The position numbers and the translations under genes are program-made. DNA of 37,753 nt from a virus: the IMG/VR virus record IMGVR_UViG_3300012346_000262, positions 1 through 37,753 of that record, one strand, 5' to 3'. Shown one piece after another: positions 1 to 37,753 of this stretch. The notes beneath the pieces were generated by a model. The model had not been told where the DNA came from. It ran no database searches and worked only from the letters and a program-made list of their open reading frames with translations. How positions within the stretch are numbered: the stretch's first letter is position 1; the number at the start of each line of letters is the position of its first letter.

Positions 1-69
1 CTTGGCATAGTTGCCTCCGGTCATCGTGGCATAGTTGCCACCGGTCATCGTGGCAGAGTCGCCACCGGT
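1..69 (-). repeat. Continuation of the 24-bp coding tandem repeat
   Basis: Same unit as at 37656-37753; units at 22-45 and 46-69. Confidence 0.9.
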
Positions 70-870
70 CAAAACAGATAATGCACCGCCTTGCAAAACG
101 CCTTCATCGCCGCACTCCAGTACAGCGCCGATCACCGCAACATTTTTTGCATTTGGCTCATGCTCGATAAGGTAATCCGCAGCCTCTTTTTTGCCGCCAA
201 CAAAGACTACTTTTCCAGTGGGAAATTTACACTTCCCGCCAAGCATTCGGATAGTATTTGAGGCCACTTCAACAACCAACCATTTTGCATCTGATTGATT
301 GATAAAGTTGCTTGTCGTGTGATCGCCTTGACCATATAGCCAGCCGTGCAAGCCGTTACCGCAATCGCTGTTATCAACCCAATCCGGCGCAGTTGCAATG
401 CCACCCACACCCGGCCAGATAAAGCCGTTTCTGCTGCTCATGTCAGCCGCGCAGCAGCGAAGCACTAAAGACGTAGCTGGCTTAAGGTACTCTTCCCACT
501 CTTCGGCAAAAGAGCAGTTATCTGGAGCGCCGATAAACATAGGCGCAATCTGAGCGTCTGTGTAGCCAGCCAAAACACAGCCAATGCGAGTCACGAAAAA
601 CTCTTGATCTTGATTGTGCTTGGCGTAGTCAACAAAGCGCGTAACCGATGCCTGAATGTCGTCAAGCGGTAAAGCCTTGGCAATAGCTTTGTCTTTGGTA
701 GGGATGGCGTAGCTGTTGCCAGTCATGCCCTCTGAAACGCCGATTTCAGCGCCGTAGTGGTCTTTGGCAGCTCTGGCCGCGCCACCACCATGAATGCCAG
801 CAAGGTTGCTGCCGAACACGAAAACTTGACCGTCTTTTGGCTGTGTGCCGTCTTTGTGGGTTTTGAACAT
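1..870 (-). CDS. N-terminal 290 codons of a 354-aa junction-spanning protein: macro-like 'FGSN..HGGGAA / SYAIPT / IGCVLAGY' domain, a central 'CGNGLHGW' domain, and the start of TGG[DN][SY]A[TK]M octapeptide repeats
   Basis: ATG at 870-868 follows an AGGAGAAACTAA RBS. There is no stop before position 1, which is why the ORF track omits it. It is in frame with ORF 37536..37730 once the 23-nt terminal duplication is collapsed. Hand translation: MFKTHKDGTQPKDGQVFVFGSNLAGIHGGGAARAAKDHYGAEIGVSEGMTGNSYAIPTKD...FFVTRIGCVLAGYTDAQIAPMF...GFIWPGVGGIATAPDWVDNSDCGNGLHGWLYGQGD...VLTGGDSATMTGGNYATMTGGNYAK. Confidence 0.8.
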   Translation of the reverse strand, partial: MFKTHKDGTQPKDGQVFVFGSNLAGIHGGGAARAAKDHYGAEIGVSEGMTGNSYAIPTKDKAIAKALPLDDIQASVTRFVDYAKHNQDQEFFVTRIGCVLAGYTDAQIAPMFIGAPDNCSFAEEWEEYLKPATSLVLRCCAADMSSRNGFIWPGVGGIATAPDWVDNSDCGNGLHGWLYGQGDHTTSNFINQSDAKWLVVEVASNTIRMLGGKCKFPTGKVVFVGGKKEAADYLIEHEPNAKNVAVIGAVLECGDEGVLQGGALSVLTGGDSATMTGGNYATMTGGNYAK

Positions 871-937
871 TTAGTTTCTCCTATCGCCGCGACATTGCGG
901 CATGAATTAATTAGACAATAGTTTTATGATTATTGGC

Positions 938-952
938 ATAGGTGTTTTCCCT
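938..952 (-). promoter_or_regulatory. Copy 1 of the conserved motif AGGGWAAACACCTAT (gene direction), candidate phage promoter or operator upstream of the junction gene
   Basis: Minus strand reads CATAGGGAAAACACCTATGCCAATAATC. It overlaps the stop of ORF 951..1277 and lies 68 nt upstream of ATG 870. Confidence 0.5.
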
Positions 953-1277
953 ATGTTTTGAAAAGTGCTTTCAGTTTCTGCTGTATCTCTGGAGTCATAG
1001 GCTTGACCGTCTTTGCATCGCGCTCGATCTTTTCCAATGCCGGGTCTTTTGCATCTTTTGGCCTGTCTCTTTTTTGCTTAGGATAAAGGCTTTTCCAGTT
1101 GTTAATCGCTGCGTCTGTCAAAGCCTCGTTAATGTCCCATCCTTCACCGTAGAGCCTCATGCAACGCATAATCATCAGCTTTTGAGCTTGTTGCGTCATG
1201 GGGCTTTTGTTAGCTTTGCGGGCATCAACAAAAGCTGACCATATTTCGGGGTCTATGTAAGACGGTAGAGGTGTCAT
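951..1277 (-). CDS. hypothetical protein (108 aa)
   Basis: ATG overlaps the methyltransferase stop (ATGA). Co-directional with its neighbours; no family recognised. Confidence 0.6.
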   Translation of the reverse strand: MTPLPSYIDPEIWSAFVDARKANKSPMTQQAQKLMIMRCMRLYGEGWDINEALTDAAINNWKSLYPKQKRDRPKDAKDPALEKIERDAKTVKPMTPEIQQKLKALFKT

Positions 1278-2311
1278 AGCTCCTCGACCTCTTCAAATAA
1301 AGCCTCCTGAACAACGCCTTGCCCATGAAAACGATCTTTGGCCATGCTCAAATTGATCTTGGCTTGTTTGTAGTAAGAATCTTTCAATTCAATGCCGATA
1401 GCCTTTCGACCCATAGAAACAGGGCTGTAAACCTCTGAGCCAACCCCCATAAACGGGGTAAAAACCACTTCGCCGGGGTTGCTGTAAAGCTCAATTATCC
1501 GATCAATGACGTCCAGCTGCAAAGGGTGAACGTGCTTTTCGTCGTCCTCTTCTTTGGAGTCGCGGAATGGCAAAACGTTGTCAATCCTAATATCATCCCA
1601 CACGCTAGAGGCGTAGCGCTGCCAGATGTAATGTGATAGTTTGTTGCTTTTTGGGTCTGTGTGGTCATGGTAGGTGTTGTTCAGGTGTTCCCACAGTTGT
1701 TCGGCTGTAAAGTTGCTTTCGTTGGCATTGTTGAAGGCCTGCAAGATGTTAGGCAAAATCGGAGTGGCGCCAGCGTAGTATTTAAGCCCGCATGGGTGCG
1801 TTACCGGGACTGCGTTTTCGCCTTTCTTAGTGAAAATAAGCATGTAGTCAGGCATAGCCGTAAAACACTGTGTAGAGTCCTCCACAATCAATTTATGCAT
1901 CAGACTTTTAACCATCGTGCGCATACGAACCTTTAGCGGCTCTTTCCAGATCGTGATTCTGTTGCGGTACTCAAAGCCATGTTCTTGGTGCATCCGGATG
2001 ATTTCATGGGGGAAATCCCACAGCCTGCAGGAATTGTCAAACACATCGGTACAGTGAACCGCCGTAATGCGCCCGGGTTTGGTAACTCGAGCCATTTCAG
2101 AGATCAGGTAGTTGTATTGATCCAAAAACTGCTCTTTGCTCTCACAATTGGAAAAGTCACGTTCGGAGCTTGAATAGTTGTAAAGCCCTGCGAACGGAGG
2201 GGAATACACCGACAAGTCAACCGAGTTATCCGGCATCGTTGGTAACACCTCCATGCAATCGCTGTTATAGATCGCGTAGTCGGCTGTAATAAATTGGTCT
2301 TTTGCGCTCAT
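1274..2311 (-). CDS. DNA N6-adenine/N4-cytosine methyltransferase (beta-class motif order)
   Basis: SPPF (motif IV) in 'DLSVYSPPFAGLYNY' lies near the N-terminus. An AdoMet-binding 'VVFTPFMGVGSEV' lies near the C-terminus. Confidence 0.85.
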   Translation of the reverse strand: MSAKDQFITADYAIYNSDCMEVLPTMPDNSVDLSVYSPPFAGLYNYSSSERDFSNCESKEQFLDQYNYLISEMARVTKPGRITAVHCTDVFDNSCRLWDFPHEIIRMHQEHGFEYRNRITIWKEPLKVRMRTMVKSLMHKLIVEDSTQCFTAMPDYMLIFTKKGENAVPVTHPCGLKYYAGATPILPNILQAFNNANESNFTAEQLWEHLNNTYHDHTDPKSNKLSHYIWQRYASSVWDDIRIDNVLPFRDSKEEDDEKHVHPLQLDVIDRIIELYSNPGEVVFTPFMGVGSEVYSPVSMGRKAIGIELKDSYYKQAKINLSMAKDRFHGQGVVQEALFEEVEEL

Positions 2312-3678
2312 TAGATAAACTCCGGTAGTTTGATGGATTGATTGAACTCTTTTGTTTTATGCGTGAAATCACGGTTAGCCGCTTGGACTAGATTACCGTA
2401 AAGCTGGATTGCCTTTTGCGTCTTTTGCTCGAGCGCCTCCATTACACGCTCTTGGCCTTCGCTAATTACCATGTCACATACAACCTCGTTTTTCTGGCCA
2501 AAACGCCAGAATCTGCGAATGGCTTGGTAATACTGCTCATAGCTGTACGTGGGGAAAAATACGGTATGGTTACAGTGTTGCCAGTTTAGCCCCATAGAAG
2601 TCATCTTGGCTTTTGTAATCAGTCGTTTTATGTCACCTCGAGCAAAGGACACCAAAATATCCTCTTTCTTGTCAATTGACATACCGCCGATGATTTCCAC
2701 GGCATCGCGGTCTAGGCTGGCCAACAACGCGCTTTCGTCGTTCAGATTGCACCAATAAACCGACGTTTTATCGCTAGCCAGTTGAACGGCCTTTTCGCAG
2801 CGTTCATTTACGGTTAGCTTTTGTTCCTCACGAACCTCTGTAAGCCGCTTGGCAGGCATGGCAAACAATGCCGATTGCCCATCAATACACCATGTAGCGT
2901 CATTGTGTACGATGTGCTTTTTTACGTGTAATGCGGGCAAATCATACCCAGCATCTGAAAAACCTAAATCGCTTGGCTTTTTGACCATAACAGACCATTG
3001 GTTTACCCACGCAAAGAAGTCTTTTTCTGCATGTGGTTTCAGATAGAACTTTTCGCCAATGTTGCGATTGTTGCTATCCACGCTGCCTTGATTGCTCTTA
3101 AAGAACTTTGTCAGCATGTCCATGTAGCCCATGTAACCCAAAGCCTCGGAGCTGTTCCCAAGCTCGATAAAGTCGTTCGGGCTTGGCGTAGCCGTAGAAA
3201 GGAAACGATACGGGACTTTCTTGATAAATGCGACAATGCTATCCCGAGTTTTGCCTTCAAAGTTTTTCAAGATGCTTGATTCGTCCAACATAACGCACTC
3301 AAAATCATCGGGACTTAGCAAGTGCAACCGTTCATAGTTGCATACGACGATCTTCTTTGTAAACTTACCGTCTTTTGTGTGACAAATATCATCTACTCCA
3401 ATTGTCTCTGCCTCATTCAAGAACTGGAAAGCCACGGCAAGCGGCGTAAGAATCAAAACACGCTTATTTGTGTGTCTAATGATGTTCTCAGCGATTGCAA
3501 TCTGAATCAGTGTCTTACCTAGCCCGGTATCAGCAAATACACCGATACGGCCTTTTTTGATCGCCTTTTGGATAATGAATTTCTGAAAATCAAAGCTGCG
3601 TTCTGGAAACCACTTTGCTTCAAAGCCATAGCTAGACAATGAATGCTTTTTTGCCTCTATAAATTCGAGGTACTTCAC
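2311..3678 (-). CDS. SNF2/DEAD-like superfamily-2 helicase
   Basis: Walker A 'FADTGLGKT' and DExx box 'VMLDESSILKN'. GTG start overlaps the MazG stop (GTGA). Confidence 0.8.
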   Translation of the reverse strand: MKYLEFIEAKKHSLSSYGFEAKWFPERSFDFQKFIIQKAIKKGRIGVFADTGLGKTLIQIAIAENIIRHTNKRVLILTPLAVAFQFLNEAETIGVDDICHTKDGKFTKKIVVCNYERLHLLSPDDFECVMLDESSILKNFEGKTRDSIVAFIKKVPYRFLSTATPSPNDFIELGNSSEALGYMGYMDMLTKFFKSNQGSVDSNNRNIGEKFYLKPHAEKDFFAWVNQWSVMVKKPSDLGFSDAGYDLPALHVKKHIVHNDATWCIDGQSALFAMPAKRLTEVREEQKLTVNERCEKAVQLASDKTSVYWCNLNDESALLASLDRDAVEIIGGMSIDKKEDILVSFARGDIKRLITKAKMTSMGLNWQHCNHTVFFPTYSYEQYYQAIRRFWRFGQKNEVVCDMVISEGQERVMEALEQKTQKAIQLYGNLVQAANRDFTHKTKEFNQSIKLPEFI

Positions 3679-3998
3679 GCCTTATCCTTTCGTTCAATAG
3701 CCGCTTGTTCGCTCCATCCATCAGGATAGCGCTTGGCTAATTTTGCCTCGTTGTGCTCCATTGCGTCCATTAGTGAAAACCCGCATTCATTGAGCATGGC
3801 CACCAAATAAAACAGCACATCGTCGCATTCTTCGAGCACGTTTTCAGTGTCTAGTGGCTTACCATATACCCAGTGCTTTTTTACAGCGTCAACAAGCTCG
3901 CCAGCCTCTCCGCTGATGCCCATAGCTGCGTGAACTAATCGACCTGTCTTATCGTCGGGCTTGATAAATAGCCGCTGCACCATTTTTTCGTATTGCAT
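3675..3998 (-). CDS. mazG: MazG-like nucleoside triphosphate pyrophosphohydrolase
   Basis: 'GISGEAGELVDAVKK' and 'EECDDVLFYLVAM' match the MazG EEXX(E/D) helix pattern. Strong RBS TAGGAGATTGCAATG. Confidence 0.8.
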   Translation of the reverse strand: MQYEKMVQRLFIKPDDKTGRLVHAAMGISGEAGELVDAVKKHWVYGKPLDTENVLEECDDVLFYLVAMLNECGFSLMDAMEHNEAKLAKRYPDGWSEQAAIERKDKA

Positions 3999-4228
3999 TG
4001 CAATCTCCTATTGAAAATTGAATCTTGCCATTCTTTTTTCTTTTTTATATAGGTGTTTTCCCTATGTACTTTCTTTTTATCCACAGCTACCCAAGGTGAA
4101 CATTGTTCATCCGCTCCATTCATAATCTCATTGAAATATATGAACCAAGTGCCAAGAGGGGTTAAGTCATCTCGAAAGCTGCTAACGGGTTCACATATCA
4201 GCTTTCTGTCTGCAAGTCGCTCAACCAA
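3935..4228 (-). CDS. possible small ORF with TTG start (97 aa as drawn); the real extent is doubtful
   Basis: The TTG at 4228 follows GGAGCAAGCG. However, the frame runs through motif copy 2 and 64 nt into mazG. Confidence 0.25.
   Translation of the reverse strand: MVERLADRKLICEPVSSFRDDLTPLGTWFIYFNEIMNGADEQCSPWVAVDKKKVHRENTYIKKKKEWQDSIFNRRLQCNTKKWCSGYLSSPTIRQVD
4049..4063 (-). promoter_or_regulatory. Copy 2 of the conserved motif, upstream of the mazG-helicase-methylase operon
   Basis: Minus strand reads ACATAGGGAAAACACCTATATAAAAAAG, about 50 nt upstream of the mazG ATG. Confidence 0.55.
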
Positions 4229-4701
4229 CGCTTGCTCCAGTGTTAATCGGTTAGTCTTACCGTCTGGGTGTCATTCTTGAGTACGGGCGATTTCAACCCT
4301 ATTAGCTAACCCGCTCTGAGGGGTAAAGATTGTTTAGTAGTGGCGGCAGGACGGCCAGTCCCTGCAATATCACTGTTTGACGTGACCCACAAGCTGCGCC
4401 TCGTGTTTTACCACCGCCTAGACGCAGACTAACTATCCTCCCAAGGTCGTTAACCCTTGCATTTCGGCTGTTTGGTTGCCCGTTAGCTTGCGCTTTTACA
4501 ACCATTCACCACTACTAAACAATCTCAGCGGCCACAAAGCAAAAGCCCCACTAGGTGAACGGGCTAAGGCTTGGTTGCCACCTCGGAGCCGCAACGACGG
4601 ACATCCTAAGCTTTGTCAAACCCGCTCGCCTAGTGAGGCTTACGTATTCGCTTCGTTGAGCTACTACGGGTTACCAATCCGTAGATATTCGCATTATGCC
4701 A
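4229..4701 (-). ncRNA. Candidate structured non-coding RNA or long leader 'A'; core 4311-4531 is closed by a 16-bp perfect helix plus a 7-bp outer helix
   Basis: About 470 nt without a credible ORF in a tightly packed genome. GATTGTTTAGTAGTGG (4328-4343) is the exact reverse complement of CCACTACTAAACAATC (4509-4524). Outer pairing is 4311-4319 with 4525-4531. Internal hairpins include GCAGGAC-GGCCA-GTCCCTGC (4346-4365). Strand is assumed from the neighbouring genes. Confidence 0.45.
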
Positions 4702-4721
4702 TTATTTTTCAGGTGTCGCAA
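4693..4721 (-). promoter_or_regulatory. Sigma70-like promoter candidate (TTGCGA-17 nt-TGgCATAAT) pointing into region A
   Basis: Minus strand reads TTGCGA (4721-4716), a 17-nt spacer, then TGG CATAAT (4701-4693). It overlaps the 3' end of ORF 4702..4905. Confidence 0.35.
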
Positions 4722-4905
4722 TACCCTGCACAAATTTATTGCAATTCCTAAGCGCAATAACCCAAGCGCTCATTTTGTTAGACGGGTATTCCCTATGCGC
4801 GATGTATCTTTGGCAGGTTTCTCTTCGCTGGCAGTACTCAGGCTCAACGTCTGACCATATTTCACCATCACATCTCTGCGCATCTCTGGGTAAGTTGTGT
4901 GTCAT
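4702..4905 (-). CDS. hypothetical protein (67 aa)
   Basis: The internal ATG at 4905 follows GGAGAATGGAAA and overlaps the upstream stop (ATGA). Confidence 0.55.
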   Translation of the reverse strand: MTHNLPRDAQRCDGEIWSDVEPEYCQRRETCQRYIAHREYPSNKMSAWVIALRNCNKFVQGIATPEK

Positions 4906-5120
4906 TTTCCATTCTCCAATGAATATTCCGTAACCCTGCATTTCTCATCCCACCGATTACGAACTGTGACGTTCTTTGATGTGATCTTGTGGCCTTCGTT
5001 TTTTAAGTCCCAGATTCGAGCGGCTAGGCGTAATATGCCTAGATCGCGGATAGCCTCAAACTGGGTTAAAGGCAAGCCGGCTTGCAAGTGGTTTAGAACT
5101 CGTGCGTTTTGGGTTTTCAT
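4902..5120 (-). CDS. small helix-turn-helix/winged-helix DNA-binding protein (72 aa)
   Basis: 'LTQFEAIRDLGILRLAARIWDLKNEGHKI' resembles the short phage HTH family in which an 'ARI.DLR..G' helix is typical. Confidence 0.55.
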   Translation of the reverse strand: MKTQNARVLNHLQAGLPLTQFEAIRDLGILRLAARIWDLKNEGHKITSKNVTVRNRWDEKCRVTEYSLENGK

Positions 5121-5335
5121 TTTAATGCCTCCGGTTTATATTCACGTTTCAATCCAAGTTTGCGGCCATGCGACTCAATAGATTTTTTTGAGCGATGCGG
5201 GTAAGCGTTTCGCAGCTCAAACATCGGTGCGAATCTGAATAGCTGAATGAATCGCTCTTTATCTTCATCGCTCCAATTTTTGGTTTTTACAGGCTCAGGC
5301 CATTTGATATCGAATGCCCATTTAGTCTTAATCAT
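5117..5335 (-). CDS. hypothetical protein (72 aa)
   Basis: ATGA-coupled to its neighbours. 'WSDEDKERFIQLF' is weakly Myb/SANT-like. Confidence 0.55.
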   Translation of the reverse strand: MIKTKWAFDIKWPEPVKTKNWSDEDKERFIQLFRFAPMFELRNAYPHRSKKSIESHGRKLGLKREYKPEALK

Positions 5336-5565
5336 CGGCCACCTCTGCGAATCATGTCAGTCTTATCACGCTGCGATGTTTTCACGGTGTTGATGCTGTC
5401 CCGAGATGGAATATCAATCAACGGGATTGCACCGCGCAGGCTACCGGGTAACGTCATCCGTGCTTCGCACTTTTCTGCGCCTTTTGTGCCGTTAGCGCGT
5501 AGCTTGCTTGTGTCGTGCTTGCTCCAAGATAGCTGCGGTTCGTAGTTCTTTGAAAAAGCGTTCAT
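5332..5565 (-). CDS. hypothetical protein (77 aa)
   Basis: ATGA-coupled ORF in an operon context. Confidence 0.5.
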   Translation of the reverse strand: MNAFSKNYEPQLSWSKHDTSKLRANGTKGAEKCEARMTLPGSLRGAIPLIDIPSRDSINTVKTSQRDKTDMIRRGGR

Positions 5566-5909
5566 TGCTTGCCCTCTGCTTTTGCGATTGCTGCCAACGC
5601 TTTGCGATATGGGTTTTCGTTGTCTTTGTGATATGCAAAAACATCGCCATACGATGCAAGCAATTTCAAAGCTTCCAAAAGCTCAGGGGCTGCGGCGATT
5701 AGGCGGGCGTTTGGCTGATTTAAGTCTAACCCAGCGTCTCCAGCATAATCAGCCCATTCTTGTAAAACAACATCGCCAGAAGCATTAACAAGTTTAATGC
5801 GTCCGTTAACAAAGTTACTAGAACTCCAATCTGTATTGTTTAAATGTTCTCCAAAATCGTATGCGTCAACCCAATGCCACGGCCCCTTTATATGCTCACT
5901 CATCTTCAT
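5562..5909 (-). CDS. hypothetical protein (about 113-115 aa; start at 5909 or 5903)
   Basis: AAGGAAAATGAAGATG provides an RBS and two candidate ATGs. The upstream 59-aa ORF ends in ATGAGTGA over it. Confidence 0.6.
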   Translation of the reverse strand: MKMSEHIKGPWHWVDAYDFGEHLNNTDWSSSNFVNGRIKLVNASGDVVLQEWADYAGDAGLDLNQPNARLIAAAPELLEALKLLASYGDVFAYHKDNENPYRKALAAIAKAEGKQ

Positions 5910-6075
5910 TTTCCTTAAGTAAAAAAGCCCCGCCAGCAAGCTCTAAAGCTCGCAGTAGAAGCGCGATTGTTGCGGCTTGCCTGTCACCGGGTTGTGCGTA
6001 GCTGTTAGCATGTCGCTGCGCTTCCAAGTGGACTAGGCTTGCTGCGTGTTCCTCTGATTGTGTGTAGTGGTTCAT
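5896..6075 (-). CDS. hypothetical protein (59 aa; below the ORF-track cutoff)
   Basis: Hand translation: MNHYTQSEEHAASLVHLEAQRHANSYAQPGDRQAATIALLLRALELAGGAFLLKENEDE. It is the first gene of the leftward arm. Confidence 0.45.
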   Translation of the reverse strand: MNHYTQSEEHAASLVHLEAQRHANSYAQPGDRQAATIALLLRALELAGGAFLLKENEDE

Positions 6076-6113
6076 GCGGAGAATTTAAGCATAGATTTTG
6101 CGGCTTGTGTACT

Positions 6114-6128
6114 AGGGTAAACACCTAT
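6114..6128 (+). promoter_or_regulatory. Copy 3 of the conserved motif, driving the rightward early operon
   Basis: TTGTGT ACTAGGGTAAACACCTATATAAAAG reads as a -35-like TTGTGT, a 17-nt spacer and TATAAA. It lies about 48 nt upstream of ATG 6182 in the divergent intergenic region. Confidence 0.6.
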
Positions 6129-6181
6129 ATAAAAGCGCTTTGCTTGGCTTTATAGTTACACCATCTTAACTAGGAGCAGCA

Positions 6182-6457
6182 ATGAAAAGCAATGACATTC
6201 CAATCACCCGCGCCGAAGAGGAACAGTTATACGGCGTACCAATCACTGAGCATGATATTCATTGTGCCGTGCGCGATCAGCTCCAAGCGCTTGATGCTGA
6301 TGATTGCGCAGAAGTGGCAAGCGAGTTTGGGAAAGAAATTTTGGCCGCGATGTGGAATAAAAAACAAGAAGATGTTGGCGTAATCATGTTTTGCGGCTTA
6401 CGCTCTCTTGCAGAGGCGCGGGCTTATCGTGTTTTAGGATTGAAGGTGAAAGCATGA
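6182..6457 (+). CDS. hypothetical protein (91 aa)
   Basis: Strong RBS CTAGGAGCAGCAATG; first gene of the rightward operon. Confidence 0.65.
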   Translation: MKSNDIPITRAEEEQLYGVPITEHDIHCAVRDQLQALDADDCAEVASEFGKEILAAMWNKKQEDVGVIMFCGLRSLAEARAYRVLGLKVKA

Positions 6458-6678
6458 GCGACAAAGACACAGGCGGTAGCGCTTTTCCTGTACAAGAAAT
6501 TCAAAGAATGGGTCTATCCATGCCTTCGCAACATGGTATGACACTGCGCGATTATTTTGCGGCTAAGGCGATGCAGGCGTTCTTGACAAGAGACCTTGAT
6601 GGAAATTGGAATTTTGCTGCACACGCATATGAGGCTTATCAAATGGCAGACGCAATGATTCAAGCGAGGAAAGCATGA
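6454..6678 (+). CDS. hypothetical protein (74 aa)
   Basis: ATG 6454 overlaps the upstream TGA (ATGA). Confidence 0.6.
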   Translation: MSDKDTGGSAFPVQEIQRMGLSMPSQHGMTLRDYFAAKAMQAFLTRDLDGNWNFAAHAYEAYQMADAMIQARKA

Positions 6679-7157
6679 AAGTACAAATAGACAAGTCGGT
6701 GATTGAGCGGGCGATTGATGCGATTGACCTTTTTAACGAAACCGCATACGGGCATTTTTTGGTTTACAGCGACGACATCGGCGCATTTAATGAAGTCGAG
6801 CACGACCTCCGCGCAGCACTTGCCGCACAAGAGCCAGCACAAGAAGCGATGCTGCACGATTACCCAATCCTCCAGCAGTTCCACACAAAACACGCGCTTA
6901 GCTCAATGAGAGCGCCTTCTTGTTTTTGCTGTGGAAAGCAAACAAGCGCAGCGCGTCCTGTTGCTGTGCAGCATTTAGAGCTTCCCGGCATAGTGATTTG
7001 CCAAGAGTGCAAAACAGCATCACAAGAGCCAGCACCAGCAAAGCCGCTGAGTAAGAAACAAATCAACGAGCTTGCTGGATTTGGCGTAGATTATTTTGAC
7101 CGCATGGATTTTGCCCGTGCAATCGAAGCCGCTCACGGAATTGTGGGGCAATCATGA
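6675..7157 (+). CDS. hypothetical Cys-rich protein (160 aa)
   Basis: ATGA-coupled. 'CFCCGK...CQEC' suggests a zinc ribbon. Confidence 0.6.
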   Translation: MKVQIDKSVIERAIDAIDLFNETAYGHFLVYSDDIGAFNEVEHDLRAALAAQEPAQEAMLHDYPILQQFHTKHALSSMRAPSCFCCGKQTSAARPVAVQHLELPGIVICQECKTASQEPAPAKPLSKKQINELAGFGVDYFDRMDFARAIEAAHGIVGQS

Positions 7158-7318
7158 GCGCCGCCGAACTCGAAGTAATCCTGGCAGTTGCCAAACGTGA
7201 GCAGCGCCGCGAGAAGATCGCACGTCGCGCACAGGCCGGTGCAGCCCTGGCTTTTGTCATTGTTCTATTCATCGGCTTTGTTGTCGCAATGCTTGATGTG
7301 TTGGTTTGGAGGGTGTGA
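7154..7318 (+). CDS. small membrane protein (54 aa; below the ORF-track cutoff)
   Basis: Hand translation: MSAAELEVILAVAKREQRREKIARRAQAGAALAFVIVLFIGFVVAMLDVLVWRV. ATGA-coupled at both ends. Confidence 0.5.
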   Translation: MSAAELEVILAVAKREQRREKIARRAQAGAALAFVIVLFIGFVVAMLDVLVWRV

Positions 7319-7518
7319 TGACCATTGAACTTGACCATCTTTTTGTTTTGGCTCTATTAACGACGCTGATCTTCATTGCAGCGCTGGGATTGTGGATTAC
7401 CGCGAAGCCGAAGAGAAAGCGCAGTAATTGGGCGCGTTTCAAAGACGCGATCTACTACTTTAGCGAATGCGGTCTTGACCTGCGCGAGTCTTTTGCGCGG
7501 GCTTGGAGAAGGCCATGA
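7318..7518 (+). CDS. small membrane protein (66 aa)
   Basis: Starts MTIELDHLFVLALLTTLIFIAALGLWI, with one predicted TM segment. Confidence 0.5.
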   Translation: MTIELDHLFVLALLTTLIFIAALGLWITAKPKRKRSNWARFKDAIYYFSECGLDLRESFARAWRRP

Positions 7519-7596
7519 GTGGCGCGGATTGGTGGCAGCAACAGCAGCAACTTGAACAGCAACAGTACGAAATTTATCAAAGCGAAGGAAAGCAAA

Positions 7597-8262
7597 ATGA
7601 GCATCACAACAATGATTTTGGGCGAGTCAGGGACAGGGAAGTCCACCAGCATGCGCAATCTGAATCCAGCCGATGTACTGCTGATTCAGGCGGTAGCAAA
7701 GCCTCTGCCATTCAAGGCCACGGGCTGGAAGCCTGCGACAAAAGAAAACCCTTCTGGCTCGATTGTGGTTTCTGACAACTCGCAAACCATCATCAAAATG
7801 ATGCAACGCACAGTTAAACCAATCATCATCATTGATGACTTTCAGTACACCATGAGCAATGAGTTTATGCGGCGCGTGACTGAGAAAACATCCGGCTCGG
7901 GCGCGTTTGATAAGTTCAACGAGATCGCATATTCTGCGTGGTCATTGCTTACCGAGTCCACCAAACTGGATCACCACAAGCGCGTTTACATCATGGGGCA
8001 TACATCCATTGATGAACACGGGAAAACCAAAGCAAAGACTATAGGAAAACTGCTAGACGACAAGATCACCATTGAGGGGCTTGTCACCATCGTATTACGC
8101 ACAGGCGTAACAAACGGCAGCTACTACTTTCGCACTCGCAATGACGGTGCAGACACTACCAAGACACCGTTGGATATGTTTGACGACGAGCAAATACCCA
8201 ACGACTTGGCCGCAGTAGATCAATCCATTTGCGATTACTACGAAATCAACCAACCAGCTTAA
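7597..8262 (+). CDS. P-loop NTPase, AAA_24/Sak4-like recombination ATPase (start alternatively GTG 7519)
   Basis: Walker A 'ILGESGTGKST' lies close to the N-terminus when the start is ATG 7597 (RBS GAAGGAAAGCAAAATG). Walker B-like 'IIIIDDF'. It sits directly upstream of the SSB-like gene, as in Sak4 modules. Confidence 0.55.
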   Translation: MSITTMILGESGTGKSTSMRNLNPADVLLIQAVAKPLPFKATGWKPATKENPSGSIVVSDNSQTIIKMMQRTVKPIIIIDDFQYTMSNEFMRRVTEKTSGSGAFDKFNEIAYSAWSLLTESTKLDHHKRVYIMGHTSIDEHGKTKAKTIGKLLDDKITIEGLVTIVLRTGVTNGSYYFRTRNDGADTTKTPLDMFDDEQIPNDLAAVDQSICDYYEINQPA

Positions 8263-8277
8263 CCAAAGGAAAAGCAA

Positions 8278-8904
8278 ATGTACACACTCGATACCAACCA
8301 AGCACGCAAAGCCGACACTGTTGGCGGCATGATTTCTGAAATAGGCCAGTACCCCGGCACGATTGAAGTAGCCTATGCGGTCAAAGCGCAAACTGGCGCA
8401 AAGGGCGTGGGGATTGTCTTCAAGTCTGCCAGCGGAGAGAAAGCGAAATTCACACTTTACACCCACAACAAAGACGGCGACAAGATCATGGGGTTTGATC
8501 AACTCATGGCATTGATGACAGTCGTAAAGGTGCGCGACATCAAGCCAGTGCAGGCCATGATCAAACAATGGGATTCTGAGCAACGAAAAGAGGTTGATGT
8601 AAAGGCTGACGTGTTCCCAGAACTGCAAGCAAAACCCTTGCAAGTTCTGTTTCAGACAGAAGAGTATGAAGCCAATGACCGAAGCATCAAAACCAAAGTT
8701 GCTCCGCGCTACTTTTTGAGCGCAGATGGATTTTCAGCGTCTGAGATTTTGGACAAAAAGACAGAGCCAAAGCACGGTGAACAAATGCGCAAGTCTTTGC
8801 GTCATCGCCCAATTAAGGGCAGCTCACATGCTGCGCCAGCACCAAAGGCAAGCGCAGGCGGTGGCAGCGGCTTTGACGACATGGACGACGACATCCCATT
8901 TTGA
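8278..8904 (+). CDS. single-stranded DNA-binding protein (DUF669-like body with a canonical SSB acidic tail)
   Basis: The C-terminus 'GGSGFDDMDDDIPF' matches the bacterial SSB tail ...DDDIPF. It sits next to the AAA_24-like ATPase. Confidence 0.65.
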   Translation: MYTLDTNQARKADTVGGMISEIGQYPGTIEVAYAVKAQTGAKGVGIVFKSASGEKAKFTLYTHNKDGDKIMGFDQLMALMTVVKVRDIKPVQAMIKQWDSEQRKEVDVKADVFPELQAKPLQVLFQTEEYEANDRSIKTKVAPRYFLSADGFSASEILDKKTEPKHGEQMRKSLRHRPIKGSSHAAPAPKASAGGGSGFDDMDDDIPF

Positions 8905-8909
8905 TTACC

Positions 8910-8928
8910 GGGGCTTCGCGCCCCATTT
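8910..8928 (+). terminator. weak hairpin (GGGGC-ttcgc-GCCCC) followed by ATTT; possible attenuator
   Basis: A 5-bp GC stem in the 35-nt gap after the SSB-like gene. The U-tract is poor. Confidence 0.3.
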
Positions 8929-8939
8929 GAAAGCACATT

Positions 8940-9680
8940 ATGAACGAATATCTAGACATCGAAACAATCCCAACCCAGCGCCCCGACATCATGGCCGAAA
9001 TCCGCGATTCATTGAAGGCTGATCTTGATGAAAAGATTGCCGCAATCGCGCCCCCTGGCACTTACAAAAAGCAGGAAACGATTGATGAATGGATGGCAAC
9101 CGAAGCCCCCAAAATCCGCGCCAAGCTCGAAAGCGAGTTCGAGACTACAGCAGATGAGGCATACCGCAAAACGGCGCTTGATGGCGCGTTTGGTCAAATC
9201 TGCGTCATTGGCTGGGCTGTGGATGATGATGCCGTTCAGCGTCATTACGTGCGTGACTTGTCACTTGAAGAAGAGGCCAATTTGTTGACCGCTTTTATGA
9301 AGTGGCACGACGAGTCAGACGCAATGATGACCACGGTTATCGGCCACCACGTATCAGGCTTTGATCTACGGCTCATTACTCAGCGCTGCATAGTGCATGG
9401 CATCAAGCCAGCAACTGTGATTTCTCGCGCAGCAGCAGCAAAGCCTTGGGAATCAGATCGCGTGTACGACACGATGATTCAATGGGCTGGCGTGGGCAAT
9501 CGAATCAGCCTAGACAAGCTGTGCAAGGCACTGGGCGTTGTTTCACCAAAAAATGACATCACAGGTAAGAACGTGTGGGATTACGTCAAGGCCGGGAAGA
9601 TCGCGGAAGTCGCTGATTACTGCGTAGGCGATGTTGAAGCCGTGCGCCGTGTTCACAAGCGCATGACGTATCGCGCTTGA
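8940..9680 (+). CDS. RNase H-fold 3'-5' exonuclease (PolB-exonuclease-like)
   Basis: Exo I 'YLDIET', Exo II 'GHHVSGFDLRLI' and Exo III 'YCVGDVEAV'. Confidence 0.7.
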   Translation: MNEYLDIETIPTQRPDIMAEIRDSLKADLDEKIAAIAPPGTYKKQETIDEWMATEAPKIRAKLESEFETTADEAYRKTALDGAFGQICVIGWAVDDDAVQRHYVRDLSLEEEANLLTAFMKWHDESDAMMTTVIGHHVSGFDLRLITQRCIVHGIKPATVISRAAAAKPWESDRVYDTMIQWAGVGNRISLDKLCKALGVVSPKNDITGKNVWDYVKAGKIAEVADYCVGDVEAVRRVHKRMTYRA

Positions 9681-10165
9681 CAAACCGAAGGCAGAAACAT
9701 CATGGGCATGAAATACAAAGTCTATTACGCCAAGCTCCGCAAAACCAGCTAGCTAGTCGATCCACGCAACCCAGACAGCCCGCATTACCACGCTGTAGAG
9801 CTTGTATTTGTGGGAATGTCAAATTCAATGGCAGAGGCAAAGCTGATGACGGCTGTGCCAGTTTTGGAGATGGTGAAATGAACTTTGTGCATAGAGACAG
9901 CAGCTTTCCCCTGCCTCAAGACGTGACACACATCAAGGCTGCAAAAATAGACAAAAAAGCTAGGCAAGGTTCTGGCGCTCCGTCTTTTTGCTGGATATGC
10001 GGTAAGCAGCTTATGAGAGCACCCGGCAAAGGAAAAGGCTTGTTCTTTTTTGACATCGTAATAGGTCGAGGCGATGATGAGCAACACCGAGTGCATAGAA
10101 CTCAATGCCTGCGCGTTGCATTAGATGATGGGAACAAATACTTACCACAGGAGCAATCAAAATGA
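9677..10165 (+). CDS. hypothetical Cys-rich protein (162 aa from TTG 9677, or 95 aa from ATG 9878)
   Basis: The frame is open from a TTG that overlaps the upstream TGA. A better RBS (GGAGATGGTGAAATG) precedes ATG 9878. Contains a 'CWICGK...H..C' motif. Confidence 0.45.
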   Translation: MTNRRQKHHGHEIQSLLRQAPQNQLASRSTQPRQPALPRCRACICGNVKFNGRGKADDGCASFGDGEMNFVHRDSSFPLPQDVTHIKAAKIDKKARQGSGAPSFCWICGKQLMRAPGKGKGLFFFDIVIGRGDDEQHRVHRTQCLRVALDDGNKYLPQEQSK

Positions 10166-10371
10166 GCCAAGAAGAACTAATGCTTGTTGACCCGGCGACT
10201 GGCTCTGAAAAACCATACCCAAGTCACGCAGAACAGTGGCGCAAATATCACGGCAAAACCGCATGGCTATTTAACCCGTGGACTGGAACTCGCAGGTGTG
10301 CCCAAGATGTTGGAACCGACACGTTTGGGCAACTAATCCAGCGCGAAGATTTTGTAAAGGCATCAAAATGA
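10162..10371 (+). CDS. hypothetical protein (69 aa)
   Basis: RBS ACAGGAGCAATCAAAATG; ATGA-coupled. Confidence 0.6.
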   Translation: MSQEELMLVDPATGSEKPYPSHAEQWRKYHGKTAWLFNPWTGTRRCAQDVGTDTFGQLIQREDFVKASK

Positions 10372-10748
10372 GCAAAGAGCTAAAACACGCCGATGTGATC
10401 ATCCATATGGCAAAACATGGGTTTGAGAGTGTGCAGAGCCGATGCTCCGATGATGATTTTTGGCAAGATGCAAGTGCGTCATGCAACCCAACGCGATTCC
10501 CACATTACGAATGGCGCATCAAACCCGCAACAATCACTTACACAGTGACAGTGCCAGAGCCTATGAGGGTGATGCCGAACAATGGCGATGCGTATTGGTG
10601 TGTTGATTTTGATGGCGCATGGGAAGTGACTTGTGATTTAAGCGAGTTTGATCAAAAAGCGGTTGAGCGGGGCAACATCTGGGACACCGAATCCAAAGCA
10701 CAGCAAGCATTTGATGCGCTGTTTGGGCCATTGAGGGCAGTGAAATGA
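10368..10748 (+). CDS. hypothetical protein (126 aa)
   Basis: ATG 10368 overlaps the upstream stop. Confidence 0.6.
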   Translation: MSKELKHADVIIHMAKHGFESVQSRCSDDDFWQDASASCNPTRFPHYEWRIKPATITYTVTVPEPMRVMPNNGDAYWCVDFDGAWEVTCDLSEFDQKAVERGNIWDTESKAQQAFDALFGPLRAVK

Positions 10749-11140
10749 ACAAAATGACAAACTCAGAAGCCCGTCAGATACTGATTGATCACAACGCATG
10801 GCGGCACAGCAATAAAGCAGATTACTTACACAGCGCAAGTGCTGTTAATCTTGCCATTGATGCCGCCATTGTCGCGCTAGGCGATAACGATATGCTGTCA
10901 GTGTATCTGTTAGGCTATTTCGATGGCAAGCGCTCTAAATCATCCATTGCTCAGGCTATACGTGATGCAGCGGTGAATTGGCCTCAAAATATAGCTTTTG
11001 TAGAGCATGGAATCCTTGACGCTTTTCAAGAATGGGATGCACCGCACTGGTGGACAACGCTTATCAATAATCCAGATATTCAAGCCAAAAATCAAGCCCG
11101 CACATTTATGCTACTGGTAGCGGAGGCGTTAGAGTCATGA
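10745..11140 (+). CDS. hypothetical protein (131 aa)
   Basis: ATGA-coupled ORF. Confidence 0.6.
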   Translation: MNKMTNSEARQILIDHNAWRHSNKADYLHSASAVNLAIDAAIVALGDNDMLSVYLLGYFDGKRSKSSIAQAIRDAAVNWPQNIAFVEHGILDAFQEWDAPHWWTTLINNPDIQAKNQARTFMLLVAEALES

Positions 11141-11412
11141 AGCCGCATTTAAGGCGTGAGTGGTCTAACCTATTTAAGCGCTACATGTGGTTTTGTCGCG
11201 GCGATGGCGCAATGGGGTATGGTGATGACGTTAAAGTAGCGTATTTTGATTGGAAATACGCGCTAAAAAAGCTCATTTCGGCCAAGACTCTATCAGCGCC
11301 TCACGCTTTGACCGCTCACACCCATAAGCGCCAATCCATGCTACAGCCCACAATGCAAGATCACGCGCAGTTGACTCGGAAGGCAGATCAGCCGGTACAG
11401 GGCACTTTGTAA
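11137..11412 (+). CDS. hypothetical protein (91 aa); its 3' 140 nt overlap the convergent o-spanin gene
   Basis: ATGA-coupled start. The C-terminal part may be a fortuitous open frame. Confidence 0.45.
   Translation: MKPHLRREWSNLFKRYMWFCRGDGAMGYGDDVKVAYFDWKYALKKLISAKTLSAPHALTAHTHKRQSMLQPTMQDHAQLTRKADQPVQGTL
11239..11261 (-). terminator. 8-bp hairpin (GCGTATTT-7 nt-AAATACGC) 12 nt downstream of the o-spanin stop; possible end of the late transcript
   Basis: Perfect inverted repeat. The following U-tract is weak (UACUUUAA) and the hairpin lies inside + ORF 11137..11412. Confidence 0.3.
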
Positions 11413-11521
11413 CGAGTGCCACCGGAGGCGGGTCAATCTTCGCGGGCTGTGCTGGCGGCTTTGTTGAGCAACCCAATATCCCCAGCGTCAAGCCGACAAC
11501 TAACAAGGTTTGTGCTTTCAT
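11273..11521 (-). CDS. o-spanin (Rz1-like outer-membrane lipoprotein)
   Basis: Signal sequence and lipobox 'LTLGILGC', with a Pro-rich mature part. The start is embedded in the 3' end of the i-spanin gene. Confidence 0.8.
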   Translation of the reverse strand: MKAQTLLVVGLTLGILGCSTKPPAQPAKIDPPPVALVTKCPVPADLPSESTARDLALWAVAWIGAYGCERSKREALIESWPK

Positions 11522-11768
11522 TGGCTAGCTCCTTTTCAGTGATGGTTAGAAACTCAGTTCGCACGGTTTCGCGGTCTACGTAGCGAATCTCCGCTTTCCT
11601 CGTTGTGTCGCGGTTTGCGTCTTGCTGTGCCCTTGCTAGTCGTGCTGATTCTGCGCGGTCTAGCTCCCATTCTTTTGTTATCGTGGCTTTGCCGGATGTA
11701 TAGGCTTTCCAATGGCTAGCCGCCAATGCTAGGGCAATGATTAGCGCGGCTACGATGCGGAGATTCAT
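11433..11768 (-). CDS. i-spanin (Rz-like)
   Basis: N-terminal TM 'IVAALIIALALAAS', then a charged coiled-coil region. Lies directly after the endolysin gene. Confidence 0.75.
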   Translation of the reverse strand: MNLRIVAALIIALALAASHWKAYTSGKATITKEWELDRAESARLARAQQDANRDTTRKAEIRYVDRETVRTEFLTITEKELANESTNLVSCRLDAGDIGLLNKAASTARED

Positions 11769-12373
11769 CCTAGCGCATCCCCCGCTTTGTCTGTTAGTGC
11801 AATCCTGTGATCTAGGCCGATTGTGCCGCCGTTCACTCTTTTAGACACGCGAACAGTATCGCCCATCATCGCGTCAGGTACTTTTTGCTCCCACCACGCA
11901 ATAGCTGATTTAAGCGCCCATTCAGGCTGTGCGAGTAAATCAGGATCGGTTACTAGGTCAATCCCAAGGGCATCGCCCACGGCTTGATAATTGTCTTTTC
12001 CTGTCACTTGGATAAGCCCGCGCCCGCGATATTTCCAACCATCGCCAAACTCAGTATTACCTAAGCGTCCGTTATATACCTTGTTGGCAATCCTAACTGG
12101 TTGTCGTTCTAGCTCTTTTGCTGAGTCGTTGTTAAACCGTGTTGGCCAAGTCCGAAGCAATGCCGCCGCGCTGTAATTGAGATTCTCTTCAACGTGTTCG
12201 AGCAATCCTGATTCATGCAAGATTTGCCCCAAAAAGTCGTCAATTTCAGAAGCGCCCGCGCTAAATGCTGAGTCTGTTACGTGTGCGCTGAAATGCTCTG
12301 CCCATCTTGCAGCGGTTAGAGGGCGAACGCCGCATTGAATTAGGATATCGTTCCATTGGCTGGGGGTTTTCAT
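11765..12373 (-). CDS. endolysin, glycoside hydrolase family 19 (chitinase-like)
   Basis: 'FLGQILHESGLLEHVEENLNYS' and 'YRGRGLIQVTGKDNY' match GH19 signature motifs. Confidence 0.85.
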   Translation of the reverse strand: MKTPSQWNDILIQCGVRPLTAARWAEHFSAHVTDSAFSAGASEIDDFLGQILHESGLLEHVEENLNYSAAALLRTWPTRFNNDSAKELERQPVRIANKVYNGRLGNTEFGDGWKYRGRGLIQVTGKDNYQAVGDALGIDLVTDPDLLAQPEWALKSAIAWWEQKVPDAMMGDTVRVSKRVNGGTIGLDHRIALTDKAGDALG

Positions 12374-13488
12374 GGTAGCGCTTGTCCGTTTCTTTCAAGG
12401 ATTCTTAGCAATCGTTCGTTGCCGGGAAATACGACAAAATTAGAAGTTCCTTTGCCAGCATTACGTGAGCCTTCGTCTAAATAGCGAATACCGGGAATGC
12501 CGCTATTACGCAACATTTCAGAAAAAGCCGCTGGTTCTGTTTTGCCAAAATTTGTCATTGCATGATGCAAGTCACCGCCTTTTGGAACTACGCCAACATC
12601 CCTGCCCTCGCGCCATGCGTTAATTATTCCAGATGCTTTTGACCCCGGAGCCGTTTTAATATCTGCGCTTCTTGCTATGTTTTGTATAGCGCCTGATTGC
12701 TGAGACAAAGGTAATTCCCAATCAAGCATTCTTGCTATTTGATCGTCTGGGAGGTCTACTTTGTAGAGAGAGCCTTTGCCTTTATCAAAGCTTGCCTTTT
12801 CGCTTATTTTTTGAATATCTGACCACGCTTTTTTTGTTTCTGCATATGTGGCATCAGCGGCACGCATTCTGTCCTTATATTGCCTAAGGTTTTTCAAATA
12901 CACCAATTCAAGTTCGCTCGCGGGCTTTATTTCACTTAGCGGCAAGCCATTAAACCTAAAAGAACTCTCACCAATAATATCATCAGCGTAACTCTTTGCC
13001 ACATCCGGCGATTCAGCCAAATACAAACCATGTCCGTAAGCCTGCGCACCTTCACCCGTTCCAATCTTGCTTGCATCGAACTTGTCAAATTTATGCGGTG
13101 AGCCGTGCCACACAATAGCGCCGGTTTGCGGGTTCATTGTGCGTGGTGCAGCCGCATTCTCCCCCATCTGACGCAATCCCTTAGCCACAGCCGCCGCGCC
13201 TTGCTGAGTGCCCGCCATCGGAGCAAGTAGCCCCAAAGTCTCGCCGGCCACCTTGGGAAGTCCATCCGGCACATCGGCCAACAATCCCGCTTGTCTAGCC
13301 CACTCAGAGCCGCCTAGAGCGTTCTCAGGTACTGGGATTCTCGCTCTACGTAGTAACCACGCAATCGCGTCAACAGGAGCCGTTACAGAGCTTGCAGCGG
13401 TATTGCTCATGCTCTGCCCTAGCTGGCCTGCGTTCGTGCCAAGATCGCGCCTAAATTGCGGGTCGCGGAATGCTTCAAGTAGTCCCAT
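12370..13488 (-). CDS. 372-aa protein with a PARP-like (H-Y-x) ADP-ribosyltransferase signature
   Basis: 'VWHGSPHKFDKFDASKIGTGEGAQAYGHGLYLAESPDVAKSYA' parallels PARP1 'LWHGSR..NF..I...G...(n)..GYMFGKGIYFAD..SKSANY'. The late strand 'SNFVVFP' aligns with PARP 'YNEYIVY'. RBS GAGGGTTAAAAATG. Confidence 0.5.
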   Translation of the reverse strand: MGLLEAFRDPQFRRDLGTNAGQLGQSMSNTAASSVTAPVDAIAWLLRRARIPVPENALGGSEWARQAGLLADVPDGLPKVAGETLGLLAPMAGTQQGAAAVAKGLRQMGENAAAPRTMNPQTGAIVWHGSPHKFDKFDASKIGTGEGAQAYGHGLYLAESPDVAKSYADDIIGESSFRFNGLPLSEIKPASELELVYLKNLRQYKDRMRAADATYAETKKAWSDIQKISEKASFDKGKGSLYKVDLPDDQIARMLDWELPLSQQSGAIQNIARSADIKTAPGSKASGIINAWREGRDVGVVPKGGDLHHAMTNFGKTEPAAFSEMLRNSGIPGIRYLDEGSRNAGKGTSNFVVFPGNERLLRILERNGQALP

Positions 13489-13753
13489 TTTTAACCCTCG
13501 CGTATTTCATGAATGTTGCGAATGAATAAAGAGCAATCGAAAGCGCTTCTAAGGCAAGCCCTGATATTTGAGCAATCCCGAAGATGTATATTTGAAGTGT
13601 AACGACAAACCCACCGAAAGCAACTAGACACAATGAAAAGCATTGAAACATCGTATCTTTGAAGCGGTCAGAGATAAGACCAATAATAGCCATAGCCGAT
13701 GTAAGGCCAGAGCTTGCCAAGATAATCCAGCAGAAAAAGTCAATATCGCTCAT
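13475..13753 (-). CDS. membrane protein, 3 predicted TM segments (holin/antiholin candidate, 92 aa)
   Basis: ATG 13753 overlaps the upstream stop. Hydrophobic segments 'FFCWIILASSGLTSAMAIIGLI', 'CFSLCLVAFGGFVVTLQIYIF' and 'GLALEALSIALYSF'. Confidence 0.5.
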   Translation of the reverse strand: MSDIDFFCWIILASSGLTSAMAIIGLISDRFKDTMFQCFSLCLVAFGGFVVTLQIYIFGIAQISGLALEALSIALYSFATFMKYARVKNGTT

Positions 13754-14064
13754 TTGACCCCCAACCACAAACGCACTTTAGCCACAAACGCACTCGCTAA
13801 GTCTTTTGTATCAATACTTGAAATGCCTTCAAATATCTTGCGTATGAACAACATCGAAAGTAAACCAACTACGAAAGCCGTAGCGTTTTCATACTTTAAC
13901 AACCGAAAATAATCAACCACAGGCGCAGTGAATAGCTGAGAACACACAACGCCACCCACGCCCGAAACAAACCTATCCCAGCCCGTTGTTTTTGCAAGCC
14001 AGACACCTAGAGCAGATCCAGATGCACCAGCGGCTAGTTTATGCAAGAATTCGCCTTCTATCAT
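13750..14064 (-). CDS. putative holin (104 aa, multi-TM)
   Basis: Hydrophobic segments with a charged C-terminus. First gene after the tail fibre gene, upstream of the endolysin and spanins. Confidence 0.5.
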   Translation of the reverse strand: MIEGEFLHKLAAGASGSALGVWLAKTTGWDRFVSGVGGVVCSQLFTAPVVDYFRLLKYENATAFVVGLLSMLFIRKIFEGISSIDTKDLASAFVAKVRLWLGVK

Positions 14065-14067
14065 TGG

Positions 14068-15366
14068 TTACTCCCATGCAACCACAATTGAGCCAGCATC
14101 AAAAGCGTCTGTACCAGCAACTGTTGTAATTGAAATTCTGTCAAGCGTTGCGCTCAGTGTTTTTCGTCCAGTGCCAAGCACAAAATTAGTGTTGTTGATG
14201 TCGCCCTGAAACGTCATTAGCCAAGTATGTGAAGTGTTAACCCTTGAAAAAATAACTGCGCCCGATAAAACATCACTTGCTGCCCAACTTCCAGTTAAAC
14301 CAAAACCAGTCGTCTGCTGAATGTTCAGCACGTCAACAGTAAGACCTAGCGAGGTATATCCAGACGCTTCAATGCCGCCAGAATCTCCTAATTGGACAAT
14401 CGGTAAAGATGTGCCGTTTGTTGACACGCCACTAAGGAACAAAGACACGCGCTTTGCAGCAGCAGGAATCGAAGTAGTCAGCGATACGCTAGTTCCACTC
14501 GTTGTCGCTACGGAACTATTTAGCGTGATGTTTTCATGAACGTGATCTTGACGAGCATATCTAAGCGAAGTACCTACGGCAGCAGTGCCGTTATCTAGCG
14601 GGTTTGTGTTTGCTGGCAAAAGGCCAGCCGGTGAATATGCCAGCACTTCTACCGTGTTTGATGCAGTGGCACGTAAGATGCAAGTATCACCCGCAGCCGT
14701 TGTGATCGTCGCGCCGGTTTGCGTGATGATTGCAGCGTTATTTGTGAGATTCAGTGCAGCATTAAAACGAACAAAATAGCACAGCCCAGCCACTACGGTG
14801 AAGCCATCTATCTGAGTCGTTCCAGTGATGTTGATATGACGAGTATTCGGAGCGCCCGACGTAAGGTTTACAGTTGTCGCGCTTGCAACATCAATTCTCG
14901 TAGTGTTCAAAAAGTCAGTTGCTGAGACTAAGGCTTGACCACTTGCACGGATATAGCTAATCACCGCCCAGCCTGAGCCGGACTGAGCAGGCACAGCGAT
15001 AGCGGTATCGTTTGCAGCCGTGGTGATGTTTGCAGCCGTTGGGAGTATCAGGCTTGATGCGTTGTGAGTTAGCGTCAGAATGCCGCCGAATCGCAGGAAA
15101 CGCACTCCGGTGTAATTTGTACCAAAACCGGTGATTGTCGTTGTACCTGAGATTTCAACGAATGGCGAATTTTGAGCGCCGATGTCTGTAGTTGTCGCAG
15201 AGGCTAGGGATACGGGGGTTGACGTTCCCTTGCCATCCCGAAGGAGTGCGATAAACGAGGCGTGAGCACGTTGCACGTTGTCTAAATCAGATGGCGAATC
15301 AGTGCCAGCCGGGTAATTGCTTGAGGCTGTCTGTGATAGGTCGGTTATGGCTGTTGGCACTGGCAT
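14068..15366 (-). CDS. tail fibre / receptor-binding protein (432 aa)
   Basis: N-terminus 'ITDLSQTASSNYPAGTDSPSDLDNVQRAHASFIALLRDG' is typical of phage tail-fibre N-termini. Thr/Ala/Asn-rich beta-type sequence with an internal duplication. Confidence 0.65.
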   Translation of the reverse strand: MPVPTAITDLSQTASSNYPAGTDSPSDLDNVQRAHASFIALLRDGKGTSTPVSLASATTTDIGAQNSPFVEISGTTTITGFGTNYTGVRFLRFGGILTLTHNASSLILPTAANITTAANDTAIAVPAQSGSGWAVISYIRASGQALVSATDFLNTTRIDVASATTVNLTSGAPNTRHINITGTTQIDGFTVVAGLCYFVRFNAALNLTNNAAIITQTGATITTAAGDTCILRATASNTVEVLAYSPAGLLPANTNPLDNGTAAVGTSLRYARQDHVHENITLNSSVATTSGTSVSLTTSIPAAAKRVSLFLSGVSTNGTSLPIVQLGDSGGIEASGYTSLGLTVDVLNIQQTTGFGLTGSWAASDVLSGAVIFSRVNTSHTWLMTFQGDINNTNFVLGTGRKTLSATLDRISITTVAGTDAFDAGSIVVAWE

Positions 15367-15452
15367 GATGTTTCCCTTAGAATGTGGTGATGGATAAACC
15401 GATAATCATTGGCTGGCTTTTGTCTTTGATTATTCTTTGGATAATTGACTAT

Positions 15453-17582
15453 TTATGGCGCAGAAAGTAGCCCGCCAGCCGCAGCAGCAGGCAACAAAAA
15501 CGGCTGATACATCGGCAATTTAGGTTGCTCTCTTAACAATCCGGGCATGATGTTTTGCGCTGCCCTTGTATTGATTGAAGTCGTGATATTTGATAATGGG
15601 TCAAGGATTGCAGCTTTTCCAAAAGGCAATTTACCCGCCAAGCCTTGCAAAGCATCAAACCCAAGCCCCGCAACCATTGCGCCGCTGTTTGAGTTGTTAA
15701 CAGCAGAACCCACAGGCTGAGATTGCATCAAAGACGCAACACGGCCATTTAATCGAAGCGCTCTTAGCTCTTCTGGCGAAAAAATGATAGATAGTTTTCT
15801 TTCCCCGATTGAATCCAAAGCGCTGTTAAACGCCGATTGACTGAATTTGCCAACTTCGTCGCTTGAACGATTCAGCGCCTTGGTTTTCAAGTGAGATAGA
15901 ACGGCATTTTTTACCTGAGCCGCGCCTTGTGGCCCAACTTGGTTAAGCACGTCAGCCGCCTCCCTAGCTGTGCCGCCAACGATAAACCTATTCGCAATCC
16001 GTTGCGGGTCGCTCATCGCACCTTCTGAAAGAACGGAGCGGACTAGCGGGCTAGAATCCTCATAGCCGTATGCTGTAGCCGTGGCCTGCCTTGCCCTATT
16101 GATTGCATCAATTGAGCTATCTACAGCGTTATCCGTGGCTCGCATGCCTGCCGCTGTTCCTTGAGTCACCAAAGAGCCAGCGGGCGCAGCAAATCCAGCG
16201 GGTGCAAGGTCGGCCTCCATCAAAACACGACGCGCTAAAGCCGCCGCAGCAGCCTCGTTTCCACCTTTTGATGCTTCTTTTGAAAGCATAGACATCAGGT
16301 TTTTGTATGCCTGTGGTGTAAATGGTGCGCCATTCTGAAAAGCATCAATGTATTTGCTTACGCCGGGACTCATGAAAGGCATAAGCCCTTCTTCATCCAG
16401 CGCGGCATTCACACGGCTAAGAACACCCGCCGATATTTGCTGCTTGTAACCGGGTGATGTTTTTGCGGCTTCCCATGCGGTGCGTTCTGCGTTTCTTAAT
16501 CCTGCTTGGTTTCTCAAAATTGAATTTGCAACAGTTTCACCAGCCCTTAGCGGGTTTCCTTGATTAGCACCAAGCTGATTCATGTTTTGAATCAATCTTG
16601 CATTGTTTTGATTTTGAATCAACGCAAGCCCTTGTAATCCTTCATCGGATGTGTTTGCGCCCATCTTAGCAAGATTCATCTCTTTTGTAATCTGCACTGG
16701 ATTTTGGGAAACCATGCCACGAGTCGGAGTTATGCCAGCCTCTTGGAAAGCCGCTAACCTAGACAGCGCAGCAGGGTCAATTTCTCGATTAGTGTTCAAT
16801 GCGCCTTGCAGTTGGCCGCGAAGTGATTGCTTAACCCTTTCAGGCATTTCGTCGTAATCAACCCCTGATTGTCTAAGTAAGCCGCTAATCCTGATATCCA
16901 TTTGCTGTGGGGTCATGCCACGCCCAAGCATCTGTTTTCCTAAGTTCGTAGCGCCTTGGCCAAAAGCCATTGCACCGCTTGTGGCTAGACCGCCACCAAC
17001 ACCGCCAAGCAAAGCGGATAAACCTTGCTGCAAATCAGTTCCACCGGCTTCGCGTGACGAACCACCAGCCAAGCCAGCACCAGCCGCCGCGCCACTTTGC
17101 TGTGCAGGGTTTGCCGCCAAGAATGAAAGCGTTTTAGCCGCTACAGGCTCTGCGTATTGCGATAGCTTTTGAGCGCCGCCGCCTAATGCCATAGCACCTG
17201 ATACCATTTTTGAGGCATCGCCTATGACACGTTCGTTTGAGCCTTGCGGAGTTGGTAGCCCTAAAGTATTTGCAAGATCAGAAGCAATCCGGCCAGCGCT
17301 TTTTGTTTTGCCTACACTTCCTGTAAGCCTATCAGTTACATATCTAAATGGCTCGCTGAGAATCTCCGCGCTTTGCCCTAAACCTTCAATGCCATACCTA
17401 GCCGTTAAGCCAAGCTGCCGCCCAATGTCGTTAACCATGCTACCGGCTTTGACAGATGCTGGCTTTGCTTCTTGTGTTTTTCTAGCCGCGACGATTGCAT
17501 CAGCCAGTTGACGCGCAGCATCAACATCCCCCGCTTTATCGGCATTGATTAACGCATCTTGCATCTGTTCTATGGTTGCCAT
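15453..17582 (-). CDS. large Gly/Ala/Gln-rich internal virion (ejection) protein, positional analogue of P22 gp16
   Basis: 709 aa of low-complexity sequence. Its position at the end of the ejection-protein series is the basis; no enzymatic motif recognised. Confidence 0.5.
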   Translation of the reverse strand: MATIEQMQDALINADKAGDVDAARQLADAIVAARKTQEAKPASVKAGSMVNDIGRQLGLTARYGIEGLGQSAEILSEPFRYVTDRLTGSVGKTKSAGRIASDLANTLGLPTPQGSNERVIGDASKMVSGAMALGGGAQKLSQYAEPVAAKTLSFLAANPAQQSGAAAGAGLAGGSSREAGGTDLQQGLSALLGGVGGGLATSGAMAFGQGATNLGKQMLGRGMTPQQMDIRISGLLRQSGVDYDEMPERVKQSLRGQLQGALNTNREIDPAALSRLAAFQEAGITPTRGMVSQNPVQITKEMNLAKMGANTSDEGLQGLALIQNQNNARLIQNMNQLGANQGNPLRAGETVANSILRNQAGLRNAERTAWEAAKTSPGYKQQISAGVLSRVNAALDEEGLMPFMSPGVSKYIDAFQNGAPFTPQAYKNLMSMLSKEASKGGNEAAAAALARRVLMEADLAPAGFAAPAGSLVTQGTAAGMRATDNAVDSSIDAINRARQATATAYGYEDSSPLVRSVLSEGAMSDPQRIANRFIVGGTAREAADVLNQVGPQGAAQVKNAVLSHLKTKALNRSSDEVGKFSQSAFNSALDSIGERKLSIIFSPEELRALRLNGRVASLMQSQPVGSAVNNSNSGAMVAGLGFDALQGLAGKLPFGKAAILDPLSNITTSINTRAAQNIMPGLLREQPKLPMYQPFLLPAAAAGGLLSAP

Positions 17583-18856
17583 TATCTGCTCCGATATTTT
17601 TCTACAAGTGGGTCAATGCTTGTTGGTGCGCCAATTTGCGGAAGCGATGGAGAGTGCTTCAATAATGGCTCAAGCCCTTGCACAGAATAAAACGGCACTA
17701 GATTTTTAGTTTCCTCTTTCCCGCCAAGCGTCCCCAACAAATCGGCATGTGATTTTGCTTGGTAATTAGCTGCGCGTTTTGTCAAAGTAACAAGGTCTTG
17801 AAGCTCGCCAGTTGTCAAATCTCCAATGTCGCCAGAATCAGCCTTCGCTACCGCAGCGGCTTCGCTTTCCGTTACTTGGCCTTGGCCTTGCAATTGCTTC
17901 CTAGCTTCCACCGACATCTGAGCAAGCGACTTGATAACCTGCCTTGTTTGTCTGATTGAATCATCGTTGCCACCGCCAATAACTTGTGCAAACTGCTTAA
18001 CAGTTTGAATCTGGTTAGCCATCGGGCCTGCGGTGACTTTGTTGCTTGCTAGTGCTTTTTCAATTCGATCAGCCGCATCAAACATCTTTACAGCGCCTTG
18101 CGTTTGAATGCGCGAATCTTTAGCCATTCCGCCAACTTGAGAGGCTAGACTCTCGCCCATTTTGTTATCAACTTTCATGCTGATATTACTAGCACCGGCT
18201 TTTTTCTGAGCCGTTTGAAAGTCGTTGAATGAGCCTTGATAGCCTTGGCTTTGTGCATATTCGTACTCTCGCACAGCACTAGGCAATTCAGGAACTTTCT
18301 TAGGCCCTTGCGCGATAACTTTATCGCCTTTATATCTAATTTGCCCTTCTCCTAAAGTAAAAGCCTCTTCTTCTTTAGGTGCGAAATTCTTTGTGTATTC
18401 CATTGCTTTCAATGGGTTTAACACGCTTGGCAGATTCTGTAAAAATGCTTTTTGATCGAACCCGCCAGCCTGAGACGGAGCGCCGGGAGTCGGTGAAATA
18501 CGCATGTAATCAGGCAATGCAGCGTTAATATCATCCGTAGCGGATCTAGCTGCCGTTGGCTGAGTCATAAACCGCTTTGCAAGTTCGTTAACCGCCTTTT
18601 CCTCTGCATCGGTTTGGGCTTGCATCTCAGCATCACGCTTGCGTTTCTGAGCTTGCGCCATCAAGTCCTGCATCTGGAATTGCTGCATCTGCTTTTGCAT
18701 GTCCCGATCTTGTTGACCTTGCACATACCCTAAAGCGCTTTGTAGTCGTTGGCCAAAGCCCATTTGAGACGGGCCAGCCGCAGCGAGCAAGCCTAGACCT
18801 AACCGGCCTTGATCGCTGTTCAGTGCTTTTGCGAAGTCGTAGTCTAGTAAGCCCAT
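17582..18856 (-). CDS. internal virion (ejection) protein, positional analogue of P22 gp20 (424 aa)
   Basis: The start is taken at ATG 18856, immediately after the upstream TAA. The longer listed ORF overlaps 18858..19310. Confidence 0.5.
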   Translation of the reverse strand: MGLLDYDFAKALNSDQGRLGLGLLAAAGPSQMGFGQRLQSALGYVQGQQDRDMQKQMQQFQMQDLMAQAQKRKRDAEMQAQTDAEEKAVNELAKRFMTQPTAARSATDDINAALPDYMRISPTPGAPSQAGGFDQKAFLQNLPSVLNPLKAMEYTKNFAPKEEEAFTLGEGQIRYKGDKVIAQGPKKVPELPSAVREYEYAQSQGYQGSFNDFQTAQKKAGASNISMKVDNKMGESLASQVGGMAKDSRIQTQGAVKMFDAADRIEKALASNKVTAGPMANQIQTVKQFAQVIGGGNDDSIRQTRQVIKSLAQMSVEARKQLQGQGQVTESEAAAVAKADSGDIGDLTTGELQDLVTLTKRAANYQAKSHADLLGTLGGKEETKNLVPFYSVQGLEPLLKHSPSLPQIGAPTSIDPLVEKYRSR

Positions 18857-18857
18857 G

Positions 18858-19310
18858 TTAGCCCCTATCATCGCGGTGGAATTGATACAAGTCGCTAAAA
18901 GTCTGCGGAGCTGCTGCTTGTGGCGTTGCTTGCATCGCGGGTTGTTGTGAAACCGGCGTTTGAAAACCACCCATCGCATATGTCTGAGGTTTGAAGCCAC
19001 CAAAGCTCATTGCCTTTGGTCTTTGAAGCGGGTTTGTGCGGTCAAACGTGCCAGAGTTCAATCCTGCCAGCAACTGAGGCAACATAGACCGATACGCATC
19101 GCTCATGCCGAATGCGTTGCTATAGGCATTCTGTTGTTGTTGGCTGAATGGGTTAGTCATGTACCTGTTTTGCAGTTCTTGACCTTGCGTGATGTTGTTT
19201 TGCATCCAAGGTTGCGCGGGAGCCCACGGAGATCGCTCCGCTGTCTGTGAAGAGCCTCCACCATCATCACCAAGCAAACCACCAATTAATGCGCCGCCGA
19301 GTTGTTCCAT
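18858..19310 (-). CDS. Gln/Pro-rich virion protein (150 aa), positional analogue of P22 gp7
   Basis: Operon context and composition only. Confidence 0.45.
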   Translation of the reverse strand: MEQLGGALIGGLLGDDGGGSSQTAERSPWAPAQPWMQNNITQGQELQNRYMTNPFSQQQQNAYSNAFGMSDAYRSMLPQLLAGLNSGTFDRTNPLQRPKAMSFGGFKPQTYAMGGFQTPVSQQPAMQATPQAAAPQTFSDLYQFHRDDRG

Positions 19311-19311
19311 G

Positions 19312-19668
19312 TCATAACCCCTTTTCCATTGTTACCGTCATGAGCTTAAAGTCTGGTCGTTTCCTTAACCATCCCTTGCGCCCTGCAAATATGATCTTGT
19401 TGCACCCCACCTCACGCCCGAAGGCTTCTATTTCGCTGATTAGATCAGGTTCATAGTCTCCGGTAACAGCTACTATTTTAATAGCGCGTCCCGTTTTTGT
19501 CGCGTGTACCGTGGTGATTGCTCGAAAATTGTTATGCTGCCAAGCCTGTGCTAGATCATGTTCGCATAGGTCTTTGTAATGTTCCACTGTCTCAGTCTCA
19601 GAAAGCTCAAAAGCAGGCTCTAAAGCCTGAAAATCAAAGCTATCTAAGTAGATGAGTGGAACAAGCAT
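19312..19668 (-). CDS. hypothetical protein (118 aa)
   Basis: Coupled ORF in the virion module. Confidence 0.55.
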   Translation of the reverse strand: MLVPLIYLDSFDFQALEPAFELSETETVEHYKDLCEHDLAQAWQHNNFRAITTVHATKTGRAIKIVAVTGDYEPDLISEIEAFGREVGCNKIIFAGRKGWLRKRPDFKLMTVTMEKGL

Positions 19669-20270
19669 TAATAGACCCCCCAGCGCTTCAATGGGTCTTG
19701 ATTATTCCCACTGTTAGCCACCGCCCCGCCTAACTGCCAACCACCCAAAGCGCCAGTAAGAGGCGAGCCTTGCATTGATGTCGTGCTTGTAGTCGTACCA
19801 CCCTGCCCGCCGATCTGGTTCGCCATGTTGTTGAACTGACCAAAGTAGTTCAATGGCGCGTTTTGGATGTTTGTGGCGTTCGTTTGATCTTGCTGATTGA
19901 ACTGATTACCCGTTGACAGTAAGCCCATGTAGTTTTGTAGGTTCTGCTGATTTTGGGAAAACGCATCGTTAAACAGACCTCGGTTAAAGTCCTGATCCCA
20001 TCGGTACATATTTTGTTGATTGTTGTAATCAGCTGCCCGTAGGTTGTTAGCCTGATTGCCTAGGTTCTTTTGAAGATCGTATTGTTGATTCTGTTGAACC
20101 TGCATCAATCCAGAATTGCCAAACGAACCAGAGCGAGCCATTGCGCTCTCAGTCTGAGGCTTAATCGTCATGTTGTAATTTCTGACGGTATCGCCTAGAC
20201 TCTGGTCAATGAGTCCTTGCAGATAGGGATTATTCTGTCCCAAAAATGGATTGCCTGAGTTGAAGTCCAT
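19668..20270 (-). CDS. Gln/Asn-rich low-complexity virion protein (200 aa)
   Basis: Composition, for example 'NNQQNMYRWDQDFNRGLFNDAFSQNQQNLQNYMGLLSTGNQFNQQDQTNATNIQN'. Confidence 0.5.
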   Translation of the reverse strand: MDFNSGNPFLGQNNPYLQGLIDQSLGDTVRNYNMTIKPQTESAMARSGSFGNSGLMQVQQNQQYDLQKNLGNQANNLRAADYNNQQNMYRWDQDFNRGLFNDAFSQNQQNLQNYMGLLSTGNQFNQQDQTNATNIQNAPLNYFGQFNNMANQIGGQGGTTTSTTSMQGSPLTGALGGWQLGGAVANSGNNQDPLKRWGVY

Positions 20271-20271
20271 A

Positions 20272-20559
20272 TCAATTCCCCGTTAAAGTCCTGTTTTGTA
20301 GCCATGTACCCGGTGCGCCCGATACGGTACAAGTCCAACCAATGATGATGTATTTAGACCCGCCTGAGCCTAGCTCGCTTGGGTCACTGTTGCGAATGAA
20401 ATCACCTTTAGCCCATGTACCCGTAGTCGGTGCTGCTGTGGCTGCGTTGTATGTCCCCGATAACTGGCCTTCGCTGATTGCGTTAACCTGAGTCATCACC
20501 TCGCGCATCCATTGCGCAACTTCTTGCGTCACGTTAACCGGTGGGGGTTTGATCTTCAT
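20272..20559 (-). CDS. hypothetical virion-module protein (95 aa)
   Basis: Coupled ORF. Confidence 0.55.
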   Translation of the reverse strand: MKIKPPPVNVTQEVAQWMREVMTQVNAISEGQLSGTYNAATAAPTTGTWAKGDFIRNSDPSELGSGGSKYIIIGWTCTVSGAPGTWLQNRTLTGN

Positions 20560-22016
20560 TCTGTCCCCTCTGGCACGATGACAGCACCATAGGCCAACAC
20601 CTTGGCGTTACCAGTGAAGTCAAACTTAGCGCGATGCCAGCGGCCTGATTGAAGTACATCAAACTTGCCATCATTCAAAACGCCGGTTTGCCGGGTTGTC
20701 AGTGAATCGCCTATCGTTGGTTTTGTAAACGTGGTGATGTTCGCCGTCGTTGGAATGTTATCCGGTGCGTATCTGACACGTACCTTTGTCAAGCAAGAAT
20801 ATCTATCATCGTCACCAGCATCGCCCGTTGTAAACGATGAGGCACCAGAAGCGCCCGTAAGTAGTTGGAGTTGATGCGATGTATTAAAGGCAGCGAGCGC
20901 CTTTGCGCCTGCGTTCCATATCGGAGAGTCGAAGGTATAAGTACTTAGACCATCAATCGTTGCAGAGATAGCGCTTAGACCGTCAATCGTCACGCCCGAT
21001 GCGATGTAGTTCAGCGCCGATTGAATGTTGATTGTGACGCGCCCCCATTGTTTTGATAGGGTATGCCACACCAAAGCCTGATCTAGCGTTGTCGAGTTTG
21101 TGGATGGATAAAACACCCATACAAGTTGATTTTGTCGATCATAGACACACTGAGTACGGTACAAATAGTTCGGGTTTGAGTTGTTATAGAACCACTGTCT
21201 TACAGACCCAGTTCCTAGCGGTGTAGGGGTTGAGCCTGAGAACAGCCAGAAGTTATCCGTACCGACAACAAAGTGACCGCCGCCAATGTCGCATAAGGCA
21301 TCTTGACCGATACAGCCAGCCTCACCACCTTGCACTTGTCGCCAATCCCACACACCGGGAGCGCCGACAAACTGCCCTAGATAGATTGCCTTTTCTTTGT
21401 ACGCAATCGCATATTCGCCCAATCGAGCGCCAGCCGTAATCCGTCCAGGCGTGGAGACCAATCGCCCAGTTGTGGCAAGCGTCGCTACATCTGGTGTCCA
21501 ATCGGTGTCATCAAACGAGGCGCAGCACCACCATCTATCGGGGGATGTGCCGTAAGTACCATCTACCGTATTTAGCGCCATGACAAACGAGCCGACGCTA
21601 AAAATGATCTTTGCCTTCGGAGCGCCTGAAATATCCGAAAAAGCGCCAGAGCCGTTAGAGCGCTGGATGGTGTCTGCGAGATTCGACGCTAACGTAGCAT
21701 CACCAAATTGAGCGAATGACCATCTTGTATCCACGCCTCCGGTGTAGTTTCCTACTCTCGCAACATCAGTCCACGAACCACTTGAAAGCTCATACAGTTT
21801 TGTCGTCGTGCCTGCGAATGTCCTGCGCGAATCGTCTAGCTTAGTCACCACAGCAGCACCAATGCAAGCCGCAGCTAAGGCAGGTACGTTGCTAGGAGTT
21901 TGCCCAGTTGGAGCGCTTTTCATGCCCTGTTCATAGGGAATGAAGTTAGAGCAATCCGTGATTATCCCTGCCGCATTAGGCTCTGCGTCTGGGGAAAATC
22001 CTAGGAGTTTATCCAT
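20556..22016 (-). CDS. tail hub/adaptor-sized structural protein (486 aa), positional and size analogue of P22 gp10
   Basis: Position after the coat and adaptor genes, plus beta-rich sequence. No motif-level identification. Confidence 0.45.
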   Translation of the reverse strand: MDKLLGFSPDAEPNAAGIITDCSNFIPYEQGMKSAPTGQTPSNVPALAAACIGAAVVTKLDDSRRTFAGTTTKLYELSSGSWTDVARVGNYTGGVDTRWSFAQFGDATLASNLADTIQRSNGSGAFSDISGAPKAKIIFSVGSFVMALNTVDGTYGTSPDRWWCCASFDDTDWTPDVATLATTGRLVSTPGRITAGARLGEYAIAYKEKAIYLGQFVGAPGVWDWRQVQGGEAGCIGQDALCDIGGGHFVVGTDNFWLFSGSTPTPLGTGSVRQWFYNNSNPNYLYRTQCVYDRQNQLVWVFYPSTNSTTLDQALVWHTLSKQWGRVTINIQSALNYIASGVTIDGLSAISATIDGLSTYTFDSPIWNAGAKALAAFNTSHQLQLLTGASGASSFTTGDAGDDDRYSCLTKVRVRYAPDNIPTTANITTFTKPTIGDSLTTRQTGVLNDGKFDVLQSGRWHRAKFDFTGNAKVLAYGAVIVPEGTE

Positions 22017-22648
22017 TAAGCACCTGCGGAGACGCGGCCACCGTTAAACGAAGCATCGGCATATTGCATCATGCGTTTGTGCGGGTCGATATTCCCATAC
22101 TGAGCATTGATAGCTTGAATGCCTCGCTGATAGTATTTGTCCCAAACATCAATGCGGGAATCATTCATTAGGTACGGAGCGGCCTCTAGCAAGGTAGCAT
22201 AAAGCAGGGTGTCTGGAGCGTTCAAGATATACCAGTTCGTCGCGTTTGAATCACTGAGCGCGGTTTCCTTCTTGAAGTAGGTTGTGGCCAGATTACCGCC
22301 TGCTGCCCACGTTGGAGCGACTTGGATGTTAGTTCCGAGCATCGTATAGACCCAAGGCACACCAGTGCCTGAGAGTCGGTCGATTGTGTCAGGAGGCACG
22401 TATTGAAGCTCTGCGCCGTTAGCGATAGCCACGTTCACAAGCGATAGAAAGCCAGTAGGTAGCGCTACTGTGTTACCGCCTGCGCTCACCGTTAGGTTTG
22501 TCGTTGCCAATAGCTGAGATATGCGTAAGTCCCGCGCCATTCTCCATTCAGCCATTGTGATGAAGTCGGGGATATTCGCTGTCAAGTCGTTGCGGTGAAG
22601 CCACGTTGCGGCAGCGGTTTTAAGCTCTGAATAGTTGGTGATTGCCAT
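22016..22648 (-). CDS. head-completion/adaptor-like protein, paralogue B (210 aa)
   Basis: N-terminus 'MAITNYSELKTAAATWLHRNDLTANIPDFITMAE' parallels that of the neighbouring gene. Confidence 0.5.
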   Translation of the reverse strand: MAITNYSELKTAAATWLHRNDLTANIPDFITMAEWRMARDLRISQLLATTNLTVSAGGNTVALPTGFLSLVNVAIANGAELQYVPPDTIDRLSGTGVPWVYTMLGTNIQVAPTWAAGGNLATTYFKKETALSDSNATNWYILNAPDTLLYATLLEAAPYLMNDSRIDVWDKYYQRGIQAINAQYGNIDPHKRMMQYADASFNGGRVSAGA

Positions 22649-22650
22649 TA

Positions 22651-23298
22651 TTAGCCTCTTAGGATGTTAAATGATGTGCGGTCTAGTGATGCGGGAATGT
22701 CTGTACGTAGCACAGCGTTGGCGTTTTGATTCCAGTCTGATTTATTCGCACCGTCCAAAGATGACATAAACAAATCACGCCATGTTGGAATTCTTGCGTC
22801 ACTGATATATGGCGCAGCGTTAGCCAAAGCACCATACAAATACACATCAGGGAAAAACGTCAGTATGTCGTTTGTAGTGTTTGAATCGCTCAGAGCAGTG
22901 ATGCGGCCTTGATAGACAATGGAGACTGTATAGGCGCGATCAGGAACAGGCCAGAAGTAGAACAGTGAGCCAATGACAGTAGATAGAACGGGCTGGCCGG
23001 GATTTCTGTCCTCTGAGCGCTTTCTATAGCTGTCAGGTGTCGTTACCTCCACGTCATCGTATGGAGATACGCTTGTTATCTTGACGTTCTTAACGCTCAG
23101 AAGGTCACTAGGGGCTGTGACTGTCTCTGTATTTGTAGATGTTGCAATCGTTCCGATCTTTTCAAGGAAACGAGAATCCAAACGCTGATTGATCTGCGAT
23201 TCTGCTAACTGAATCATGTCGGGTACGTTAGCGGTCAAGTCTGCGCGTTGCAGAATTGAAACCACCGCAGACCGCAAATCAGAGTAATTGGTAATCAT
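22651..23298 (-). CDS. head-completion/adaptor-like protein, paralogue A (215 aa)
   Basis: N-terminus 'MITNYSDLRSAVVSILQRADLTANVPDMIQLAE'. Both paralogues also share 'TALSDSN.TN' and 'YLYGALANAAPY/LLYATLLEAAPY'. Confidence 0.5.
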   Translation of the reverse strand: MITNYSDLRSAVVSILQRADLTANVPDMIQLAESQINQRLDSRFLEKIGTIATSTNTETVTAPSDLLSVKNVKITSVSPYDDVEVTTPDSYRKRSEDRNPGQPVLSTVIGSLFYFWPVPDRAYTVSIVYQGRITALSDSNTTNDILTFFPDVYLYGALANAAPYISDARIPTWRDLFMSSLDGANKSDWNQNANAVLRTDIPASLDRTSFNILRG

Positions 23299-23310
23299 TA
23301 AGCACCCCTA

Positions 23311-23340
23311 AAGAGAAGCCCCCTCGTGAGAAGGGGCAGC
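23311..23340 (-). terminator. rho-independent terminator after the major capsid gene
   Basis: Minus strand reads GCCCCTTC-TCAC-GAGGGGGC (8-bp stem including one G-U, tetraloop) followed by TTCTCTTT. It begins 13 nt after the coat stop. Confidence 0.7.
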
Positions 23341-23350
23341 GCTTTAGCGC

Positions 23351-24520
23351 TTAGTTGTTGTGGTAGCGAACTGCAAACTGTGGACGCAAGGTCTTGTAGC
23401 CGTACAAAATATCAACACGGCAAGGGAGTTTGTCGTTGTTGATATCGTACTGGCGAACCACACGCATAGAGATGCCGTCAAGGGTTTGACGCGAAGAGAA
23501 GTCCACGCCTTGAGGCATAACCAAATCAGCCGTTGCAAACGCGAAGGCTTCTTTTTGGAACAGCAACGAGGTTTGAACCGTGGTGGATGCCGTGCCTTGG
23601 AACGTGATAGCAGCGTTATCGGCTGGGCCAGCGTTGACGTTCTGAGTTGCGCCAGATGTCACGATTGCAGGGCTGATAGACCACGCGGTAGTGGTGGCGC
23701 CAGAGCCAACAGTGAACTGTTGCAGAACGCCGGTAGAGACTTTCGTCTCAGGGTGAACAGCAAACACGTTTGCAATGGTGAACACATCACCAGCCGAAGG
23801 AGCGCCAGTGCCGGTATCCACGTTCAACGTAGAGCCGGTTTGCGAACCGCCTTGGATGAGGTAGTTCACAGCAGCGCTGCGAGCGTGAGCAGGCATCAAG
23901 GTGTTTTCAGACCAATCAAAGCCAGCAGCGCGACCCATGTAGCCCTCTTTGTACTGATCTGCAAGGCTCTTGGCATCTTGGAACAGCGTCTTTGTGTCTT
24001 TCACCACATCAGCCATTGCCAGAGAGTCCATCAAAGCGGTGCGATCATTAGCAGGGGCTAGGGCGCGTTGCAGCAGTACGCGAGCGTCCAATGCTTTGTT
24101 ATAGGTAGCAGCAGAGCCGCCATTCCAAACAGAGTTGTAAACGTCTTTGTACATGCTCAGAGCATCGGCTTCGACGTTTGCAGCCAAAACAGTCATTGCG
24201 GGTTCAATGATGCGCTTGCTGAAGTCGTCAATCGAGAGGGTAAGCTCTGCGGTAGAAAAGTTCATACCGACGTGCTTTTGCGTCGAGACTTGCATGGTCA
24301 CGCTAGATTCGGTCGTATCTTGCGTGGTCAGTGTCGCGCCGTTGGTCACGGTGTATTGGTTAGGCAAGCGAATTTTCAGCGAATCGCCGATTTTCGCGCC
24401 GGACTTGGCATAAGAATCGTCATATTGACGAACGATATTGCCAACGAAGTTGAGTTTTTGATGCAGGATTCGGAGAGATTCGCGAGTCACTGCGGTAGGG
24501 GTAAGTAGAGTATTAGGCAT
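23351..24520 (-). CDS. major capsid protein, P22 coat (gp5)-like family
   Basis: N-terminus 'LLTPTAVTRESLRILHQKLNFVGNIVRQYDDSYAKSGAKIGDSLKIRLPNQY' is typical of P22-coat-family proteins. It follows the scaffold gene and is followed by a terminator. Confidence 0.8.
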   Translation of the reverse strand: MPNTLLTPTAVTRESLRILHQKLNFVGNIVRQYDDSYAKSGAKIGDSLKIRLPNQYTVTNGATLTTQDTTESSVTMQVSTQKHVGMNFSTAELTLSIDDFSKRIIEPAMTVLAANVEADALSMYKDVYNSVWNGGSAATYNKALDARVLLQRALAPANDRTALMDSLAMADVVKDTKTLFQDAKSLADQYKEGYMGRAAGFDWSENTLMPAHARSAAVNYLIQGGSQTGSTLNVDTGTGAPSAGDVFTIANVFAVHPETKVSTGVLQQFTVGSGATTTAWSISPAIVTSGATQNVNAGPADNAAITFQGTASTTVQTSLLFQKEAFAFATADLVMPQGVDFSSRQTLDGISMRVVRQYDINNDKLPCRVDILYGYKTLRPQFAVRYHNN

Positions 24521-24538
24521 GATGGTTTCCTTAAAGGG

Positions 24539-25393
24539 TTAACGAGATTTCTTGAGAGTTGAATTTCGCCACTTCACCCATTCCTCAGCGCTCATCCTTT
24601 CGGGGTCTACGGATGCCTTGCCTTTGCTCGTTGATATGCGAGTGACCGGTTTATCCTGCGCTTGCACTGGTTTAGAAGTAGCTTTTTTCCTAGCTTCGTC
24701 ATAGGTGAATGAGCGGTAAAGATCAATCACTGCTGACGGGTTTGTGTTTGCCCTTAGACTTGCTTCCGAGTAGCCTCTCGACATACCGTAGCTAACAAGT
24801 TTTTCAGCCAACTCACGCCCCCAGCCGGGTATTTCACGCTGTAGAACTCGCAGACCTTCACCAACTGACCTTGCAGCTTCTTGCTGTTGCCGCTGTGTAA
24901 ATTCTGTGTGTTTTTGCGCGATGTCTTGCGCGTATTGTTCCCTTTGGGCTTGCAATGTTCGCGCTTGACGATCAAGCTTCATAGCTTGAACTGGGTCAGC
25001 ATCTGCGATCTCATTCCAGTTTAAGTTAGCGAATGCGCTCAACTGTTCGTCGATTGCATGGATTTTCGCTAACGCTGTAATGTTTTCTCGCTGAAACTGC
25101 TCCTGTACCTGAACGCGTTGTGCATAGGCTTCCGCTTGTTTGCGAATCTCTGCGGCCTCTTGAGTCTTTCTTGTGTAGTCAGACTGTCGGAGTAGCGCGT
25201 CTTTTAGTTCTTTTGGAACTCGGTACTGTTTGCCTTCAAACTCGACTTCTTCCTCTTCGCTATCTTCCGCATTGACCTCTTCGGGGTTTGCTTCGTCTAG
25301 TTCCGTGGTTTCAGTGGTTTGCTCTGCGCCTTCTTCAGACTCGGCAGGCGTGGAATTCTCATCGGGAGATTGTTCCAAAGTTTCTTGCAACAT
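24539..25393 (-). CDS. scaffolding protein
   Basis: Acidic N-terminus, long charged helical/coiled-coil sequence, and position immediately upstream of the coat gene. Confidence 0.65.
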   Translation of the reverse strand: MLQETLEQSPDENSTPAESEEGAEQTTETTELDEANPEEVNAEDSEEEEVEFEGKQYRVPKELKDALLRQSDYTRKTQEAAEIRKQAEAYAQRVQVQEQFQRENITALAKIHAIDEQLSAFANLNWNEIADADPVQAMKLDRQARTLQAQREQYAQDIAQKHTEFTQRQQQEAARSVGEGLRVLQREIPGWGRELAEKLVSYGMSRGYSEASLRANTNPSAVIDLYRSFTYDEARKKATSKPVQAQDKPVTRISTSKGKASVDPERMSAEEWVKWRNSTLKKSR

Positions 25394-25436
25394 AGTTGCT
25401 TCCTTTCAGTGTACCACTTTCGTGGCGGGTTGTAAA

Positions 25437-26327
25437 TCAGTCAATATCTGCGACTATTTGCATCATCAAAAATGCAATATCGTCCTCCTCCAAACGCTGC
25501 GCTTTTCGTTCCATATCCAAGATAAATAACCGCACAGATTCCTGAGCGGCAAAGTTATCTTGAGCCTTCCTCATGGCTAGAGACTTCTCAATGGCTGCGT
25601 AGAACTCAACCGATCTACGCAGAGCATCCAACGATGCAAAGTCTTTGATCTTTTCTAGCTCTGTTAAATCACGTTTTCCAACTGCTACGCCTTTTGCAAT
25701 TCTGCGAATAGTGCGCTTAACCTGTTCCTCTAGGTCTTTTTCGGCTTCTTGCTTGCGTTTGCGTAGTTCGTGCGGGTAAGTGAATGGGCCAGAGCCATAT
25801 TCAACATCTTGGTTGTCTGCTACGCCGTTACCCGTTTTTCCTGTGAAAACAAGCCCGCCAGCAATACCAGTTTGAGAGTAACCAACTACGCCGTTACCAT
25901 CTTTTCCAGTGAGCGTTACAACACCCTTAGCACCCAGGGCAACAATCGAGCCTTGACCGCCTTTTCCAGTGAAAAGAATAGAGCCAGCAACGCCGGACTG
26001 TGTGTAGCCGATGACGCCATTACCGTCTTGCCCAGTAATGAGAATTGCGCCTTTTGCGCCCTGAGCTGTGATCGAACCTTGCCCAGCCTTACCAGCGTAA
26101 ACAATCGAGCCTTTTACGCCTGTCTGAGCAATGCCAATAGCACCATTACCAGACTTGCCAGTGTAGAGAATAGAACCCTTTACGCCTATCGCGGTAATTG
26201 AGCCTTGCCCAGCTTTACCGGTAAAGACTACTGAGCCTTTAACGCCGGTTTGATTGACGTTACTACCCGATGCCGCCTGCTCAATAGCGGCTATCGCTGT
26301 TCCGGCTATTGGATAACCGGCTATCAT
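25437..26327 (-). CDS. repeat protein: seven 20-22-aa 'G[VA][KA]G[SA]I..TG[KQ].G[QN]G.I' units plus a charged helical C-terminal domain (296 aa)
   Basis: The repeats are read directly from the ORF-track protein, alternating 20- and 22-aa units (a 42-aa super-repeat). Confidence 0.6.
   Translation of the reverse strand: MIAGYPIAGTAIAAIEQAASGSNVNQTGVKGSVVFTGKAGQGSITAIGVKGSILYTGKSGNGAIGIAQTGVKGSIVYAGKAGQGSITAQGAKGAILITGQDGNGVIGYTQSGVAGSILFTGKGGQGSIVALGAKGVVTLTGKDGNGVVGYSQTGIAGGLVFTGKTGNGVADNQDVEYGSGPFTYPHELRKRKQEAEKDLEEQVKRTIRRIAKGVAVGKRDLTELEKIKDFASLDALRRSVEFYAAIEKSLAMRKAQDNFAAQESVRLFILDMERKAQRLEEDDIAFLMMQIVADID
25800..26260 (-). repeat. coding tandem repeat (about 126-nt super-repeat) inside 25437..26327
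   Basis: Corresponds roughly to aa 24-175 of the repeat protein. Confidence 0.6.
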
Positions 26328-26328
26328 T

Positions 26329-27213
26329 TCACCACCAGCGAATAATTACAAGACCGGGCGCACCATTGCCGCCGTTACCAGATACGCCTGCGGATGCATT
26401 CCCACCGCCACCGCCGCCCGTGCCATACCCGCCGCCATTACCGCCCCGATTTAAGCCAGTGCCAGTGCCGTTAAATCCACCACCACCAGCCCCACCCGTG
26501 CAGACAAATGGGGTTCTTACAAAAATACCATTAGCGCCGGGATTGTCACCGGTAGCACCACCGGCAATCGTTGCGCCCGCGAAGTAGGACAAGCCTGTCA
26601 CCGTTTGTGCGCCACCTGTGCCACCAGTAGAACCACCACCGCCAGAGCCGGGAGATATTGGAAGCGTTGCAAATACGGTTATTGCTGTGCCGTTTGTCGC
26701 AGCCCCAGCACCACCAGCAACGCCAGCGCCACCCAAGCCTCCAGCAGACGTTATCCAGCCAAGCCTAAAGTTTGCAATAGCAGAGGCCACACCCGCCGTG
26801 CCACCTGTGCCAGCGGCAGCGCCACCCGAGCCCGGATTTGTGAACAAAACCACTTCTGTTGCTGTAGTGCTTGGAGAAGCAGATATATAGCTTCCAATGC
26901 CAGCAGACCCTGCGGTATTGTTTGCAGTAGCGCCTAAGCCGCCATTACCAACCGACAAATAAAGCACTTTTGGCAACATTGATACAGGCAAAACTAAGCT
27001 AGTTATTCCGCTTGTCCCGCCACCACCAGCGCCAGAAGTCGCAGCGGCCATATTGGGCCGGCCACCACCGCCGCCGCCGCCAAGCACAAAGAATGAACAC
27101 ATCTGCGCTTCTTTTGGAAACGTAAACGGAACCCAATTAGAGGTATTGTTCGCAGCAAAGCCGGGAATCCATATTTCCCTCGGCCCCATCACTAAGTGAC
27201 GTGCGTCAATCAT
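26329..27213 (-). CDS. glycine-rich domain protein (294 aa)
   Basis: Poly-Gly tracts ('LGGGGGGGRPN', 'GGAGGGGFNGTGTGLNRGGNGGGYGTGGGGGGN') and an ending 'GNGAPGLVIIRWW', as in phage/bacterial glycine-rich-domain proteins. Confidence 0.6.
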   Translation of the reverse strand: MIDARHLVMGPREIWIPGFAANNTSNWVPFTFPKEAQMCSFFVLGGGGGGGRPNMAAATSGAGGGGTSGITSLVLPVSMLPKVLYLSVGNGGLGATANNTAGSAGIGSYISASPSTTATEVVLFTNPGSGGAAAGTGGTAGVASAIANFRLGWITSAGGLGGAGVAGGAGAATNGTAITVFATLPISPGSGGGGSTGGTGGAQTVTGLSYFAGATIAGGATGDNPGANGIFVRTPFVCTGGAGGGGFNGTGTGLNRGGNGGGYGTGGGGGGNASAGVSGNGGNGAPGLVIIRWW

Positions 27214-27389
27214 TCAATGGCCTCTAGGTCGGTTTCGAGCATTTGAGCTTCATAGATTTTTGGCAGCTTTACGGCATTGCCTTTTTCATCTACATAGCCG
27301 ATCAATTCGCTTTCTTCTACCTTTTGCCAAACGTGATACTCAGTGCCTTTTTTCACGTCTCTAACAAGCATCTTGTTAAATGTTGCCAT
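27210..27389 (-). CDS. hypothetical protein (59 aa; below the ORF-track cutoff)
   Basis: Hand translation: MATFNKMLVRDVKKGTEYHVWQKVEESELIGYVDEKGNAVKLPKIYEAQMLETDLEAIE. Its stop overlaps the next ATG (ATGA). Confidence 0.5.
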   Translation of the reverse strand: MATFNKMLVRDVKKGTEYHVWQKVEESELIGYVDEKGNAVKLPKIYEAQMLETDLEAIE

Positions 27390-27391
27390 GA

Positions 27392-27814
27392 TTAGCCTTT
27401 CGTGTATGAACCAGCGTCAACAGAAGCCTGCCAACCCGAAGCCACGGCAGTGCCTAGCGTCATATTGATCTTGTAGCCCGCTTGCATGGCTTGCCCGACA
27501 AGATAGCCAAGCTCCAAAAGTTGCGATGTCGGAGATGCTGTTGTTGCAGGTAATGTGACTTCACCTAGCAGCCAGTTGTTTGTTGCTGTGGCGTTTGTAG
27601 AGCCGTTGTTACCAAAGAACCGCGCTACGCTTGCAACGTTTGTTCCCAGTGGCTTGAGCTTAATCATTCCGACGAAACCGCCATTTGTAGCGTCAGCCGT
27701 GAAAATAGTTGTGACCGTACCAGTGCCATCAACCGCAGTGTTTGAAGCCGTGATGATTGCGCCGTATGACGATACTGGTGTTCCTGTGAAAATTGGGTCT
27801 ATATTTGTTGCCAT
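27392..27814 (-). CDS. hypothetical Thr/Ala/Gly-rich beta-type protein (140 aa)
   Basis: ORF with operon context between portal and scaffold. Confidence 0.55.
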   Translation of the reverse strand: MATNIDPIFTGTPVSSYGAIITASNTAVDGTGTVTTIFTADATNGGFVGMIKLKPLGTNVASVARFFGNNGSTNATATNNWLLGEVTLPATTASPTSQLLELGYLVGQAMQAGYKINMTLGTAVASGWQASVDAGSYTKG

Positions 27815-27817
27815 GTG

Positions 27818-28162
27818 TTACCTCAATCCATAACTAAATGCGAGCATGCGCCCACGAGTAACCATTGATTCTTCTGCTACCGTCAAAAACACATCTTTTG
27901 TGCCTGCACTAAAGTTGACCAGAGCGCCGCTATTGCTTGACGTCAGAACCTGATGCCTGCTGAAAGTAGTTGAGCCAGTTATCTTGCCGCGCCCTACTTC
28001 AAACTCAGTACCAGATTGCCCGCTAATCGTGTAGTCAAATACCGTGTTAGTAGCCAACGTGGAAAACGCGAGATAACCGCTTGCAGGAGTGCCAGAGACA
28101 GTGATATCACCCGTCCCCGTTGTCGTTGACGTGTCGCGGATGCGGTTAGCTATCGTAGGCAT
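27818..28162 (-). CDS. hypothetical Thr/Ser-rich protein (114 aa)
   Basis: ORF with operon context. Confidence 0.55.
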   Translation of the reverse strand: MPTIANRIRDTSTTTGTGDITVSGTPASGYLAFSTLATNTVFDYTISGQSGTEFEVGRGKITGSTTFSRHQVLTSSNSGALVNFSAGTKDVFLTVAEESMVTRGRMLAFSYGLR

Positions 28163-28593
28163 TACGGTGTCTTGGTGATTTCAAAGTGACCATCAGCAGC
28201 CACAGTGAATGTATAACTAGAGCCATCAGGCAGTGATACAGCCGTTCCGTGGTCGTAATATCCAACTAGCTCATCACTTGCCGCTGTGTCGCTGTAAATC
28301 ACGATATAGCGGAATGTTGCCATCGTGCCGCCGCTGGCCGTAAACGAAAAGTCATTAGTATCCCATCGCCACACGCCCGCGCTAGGTTGGGTAAAAGCAA
28401 GCCCAGTAAGAGTTACGCCGCCAGTTGTATAACCGTTTGTGCCTGAAATTTGCGTAATGTTGGCTAATACGGTATTAGTGGCTATGGGCGCGGTATTAGT
28501 TAACGCTGCCTTGAACGTATGCGTATCAAGGTCAATCGTGCCATCTCCGATTTCTCCTGCCGCTGCGTTAAAAAGTGTGAATGTACTAGGCAT
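28162..28593 (-). CDS. hypothetical beta-type protein (143 aa)
   Basis: The ORF overlaps the portal 3' end by 8 nt. Confidence 0.55.
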   Translation of the reverse strand: MPSTFTLFNAAAGEIGDGTIDLDTHTFKAALTNTAPIATNTVLANITQISGTNGYTTGGVTLTGLAFTQPSAGVWRWDTNDFSFTASGGTMATFRYIVIYSDTAASDELVGYYDHGTAVSLPDGSSYTFTVAADGHFEITKTP

Positions 28594-30724
28594 CTGTTAC
28601 CCCTTCTGTAATTGGTTCGTCGATAACAATGCCCTCGTAGATAGCACCAGAAGGCGCTCTGAGCATCATCTTTCTTTGCTTTGGCGTGACTTGCGCAACT
28701 GCAACGGCTTCTTGCGCGTTAGATGCTGCAATATCAGCCTCTACCTGTTTAGTAGGTAGCATTGCTTGCATTCTGCGAGTCTCAGCCTCGTATGCTTTGA
28801 TCTCTGCTTCCTTGGCATTGATCTCCATGTTCTTACGGTCAATCTCCATCTTCATGGCTTCGATTGCCTGAGAGTTGGACTCGTTTTTGAGTTGTTCTTG
28901 TAGCTGTTGAATCTGACCTTGCAGCACTTGGACGGCTTGTTTTGCCTGTTGATCCATAAGCTGCATCTGCTGCGTTGCTTGTTCAAGCTGTGGGTTTTTG
29001 CCTTGCAAGTGCGGCGGTAAGGTAGCCTTGAGACGCTCTGCCAACTCCTCAGCACCCGGCCAATCGAGATTGCGAGCCAATAGATCACCGGCAACTTGTC
29101 CCATCTGTGGGAACGAACGGCTAAACTCGATCATCTGAGCCGCAGCTTCTTGGCGCTTCGTTGCGTAGCTTGGGCCGACTTCACAGGTTGTATCGTATTT
29201 CCCTGCGCCTAGATCGAATATTTTAGCTACTTGCTTTGTCTCTTCGAGTAGCTTGACTAGCTTGCCGTTAGGGTCTAATTGAGCGGGTTCATTACCACCG
29301 ATTCTGACCATCTCGTTAGTGTCATCCTCATGGATAACTCGGATAATCCGCTCAGTGTTGTAAACCTTTGGGATAAGGTCAACAACGATGCGCCCAACAT
29401 GGCGAATAGCGCGGCTCAGGTTGTCGATATAGTTGAACGTAGCCGTATCGCTTTCACGCTGTCTTTGCATGATTGCGCGGCCAGATGTTTCATTAGACCG
29501 TGAGCCTAAAGCAGCATCGTAAATGCCCATTGTGGACTTCATATCGTCCGAAGCATTCAAGGCTTCTTGAAGCACACCAGCCGGAACACCTGCGAAGGGT
29601 TGACGCTGTGGAGCTACGCCGCCGTCATATTCCATGTAAGCGTGGCTTGTCGTGTTTGCCGTTGCCCACTTGTTGCCATCAGTCTTAAACGCACCACGAG
29701 GGCCGATAAAAGGGGCTTTTGGAGCGAGTGCGACTAACTCAGTCGAGGCACTGCGCCAATAGTTGAACATCTGTTGCGGGTCACGCGCCCAGCGAGTTAG
29801 CGAGATAAAGTGCCGCTTACCGTCGATATAGACCTCATCGCCGTACACCGGGACAATGGGGATGTATTTGCCTGCGAAGTCGTTAGTCTCTAAGACTTCT
29901 GCGCCACTCATGATGTACTGAGTGACCTTCCATGTCTTTGATTGTCGCGTACCAACGATGGTGACGCCCTGCATATCCAAAATGTCTTTGATCTTTAGAT
30001 ACTCAGGCTCAAACAAAACCATACCATCGCTGAGTTTTAAGAGAGTCGCGGGTACTTCCTTGCGCTTCCAATACTCAGCCACACGAACAGCATCATCATC
30101 GCGCCAGCCAGCGGGTAAATCCATGTAGGATTGTTGCCAGTCTGATTTCTCTGCGGATTTCCAGCGACTGTTAAATTCTGCCTCGCTGTAAACCTGAGTG
30201 ATAAAGCATTTTGTCCAATCGGATGAATCGGGAGCTACTGAGCGCTCATCACCGTACACACTTAGCGGGTCAACGATTCTATCAATGCAAATATCTTGGT
30301 CAAACTCGTCGTCATTGGTGTAATCGGTACTGATTCGGATATACCCAAAGCCACCTGTCACCGCATTGTCTAGTGCTGTATCGTAGGCAACATCGGCTTG
30401 AGATTGATACTCGATATTCTTAATCAGGCCGTTATAGATCGTGGCCGTTACTTTGTCGGAGTCGCTGCCAACTGGATGCACTTTGATCTGTGGCTTATTC
30501 TGCCTTGCGTCGTTCAACACACTGCGAAGCATCGCAGGCAAACGATTGATTGTGAGGCATGGCCTGCCGTCTAGCTCTCGTTGTTTCTTGACCGCTTCCG
30601 GCCATTGCTCCCCAAGCCTCGCAAAGCGCACATCATCCGCATAATTGATGCGATTGTCAGATTCTGCATCTTCGGAGAGTTTGAACTCTTCGAGCGCATC
30701 CGAGATGATGTCCTTATCGCTCAT
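28586..30724 (-). CDS. portal protein, P22 gp1-like, with a long C-terminal helical region
   Basis: 'KYIPIVPVYGDEVYIDGKRHF' parallels P22 '[20 protein letters not shown]', and 'TCEVGPSYATKRQEAAAQMIEF' parallels '[23 protein letters not shown]'. 712 aa with a Gln-rich coiled C-terminus, directly downstream of terL. Confidence 0.85.
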   Translation of the reverse strand: MSDKDIISDALEEFKLSEDAESDNRINYADDVRFARLGEQWPEAVKKQRELDGRPCLTINRLPAMLRSVLNDARQNKPQIKVHPVGSDSDKVTATIYNGLIKNIEYQSQADVAYDTALDNAVTGGFGYIRISTDYTNDDEFDQDICIDRIVDPLSVYGDERSVAPDSSDWTKCFITQVYSEAEFNSRWKSAEKSDWQQSYMDLPAGWRDDDAVRVAEYWKRKEVPATLLKLSDGMVLFEPEYLKIKDILDMQGVTIVGTRQSKTWKVTQYIMSGAEVLETNDFAGKYIPIVPVYGDEVYIDGKRHFISLTRWARDPQQMFNYWRSASTELVALAPKAPFIGPRGAFKTDGNKWATANTTSHAYMEYDGGVAPQRQPFAGVPAGVLQEALNASDDMKSTMGIYDAALGSRSNETSGRAIMQRQRESDTATFNYIDNLSRAIRHVGRIVVDLIPKVYNTERIIRVIHEDDTNEMVRIGGNEPAQLDPNGKLVKLLEETKQVAKIFDLGAGKYDTTCEVGPSYATKRQEAAAQMIEFSRSFPQMGQVAGDLLARNLDWPGAEELAERLKATLPPHLQGKNPQLEQATQQMQLMDQQAKQAVQVLQGQIQQLQEQLKNESNSQAIEAMKMEIDRKNMEINAKEAEIKAYEAETRRMQAMLPTKQVEADIAASNAQEAVAVAQVTPKQRKMMLRAPSGAIYEGIVIDEPITEGVTDA

Positions 30725-30763
30725 TGCGTTCCTTTTGTGTAGAGTTTACCAAAAATACAACAC

Positions 30764-30778
30764 AGGGTAAACACCTAT
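30764..30778 (+). promoter_or_regulatory. Copy 4 of the conserved motif, oriented antisense to the flanking terL and portal genes
   Basis: + strand reads CACAGGGTAAACACCTATGGACATTATACG in the 70-nt terL-portal gap. On the minus strand a TATAAT hexamer lies just upstream of it. Confidence 0.4.
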
Positions 30779-30794
30779 GGACATTATACGCAAT

Positions 30795-32213
30795 TTATCC
30801 TAACCACGAAACTACTCTATTTTCTGTGCGTTTTGGCTCAATTTCCACCACTGCAAAGCGCTTCATCATCATGGCGTATCGGGTTGCAGAGATCAAATCG
30901 TCGTCTAGCTTGACTATTTTCCCGTCTTTGCGGTGATACATCCTAAATTCTTCAAACCAGTCATTTAAGTGGCTAAACACCTTTAATCTACCAGTTTGCA
31001 TCCTGTCTAGCATTTCCATGATGCCAGCCTCTACGCTATTACCTCCAGAGCCTTCTTTTTCACCATCTTTAGGGGCAAAGGTAGCGCGGTCTGGGAGCAT
31101 GTTCAAGCCTTGCTCTTTGTACTGAGCGGCCAATGTCTCTCCGCTGCCTTTATCGTGCTGTAAACCGTCATGCGGCCATGACCAAGGCAACCAATCACCC
31201 CAAGGCTTTACCGTGGCTGCGAATAATATCGGGGTTTGCTCTTTCTGGCGATGCGCAGAAATAACATAAAGAATGTCTGAATCTCTATCCCATGCCAATC
31301 TAGCCGCAGCGCTTGGATGATCCCATCCAAAGTCAAGCCCTGCAATCTGCGCCCAGTGATTAGGTATTGGGAATGCGTCAACCTTAATAGATTCCTCAGT
31401 AACTGGGAAAATACGCCCACTGCCTAGCGTCGGTATGCCTTTAGTTCTAGCTTCTCGCTCATGCGCAGGGTAACTATTGATGATCTCTTGCCGCTGTTCT
31501 GGCGTGTAATGCTCTGCATCATCAATCGTCATGCTTGTTACACACGTTCCCGGCATTTTGTCTATCAAAAAGCGCTTAACTACCTCGCTCATACCCTTTA
31601 ACGGGGTAAACGTCATGTAAACAATGCCTTTTGTGGCATTAGTTCGCGTCAGAGCCTCGGTGTAGATTTCAGCATCTGGCTCTTCATCAAGCCATACAAA
31701 GTCTAGGGTTTCAGCTTGAAACTTCTCGCGGCCTTGATCGTAGCTCTTAAACCCTAATAGGCTTTCACCAGCCTGCACATCGCCGCCGCCACCCCATTTA
31801 ATCACCATTGTGTCTAAAGCATCAGCCACTCCGCGCTTCATAGACTTATCTTTGATAGCATCCATCGGAATAGCTCCTGTCCCGATAGAGTTGATTCGTC
31901 CAGCCAACACCCTTTGCACCGAATCTCGCGTAACTTCGCTAGTTACACCAGCAGCCCATCCAGCAACGGCCTTATTAAAGGTTTTGCCTTTCCACCAATC
32001 AGGATAGCGCCCAGTCAGGTGCATCGCTGTTTCAAAGCCAGCCGACCATGTTTTACCTAATTGATTGCCCGCCATCAACAGGCGCTCTCTAAAATCCGCG
32101 CCTTTAGCGTGAAACTCCGCTTGTTTTGTGTAAGCCTTGTATAGCCTTAACTGATTGCCATTGATTCGCCTTTGCTTTTCCTCCAGCAAGGCTAACAGTT
32201 CCAGCTTGTCCAT
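30795..32213 (-). CDS. terL: terminase large subunit
   Basis: Walker A-like 'MAGNQLGKT', 472 aa, located between the small terminase and portal genes. Confidence 0.85.
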   Translation of the reverse strand: MDKLELLALLEEKQRRINGNQLRLYKAYTKQAEFHAKGADFRERLLMAGNQLGKTWSAGFETAMHLTGRYPDWWKGKTFNKAVAGWAAGVTSEVTRDSVQRVLAGRINSIGTGAIPMDAIKDKSMKRGVADALDTMVIKWGGGGDVQAGESLLGFKSYDQGREKFQAETLDFVWLDEEPDAEIYTEALTRTNATKGIVYMTFTPLKGMSEVVKRFLIDKMPGTCVTSMTIDDAEHYTPEQRQEIINSYPAHEREARTKGIPTLGSGRIFPVTEESIKVDAFPIPNHWAQIAGLDFGWDHPSAAARLAWDRDSDILYVISAHRQKEQTPILFAATVKPWGDWLPWSWPHDGLQHDKGSGETLAAQYKEQGLNMLPDRATFAPKDGEKEGSGGNSVEAGIMEMLDRMQTGRLKVFSHLNDWFEEFRMYHRKDGKIVKLDDDLISATRYAMMMKRFAVVEIEPKRTENRVVSWLG

Positions 32214-32647
32214 TATTCTGTTGACTTTGCAAGCTGTTTAATTCGAGCGTCAATTTGCTCCTCGGTTAAATCTGTAAGCGTGGTCTTTTGGTCAATCTCG
32301 ATCTTTTCCCCGTAAATCTTAGGGAGCATCTTGGCAAGCATCCATTTGCGGGTATCTACCCTAAGCCTGTTTCTAGCAACTGAGCCAGCGCTAAGGTCTA
32401 GCTTGACATCTTCACCATCGTATTTAGCCTCTAACGTCACTTCATCAGAGATTTCCAGTATCTCATCAGCAAGCAGTCGATAGCCAATATCTCTAGCCCG
32501 TGTGTACTGTGTAAAAAAATCAGGGTTTTGCTTAGTCCAGTTAAGAATTGTTCTCGCTGATACCCCTTGAGATTCTGCCGCCTTCCTAAGGCTTTGCCCA
32601 TCTTCTAGCAAATCGCATACAGCGTCGGCTATTTTTTGATCGTACAT
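32213..32647 (-). CDS. terS: terminase small subunit (HTH type)
   Basis: 'IADAVCDLLEDGQSLRKAAESQGVSARTILNWTKQNPDFFTQYTRARDIGYRLLADEILEISDE' fits the common HTH small-terminase pattern. The start is taken at ATG 32647 (RBS AAAGGAATCCAT). Confidence 0.7.
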   Translation of the reverse strand: MYDQKIADAVCDLLEDGQSLRKAAESQGVSARTILNWTKQNPDFFTQYTRARDIGYRLLADEILEISDEVTLEAKYDGEDVKLDLSAGSVARNRLRVDTRKWMLAKMLPKIYGEKIEIDQKTTLTDLTEEQIDARIKQLAKSTE

Positions 32648-32671
32648 ATGGATTCCTTTGGATTGTCCACC

Positions 32672-32687
32672 GTTGCGGATTCGCAAC
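32672..32687 (-). other. 6-bp hairpin GTTGCG-AATC-CGCAAC in the 58-nt gap upstream of terS
   Basis: Perfect inverted repeat seen in the sequence; function unknown. Confidence 0.3.
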
Positions 32688-32705
32688 ACATGCCGATATT
32701 ATAGA

Positions 32706-32951
32706 TTATCTTGCTTGTCCCATGTCAACTAGGTACGTACTGTTTTTTACATGGCCTTCGCTTTTTAACAGCATTACTCTTCGCCGTTTACCTTCCGCAA
32801 TAATAATTGCTTCATCGCCTATTCTTTTTGGCGTTCCCACTACAAATAGTGGAATGTCATCTCCATCTGTTGCAACAGGAATAAGCCCAAAACCGGGGAT
32901 GTTTACGCAAAAACGGTTTTTTGCTTTTTTGAAAAAAGGCTTGTTTTCCAT
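32706..32951 (-). CDS. hypothetical protein (81 aa)
   Basis: ATG 32951 follows the strong RBS AAGGAGAATC. The longer listed ORF would run into the closing helix of region B. Confidence 0.6.
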   Translation of the reverse strand: MENKPFFKKAKNRFCVNIPGFGLIPVATDGDDIPLFVVGTPKRIGDEAIIIAEGKRRRVMLLKSEGHVKNSTYLVDMGQAR

Positions 32952-33342
32952 GATTCTCCTTATAGCTATCAAGTGAGCGGGCTAGGCTTGATACTAGCTC
33001 CATCGCATCCTATCTATTGACACAGGATAAAGCCCTGCTGGATAGCCCTATTGTTCTGCGTGTCCTCATCCAAAACCGGTTTAGACTTAGCTTTCGCTCC
33101 ACGCCGCCGCTCACTTGATAGCAGTTGTCCGGAATTTCCGGATAACTCAATTGATAACTATCAGAACTGCGGATTGTTTGCGGCATTTCAGCCCATATCA
33201 ACTCAATCCGCATGTGTGAAAGCTCTCATTGCTGAGAACTTCCCCAAAGCCAGCTTATGGCGCTGTGCTTATGCCAGTTCCCGTTAAGACCCTACGAAGT
33301 CTAGCTTTTTCAAGTCTCGGGATACATTCATTATCTCAAATT
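32952..33342 (-). ncRNA. Candidate structured non-coding RNA or leader 'B'; core 32965-33122 is closed by a perfect 16-bp helix
   Basis: About 390 nt without an ORF, downstream of motif copy 5. GCTATCAAGTGAGCGG (32965-32980) is the exact reverse complement of CCGCTCACTTGATAGC (33107-33122). Further helices: GCGGATTG/CAATCCGC (33169-33176 / 33204-33211), a 7-bp stem with a GCAA tetraloop (33222-33239) and GCTAG/CTAGC (32981-32998). Confidence 0.45.
33128..33142. promoter_or_regulatory. 15-bp perfect palindrome TCCGGAA-T-TTCCGGA; candidate dimeric protein-binding site
   Basis: Read directly. It is followed by two GATAACT direct repeats at 33141-33147 and 33153-33159. Confidence 0.35.
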
Positions 33343-33474
33343 GCCTCAAATTTTGCAATAATTGCTCGGCATTGTTTTGCCACAACATTGTTGCCTTTAA
33401 GGGTAGCGATTACCAGCACGCTACGCGCTTGATCTGCGTTTGTCACTGTGTAGCCCATTACTGTGTATGCCATG
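33343..33474 (-). CDS. small protein (43 aa; below the ORF-track cutoff)
   Basis: RBS CTAGGAGTAAATCATG. Hand translation: MAYTVMGYTVTNADQARSVLVIATLKGNNVVAKQCRAIIAKFEAI. Confidence 0.45.
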
Positions 33475-33533
33475 ATTTACTCCTAGTTGCGTTGTTGATG
33501 CCTCAATTATCATCCTGTCCAACACACTTTTAT

Positions 33534-33548
33534 ATAGGTGTTTACCCT
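33534..33548 (-). promoter_or_regulatory. Copy 5 of the conserved motif, at the head of the morphogenesis (late) operon
   Basis: Minus strand reads ACTAAGGGTAAACACCTATATAAAAGTG. It overlaps the stop of ORF 33548..33742. Confidence 0.55.
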
Positions 33549-33742
33549 TAGTATTTGATGATTTTTGAGCGTTCGATGCAGATATATCCGCTTGAGCCGC
33601 GCATCAGTTGCCCGCCAGCTTTATGGCATTTCACTTGGTTTTCGTGCAAATATTCCATGTGTTGCACCGCATAACCAACGAGTGCCGCTAAAGCAACCAG
33701 AGGCCACCAATCATAAATAAACCATTTGATTCGATCAAACAT
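33548..33742 (-). CDS. small membrane protein (64 aa)
   Basis: One TM segment, 'WWPLVALAALVGYAV'. Confidence 0.55.
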   Translation of the reverse strand: MFDRIKWFIYDWWPLVALAALVGYAVQHMEYLHENQVKCHKAGGQLMRGSSGYICIERSKIIKY

Positions 33743-33760
33743 AGTACAATTCTCCGTCTC

Positions 33761-33982
33761 CTAGCCGTTTACGGCTTTTCCCTCTTCGGAGGGATTTTTT
33801 TGTTTTAGTCTTTCTAGCGCTTTTTCCATGCGCTCAAAATAGTAGTTAAAAGCCACATCCCCGTGAACTTCTTGCCCACAGTTTAAGCATGATGCGCTTC
33901 CGATTGTGTTGTAACCATATGACCTAAAGCCATGGGTATGACTGCAAATTTCATGCTTGCCCGGCGTTTCCTGAGTTGACAT
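33761..33982 (-). CDS. hypothetical Cys/His-rich protein (73 aa)
   Basis: ATG 33982 follows GGAGAAAAGA. Contains 'CSHTH...CLNCG'. Confidence 0.5.
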   Translation of the reverse strand: MSTQETPGKHEICSHTHGFRSYGYNTIGSASCLNCGQEVHGDVAFNYYFERMEKALERLKQKNPSEEGKAVNG

Positions 33983-34181
33983 TCTTTTCTCCAAATAAAT
34001 CTAACTGCGATGTGTTGATTTCCTGCGCTTTTTTCACCACATGCGCCCGGATATGTTTACTTTTCCGCGTTTTCTGTACATGTATGCCGATATCTTTAGC
34101 GCAGACTGGGCCAATCTGTTGCAAGCCGTTTACTGTCTCGGCTAGTTTTGATATGGCGCGTCTGCATTTGAGACACTTCAT
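33951..34181 (-). CDS. small zinc-ribbon-like protein with a C-terminal QLDLF motif (76 aa)
   Basis: Contains 'MKCLKCRR...GPVC' and 'TSQLDLFGEK' near the C-terminus. Confidence 0.55.
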   Translation of the reverse strand: MKCLKCRRAISKLAETVNGLQQIGPVCAKDIGIHVQKTRKSKHIRAHVVKKAQEINTSQLDLFGEKNVNSGNAGQA

Positions 34182-34399
34182 GGCTTGTCAGCCTCGTGCC
34201 TTGTGTTCCATGCGTCAATCGCATCTTTCTGAGCTTGTTGCATCCATTCGTCTTTTGTTCCGTTTCCAGATGTCTGTACGCGAACTTCTCCGCACGTTGC
34301 GCCACAGCCGCCACACTCAGCAAGCAACCATCGAAACGTCGAACCCTCTATAAAATCAAGTCCAACGTGACCGCAAAAAGGGCAGGGCTTTATGCTCAT
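34178..34399 (-). CDS. lar: Lar-family restriction alleviation protein
   Basis: 'IKPCPFCGH...ECGGCGATCG...AIDAWNTR' matches the Lar family pattern (CPFCG...C..C...WN.R). Confidence 0.7.
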   Translation of the reverse strand: MSIKPCPFCGHVGLDFIEGSTFRWLLAECGGCGATCGEVRVQTSGNGTKDEWMQQAQKDAIDAWNTRHEADKP

Positions 34400-34851
34400 A
34401 GCTCCACCACCTCGGGCGCTTTTCCCCTGATCTTTTTCATTGTCTTATCAATCATCCGCTCGAATGTGGATAGGTCTATGCTTTGTCTCTGTAGGTCGGC
34501 ATACTCGTACACATCGCGCATTGCTTGTAATCCTAGCCCCGTAATGCCCATTCTGAGCGTCTTTTCGTAGCGTTGCTGGCTTTCTATCAATGCTGCCTGT
34601 AATCGCTGGCAAGCCTCTAATGCTTCGTTTCCAATGCCTTCCAATGCTGTTGTCTCGCAGACATTGAGCATAGCCGTCATGGTCTGCCAATCTTGCAGCG
34701 TGGCTTTTCCCTTAGCGAACGATTCAATCGCGGCCAATTCAAGCAATCGCAGGTTTTGTAATCGCTTTTCTGGCAGGATTGATGCGCCCTCGATTGCGTG
34801 GGCTATCGGGTTGACCAGCTTGTACACCTTGCGTTTAGTTCGCTTTCTCAT
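34396..34851 (-). CDS. hypothetical protein (151 aa)
   Basis: ATGA-coupled ORF, helical and basic at the N-terminus. Confidence 0.6.
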   Translation of the reverse strand: MRKRTKRKVYKLVNPIAHAIEGASILPEKRLQNLRLLELAAIESFAKGKATLQDWQTMTAMLNVCETTALEGIGNEALEACQRLQAALIESQQRYEKTLRMGITGLGLQAMRDVYEYADLQRQSIDLSTFERMIDKTMKKIRGKAPEVVEL

Positions 34852-35144
34852 GATGATTCCATCAGTTTAAGCACTCGGAGCGCGGCCTCGGGGCTGTCCA
34901 CTACGGCTAATGTCCCGCCTGTCCAATTAGCATGAAAATCCTTTTGATCTGGCGTAAGTTTGCGCTTACTTGGGATTTTTGCCCCGTCTTTGACCTCAAT
35001 CAGCGCGGTTTTGTTGCGATAGCCTACCAAAAGATCAGGAAAGCCATCGCCTAGAGCTGCCATGCTGTGAACGGTTGCGCCCGCCGCTCGGAGTACGCTC
35101 ACAATCTGGTCTTGGTTTGCGTCCACCCTTGCTGCGTATCTCAT
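34848..35144 (-). CDS. PD-(D/E)XK nuclease (VRR-NUC / Holliday-junction-resolvase-like)
   Basis: 'GFPDLLVGYRNKTALIEVKD' gives the PD...(D/E)xK signature. It occupies the RusA-like position after the NinB and YbcO-like genes. Confidence 0.6.
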   Translation of the reverse strand: MRYAARVDANQDQIVSVLRAAGATVHSMAALGDGFPDLLVGYRNKTALIEVKDGAKIPSKRKLTPDQKDFHANWTGGTLAVVDSPEAALRVLKLMESS

Positions 35145-35521
35145 TTAAGCGGCTCCAGTTGATCTATCGCCCATTGCGCGGCTTTAATTTCTGCTTTTGT
35201 TGCCGCCACCATATACGAAAATATCTTTTTCCATTCTCGAACTTGTCGCTTATGCGCCGCCTCAAAAGCCGCTTGCCGCTTTTCCTGCGTAGCGTTGTAG
35301 CTCGAATCTAGCCATGTATGGCACTTTGCACATGCCCATACCGTGTAACAGTCATCAGCCTTGCGCCCCATGCCTTTACCGTGCTTTCCTGAGTTGCTAT
35401 GCGCTGCAACCGTTGTCTCGCTCGGGCTACCGTCGCACCTTACCCGCAATAAGCAAGGCTTACCTTGCGCCATTTTGAGTAATACTGGGTTTTCTTTACG
35501 TGGGTTCTTTGGGTACATCAT
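35141..35521 (-). CDS. DUF1364 / YbcO-like putative nuclease
   Basis: 'GKPCLLRVRCDGSPSETTVAAHSN...ACAKCHTWLD' parallels E. coli YbcO 'GRECQVRIPGVCNGNPETSVLAH...ACSACHDEID'. Confidence 0.65.
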   Translation of the reverse strand: MMYPKNPRKENPVLLKMAQGKPCLLRVRCDGSPSETTVAAHSNSGKHGKGMGRKADDCYTVWACAKCHTWLDSSYNATQEKRQAAFEAAHKRQVREWKKIFSYMVAATKAEIKAAQWAIDQLEPLK

Positions 35522-35931
35522 TCCAGATTCACACCTTTAGCAAAAAAGTCATCCCGCACCGCCTCAAAGTATTTTGAAAGCTGCGATTTATTCATGATTG
35601 AGGTCACAGGCACAAAGTCCATAGCAATCAGCTTTTGTTCGTAAGTAAGTGACCGCTTCATGGCTGAATCGTAAAACGTCTTGAACTCATCATCTTCTGC
35701 TCGCATTATCGGTACACCGTGGTGAAGTTTGCAGTATCTTTTCCACCCTTGCGCGTCATATTCTTTCAGCACCGCCGCGATTTCCTCGTACCATGCGTGT
35801 GTTTTGTTGTTCTGCTCTAGGCTACGTGTAGGCTCGCTCACGGTCACAATGTAGCCTTCTGGGGCTTTTTGAACCTCTCGCACAGCCATCAAGCGGGCAT
35901 TGTCGTGAACTAGCCTGAATACTTTTTTCAT
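35518..35931 (-). CDS. ninB: NinB/Orf-family recombination mediator
   Basis: 'PTRSLEQNNKTHAWYEEIA' matches the NinB 'R(S/T)..QN' motif, with the expected size and lambdoid nin-region context. Confidence 0.65.
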   Translation of the reverse strand: MKKVFRLVHDNARLMAVREVQKAPEGYIVTVSEPTRSLEQNNKTHAWYEEIAAVLKEYDAQGWKRYCKLHHGVPIMRAEDDEFKTFYDSAMKRSLTYEQKLIAMDFVPVTSIMNKSQLSKYFEAVRDDFFAKGVNLE

Positions 35932-36149
35932 TAATACCCCAGCAAAGCAACATATTTACGCGCTATATTTCCCTTAGTCGGCTCATTAAATGGCTTCAAT
36001 GGAACTTCCTCTTTTGCTATTTGATCTTTCAAAACAACAAACCATTGCGGGGTTAAATCGTTTGAAGGCTTGGGAACAAGTCTCCCATTAATCTCTATAA
36101 CGATTAAATCGCCAGCAATTAACGGGCCGTGATGTGTTTCAAAGTTCAT
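35931..36149 (-). CDS. hypothetical protein (72 aa)
   Basis: Coupled ORF. Confidence 0.55.
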   Translation of the reverse strand: MNFETHHGPLIAGDLIVIEINGRLVPKPSNDLTPQWFVVLKDQIAKEEVPLKPFNEPTKGNIARKYVALLGY

Positions 36150-36164
36150 AAATTAATACTTTTT

Positions 36165-36392
36165 TCACTGCAAAGCCTCCCGAGCCTCGGCCACCGTCAG
36201 ATTTTGCGGCACTTTACACCGCGCCGTGACCATAAACAGTTTGTCATCCTGCTCCAATCGCTCGGTTTTGACAAGCTGAAACAAGATGCCGCAATCACGG
36301 TATGACGCGCCAAAGTAATCCATTATTTGTTGCATGTTGACTGGCCCATGCTTTGCAACGTAGCGCCATGCTTCGCTTGTGCTTAGTCTCAT
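36165..36392 (-). CDS. hypothetical protein (75 aa), possibly winged-helix
   Basis: ORF context only. Confidence 0.5.
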   Translation of the reverse strand: MRLSTSEAWRYVAKHGPVNMQQIMDYFGASYRDCGILFQLVKTERLEQDDKLFMVTARCKVPQNLTVAEAREALQ

Positions 36393-36529
36393 TTTGCCTG
36401 CGCTTTTGTCAGCAATCGAGCGCCCTGCTCTCGGAGCTTCTGCTCGCTAAATTTGTCAGGTCGTTCCGCTTTTGCTTTCTTAAAAAGCTCTGCGGATTGT
36501 TGAAGTAGGCGTTCTTTCTGTGTGTTCAT
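36389..36529 (-). CDS. small basic protein (46 aa; below the ORF-track cutoff)
   Basis: Hand translation: MNTQKERLLQQSAELFKKAKAERPDKFSEQKLREQGARLLTKAQAK. ATGA overlaps at both ends. Confidence 0.45.
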   Translation of the reverse strand: MNTQKERLLQQSAELFKKAKAERPDKFSEQKLREQGARLLTKAQAK

Positions 36530-36801
36530 TTTTTCTCCAATCTTCCAAAAAGCTGTAGTTGCAAAGCCTCGCTGTCGTCAGGCAACCCGCCTAAACACAT
36601 GCTTTCGCTTCTTCCAAAACAAGTAACTTTCCCGTTGGTAATCTCGGCAAATCCGGCAGATAATGGGTTTTCCCAGGTTGCACGGCTAGCAATTTGCCCT
36701 ACATGAGCGTGATATAGCTCGGTATCTGCTGGGAACAGAATAAAGCCGACATTGCCATCCATACGCACATATTTGTGTTTGTGCCCAATTTGATCTTTCA
36801 T
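36526..36801 (-). CDS. hypothetical protein (91 aa) with a C-terminal QLQLF motif
   Basis: The ORF ends '...DDSEALQLQLFGRLEKK'. Confidence 0.55.
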   Translation of the reverse strand: MKDQIGHKHKYVRMDGNVGFILFPADTELYHAHVGQIASRATWENPLSAGFAEITNGKVTCFGRSESMCLGGLPDDSEALQLQLFGRLEKK

Positions 36802-37010
36802 TTTGATTGCTCCATCAAGTTGTTAATAATCTGCGCTGCCATAACAGCTTCCTCGCGGTTTGTTGTTCGAGTGCCACCGGGCAACACCCAGCCAGCTTCC
36901 ATTAGCCCCCTAGGAGGCCTGTATCCATTTGCATAGATACTGTCTAGCAGTGGATAGGCTTTGCCAGCCCAAGGGACTACTGCGCGGCCTACGGTTAGGT
37001 TTTGTGTCAT
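36798..37010 (-). CDS. hypothetical protein (70 aa)
   Basis: ATGA-coupled ORF. Confidence 0.55.
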   Translation of the reverse strand: MTQNLTVGRAVVPWAGKAYPLLDSIYANGYRPPRGLMEAGWVLPGGTRTTNREEAVMAAQIINNLMEQSK

Positions 37011-37207
37011 TGCTTTCCTTTCATTGCTTCCAAAAATCTCTTCTCAACCCCCACATGAAACCCAGTTTGCTCGCTTCTTTTCTCAAGCACTCGGATTCTG
37101 CGCTCTACATATTCATACCATCCGGGTTGCTTTGCGAGTCCAACGTAATGGTTAAATATGTCGGATTCATGCTGAATCGTCCAATGTATTGTTTCAGGGT
37201 TTTGCAT
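37007..37207 (-). CDS. hypothetical protein (66 aa); first gene behind motif copy 6
   Basis: It has only one in-frame ATG near the 5' end, 7 nt after the motif core. Confidence 0.55.
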   Translation of the reverse strand: MQNPETIHWTIQHESDIFNHYVGLAKQPGWYEYVERRIRVLEKRSEQTGFHVGVEKRFLEAMKGKQ

Positions 37208-37214
37208 GATTGAT

Positions 37215-37229
37215 ATAGGTGTTTACCCT
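37215..37229 (-). promoter_or_regulatory. Copy 6 of the conserved motif, immediately upstream of ORF 37007..37207
   Basis: Minus strand reads ACTAGGGTAAACACCTATATCAATCATG. It overlaps the stop of ORF 37223..37405. Confidence 0.5.
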
Positions 37230-37405
37230 AGTGTCTGCAAATCTTTTGATTCCACAACAAAAGGCGCACATCCTTTGCGCCGAATCATTGCCCACTTACC
37301 ATCGCTGCAAAGAAAGATAACTTCTATTTTCTCCACCTTGTGAGCCCATTTGCCATCTAAGATGTACGATACTTTTTTAGACAAGATCATCTTTTGTCGT
37401 TTCAT
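37223..37405 (-). CDS. hypothetical protein (60 aa)
   Basis: ATGA-coupled to the upstream 45-aa ORF. Confidence 0.5.
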   Translation of the reverse strand: MKRQKMILSKKVSYILDGKWAHKVEKIEVIFLCSDGKWAMIRRKGCAPFVVESKDLQTLG

Positions 37406-37539
37406 ACACTTTCCCCCAGCACCCTAAGCGCCCAGTTAATCCGCTCTATGTGTACGTTCTGACCTGCTGCAACATCGTCCAAAACTCGATGCGCGAGGAG
37501 TTGCTGCGCTGTGCTGTATTCTCGGAGTTCGTATCTCAT
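37402..37539 (-). CDS. small protein (45 aa; below the ORF-track cutoff)
   Basis: Hand translation: MRYELREYSTAQQLLAHRVLDDVAAGQNVHIERINWALRVLGESV. ATGA overlaps with the junction gene and with ORF 37223..37405. Confidence 0.45.
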   Translation of the reverse strand: MRYELREYSTAQQLLAHRVLDDVAAGQNVHIERINWALRVLGESV

Positions 37540-37730
37540 GCTTTTACAGGCTTATGGTTTTCGTCCAGTTTGTAGGCTACATTGGCTTTTATCCCATCTT
37601 CGCCAACGTAAGCAACCACCGTTCTTGGTCGTTTGCCATCCCAGTATTGGAAGTGCATCGTGGCAGAGTCGCCTCCGGTCATCGTGGCAGAGTTGCCACC
37701 GGTCATCGTGGCAGAGTCGCCTCCGGTCAT
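37536..37730 (-). CDS. C-terminal 64 codons of the junction-spanning protein (remaining octapeptide repeats plus a short C-terminal domain)
   Basis: The ORF-track protein MTGGDSATMTGGNSATMTGGDSATMHFQYWDGKRPRTVVAYVGEDGIKANVAYKLDENHKPVKA continues the frame of 1..870 across the circular join. Its TGA stop overlaps the next ATG (ATGA). Confidence 0.8.
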   Translation of the reverse strand: MTGGDSATMTGGNSATMTGGDSATMHFQYWDGKRPRTVVAYVGEDGIKANVAYKLDENHKPVKA

Positions 37731-37753
37731 CTTGGCATAGTTGCCTCCGGTCA
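37656..37753 (-). repeat. 24-bp coding tandem repeat (units catcgtggcagagtcgcc[tc]ccggt), continuing at 1-69
   Basis: Units at 37656, 37680, 37704 and 37728 continue after the join at 22-45 and 46-69. That is six near-identical 24-bp units, each encoding TGG[DN][SY]A[TK]M. Confidence 0.9.
37731..37753. repeat. 23-nt terminal duplication of positions 1-23 (circular closure or assembly overlap)
   Basis: cttggcatagttgcctccggtca occurs identically at 1-23 and 37731-37753. Confidence 0.9.

Follow-up and report, generated by a model that had tools for sequence, protein, structure and literature searches.

The stretch of viral DNA that we analysed (37,753 nt, here called the window) begins and ends with the same 23 nt and has a 24-nt tandem repeat spanning both ends, and is therefore taken to be a circularly assembled contig of ~37.7 kb. 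Its structural genes (P22 coat, P22-type portal, Sf6-type small terminase and large terminase) are those of a P22-like podovirus; INPHARED gave no megablast match to the window. Transcription runs leftward over almost the whole circle (from 6075 through 1 and 37730 to 11433), and a single rightward operon (6182-11583) carries Sak4, SSB and an exonuclease. When 60 ORFs, among them all those over 220 aa, were searched against PHROGs and Pfam, there was no match to an RNA polymerase, a sigma factor, MotA/AsiA, a repressor, an integrase or an excisionase, which bears out the statement in a preliminary description of this DNA that no RNA polymerase or sigma factor gene is recognisable. The window has one winged-helix protein (HTH_39, 4902-5120), the protein at 12370-13488 has a weak ADP-ribosyltransferase-like domain that falls below Pfam's cut-off, and three large proteins without matches (432, 473 and 709 aa) sit in the tail/injection module.

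Placed around this circle are six exact copies of the 15-mer AGGGWAAACACCTAT, of which 100 dinucleotide-preserving shuffles of the window produced none. Exact matching returned the same six positions and strands that the preliminary description had reported, and these are given below with the promoter parts predicted around them.

Site 1 promoter, 910-953, minus strand: 15-mer at 938-952, element T-AGGGAAAACACCTAT at 953-938, poor -35 TGCCAA at 938-933, predicted -10 TCTAAT at 915-910.
Site 2 promoter, 4021-4064, minus strand: 15-mer at 4049-4063, element T-AGGGAAAACACCTAT at 4064-4049, -35 position TATAAA at 4049-4044, weak predicted -10 AAGATT at 4026-4021.
Site 3 promoter, 6113-6156, plus strand: 15-mer at 6114-6128, element T-AGGGTAAACACCTAT at 6113-6128, -35 position TATAAA at 6128-6133, predicted -10 TATAGT at 6151-6156.
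Site 4, 30764-30783, plus strand: 15-mer at 30764-30778, between terL (stop 30795) and portal (ATG 30724) and antisense to both.
Site 5 promoter, 33506-33549, minus strand: 15-mer at 33534-33548, element A-AGGGTAAACACCTAT at 33549-33534, -35 position TATAAA at 33534-33529, predicted -10 GATAAT at 33511-33506.
Site 6 promoter, 37188-37230, minus strand: 15-mer at 37215-37229, element T-AGGGTAAACACCTAT at 37230-37215, predicted -10 AACAAT at 37193-37188.

Sites 1, 2, 5 and 6 share the direction of the leftward arm on which they are placed, and site 3 heads the rightward operon (ATG 6182), for which it is the sole promoter candidate. Five of the six copies, as had been described, thus face the gene that follows on their own strand; a TAGGAG ribosome-binding site is present at four of these five genes. 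Site 1 precedes a gene that starts at 870, crosses the contig junction and encodes 354 aa on the circle; the TAG stop codon of the ORF at 951-1277 falls within the element here. Behind site 2 come mazG (ATG 3998), a helicase, a methyltransferase and an O-like gene; behind site 5 come small ORFs (ATG 33473) followed by terS and terL; and site 6 is inside the early small-gene arm, directly after a terminator-like hairpin (37281-37263). The copy at 30764 (site 4) faces against terL and away from portal; it is followed by a -35-like TGGACA (30778-30783), and no acceptable -10 is found on either strand. On the minus strand at site 4 a simple scan flags a weak terminator-like hairpin with a T-rich tail.

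The family is all-or-none in the window, since relaxing the search to three mismatches added a single site (30970-30984, within terL), about the number expected by chance (~1.1); a looser family pattern likewise found only two further matches, both within genes and near chance level. The presence of six perfect sites with no degenerate ones is odd for transcription-factor sites, and is more typical of polymerase-level recognition. The 5' flank, given earlier as AC(T/A), holds only approximately, the actual trinucleotides being CAT, CAT, ACT, CAC, CTA and ACT; on the 3' side ATAAAA follows three of the copies and ATCAAT, GCCAAT and GGACAT the others, and the extended forms CCTATATAAAA (sites 2, 3 and 5) and CCTATATCAA (site 6) were found as described. 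A "split copy" proposed at 4704-4730 does exist, on the minus strand, and does not have the layout of the family, so that we do not count it as a member: its AGGGTA adjoins an ordinary sigma-70-like promoter (TTGCGA-17-CATAAT) with an upstream TG.

At three of the sites a hexamer matching TATAAT at 5/6 positions (TCTAAT at site 1, TATAGT at site 3, GATAAT at site 5) begins at motif index 38, that is, 22 nt past the motif, and the AACAAT of site 6 begins one base earlier, at index 37 (21 nt past the motif). By our estimate a 5/6 match at one fixed index has a chance of ~0.5%, so that three among six sites are far beyond what chance would give. The hexamers at the -35 position are poor (TATAAA three times, TGCCAA and TATCAA; 2-3/6 at five sites), and a simple sigma-70 scan called none of the six promoters, because their -35 hexamers fall below its threshold. 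The sequence TATATAAAA, proposed earlier as the -10, in fact occupies the -35 position, and does so as a poor -35.

Beyond the window, over 240 viral or metagenomic contigs contain the 15-mer. The layout around it is best judged from a scan of 2.9 million viral contigs for the bare 15-mer, which returned at least 120 loci and is unbiased in this respect, no spacing having been imposed; the scans of species genomes and of metagenomes required the -10 spacing beforehand, and their matches cannot prove the layout. (The metagenome scan also gave at least 120 loci, almost all in phage-like contigs of 34-67% G+C.) Nearly all matches of the bare 15-mer among the viral loci listed are intergenic. In 68 of 108 non-redundant copies a ribosome-binding site and ORF start follow on the same strand at a distance of 15-150 nt (median 67 nt), with a divergent start upstream in 18 of the 108 and a position within a long open frame in 13. 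Layout statistics were taken over 113-121 non-redundant copies among the viral matches listed. The base at -1 is T in 68% of these; indices 15-20 spell T(T/G/A)(G/C)A(A/C)(A/T), which resembles a TTGACA -35 and uses the motif's final T as its first base; and A39, A41 and T43 are enriched, giving a TAnAAT-like hexamer that begins 22-23 nt past the motif. Of 20 start positions tested, index 37 or 38 gave the best TATAAT-like hexamer in 64 of the 121 copies. Apart from the -35-like hexamer, information content is at background right past index 15, and the bases that follow the motif are not kept as TATAAAA but are TTGACA, TCCA or others in other copies.

With a -35 whose first base is the motif's final T, and a -10 another 22-23 nt away, the block spans approximately -50 to -36, counted from the predicted -10. 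The independent copies and the window agree in placing it upstream of the -35, and not, as had been proposed, in the -35/spacer region itself. A leftward promoter using the TTTACC of the motif's reverse complement was also considered and rejected, there being no matching upstream -10 signal across the copies. The preliminary view of the motif as a directional, promoter-associated element ahead of transcription units thus stands; the label "phage-specific" does not, given the same 15-mer in the other contigs mentioned above and in chromosomal promoters of Burkholderiales/Comamonadaceae.

The motif with its frequent T at -1 reads TAGG-N7-CCTA, and its near-copies indicate that this symmetry belongs to the element. 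The motif-bearing loci (1.6 Mb) contain 32, 48 and 144 near-copies with one, two and three mismatches, for an expected ~0.1. Among 68 non-redundant variants that keep the -10 spacing, A1, G2-G4, C11, A14 and T15 are almost invariant and positions 5-10 variable, with C at position 10 in 41 of the 68. Arms kept around a variable centre lead to a family consensus that is a 15-bp dyad, TAGGG-TAAA(C/T)-CCCTA, centred on index 7 (~-43), of which the allele in the window, T-AGGG-(T/A)AAAC-ACCT-A, has one imperfect arm. The wider family is TAGGG-N5-CCCTA and AGGG-W4-CCCT; a 12-bp palindrome of the latter kind, AGGGTTTACCCT or AGGGTAAACCCT, occurs 53 times in the motif-bearing loci (by our estimate ~0.3 expected), and in one of them (L071) it stands at the motif's place before TTGACA. 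The closest relative of the window over terL-portal (L121, 77% nucleotide identity) has two palindromic copies of AGGGTTTACCCT in place of the motif at the spot of site 4; there a TAGAAT lies at the family distance on the portal strand, and the tandem copies reach into the -35/spacer region. Site 4 may accordingly be a binding site without a promoter of its own, or may serve portal, as the arrangement in L121 suggests.

The dyad is not a terminator, a hairpin or a known RNA: its stems are only 3-6 bp around a 7-nt loop (-2.8 to -7.5 kcal/mol, with four of seven folds no better than shuffles), the bases that follow it in the sense orientation are AUAUAAAA with no U tract, and Rfam gave no match for the element. 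To our knowledge the 15-mer fits none of the consensus sites of CRP, FNR, Fis, IHF, Lrp, OxyR, NarL, BvgA, RcsB, MarA, PhoB or LuxR, and literature searches by motif, by reverse complement, by the palindromes and by topic turned up nothing relevant.

The element is also found in bacterial chromosomes. The pattern T + motif + N22-23 + ANANT, run against one genome for each of 185,579 species, gave 31 matches where by our estimate ~17 were expected; 12-13 of the 31 are in Burkholderiales (Rhodoferax, Undibacterium, Comamonadaceae, Alcaligenaceae), three of these resembling phage DNA and nine being chromosomal, in contexts of 54-68% G+C. The nine chromosomal matches precede the following genes.

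lutA (lutABC, lactate utilisation): four matches.
TRAP DctP-type binding protein: two matches.
PuuD-like gene: one match.
Gentisate-dioxygenase-like gene: one match.
Gene without assigned product: one match.

The lutA matches have a divergent GntR/FCD regulator and a ATTGGTnnnACCA box after the -10. Since the scan had pre-selected the spacing, further orthologous promoters were gathered through protein identity. In six distinct lutA promoters whose flanks have diverged, AGGG stands 13-14 nt before the -35 and the -10 begins at index 37 or 38; the alleles of the element are AGGGTAAACACCT, AGGGAAAACACCT, AGGGTTTACCCTT, AGGGTTAATACTA, AGGGTTTTCCCTA and GGGGTTTTCCCTA, so that 4-nt and 5-nt spacers both occur in orthologous promoters. 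The -35 hexamers of the host lutA promoters score 2-5/6, and all six promoters have a repressor-type box of the LldR/PdhR type downstream of the -10. Similarly, an orthologue of the dctP gene (78% protein identity) retains AGGGAAAACACCGAT and a TACATT at index 38, the rest having diverged; at more distant lutA and dctP loci, where gene order is different, the element is absent. This footprinting of lutA and dctP, with diverged flanks on either side, shows that the same element is present and selectively maintained in these host promoters, and the interchange of the lutA alleles at the same place makes the motif of the window and the palindrome alleles of one element. Exact copies are rare (~9 chromosomal in the 185,579 species genomes), so that the host regulon is drawn from few promoters, and exact-match searching favours one allele.

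The six repeats mark predicted promoters of the phage, lying just ahead of promoters of ordinary host type. Given its recurrence in hundreds of other phage contigs and before lactate and dicarboxylate genes of Comamonadaceae-type bacteria, the element is most likely the docking site of a host transcription activator and not a phage-specific promoter. That it is specifically a class-II-type site for a host factor, used by five of the phage's promoters, is a reading to which we give an even chance. Class II activators such as CRP and FNR bind at sigma-70 promoters of E. coli at sites centred near -41.5. Relative to the predicted -10, the centre of the element falls at ~-43 and its end adjoins a weak -35, and the sigma-70-type -10 at fixed distance is found in the 64 of 121 viral copies given above, being weak at site 2 of the window and lacking at site 4. 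Each copy would then be the upstream half of a sigma-70-type promoter abutting a weak -35; a dimeric, host-encoded DNA-binding protein would sit on the dyad at ~-43, contact the host RNA polymerase so as to recruit or stabilise it, and offset the poor -35 in class II manner. Such a site would stand ahead of five units (the rightward recombination operon, the mazG-helicase operon, the junction gene, the early small genes and the terS-terL group), and in this way the host polymerase would serve a phage without a recognisable RNA polymerase or sigma factor of its own. We infer the start sites, the binding of a protein, its host origin and its activating role, and the host of the window; activation in particular is suggested by the position upstream of the -35 and by the weakness of the -35 hexamers. 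A conserved host protein is the simplest reading for the binder, and the host is probably a betaproteobacterium of the Burkholderiales/Comamonadaceae type.

A more ambitious version of the host-activator reading, which we advance tentatively and would not expect to hold in full, is that the element is the consensus site of a hitherto undescribed global activator of aquatic Burkholderiales (Comamonadaceae-type), a CRP-like co-activator of carbon-catabolic operons, and that most operons in a very large, mosaic population of the phages of these bacteria (34-67% G+C, with gene architectures of many kinds) have been wired to it. The label "aquatic" or "freshwater" comes from the titles and sources of related records and not from curated metadata.

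The strongest competitor, though in our judgement an unlikely one, is a regulator encoded by the phage itself, such as the winged-helix protein at 4902-5120 or an unrecognised small protein, with matched alleles of protein and site in each phage. The different allele at the same spot in L121 (the two copies of AGGGTTTACCCT) is of a kind usual for phage immunity and regulator specificities and could reflect co-evolving phage regulators, and all-or-none, perfect sites suggest a dedicated partner of high specificity. Winged-helix proteins are also at hand: several kinds (clusters c6 and c30) are encoded near the motif in other phages, besides the HTH_39 protein of the window. No protein family tracks the motif, however. 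Homologues of the 4902-5120 protein, which had been put forward as an example for EMSA, occur in just 4 of the 120 listed motif-bearing loci, none of the window's proteins has homologues in more than nine of them, and all-against-all clustering of 2,181 ORFs yielded no universal DNA-binding protein; the genes flanking site 3 were singletons in this clustering. The motif loci are partial (~+/-7 kb), which weakens the co-occurrence test, but even so a universal partner should be met about as often as the terminase. The commonest clusters in the listed loci are the large terminase, an O-like/DUF1376 replication protein (the window's homologue of which is only of C-terminal fragment size) and a Sak recombinase. 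The retention of the element in chromosomal lutABC and dctP promoters, and the occurrence of the exact 15-mer in phages of 34-67% G+C with unrelated gene sets, likewise speak against a phage regulator. If the binder were nevertheless phage-encoded, the element would be a more ordinary family of phage operators, and the copies in host promoters would then be the puzzle.

A second alternative, which we consider improbable, does away with a separate factor altogether: the host RNA polymerase would read the element directly, as an UP-like element of unusual sequence specificity, recognised by the alpha C-terminal domain, or through some other contact. In E. coli the proximal UP subsite lies at ~-46 to -38. 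The element covers this region, its sites are all-or-none and perfect, its distance to the -35 is rigid, with AGGG beginning 14 nt ahead of it in phage and host promoters, and its A/T-only centre, in which any W4 is tolerated, fits minor-groove reading; given the overlap with the proximal subsite, a polymerase contact is possible. UP elements, lying at -40 to -60, are A/T-rich and asymmetric, however, and here the invariant arms (AGGG and CC-TA) are G/C-rich and dyad-symmetric, with A/T only in the centre. Direct reading also fits poorly with the nine host matches, which lie at regulated catabolic operons with local repressor boxes and before no other kind of gene, and with the many Burkholderiales phages that do without the element. 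Among complete phages it is absent from Rhodoferax phage P26218, EBPR podovirus 1, two Manatee Spring genomes and Methylophilales phage Venkman, and phage DSL-LC05 has one chance-level match and no element. Two of the complete phages that lack the element come from hosts in culture, a Rhodoferax (P26218) and a Methylophilales strain. The absence of the element from several complete phages counts against the host-activator reading as well.

Repression is less likely than activation, and a repressor site, of host or phage, that silences phage operons under some condition (compare the asymmetric stoperators of mycobacteriophage L5 and the LexA boxes of phages) seems to us quite improbable. The single orientation relative to transcription at 5/6 sites, the intergenic location within long transcription arms, where the element takes in the stop codons of upstream genes, and the extension of the tandem palindromes of L121 into the -35/spacer region would suit a repressor. 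A site that ends at -36 is ill-placed to block polymerase, however; the weak -35 hexamers of the window and of host lutA argue for dependence on a helper; the window has no recognisable repressor or integrase; and a repressor-type box is already present past the -10 of the lutA promoters. The option raised earlier of a common operator overlapping host-type promoters came closest among the earlier proposals, except that the element adjoins the core promoter without overlapping it and fits an activator better than a repressor.

Least probable is the original proposal that the block is the -35/spacer region of a promoter with TATATAAAA as its -10, read by a phage-encoded or phage-modified specificity factor of the T4 MotA or T7 type: an identical ~17-bp block does stand ahead of operons, with TATATAAAA next to it at three sites and TATATC at one, and the ADP-ribosyltransferase-like domain of 12370-13488 (below Pfam's cut-off) could in principle modify polymerase, but the positions after the motif are conserved only as a -35-like hexamer, the conserved -10 is 22-23 nt downstream, the 60 ORFs scanned yielded no domain of RNA polymerase, sigma, MotA or AsiA, and the element occurs in host promoters as well.

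Among known systems the element most resembles the class II sites of CRP and FNR, in that a dyad abuts or overlaps a weak -35 at a fixed spacing to the -10, and ahead of carbon-catabolic operons; the host lutA promoters, with a local repressor box downstream of the -10, recall in addition the arrangement of lac. It differs from the CRP and FNR sites in sequence, being unrelated to TGTGA-N6-TCACA or TTGAT-N4-ATCAA, and in geometry, being shorter (14-15 bp, arms TAGGG/CCCTA, with 4-nt and 5-nt spacers) and centred at ~-43 to -43.5. Phages have activators of their own that act from ~-42 to -43.5, namely lambda cI at OR2 for PRM and Mu Mor at Pm, and a predicted dimer site near -43 beside a poor -35 in a phage genome is like these. 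Lambda cI and Mor, however, are products of the phage itself, and each works at one or a few promoters in a single phage, whereas the element stands at nearly every operon, in hundreds of unrelated phage contigs and in host promoters.

An identical block of more than 15 bp ahead of transcription units is likewise a feature of T7-type promoters and of the MotA promoters of T4, the latter also with a poor -35. The T7 promoter extends to +6, and the MotA box lies at ~-30 in place of the -35. In the window the start-site region is not conserved and no single-subunit RNA polymerase was found among the 60 ORFs scanned, in contrast to T7; and unlike the MotA box, the block ends 22 nt before the -10, with neither MotA nor AsiA found. 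One operator repeated across a mobile genome is known from the L5 stoperators and from the KorA and KorB operators of IncP, which resemble the sites described here in being many, identical, short, intergenic and mostly in one orientation. Each of those operators binds a repressor encoded by the same mobile genome and acts negatively, and in this they differ from the window, in which no repressor, integrase or excisionase family was found; the occurrence of the 15-mer in host chromosomal promoters is a further difference. Upstream, activator-type sites of sigma-70 promoters are a known kind of element; what stands out here is how broadly the element is spread over phages and that it occurs in host catabolic promoters too.

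If the host-activator reading is correct, it provides a testable cis-element (a 15-bp dyad at ~-43) for uncultured betaproteobacteria of aquatic habitats and for their phages, on which hardly any experimental genetics exists, and the predicted host regulator could be caught with a simple DNA bait such as ACTAGGGTAAACACCTATA. A phage without a recognisable polymerase or sigma factor would have set one host-factor site before five units, coupling infection to the physiology of the host; were the factor a global activator, phage gene expression would be tied to the metabolic state of the host. The element would also serve as a marker linking metagenomic phage contigs to a host group, and would be a candidate joint for mosaic recombination.

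Relatives of the portal (40 loci) and of Sak4 (6 loci) have, with one exception, no copy at up to two mismatches, so that neither the structural module nor Sak4 carries the motif along. In comparisons with metagenomic relatives, motif plus promoter behaves as a cassette at module boundaries, and the 15-19 bp block, which sits at mosaic joints, may be a crossover point for the exchange of modules between phages. In this it is like the PeSL cassettes of T4-like phages and the linkers of lambdoid phages, where a cassette is kept between flanks of which one or both are unrelated; it is unlike them in that no defining stem-loop is required, and a role in recombination is suggested here only by the limits of homology. 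At site 5 the cassette of motif, TATAAA, GATAAT and ribosome-binding site is base-for-base identical in two metagenomic relatives (L279 and L243), with unrelated DNA ahead of the motif and different genes past the cassette, and at site 6 homology with L279 starts exactly at the 5' edge of the motif.

The cassette, that is, the 15-mer element together with its predicted -35/-10 promoter, fits tightly between neighbouring genes. Of the four leftward internal sites, three have the upstream gene's stop codon within the element or overlapping it, an arrangement that is also common in other phage contigs. Their places relative to the motif (index counted from the motif start) are:

951-953, upstream stop TAG, motif index -1 to 2
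33548-33550, upstream stop TAA, motif index -2 to 1
37223-37225, upstream stop TAA, motif index 5 to 7

Site 6 (37215-37229, minus strand) is preceded, at a distance of 34 nt, by another feature, which falls within the predicted ORF 37223-37405:

37263-37281, minus strand, terminator-like hairpin, GGCGCAAAGGATGTGCGCC then TTTTGTTGTG

Unless this predicted ORF is spurious, the terminator falls within a coding region; the succession of terminator and promoter at this place would signal a true operon boundary.

Just past the predicted -10 and near the start site, the CA-rich word (CA)TCAACA occurs about five times as often as expected (18 of 113 copies, at motif index 44-66 over many loci, vs 3.3). 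In the window it is represented at site 5 (33534-33548, minus strand), where GGCATCAACAAC (33500-33494) comes after the predicted -10 GATAAT (33511-33506). The word may represent a start-site or leader feature conserved within the cassette.

The preliminary description had also read a degenerate, “split” copy of the motif at 4704-4730, but this sequence is better described as an ordinary promoter, which is located within the 3' end of ORF 4702-4941 and could drive ORF 4302-4505:

4693-4721, minus strand, sigma-70-like promoter, TTGCGA-17-CATAAT with TG upstream

A 12-bp palindromic variant of the element, AGGGTTTACCCT, is common in motif-bearing phage loci, among them:

L107, 9203-9322 and about 8100-13770
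L251
L071
L092

L107 carries four copies in an array with 36-bp spacing that looks like origin iterons; the palindrome also forms the tip of long perfect hairpins (e.g., CCGAATAAGGGTTAACCCTTATTCGG), and some phages hold at least 10 copies within a few kb.

In the host lutA promoters (L172, L174, L186, L190, L319, L327, L345, and L356), an ATTGGT-N3-ACCA(AT) box directly follows the -10 in every case, often with a second such box near the divergent GntR/FCD gene. The box fits the PdhR/LldR operator type, and the lutA promoter would then be under both the upstream element and a lactate-responsive repressor acting locally.

Several other products of the window deserve mention, in addition to a MazG pyrophosphatase and a DNA methyltransferase:

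12370-13488, minus strand, 372-aa protein with a weak ADP-ribosyltransferase domain match
14068-19003, minus strand, three large neighbouring proteins (432, 709, and 473 aa) of the tail/injection region
22016-22648 and 22651-23298, minus strand, two neighbouring paralogous SU10-type adaptor proteins
34178-34399, Lar-like restriction-alleviation protein

The match of the 372-aa protein is to ART-PolyVal (28.5 bits, below the 31.2 cut-off). Since ADP-ribosyltransferase-type enzymes of T4 modify host RNA polymerase, this protein could bear on promoter use. The three large proteins had no match whatever in PHROGs or Pfam.

The ends of the contig overlap, the last 23 nt being identical to the first 23 nt (1-71 and 37656-37753 region), and a 24-nt tandem repeat of about seven copies (8 aa per unit, e.g., TMTGGNYA or TMTGGDSA) runs across them; its copy number may have been collapsed in assembly. 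Once the overlap is removed, one ORF spans the ends:

870 to 1 and 37730 to 37536, minus strand, junction gene, 354 aa

ORF 37536-37730 is the C-terminus of this gene, whose product combines DUF7666 with a tail of glycine-rich repeats.

What the first reader, a model, noticed from the sequence alone, without database searches (positions are those of the whole stretch)
12370..13488. PARP-like ADP-ribosyltransferase signature in a 372-aa gene wedged into the lysis cassette
Residues 126-168 read VWHGSPHKFDKFDASKIGTGEGAQAYGHGLYLAESPDVAKSYA. This mirrors the NAD+-binding core of H-Y-E ARTs: PARP1 has LWHGS...F..I, then G(K)G(I)YFA, then KS..Y, with His862 and Tyr896 at the equivalent positions.

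Near the C-terminus, 'TSNFVVFP' aligns with the PARP 'YNEYIVY' strand but has Asn where the catalytic Glu would be. 'RYLDEGS', 14 residues upstream, is another candidate for the acidic residue. Similar 'WHGS...YG.G.Y.A' modules occur in phage 'polyvalent' proteins (ART-PolyVal); this is from my memory of that family.

The context is unusual. The gene is translationally coupled between two holin-like membrane proteins and the GH19 endolysin with its spanins, not placed among early genes or internal virion proteins. The same genome also encodes a macro-like domain (1..870), raising the possibility of an ADP-ribosylation writer/eraser pair.
Basis: partly seen in the sequence, partly recalled or inferred. 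Interest (0 to 1): 0.7.

Follow-up and report, generated by a model that had tools for sequence, protein, structure and literature searches.

The report
Virion-type ART-like phage effector gene
The gene encodes a divergent ADP-ribosyltransferase-like domain of the kind phages pack into their particles, joined to a previously unannotated N-terminal "carrier" domain that in related phages carries many other payload domains; its place next to the lysis genes is one of several slots it occupies, so there is no evidence for a lysis role.

Summary
A 372-aa ORF lies on the minus strand at 12370-13488, the quoted motif is at residues 126-168, and the gene overlaps a holin pair upstream and a GH19 endolysin with spanins downstream.

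The ART reading is supported at family level:
- The domain is a divergent relative of ART-PolyVal (Pfam E 3e-6, below the curated cut-off; hhalign probability 95-98.6%).
- Foldseek matches predicted viral ART-PolyVal structures (E 4e-19).
- His128, Tyr156 and Tyr167 are near-invariant.
- The usual acidic position holds an invariant Asn350, and the family's invariant Asp is Pro332. Catalysis is therefore unproven.

The context reading is only partly right. In relatives the gene sits after the portal, the capsid protein, the adaptor or the nozzle, and sometimes beside an endolysin. It is always in the late operon. The Sulfitobacter phage phiGT1 homologue was detected in virions by mass spectrometry.

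Residues 1-~118 plus a conserved linker form a carrier module. In other phages this module is fused to canonical ARTs, metallopeptidases, GNATs, LPD domains and about 20 unknown payload types.

The "macro-like" partner is an A1S_2505-family protein with no Macro match and no conserved linkage to this gene.

Most likely this is a late-made, virion-delivered NAD+-binding effector: a new variant of a known kind.

The parts
12370..13488 (-). Whole gene, 372 aa: N-terminal carrier domain, linker, and an insert-bearing ART-PolyVal-like domain
   Evidence: ORF; more than 7000 homologues; single copy in the window
13135..13488 (-). Residues 1-118: all-helical N-terminal 'carrier' domain with no match in Pfam, NCBIfam or PDB sequences and none over these residues in PHROGs. 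It is always N-terminal and is fused to many different payload domains in other phages
13120..13164 (-). Residues 109-123: conserved linker (ENAAAPRTMNPQTGA) at the carrier/payload junction. It is repeated before the second payload in P0003
12985..13119 (-). Residues 124-168: strand 1 (IVWHGS, His128), a near-invariant loop (PHKFDKFD..KIGTGEGAQAYGHG), strand 2 (LYLA, Tyr156) and a helix ending at Tyr167. This is the NAD-pocket half of the ART fold and the only part the Pfam model matches
12775..12984 (-). Residues 169-238: helical insert 1, variable in sequence and length, absent from compact ART-PolyVal domains
12697..12774 (-). Residues 239-264: strand 3 block LYKVDLPD..IARMLDW. It aligns with the canonical 'V.PVYL.I.NP' strand
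12505..12696 (-). Residues 265-328: helical insert 2, variable
12373..12504 (-). Residues 329-372: strands 4-6. GIPGIRYLD has Pro332 in place of the canonical invariant Asp, and Asp338 is invariant. A GGSRxxGxG loop follows. SNFVVF has Asn350 in the position of the catalytic acid. The block ends in ILERNG
13750..14064 (-). Holin-like protein, 104 aa (neighbour)
   Evidence: phrog_2359 E 7e-10; one hydrophobic segment
13475..13768 (-). Small membrane protein (97-aa ORF; the likely start is the ATG at 13753, giving 92 aa). It overlaps the target start by 14 nt
11765..12373 (-). GH19 endolysin, 202 aa. Its ATG overlaps the target stop (ATGA)
11273..11768 (-). Rz-like i-spanin (11433-11768) with an embedded Rz1-like o-spanin (11273-11521)

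Best explanation
The gene encodes a two-part late protein.

Residues ~124-372 are a divergent member of the ART-PolyVal (Tox-ART-HYD2-related) branch of the ADP-ribosyltransferase fold. This is the domain that phages and conjugative elements place in 'polyvalent' proteins delivered with the DNA. Here it is expanded by two helical inserts.

The NAD+-pocket residues are kept: His128-Gly-Ser, Tyr156 and Tyr167. The position of the catalytic acid is an invariant Asn350, with an invariant Asp338 at the other end of the preceding loop.

Residues 1-~118 plus a conserved linker are a carrier module. Related podoviruses fuse it to many alternative payload domains.

The most likely mechanism has three steps:
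1. The protein is made with the virion proteins from the late operon.
2. It is incorporated into the particle through the carrier domain and enters the next host cell with the DNA.
3. There it binds NAD+ and mono-ADP-ribosylates (or otherwise acts with NAD+ on) a host target, as T4 Alt does.

What is shown:
- Homology and motif conservation.
- The modular architecture.
- Late-operon placement.
- Virion presence of one homologue.

What is inferred:
- Packaging of this particular protein.
- Injection into the host.
- NAD+ use.
- The identity of the target.

The position between holins and endolysin is one of several interchangeable slots at or within the late module. There is no evidence that it signals a role in lysis.
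For: Family assignment:
- Pfam ART-PolyVal E 3e-6 for the target, and 2e-6 to 9e-5 for 10 homologues, always over strands 1-2.
- hhalign against canonical ART-PolyVal gives probability 94.8%, E 5e-8.
- With deeper profiles the untrimmed domain gives 97.5%, E 8e-12, and the insert-trimmed domain gives 98.6%, E 8.6e-16, collinear over the whole domain. The C-terminal half alone gives E 0.0015.

Fold:
- The AF2 model of residues 117-372 has pLDDT 80.6 and pTM 0.72, with six core strands in ART order.
- Foldseek against BFVD finds 28 hits with E <= 1e-3. The top hits are named ART-PolyVal-like (E 4e-19). A compact 191-aa PolyVal ART matches at E 1e-6 with TM 0.60 normalised to the target.
- The top Foldseek hits in the PDB are ARTs: RES toxin, cholix toxin and exotoxin A.

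Conservation in 80 IMG/VR loci:
- His128 76/80, Gly129/Ser130 80/80, Tyr156 80/80, Tyr167 79/80.
- Asp338 78/78, Asn350 78/78.

Polyvalent and virion links:
- The same domain is embedded in giant polyvalent proteins next to head or internal-virion genes: Tunturi_5 gp273 (Nudix + ARTs + GNAT), vir555_54 and LS06-MD07.
- phiGT1 gp5, a solo homologue (hmmsearch E 2e-49), was found in purified virions with 12 spectra and SC/MW 0.29, above the authors' contamination level of 0.2 (PMC10386132 Table S3).

Context:
- Wherever a structural marker was recognised (about half of the IMG/VR loci), the gene is on the strand of, and within or at the edge of, the structural/late module.

Carrier module:
- The N-domain occurs only N-terminally.
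- In 119 representatives it is followed by ART-PolyVal (40), LPD23 (7), GNAT (3), LPD37 (1), a metallopeptidase (1) or domains with no Pfam match. These fall into 29 payload clusters.
- In IMG/VR, 27 of 68 N-domain ORFs carry this ART type; the rest carry other payloads or are truncated (5). They occupy the same late-module slots.

Literature: Iyer et al. 2017 and 2022 predict head packaging and injection for ARTs of this family.
Against: - The Pfam score (28.5 bits) is below the curated cut-off (31.2), and the Pfam model matches only strands 1-2.
- No PDB Foldseek hit reaches E < 0.1.
- The canonical family's invariant Asp ([YH]DG, 124/125) aligns with Pro332, and the usual Glu/Gln position is Asn350. 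Catalytic competence is therefore uncertain.
- No ART-PolyVal domain has been characterised biochemically in the literature I could search.
- Virion presence is shown only for a 35%-identical homologue that lacks this N-domain, and at low abundance.
- Injection into the host is not shown for any member.
- In this genome the gene is coupled to lysis genes, not to head or tail genes.
Confidence: 0.58

Rival explanations
1. A pseudo-enzyme or structural protein. The ART fold is kept as a scaffold or as an NAD+/ADP-ribose-binding module, for example a minor head or ejection protein or a sensor, without transferase activity.
For: - Asn350 replaces the acid at the third triad position, and Pro332 replaces the Asp that is invariant in canonical ART-PolyVal.
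- The phiGT1 homologue is a low-abundance virion component annotated only as 'head module'.
- The two large helical inserts could serve structural contacts.
Against: - The NAD-pocket residues (His-Gly-Ser, Tyr156, Tyr167), the 25-residue loop between strands 1 and 2, Asn350 and Asp338 are invariant across sequences only 45-50% identical overall. This is not the relaxation expected of a dead site.
- Asn occurs at this position in 8 of 123 Pfam-positive ART-PolyVal domains, and Gln in 19.
- From established knowledge (not tested here), human mono-ART PARPs with H-Y-I/L/Y triads are active.
- The carrier module carries clearly enzymatic payloads such as HExxH peptidases and GNATs.
Confidence: 0.2
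2. A late-acting cytoplasmic enzyme that belongs functionally to the lysis programme. It might shut down host metabolism, deplete NAD+, or modify a lysis regulator just before holin triggering. It would be co-translated with the holins and endolysin.
For: - Overlapping reading frames link holin, membrane protein, target, endolysin and spanin.
- The same holin->X->GH19 arrangement is found in L020 at 55% identity.
- Endolysin adjacency recurs in L055, L068, L084 and L088 and in L156, where the payload is a canonical ART.
Against: - Endolysin-adjacent positions are a minority. Most relatives place the gene after the portal, between capsid protein and adaptor, or after the adaptor, the nozzle or the ~95-aa gene that follows it, kilobases from any lysis gene.
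- The protein has no signal peptide or hydrophobic segment.
- The lysis genes next to it are of different types (GH19, GH108), so there is no co-evolving partner.
- A homologue is in virions.
- The lysis cassette is simply the 3' end of the late operon.
Confidence: 0.12
3. The writer half of an ADP-ribosylation writer/eraser pair, with the 'macro-like' protein at 1..870 as the eraser.
For: Both genes are in one genome, 11.5 kb apart.
Against: - The 1..870 ORF matches the NCBIfam A1S_2505 phage non-structural family (E 1.5e-42), phrog_2072 (unknown function) and Pfam DUF7666. It has no Macro match in Pfam or in PDB sequences.
- It lies in the DNA-metabolism module, next to a methylase and a helicase.
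- No homologue of it was found within 10 kb of the gene in 87 other loci.
Confidence: 0.04

Closest known systems
ART-PolyVal (Pfam PF18760; the 'N4-ART' / Tox-ART-HYD2-related ARTs of polyvalent proteins, Iyer et al. 2017, PMC5512222)
   Same: - Homologous over the whole domain (hhalign up to 98.6%, E 8.6e-16).
- Shares His in strand 1, Tyr in strand 2, the F..FD loop and the second Tyr.
- The same domain type is found inside polyvalent proteins and in head modules.
- Close relatives in UniProt/BFVD are already labelled 'ART-PolyVal-like domain-containing protein'.
   Different: - It scores below the Pfam cut-off, and the Pfam model matches only strands 1-2.
- It has two helical inserts of about 70 and 64 residues.
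- The invariant Asp of [YH]DG is replaced by Pro332.
- Asn350 stands where canonical members mostly have Glu or Gln.
- The C-terminal QIKSAxGN motif is replaced by ILERNG.
- It is a solo payload on a new N-terminal domain, not part of a giant multi-domain protein.
T4 Alt (a head-packaged, injected ADP-ribosyltransferase)
   Same: Proposed logic only: made late, packaged, delivered with the DNA, modifies host proteins. This is the model Iyer et al. use for this family.
   Different: Alt belongs to the R-S-E (Alt/VIP2) clade, not the H-Y-x clade. There is no sequence relationship. Alt's packaging and injection have been shown experimentally; here they are inferred.
MuF-anchored polymorphic effectors/toxins of phage heads (cited in PMC9503650 and PMC5512222)
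   Same: The architecture follows the same logic: a conserved N-terminal head-associated module followed by interchangeable C-terminal effector domains, encoded in the morphogenesis module.
   Different: The N-domain has no match to MuF or to any other Pfam, NCBIfam or PDB entry, and no PHROGs match covers it. It is about 118 aa and all-helical. Its role in the virion has not been tested.
PARP catalytic domain / diphtheria-toxin-group ARTs (H-Y-E)
   Same: The HGS, G.Y.A and Y-x10-Y elements are shared. Canonical ART-PolyVal profiles pull out PARP10/15/4 and exotoxin A as the best PDB sequence hits. Cholix toxin, exotoxin A and RES toxin are the best Foldseek hits.
   Different: All of these matches are sub-significant (E >= 0.08). 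There is no catalytic Glu, no PARP helical regulatory domain and no toxin translocation domains.

Membership tests
ART superfamily, H-Y-[EDQ] clade | His in an 'HG[ST]' motif at the end of strand 1 | tested here: met
   His128-Gly-Ser. His in 76/80 IMG/VR relatives (Gln in 4) and invariant in 120 database homologues. It aligns with the canonical His.
ART superfamily, H-Y-[EDQ] clade | Tyr in strand 2 (G.Y[FL]A) and a second aromatic residue about 11 positions later | tested here: met
   Tyr156 80/80 and Tyr167 79/80. Both align with canonical Y/F columns.
ART superfamily, H-Y-[EDQ] clade | Glu/Asp/Gln at the start of the catalytic strand ('strand 5') | tested here: not met
   The aligned residue is Asn350, invariant in 78/78 and 120/120. 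Asn is a minority state (8/123) in Pfam-positive ART-PolyVal domains.
ART superfamily | ART fold shown by comparison with solved structures | tested here: inconclusive
   The top PDB Foldseek hits are ARTs (RES toxin, cholix toxin, exotoxin A), but the best E is 0.11 and TM about 0.5 normalised to the target. Matches to predicted viral ART-PolyVal structures are significant (E 4e-19 to 1e-6).
ART superfamily | Binds NAD+ and transfers or hydrolyses ADP-ribose | not testable with these tools
   Needs biochemistry.
Pfam PF18760 ART-PolyVal | Score at or above the curated gathering threshold (31.2 bits) | tested here: not met
   The target scores 28.5 bits (E 3e-6). Ten homologues score 23.7-29.1 bits. 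Only model positions 8-~50(-92) are matched.
Pfam PF18760 ART-PolyVal | Profile-level homology to bona fide members across the domain | tested here: met
   hhalign 94.8-98.6%, E 5e-8 to 8.6e-16, collinear. The C-terminal half alone gives E 0.0015.
Pfam PF18760 ART-PolyVal (Iyer et al. 2017 definition: H, Y, and D in strand 5) | Conserved Asp ([YH]DG, 124/125 in my canonical set) | tested here: not met
   It aligns with Pro332 (P/R/K/L in the polyvalent-embedded versions). An invariant Asp338 lies six residues later, at the other end of the strand. Which canonical residue Iyer et al. meant by 'D in strand 5' could not be checked; their alignment is not held.
Polyvalent proteins (Iyer et al. 2017) | Two to 15 unrelated effector domains in one polypeptide of a phage or conjugative element | tested here: not met
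   The target has one payload plus a carrier. Relatives with two payloads exist: P0003, P0222, P0232, L135. The same ART type is embedded in true polyvalent proteins.
Virion-packaged effector | Physical presence in purified virions | tested here: inconclusive
   The evidence comes from the literature, not from a test here, and for a homologue only: phiGT1 gp5 with 12 spectra and SC/MW 0.29 (PMC10386132 Table S3). This protein itself cannot be tested with these tools.
MuF-type head-anchored polymorphic toxins | N-terminal MuF (Phage_Mu_F) domain | tested here: not met
   No Pfam, NCBIfam or PDB match, and no PHROGs match over residues 1-120. The resemblance is in architecture only.
Macro domain (for the proposed eraser at 1..870) | Match to a Macro family or structure | tested here: not met
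   The only matches are NCBIfam A1S_2505_Nterm, phrog_2072 and DUF7666.

The most novel reading that the evidence does not exclude
The ~118-aa N-terminal domain plus its 'AP.T[LM]N.Q.G' linker may define an undescribed cargo-loading system of podoviruses with SU10-type adaptors and portals and SU10- or P22-type capsid proteins. In this reading a single conserved carrier docks interchangeable effector domains into the virion for co-injection with the DNA. The cargo includes this insert-bearing H-Y-N ART, canonical ARTs, zincin peptidases, GNATs, LPD23/37 and about 20 unannotated domain types. The H-Y-N/Asp338 active site may then represent a distinct catalytic solution, or a distinct substrate class, within the ART superfamily.
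Probability: 0.35. Interest if true: 0.65.

Novelty: new variant of a known kind. Interest (0 to 1): 0.45.

Why it matters
ARTs of the polyvalent-protein type are predicted to be among the commonest host-modifying enzymes that phages inject, yet I found no biochemical characterisation of any of them.

This family has several features that make it a practical entry point:
- It is very abundant in metagenomes: more than 7000 clusters at 90% identity.
- The protein is small and soluble-looking, and it stands alone.
- It has a sharply defined set of invariant residues to mutate.
- Its carrier/payload architecture could be used to ask how short-tailed phages load and deliver effector proteins.

The finding also warns against reading function from position. 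A gene translationally coupled into a lysis cassette here is, across its family, a mobile late-operon cargo gene.

Tried and rejected
- Near-identical DNA in GenBank phages: none. tblastn found only five distant phage hits.
- Sequence searches of the PDB with the protein and with the family profile gave only chance-level hits, such as cysteine synthase and citrate synthase.
- NCBIfam: no match for the target.
- A word-indexed search with one canonical ART-PolyVal domain returned a single hit and largely wasted a search. It was replaced by tblastn against phages plus a profile search.
- hhalign of the untrimmed small alignments covered only strands 1-2. The mapping of the C-terminal half needed insert-trimmed and deeper profiles, and on its own it reaches only E ~1e-3.
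- Residue-level structural superposition was not possible because model coordinates and Foldseek alignments are not exposed. The Asn350 and Asp338 assignments therefore rest on profile alignment and predicted secondary structure.
- The review by Aravind et al. 2015 on ART active sites is not held.
- 'Macro-like' neighbour: Pfam, PHROGs, NCBIfam and PDB sequence searches gave no Macro link. A literature search for A1S_2505 was uninformative.
- N-domain against PDB sequences: nothing.
- Second copy of either domain in the window: none.
- The idea that Glu339 of RYLDEGS is the catalytic acid was rejected. It is Gly in most homologues.
Full report
**1. The observation**

The window carries a 372-aa ATG-initiated ORF at 12370-13488 on the minus strand. 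'TSNFVVFP' starts at residue 348 and 'RYLDEGS' at 335.

On the same strand, in order of transcription, lie:
- a 432-aa fibre-like protein;
- a 104-aa protein matching holin phrog_2359 (E 7e-10);
- a 97-aa protein with two or three hydrophobic segments;
- the target;
- a 202-aa GH19 endolysin (phrog_181, E 1e-61; Pfam Glyco_hydro_19);
- an Rz-like spanin with an embedded Rz1-like lipoprotein.

The holin stop overlaps an internal ATG of the 97-aa ORF as ATGA. The upstream ORF overlaps the target start by 14 nt, with a GAGGG site before the ATG. The target/endolysin and endolysin/spanin junctions are both ATGA.

**2. Is it an ADP-ribosyltransferase-like domain?**

Library and profile evidence:
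- Pfam gives ART-PolyVal (PF18760) at E 3e-6 and 28.5 bits, below the curated 31.2-bit cut-off. DUF3990, named as an ART-clan family in PMC7955679, scores E 2e-3.
- Ten homologues behave the same way, and the Pfam model only ever matches its first third, strands 1-2.
- I assembled canonical ART-PolyVal domains from phage polyvalent proteins and from a profile search.
- Profile-profile comparison with the target family gives probability 94.8%, E 5e-8 with small alignments.
- With deeper profiles the untrimmed domain gives 97.5%, E 8e-12. With the two inserts cut out the result is 98.6%, E 8.6e-16, collinear over the whole canonical domain.
- The C-terminal half on its own reaches only E 0.0015.

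Structural evidence:
- An AlphaFold2 model of residues 117-372 built with 120 sequences has pLDDT 80.6 and pTM 0.72. It has six core strands in the order expected for a minimal ART fold, plus two helical inserts.
- Against the PDB its best Foldseek matches are ARTs (RES toxin, cholix toxin, exotoxin A). None is significant; the best E is 0.11.
- Against predicted viral structures there are 28 hits with E <= 1e-3. The top hits are proteins UniProt already calls 'ART-PolyVal-like domain-containing protein' (E 4e-19). A compact 191-aa 'PolyVal ADP-Ribosyltransferase' matches at E 1e-6, TM 0.60 normalised to the target.

The refutation criterion 'no ART-fold hit' is not met.

**3. The active site**

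Across 120 database homologues (45-74% identical over this domain) and 80 independent IMG/VR loci, the following are invariant or nearly so:

| Residue | IMG/VR count |
|---|---|
| His128 | 76/80 (Gln in 4) |
| Gly129, Ser130 | 80/80 |
| Tyr156 | 80/80 |
| Tyr167 | 79/80 |
| Asp338 | 78/78 |
| Asn350 | 78/78 |

The whole loop PHKFDKFD..KIGTGEGAQAYGHG is also conserved.

- His128 and Tyr156 align with the canonical His and Tyr.
- Tyr167 lies 11 residues after Tyr156. That is the spacing of the second NAD-site tyrosine in PARP1 (Tyr896/Tyr907). The PARP1 numbering is from my own knowledge, not from a tool.

In 136 canonical domains the column at the start of the '.[YIV]V[AV]F' strand reads E 57, Q 19, N 8, H 6, D 6, I 5, L 5. 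A separate Asp in '[YH]DG' is invariant, 124 of 125.

The target family aligns Asn350 with the first column and Pro332 with the second. By analogy with 'YDS...PS[IL]FV[IV]F' in mono-ART PARPs and 'LDAITG...RLETILGW' in exotoxin A, the first column is the classical catalytic-Glu position. Those sequences are recalled from memory, so this is a lead and not a test.

Asp338 sits at the end of the strand that precedes the loop leading to Asn350. Glu339 of 'RYLDEGS' is Gly in most homologues.

Conclusion: the NAD+-pocket half is intact and under strong constraint. The acid is replaced in a way that occurs, rarely, in bona fide family members. Catalysis is plausible but unproven.

**4. Where the domain occurs**

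The family is very large: 7058 clusters with E <= 1e-3 among the 8000 candidates scored. It is almost absent from cultured phages; tblastn found five hits. Three of those hits are giant polyvalent proteins that carry this same insert-bearing domain:
- Tunturiibacter phage Tunturi_5 gp273, 1489 aa, with Nudix, three ART-PolyVal stretches and GNAT, next to a minor head protein;
- vir555_54, 1974 aa, between an internal virion protein and a tail protein;
- a protein of more than 3000 aa in LS06-2018-MD07, near an internal virion protein (the adjacent gene is a hypothetical protein).

A fourth hit is a solo 387-aa protein, gp5 of Sulfitobacter phage phiGT1, encoded after the portal. Its profile match is E 2e-49.

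The phiGT1 structural study detected gp5 in purified virions with 12 spectra and SC/MW 0.29. The authors attribute contaminants to SC/MW below 0.2 (PMC10386132, Table S3).

**5. Genomic context across relatives**

With seven look-ups of encoding contigs and 80 IMG/VR loci, the gene is on the strand of the structural genes wherever a structural marker was recognised (about half of the IMG/VR loci), but its slot varies:
- after adaptor-nozzle-p96 (L001, L004, L005, L021);
- directly after the adaptor (L023);
- after the portal and a 157-aa gene (L022);
- between capsid protein and adaptor, beside a radical-SAM gene (L002, L077);
- about 1.7 kb upstream of the portal, in many short forms;
- beside an endolysin (L055, L068, L084, L088).

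The exact arrangement of the window (holin-like, small protein, X, GH19) recurs in L020, whose protein P0003 is 55% identical.

The lysis-cassette position is thus real and is shared by a sub-lineage, but it is a minority state. The gene behaves as a mobile cassette of the late operon. The protein has no signal peptide or hydrophobic segment.

**6. The N-terminal domain is a carrier**

Residues 1-~118 are predicted to be helical. They match nothing in Pfam, NCBIfam or PDB sequences, and no PHROGs match covers them.

An exhaustive HMMER search found 418 representatives at 50% clustering. In the 150 best that were listed, the domain is at the N-terminus.

Reading those proteins shows a conserved junction, '...ENAAAP.T[LM]N.Q.G'. 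Completely different C-terminal domains follow it. Pfam on 119 of them finds:

| Payload | Proteins |
|---|---|
| ART-PolyVal | 40 |
| LPD23 | 7 |
| GNAT | 3 |
| LPD37 | 1 |
| Metallopeptidase | 1 |

The rest have no match at E <= 1e-3. The payloads fall into 29 sequence clusters.

In IMG/VR contigs, 27 of 68 N-domain ORFs carry the target-type ART. Five carry canonical ARTs (one of them alongside the target type). Four carry an HExxH domain, five an 'SDHxK' domain and four an 'RSRFAAFDP' domain. Nineteen carry other domains, and five are too short or truncated to classify. These genes occupy the same set of late-module slots, including fibre->X->GH19 in L156.

P0003 repeats the linker before a second payload.

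This is the architecture of polymorphic, virion-anchored effectors such as MuF-toxins and polyvalent proteins, but with an unannotated carrier.

**7. The proposed macro partner**

The ORF at 1..870 is on the minus strand and runs off the contig start. The contig ends share a 23-nt repeat. Its N-terminus matches NCBIfam 'A1S_2505 family phage non-structural protein' (E 1.5e-42) and phrog_2072 (unknown function). Its middle part matches DUF7666. No Macro match appears in Pfam or PDB sequences.

It lies with a DNA methylase and a helicase. No homologue of it was found within 10 kb of the ART-like gene in 87 other loci. The writer/eraser idea is not supported, although the fold of that protein was not modelled.

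**8. Verdict**

The gene is a divergent, insert-bearing ART-PolyVal-type domain on a modular carrier. It is most probably a late-made, virion-delivered, NAD+-binding effector.

- The ART assignment is already implicit in public annotation. The database record for this very protein lists PF18760, and its relatives are labelled ART-PolyVal-like.
- New here are the carrier/payload architecture, the H-Y-N plus Asp338 site with loss of the canonical Asp, and the demonstration that the lysis-cassette position is only one of several slots.
- Nothing biochemical is known for any member.
- I rate it a new variant of a known kind, of moderate interest.

Noticed in passing
window 1-870 (minus strand) and window ends: The A1S_2505-family + DUF7666 ORF ends in 'TGG..A.MTGG' repeats and runs off the contig start. 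The first and last 23 nt of the window are identical and the ends share this repeat. The contig is probably a circularly closed or permuted genome whose junction falls inside a repetitive coding region.
   Followed up: partly
window 22016-22648 and 22651-23298 (minus strand): Two tandem paralogues both match Pfam SU10_adaptor (E 2e-33 and 9e-30). The capsid protein (23351-24520) is of the P22 coat type, not the SU10 type, so the head-tail module is mosaic.
   Followed up: no
L020 8001-9650 (P0003, 549 aa): In the relative that shares the holin->X->GH19 context, the carrier linker 'NAAAPRTMNPQ.G' is repeated after the ART domain and is followed by a second payload ('HSGSKAGPSSY...SGHSKG' domain). 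That payload is also found alone on the same carrier in other phages.
   Followed up: partly
L002 3811-8286 and L077: In one lineage the ART-like gene is flanked, inside the capsid-adaptor interval, by a TPR protein, a radical-SAM/SPASM enzyme and a methyltransferase-like gene. This is an unusual set of enzymes for a structural module.
   Followed up: no
four IMG/VR relatives; P0137: A small sub-group has Gln instead of His128, with changes at Phe134, Phe137, Ile142 and Gly143 in the same number (4) of relatives. P0137 also has an insertion of about 35 residues in the strand 1-strand 2 loop and keeps Tyr156, Asp338 and Asn350. This is a natural 'H128Q' variant worth comparing.
   Followed up: no
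L071-L074, L079, L082, L083, L086, L091, L092, L094-L096, L100, L103: Many relatives in which the tblastn match did not extend into the N-terminal carrier (matches start at query residue ~56-126) place the gene 1.7-2.6 kb upstream of the portal. The gene is therefore before the presumed terminase gene, at the very start of the late module. L096 is an exception: its match spans residues 2-371.
   Followed up: no
L007 (Tunturi_5 gp273) residues ~285-420: Read by eye in the sequence printed, a further degenerate ART-like stretch in this polyvalent protein also has Asn in the 'TNYAVF' strand. Asn at the third triad position may therefore have arisen or spread more than once.
   Followed up: partly
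window 1274-3678 (minus strand): An N6/N4 DNA methylase and an SNF2/DEAD-type helicase lie next to the A1S_2505 gene in the non-structural module.
   Followed up: no

Follow-up and report, generated by a model that had tools for sequence, protein, structure and literature searches.

The gap between two small ORFs just upstream of the DNA-packaging genes in the window (the whole stretch of 37,753 nt analysed here) is the template of a non-coding RNA, the sense strand of which corresponds to the minus strand of the window. This RNA is built from self-contained domains arranged end to end: three hairpins (H1 to H3), a core domain, the stump of a domain X, and a 158-nt domain Y. It is a new structured RNA that is real, conserved and multi-domain, and it has no match to known RNA families. 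Its carriers are a few uncultured P22-like phages, in which the RNA is encoded just upstream of the packaging genes and is preceded by its own promoter. In the tests applied here, the element behaved neither as a pac site nor as a protein gene, and membership of the put or nut families was not supported. The features of the region are as follows.

33494..33548, minus strand: motif-type promoter upstream of the unit (box AGGGTAAACACCTATATAAA at 33548-33529, -10-like GATAAT at 33511-33506, CATCAAC at 33500-33494)
33336..33473, minus strand: 45-aa ORF, occupying the variable cassette slot that separates the motif promoter from the RNA
33330..33358, minus strand: P_a, promoter-like site (TTGCAA, 17 nt, TG-n-GATAAT, extended -10), part of the conserved RNA block
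33280..33321, minus strand: hairpin H1 of the 5' domain
33247..33270, minus strand: hairpin H2
33218..33242, minus strand: hairpin H3, with a GCAA (GNRA) tetraloop
33156..33224, minus strand: core domain, long-range helix C1 and helix C2 around a variable interior
33128..33142, minus strand: domain X stump, UCCGGAAAUUCCGGA, remnant of the X 3' hairpin GCCGG-AAAUUCAUCA-CCGGC
32965..33122, minus strand: domain Y, with a perfect 16-bp closing helix (33122-33107 with 32980-32965)
32706..32961, minus strand: AAGGAG ribosome binding site (RBS, 32961-32956) and 81-aa ORF, a variable cassette downstream of the RNA
32698..32728, minus strand: P_b, promoter-like site before terS, read from the sequence (perfect TTGACA and TATAAT, 19 nt apart)
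32213..32647, minus strand: terS, Sf6-type small terminase (PF20901), the first packaging gene downstream

The helices reported in the preliminary description were recovered. The perfect 16-bp inverted repeat (32965-32980 with 33107-33122, 126 nt between the arms) is located where it had been placed, and the chance of encountering such a 16-bp repeat within 500 nt anywhere in the 37.7 kb is estimated to be about 0.004 (37753 x 500 / 4^16). The 8-bp helix formed by 33169-33176 and 33204-33211 (arms GCGGAUUG and CAAUCCGC on the minus strand) is present in the minimum-energy and centroid folds, and proved to be the core of a longer inverted repeat. Likewise, the 7-bp stem with its GCAA cap at 33222-33239, which corresponds to H3, is part of a longer stem of about 11 bp (33218-33242). 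Read on the minus strand, the 16-bp helix indeed has its 3' arm ending at 32965, and 3 nt (UAU), the AAGGAG sequence at 32961-32956 and an ATG at 32951 come next. Folding of the 411-nt stretch gave -137.1 kcal/mol, compared with -113.0 +/- 6.5 for dinucleotide shuffles (z = -3.68), and 1 out of 100 shuffles was as good; the array of contig L079 gave z = -5.1. Two statements on the coding content had to be corrected. The ORF upstream of the region, described as encoding 43 aa, encodes 45 aa (33336-33473), and the region is not free of ORFs, because the sense strand carries a 67-aa ORF starting with ATG (33010-33213), although that ORF is not conserved in relatives.

Five metagenomic contigs (L079, L084, L085, L088 and L101) carry the same element in the corresponding position; a scan of a single metagenome yielded L084 and L085 together with a chance match inside a coding gene (L086). 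Across the copies the element measures 360-520 nt, and in all six genomes it immediately precedes the packaging module. Conservation amounts to 94-100% at the domain bases, and interiors and flanking ORFs have been swapped between contigs. Within each domain the conserved part comprises the closing helix and, of the hairpins, the first and the last, and the middle varies freely. Moreover, whole domains have been gained or lost between close relatives, the core being the only universal one: the window lacks X, L079 and L101 lack Y, and L088 and L101 lack H2 and H3. This optional occurrence of all domains except the core fits optional, possibly trans-acting RNAs as well as a fixed mechanism in cis. 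The array is also better conserved than neighbouring genes. Thus, the 125-nt block that includes H1 is 94.4% identical between the window and L079, compared with 79.9% for terS, and the array blocks of L085 are 97-100% identical, compared with 88% for nin-region genes.

Hairpin H1 is predicted to fold and is present only in the window and L079, and H2 is identical in the window, L079, L084 and L085. The 3' side of H3 overlaps the 5' strand of C1, so that these two pairings compete; in L088 and L101 another hairpin (CCCCG-GAAAGA-CGGGG) replaces H3 before the same GCUUUCACACAUG. In the core domain, C1 pairs 33224-33217 with 33163-33156 and contains one U·U mismatch in the window, and C2, the 8-bp helix mentioned above, pairs 33211-33204 with 33176-33169. 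Over the six sequences 94.4% of the cells in the core helices are paired, five of the eight C2 pairs have changed on both sides, and only 1-3 out of 500 shuffles reach the observed core values; these numbers derive from six closely related, mosaic sequences, the relatedness of which inflates the statistics. RNAalifold independently returned the same core helices. The core domain of L079 contains a T-loop-like sequence, GGUUCGAUUCC.

Domain X is intact in all five relatives. Only the stump is left in the window, the rest of X being deleted, and a covariance model of X accordingly detected no copy there; applied to about 1 Mb of loci plus the window, the model matched its five training copies only. 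In the 5' hairpin of X two of the five pairs have changed on both sides, and G·U variants occur as well. The loops of X (GUGAUGA and UCAUCAC) are complementary over 6-7 nt. The 5' arm of X in the relatives reads GUUCUUUAA, which matches what we take to be the boxA consensus at 8 of 9 positions, a likeness noticed after the fact, and a 5-bp hairpin follows 9 nt later. Domain Y starts, inside its closing helix, with hairpin Ya (GCGUG/CACGC, 33104-33100 with 33062-33058), the loop of which comprises 37 nt in the window compared with the usual 6-nt GAAGGA (31 nt extra) and the stem of which shows a U-A to G-C change among the copies. A variable middle part is then followed by hairpin Yb (32998-32981). 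The Yb loop UAUCAAG repeats part of the 5' arm of Y and can pair with CUUGAUA of the 3' arm. The window, L084, L085 and L088 share identical Y arms and an identical Yb, together with three different interiors. Perfect 16-bp helices close both X and Y and abut without linkers, so stacking is possible; as these long helices never vary, they provide no covariation evidence. The Y helix runs into a U-rich tail in L088 alone (UUUUGAUUG), apart from weak tails in L084 and L085.

In agreement with the earlier proposal of a structured RNA on the transcribed (minus) strand, the refuting condition of helices without conservation or covariation did not apply: the helices are conserved, with covariation, in the five contigs and the window. 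The sense strand folds better than its complement by 8-22 kcal/mol in six out of six copies, and C1 contains an invariant G·U and an invariant U·G pair, which on the other strand would be A·C mismatches. Together, the compensatory changes (in C2 and in the X and Y hairpins), the invariant G·U pairs and the energy advantage provide evidence, as far as sequence comparison can tell, that selection acts on the sense-strand RNA. A hidden protein gene, the discovery of which would have spoken against an RNA, was not found: no ORF is conserved across the copies, and the sense ORFs agree neither in frame nor in start or length, L088 having none at all.

Searches for known RNAs and for further copies gave consistent negative results. 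At the gathering score, no Rfam 15 covariance model matched anywhere in the window. The families covered include GOLLD, ROOL, HEARO, phi29 pRNA, the C4/CI antisense RNAs and group I/II introns, and also ribozymes, riboswitches, 6S and Y RNA-like families. Relaxing the threshold to E <= 10 over positions 32600-33800 produced two chance-level snoRNA/sRNA matches, both outside the array, and Rfam searches on L079, L084 and L085 returned nothing relevant. ARAGORN detected no tRNA or tmRNA in the window or L079. The arrays of the window, L085 and L101 had no match among GenBank phages by megablast and blastn. Probing IMG/VR with terS, a 151-aa protein encoded beside the nin genes, a 16-mer of the Y arm, a pattern of the 5' module and a 16-mer of X retrieved no array, only distant terS relatives or chance matches, and an 18-mer of X gave four chance matches only in GTDB genomes. 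For several of the terS relatives the contig ends just short of the array, or the phage has no gap at all.

The preliminary description had placed the region at the head of the late operon. This view is too simple, as the region has its own conserved sigma70-type promoter sequence (P_a, 33358-33330) and a second promoter-like site is located between the array and terS. P_a scores 10/12, with the TG, in L079, L085, L088 and L101. Homology between the genomes begins at its -35 region, the ORFs further upstream being different, and the predicted extended -10 promoter P_a is thus part of the conserved block and is kept together with the RNA. Further upstream lies the motif-type promoter. Its box occurs in five copies in the window, with none expected, and the arrangement of box, about 19-20 nt, a -10-like hexamer (TACAAT/GATAAT) and ATCAAC is found in many of 25 IMG/VR contigs and also in L079, L084, L085 and L088; the motif box probably acts as a promoter. 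The slot of the 45-aa ORF, which has no family match, contains unrelated ORFs of other lengths in L079, L084, L085 and L088 and is empty in L101. On the other side of the array, the 81-aa ORF also lacks a family match, and the exact protein is absent from other records. The window version of P_b, with its 19-nt spacer, falls outside the 16-18 nt range of our promoter scan. Equivalents are TTGACA-18-CATAAT (11/12, with TG) in L079, L088 and L101 and TTGATA-17-TACAAT in L085, and every genome has a strong promoter-like site between array and terS. This means that the packaging genes may not depend on the array leader at all. The scan found no sense-strand intrinsic terminator within the window array (32950-33340), and an intrinsic terminator or attenuator leader, which calls for a G+C-rich hairpin and U tract on the sense strand at a conserved position, was rejected as the identity of the element; transcripts would therefore continue into the ORFs.

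Our best guess is that the element is a processed structured leader or non-coding RNA of the late transcript. With a confidence that stops short of an even chance, we infer that the RNA itself is the active form and works mainly in cis, being a long 5' untranslated stretch that would be protected by its folding and processed at its closing helices. The transcript that it begins would continue into the 81-aa ORF and on to the packaging genes. By folding tightly into clamped domains while still being transcribed, the RNA would shield its 360-520 untranslated nucleotides from Rho and from single-strand RNases. RNase III sites are regular duplexes about two helical turns long, and the abutting 16-bp duplexes (C1 to X to Y, without linkers) would be the entry points for a double-strand RNase of this type. 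Cleavage would free stable domain RNAs and fix the 5' end of the downstream message, and in this way would affect its level and stability. The competing pairings of H3 with C1 and of the Yb loop UAUCAAG with the 3' arm of Y may add a conformational switch.

Alternatively, the block could be one or more free-standing accessory ('moron'-like) non-coding RNA genes, in which P_a would drive an abundant structured RNA with domains acting in trans; the suggested roles are a decoy or sponge for a host factor or defence system, or a self-assembling particle. We consider this possible without favouring it. The own conserved promoter of the RNA block, the separate promoter-like site serving terS, and the coming and going of domains as cassettes, in a slot with variable small ORFs, all point in this direction. 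So does a further array at 4230-4700 of the window, which is built to the same plan, has a promoter-like site of its own and, at that location, is no late-operon leader. The many GNRA loops and the complementarity of the X loops are also consistent with it, since GUGAUGA and UCAUCAC could, by analogy with phi29 pRNA and the ROOL/GOLLD cages, make kissing contacts between molecules; this complementarity is invariant, so covariation is uninformative on loop pairing. However, no terminator closes the RNA in the window, L079 or L101, the position of the array upstream of the packaging module is fixed in all six genomes, and no target is known. The version of this proposal in which the RNA is a CsrA sponge failed. 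In sponges of the CsrB/RsmZ type the hairpin loops hold numerous GGA motifs, well in excess of expectation, whereas each array contains 3-10 GGA compared with 6-10 expected, only 2-4 of them in loops, and the Ya loop GAAGGA is the only textbook-like CsrA site. As to the other structured region (region A), its similarity to X and Y is marginal and limited to 19 nt, CAAGCCUUAGCCCGUUCAC, which resemble the 3' portion of Y with a z of about 3.5-4.4 that the best shuffles also attain. A more far-reaching proposal, to which we give little credence, is that the element is the founding example of a modular 'ornate' class of phage RNA, a particle that self-associates via the X loops and whose clamped domains, with conserved junctions and free tips, are exchanged as cassettes between phages. 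Such a particle might be a decoy against host defence or, like phi29 pRNA, an RNA cofactor of the packaging machinery, and the array at 4230-4700 would be a diverged paralogue.

Processive antitermination, in which the nascent RNA alone (put-like) or together with Nus factors and an N-like protein would modify RNA polymerase, had been the attractive explanation at the outset and now seems unlikely. The RNA comes just after promoters and before a 20-kb operon, in which the coat gene is followed by a terminator-like hairpin; close to the 5' end of the RNA, H2 and H3 form a pair of neighbouring stem-loops; X of the relatives has a boxA-spacer-boxB layout; and there is no recognisable Q protein, while the 151-aa nin neighbour, a predicted helical bundle (pLDDT 84), has no Pfam match and no significant PDB sequence or fold match. 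Against this stands the finding that no put- or nut-type feature is conserved over the six copies. L088 and L101 have an unrelated hairpin instead of H2 plus H3, the sole 5' two-hairpin unit, and the boxA-like stretch is deleted in the window, where loose boxA-like matches are not enriched (9 in the whole window compared with 11.3 expected, 0 in the array). In addition, the element is 5-7 times longer than put, and polymerases starting at P_b, downstream of the element, would never be modified. The terminator after the coat gene (23311-23340) had served as an argument for an antiterminator, and this argument is weak: the U tract is poor and interrupted (UUCUCUUUAG). Even less probable is a translational riboregulator of the first downstream ORF, in which the closing helix of Y near the Shine-Dalgarno sequence and the Yb loop would gate ribosome access. 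The alternative pairing of the Yb loop with the 3' arm would suit such a role, and a hairpin in the terS leader of L079, L088 and L101 could cover its own Shine-Dalgarno sequence. The 3-nt distance between the 3' arm of Y and AAGGAG, noted at the outset, would also suit it, but the Shine-Dalgarno sequence itself is outside the helix and the spacing sits at a recombination joint: 'GCUAUAAGGA(G/U)AAUCAUG' follows domain Y in the window and domain X, before different small ORFs, in L101. The spacing is therefore no evidence of a designed translational switch. Furthermore, in L084, L085 and L088 a promoter-like site, not an RBS, is present downstream of Y, and the 81-aa ORF is not conserved. We regard a DNA-level element as the most improbable reading, be it a pac or terminase site, a replication origin, a cruciform or recombination site, or MITE-like remnants. 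The array does adjoin terS, where some phages keep pac, it contains long perfect inverted repeats, and the contigs of relatives often break nearby. Yet, although a pac site goes with its cognate small terminase in headful phages of the P22/Sf6 type, the same domains precede three types of protein at the terS position, namely Sf6_terminase (window and L079), Terminase_2 (L084 and L085) and an unclassified protein of 105-106 aa (L088 and L101), between which no similarity was detectable, and this argues against a pac site. The compensatory changes preserve pairing, not sequence, the G·U pairs are invariant, and the energy advantage is consistently on one strand. MITEs have terminal inverted repeats, target-site duplications and several genomic copies; no other copy of X or Y exists in the window, no target-site duplication flanks the arms, and there is no integrase or replication gene nearby.

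Phage genomes are compact, and about 0.4 kb here plus 0.5-0.7 kb at 4.0-4.7 kb are devoted to RNA structure under purifying selection that no family describes. The array constitutes a natural experiment in RNA modularity, in which the bases of the domains are nearly frozen while interiors and whole domains are exchanged among mosaic phages. If the RNA controls processing or stability of the late transcript, it would be a new kind of regulator of late genes in P22- and lambda-like phages, beside the Q, N and put schemes; a role in trans or in particles would place it with GOLLD and ROOL among the large phage-borne RNAs. The six aligned copies supply the design for compensatory-mutation work.

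Several known systems share features with the element. The put RNAs suppress downstream terminators via the zinc-binding domain of the RNA polymerase beta' subunit, without protein factors. As in HK022 putL and putR, the template of the folded nascent RNA immediately follows phage promoters and precedes long operons, and H2 and H3 of the window are adjacent stem-loops. HK022 put is about 70 nt long, with two stems in a fixed arrangement that is conserved among carriers (PMC9378689). The present element, in contrast, spans 360-520 nt, contains 3-4 clamped multi-branch domains, does not have H2 and H3 family-wide, and is followed by a further promoter-like site. Lambda-type nut sites consist of boxA, a spacer and a boxB hairpin after the promoter, with a cognate N-like RNA-binding antiterminator. 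The boxA-like start of X in the relatives, followed by a 5-bp hairpin, resembles nut and rrn boxA, and long-range helices that join the ends of a large domain are also found in the stalks of rRNA operons, around 16S and 23S, where RNase III acts. The boxA-like part is however absent from the window, no N-like protein was identified, and the neighbouring small ORFs have no family match. In known phage RNase III sites, a simple hairpin of about 50-60 nt contains an internal loop. Like the T7 R sites and the lambda N leader, the array provides stable, double-stranded, non-coding segments between parts of a transcription unit in phage mRNA, although its duplexes close multi-branch domains of 100-160 nt with their own covariation.

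The array further resembles GOLLD, ROOL and phi29 pRNA in being a large multi-domain RNA carried by phages and rich in GNRA loops; domain X, a closing helix and a junction with two hairpins that have complementary loops, and the position next to the packaging genes add to this likeness. P22-type packaging motors are not known to need RNA. Complementary loops underlie ring formation by pRNA and the cages of ROOL and GOLLD (PMC12286853); in contrast to these RNAs, the array has no Rfam covariance match even at E <= 10, and X is missing in the window. Finally, a catalogue of csRNA candidates built from IMG/VR lists putative structured RNAs that precede terminase genes in viral metagenomes (PMC10690425). 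As no probe found the element in IMG/VR, it is probably not among these candidates, but it shares with them that it is a computed structured element located directly upstream of phage packaging genes.

The array, a structured RNA read from the minus strand (~32965-33330), lies upstream of the packaging genes of a podovirus-like phage whose entire 37,753-bp JGI metagenome contig is covered by the window. The structural genes are of the P22 type and all on the minus strand, and the nearest cultured relatives, Rhizobium and Xylella phages, share only ~59% identity in terL. The main features are:

11765-12373 (-), endolysin-like gene
23351-24520 (-), coat gene (PF11651 P22_CoatProtein)
28586-30724 (-), portal gene (PF16510 P22_portal)
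30795-32213 (-), terL (PF03237/PF17289 terminase)
32213-32647 (-), terS of the Sf6 type (PF20901)
32728-32698 (-), P_b, promoter-like site ahead of terS; perfect TTGACA and TATAAT, 19-nt spacer
33358-33330 (-), P_a, extended -10 promoter-like site ahead of the array
33529-33548 (-), 37210-37229 (-), 4044-4063 (-), 6114-6133 (+) and 30764-30783 (+), five copies of the 20-nt motif box AGGGTAAACACCTATATAAA, heading four operons

Homologous arrays were found in five contigs (L079, L084, L085, L088 and L101), all from raw metagenome assemblies and reached via terS or a 151-aa protein, plus one DNA-word scan. The element was not found among GenBank phages, in IMG/VR or in GTDB (one genome per species). 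All six genomes share a gene order: motif box, small ORF, sigma70-type promoter-like site, array, optional small ORFs, second promoter-like site, terS-position gene and terL. The small ORF between motif box and promoter is different in each genome and missing in L101. Independent assemblies of four further relatives (L077, L078, L082 and L083) stop at or beside the array, at most ~200 nt upstream of terS, as would be expected if assemblers were confused by mosaic or variable sequence.

The array consists of domains joined end to end: no linker separates the 3' strand of one from the 5' strand of the domain after it. Its 5' part is variable. The window and L079 have hairpin H1, and these two together with L084 and L085 have hairpins H2 and H3; L088 and L101 carry another 5' hairpin (CCCCG-GAAAGA-CGGGG), and L101 has ~270 nt of additional structure in this part. 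The core domain was found in all six copies. Its helix C1 pairs GCUUUCACAC with GUGUGA(G/A)AGU 60-110 nt downstream, and the 8-bp helix C2 immediately inside it encloses an interior that is unlike in every genome. In L079 this interior (700-760) contains GGUUCGAUUCC, the canonical tRNA T-loop sequence; ARAGORN reported no tRNA or tmRNA there.

Domain X is closed by a 16-bp helix (GUUCUUUAAGAUAGUG / CACUAUCUUAAAGAGC) and holds hairpin Xa (5 bp, loop GUGAUGA), a variable middle and hairpin Xb (5 bp, loop AAAUUCAUCA), the two loops being complementary across 6-7 nt. It is whole in all five relatives; the window retains only the stump UCCGGAAAUUCCGGA (33142-33128). Domain Y occurs in the window, L084, L085 and L088, its interior taking three different forms. 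It consists of hairpin Ya (5 bp, loop GAAGGA, enlarged by 31 nt to 37 nt in the window), a variable middle and hairpin Yb, in whose loop (UAUCAAG) part of the Y 5' arm recurs. The helix that closes Y is the perfect 16-bp inverted repeat of the preliminary description, which we recovered at 32965-32980 / 33107-33122 with 126 nt enclosed; the 8-bp helix (33169-33176 / 33204-33211) and the GCAA-capped stem (33222-33239) were likewise present. Of the flanking ORFs it named, the upstream one exists but encodes 45 aa, not 43. The gap it regarded as ORF-free does contain a 67-aa sense ORF (33010-33213), which however is not conserved, and no conserved ORF exists among the six array copies.

Several results indicate that the element functions as RNA. 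The minus strand folds at -137.1 kcal/mol (z = -3.68 versus shuffles), and in each of the six copies folding is 8-22 kcal/mol more favourable on the sense strand than on the antisense strand. In the six-sequence alignment 94.4% of the C1/C2 cells are paired and five of the eight C2 pairs are changed on both sides, values equalled by only 1-3 of 500 column shuffles; slid registers pair at ~40%. RNAalifold, unaided, returned the same core helices. In agreement with the proposed helices, compensatory changes occur in these C2 pairs, in Xa (GCGCA/UGCGC to GCUCC/GGAGC, and GUGCA/UGCGC with a U·G pair) and in Ya (U-A to G-C); with six related, mosaic sequences these covariation statistics are indicative, not conclusive. 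C1 contains one invariant G·U and one U·G alternating with U-A; such pairs could form neither on the opposite strand nor in a DNA cruciform. The long helices that close X and Y are invariant and thus neither support nor contradict the model. The conserved block of L079 matches the window at 94.4% over 125 nt versus 79.9% for terS, and the conserved blocks of L085 match at 97-100% versus ~88% for the nin genes. Rfam gave no family match for the window, L079, L084 or L085, and neither the window nor L079 yielded a tRNA or tmRNA.

P_a has a counterpart in L079, L085, L088 and L101 (10/12 with TG in a promoter scan), the consensus across genomes being TTG(C/A)xA-17-TGaGATAAT. Homology between genomes starts at the -35 of P_a, and immediately before it the genomes carry unrelated ORFs, so promoter and RNA travel together as a unit. 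Every genome also has a strong promoter-like site between array and terS: besides P_b, TTGACA-18-CATAAT (11/12) in L079, L088 and L101, and TTGATA-17-TACAAT in L085. No sense-strand terminator was found in the window's array. Together these results show that the array specifies a conserved multi-domain RNA, non-coding and in sense orientation, which has a promoter of its own, is modular in evolution and does not depend on packaging specificity.

A motif box lies ~170 nt further upstream of P_a. Its 18-mer core recurs in 25 IMG/VR contigs from a wide variety of phages (loci L102-L126), where TACAAT or GATAAT typically follows after ~19 nt, and then ATCAAC. This layout suggests a widespread class of phage-specific promoters in which a sigma70-type -10 is combined with a conserved box upstream that takes the place of the -35. 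The copy at 30761-30783, in the terL-portal intergenic gap, is degenerate and inverted; read on the gene strand, it gives a weak terminator-like hairpin with a U-rich run behind it.

Upstream of the array lies a lambdoid 'nin'-like block (NinB, YbcO, a resolvase-like nuclease, the 151-aa protein, which has no family match, Lar and 3-4 small ORFs). The 151-aa protein (34396-34851, -) occupies a Q-like position and has at least 130 metagenomic family members without a Pfam domain; its AlphaFold model is a confident helical bundle (pLDDT 84), and sequence and fold searches of the PDB gave no significant match. In locus L090 a DnaB-like helicase adjoins it instead. At 33779-33801 (+), within the 3' end of a 77-aa ORF, TCCCTCTTCGGAGGGA forms a strong terminator-like hairpin, with T7 directly after it, that points against all neighbouring genes. 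It is kept in L084, L085 and L101, and in L088 with two compensatory stem changes (TCCCGGTTCGCCGGGA), which suggests the end of an antisense transcript or an insulator. At 37656-37751 a tandem 24-nt repeat of at least three copies, encoding MTGG(D/N)SAT-type units, reaches the contig end; the genome may be incomplete because the assembly probably broke there.

Another stretch without ORFs and with strong structure, probably region 'A' of the preliminary description, occupies 4230-4760 (-). Its minus strand folds at -195.6 kcal/mol (z = -5.4; plus strand -166.8) and includes a long, imperfect hairpin besides a perfect 17-bp helix (4327-4343 / 4509-4525) that encloses 165 nt. The promoter-like TTGCGA-17-CATAAT lies directly upstream, and a motif copy and a MazG-helicase-methylase operon downstream. 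The design is that of the packaging-side array; sequence likeness is marginal (19-nt CAAGCCUUAGCCCGUUCAC, similar to the 3' part of Y).

The best-supported working model, which we favour tentatively, is that the array forms a structured leader on the late transcript and acts in cis. The clamped domains would hold a long untranslated stretch folded, leaving few entry sites for Rho and RNase E. The abutting perfect duplexes could be processing sites for a double-strand RNase, whose cleavage would set stable domain RNAs free and fix the 5' end of the RNA downstream. A switch may arise in addition from competing pairings (H3 versus C1, Yb loop versus Y 3' arm). The chief rival, a stand-alone accessory RNA acting in trans, is possible: the array is preceded by a promoter of its own, P_b is situated downstream, the domains are gained and lost in cassette fashion, and the similarly designed array at 4230-4700 has another operon context.

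Besides these, the antitermination role suggested earlier is unlikely. It had been motivated in part by the terminator after the coat gene, whose U tract is interrupted. Such a tract is usual where transcription stops only partially behind a major capsid gene, and it does not call for a dedicated antiterminator. Translational control of the 81-aa ORF appears less likely still; the 3' arm of the Y helix does end 3 nt before AAGGAG, as described, with the ATG at 32951. DNA-level roles are the least probable. The array is not a pac site, since the same domains precede three mutually unrelated terS-position proteins (Sf6_terminase, Terminase_2 and an unclassified 105-aa protein), and not a MITE, being single-copy without target duplications. 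A CsrA sponge was rejected after test. That the array represents a new class of self-associating phage RNA is improbable.

Among known RNA elements, put comprises ~70 nt with two fixed stems (PMC9378689), and the sole two-hairpin unit of the array is dispensable, which rejects this identity. In the five relatives the X 5' arm GAGUUCUUUAAGAUAGUGAAU followed by GCGCA-GUGAUGA-UGCGC resembles the boxA-spacer-boxB of lambdoid nut sites. A nut site is nevertheless not demonstrable: the boxA-like GUUCUUUAA and the hairpin at the start of X are deleted in the window, where boxA-like words are not enriched. No curated family or deposited phage explains the array. As a structured leader or non-coding RNA in a phage it is of a known kind; what is new is the architecture, clamped domains in series whose bases are frozen and whose interiors are free to vary, and the swapping of these domains among phages ahead of packaging genes irrespective of terminase type.
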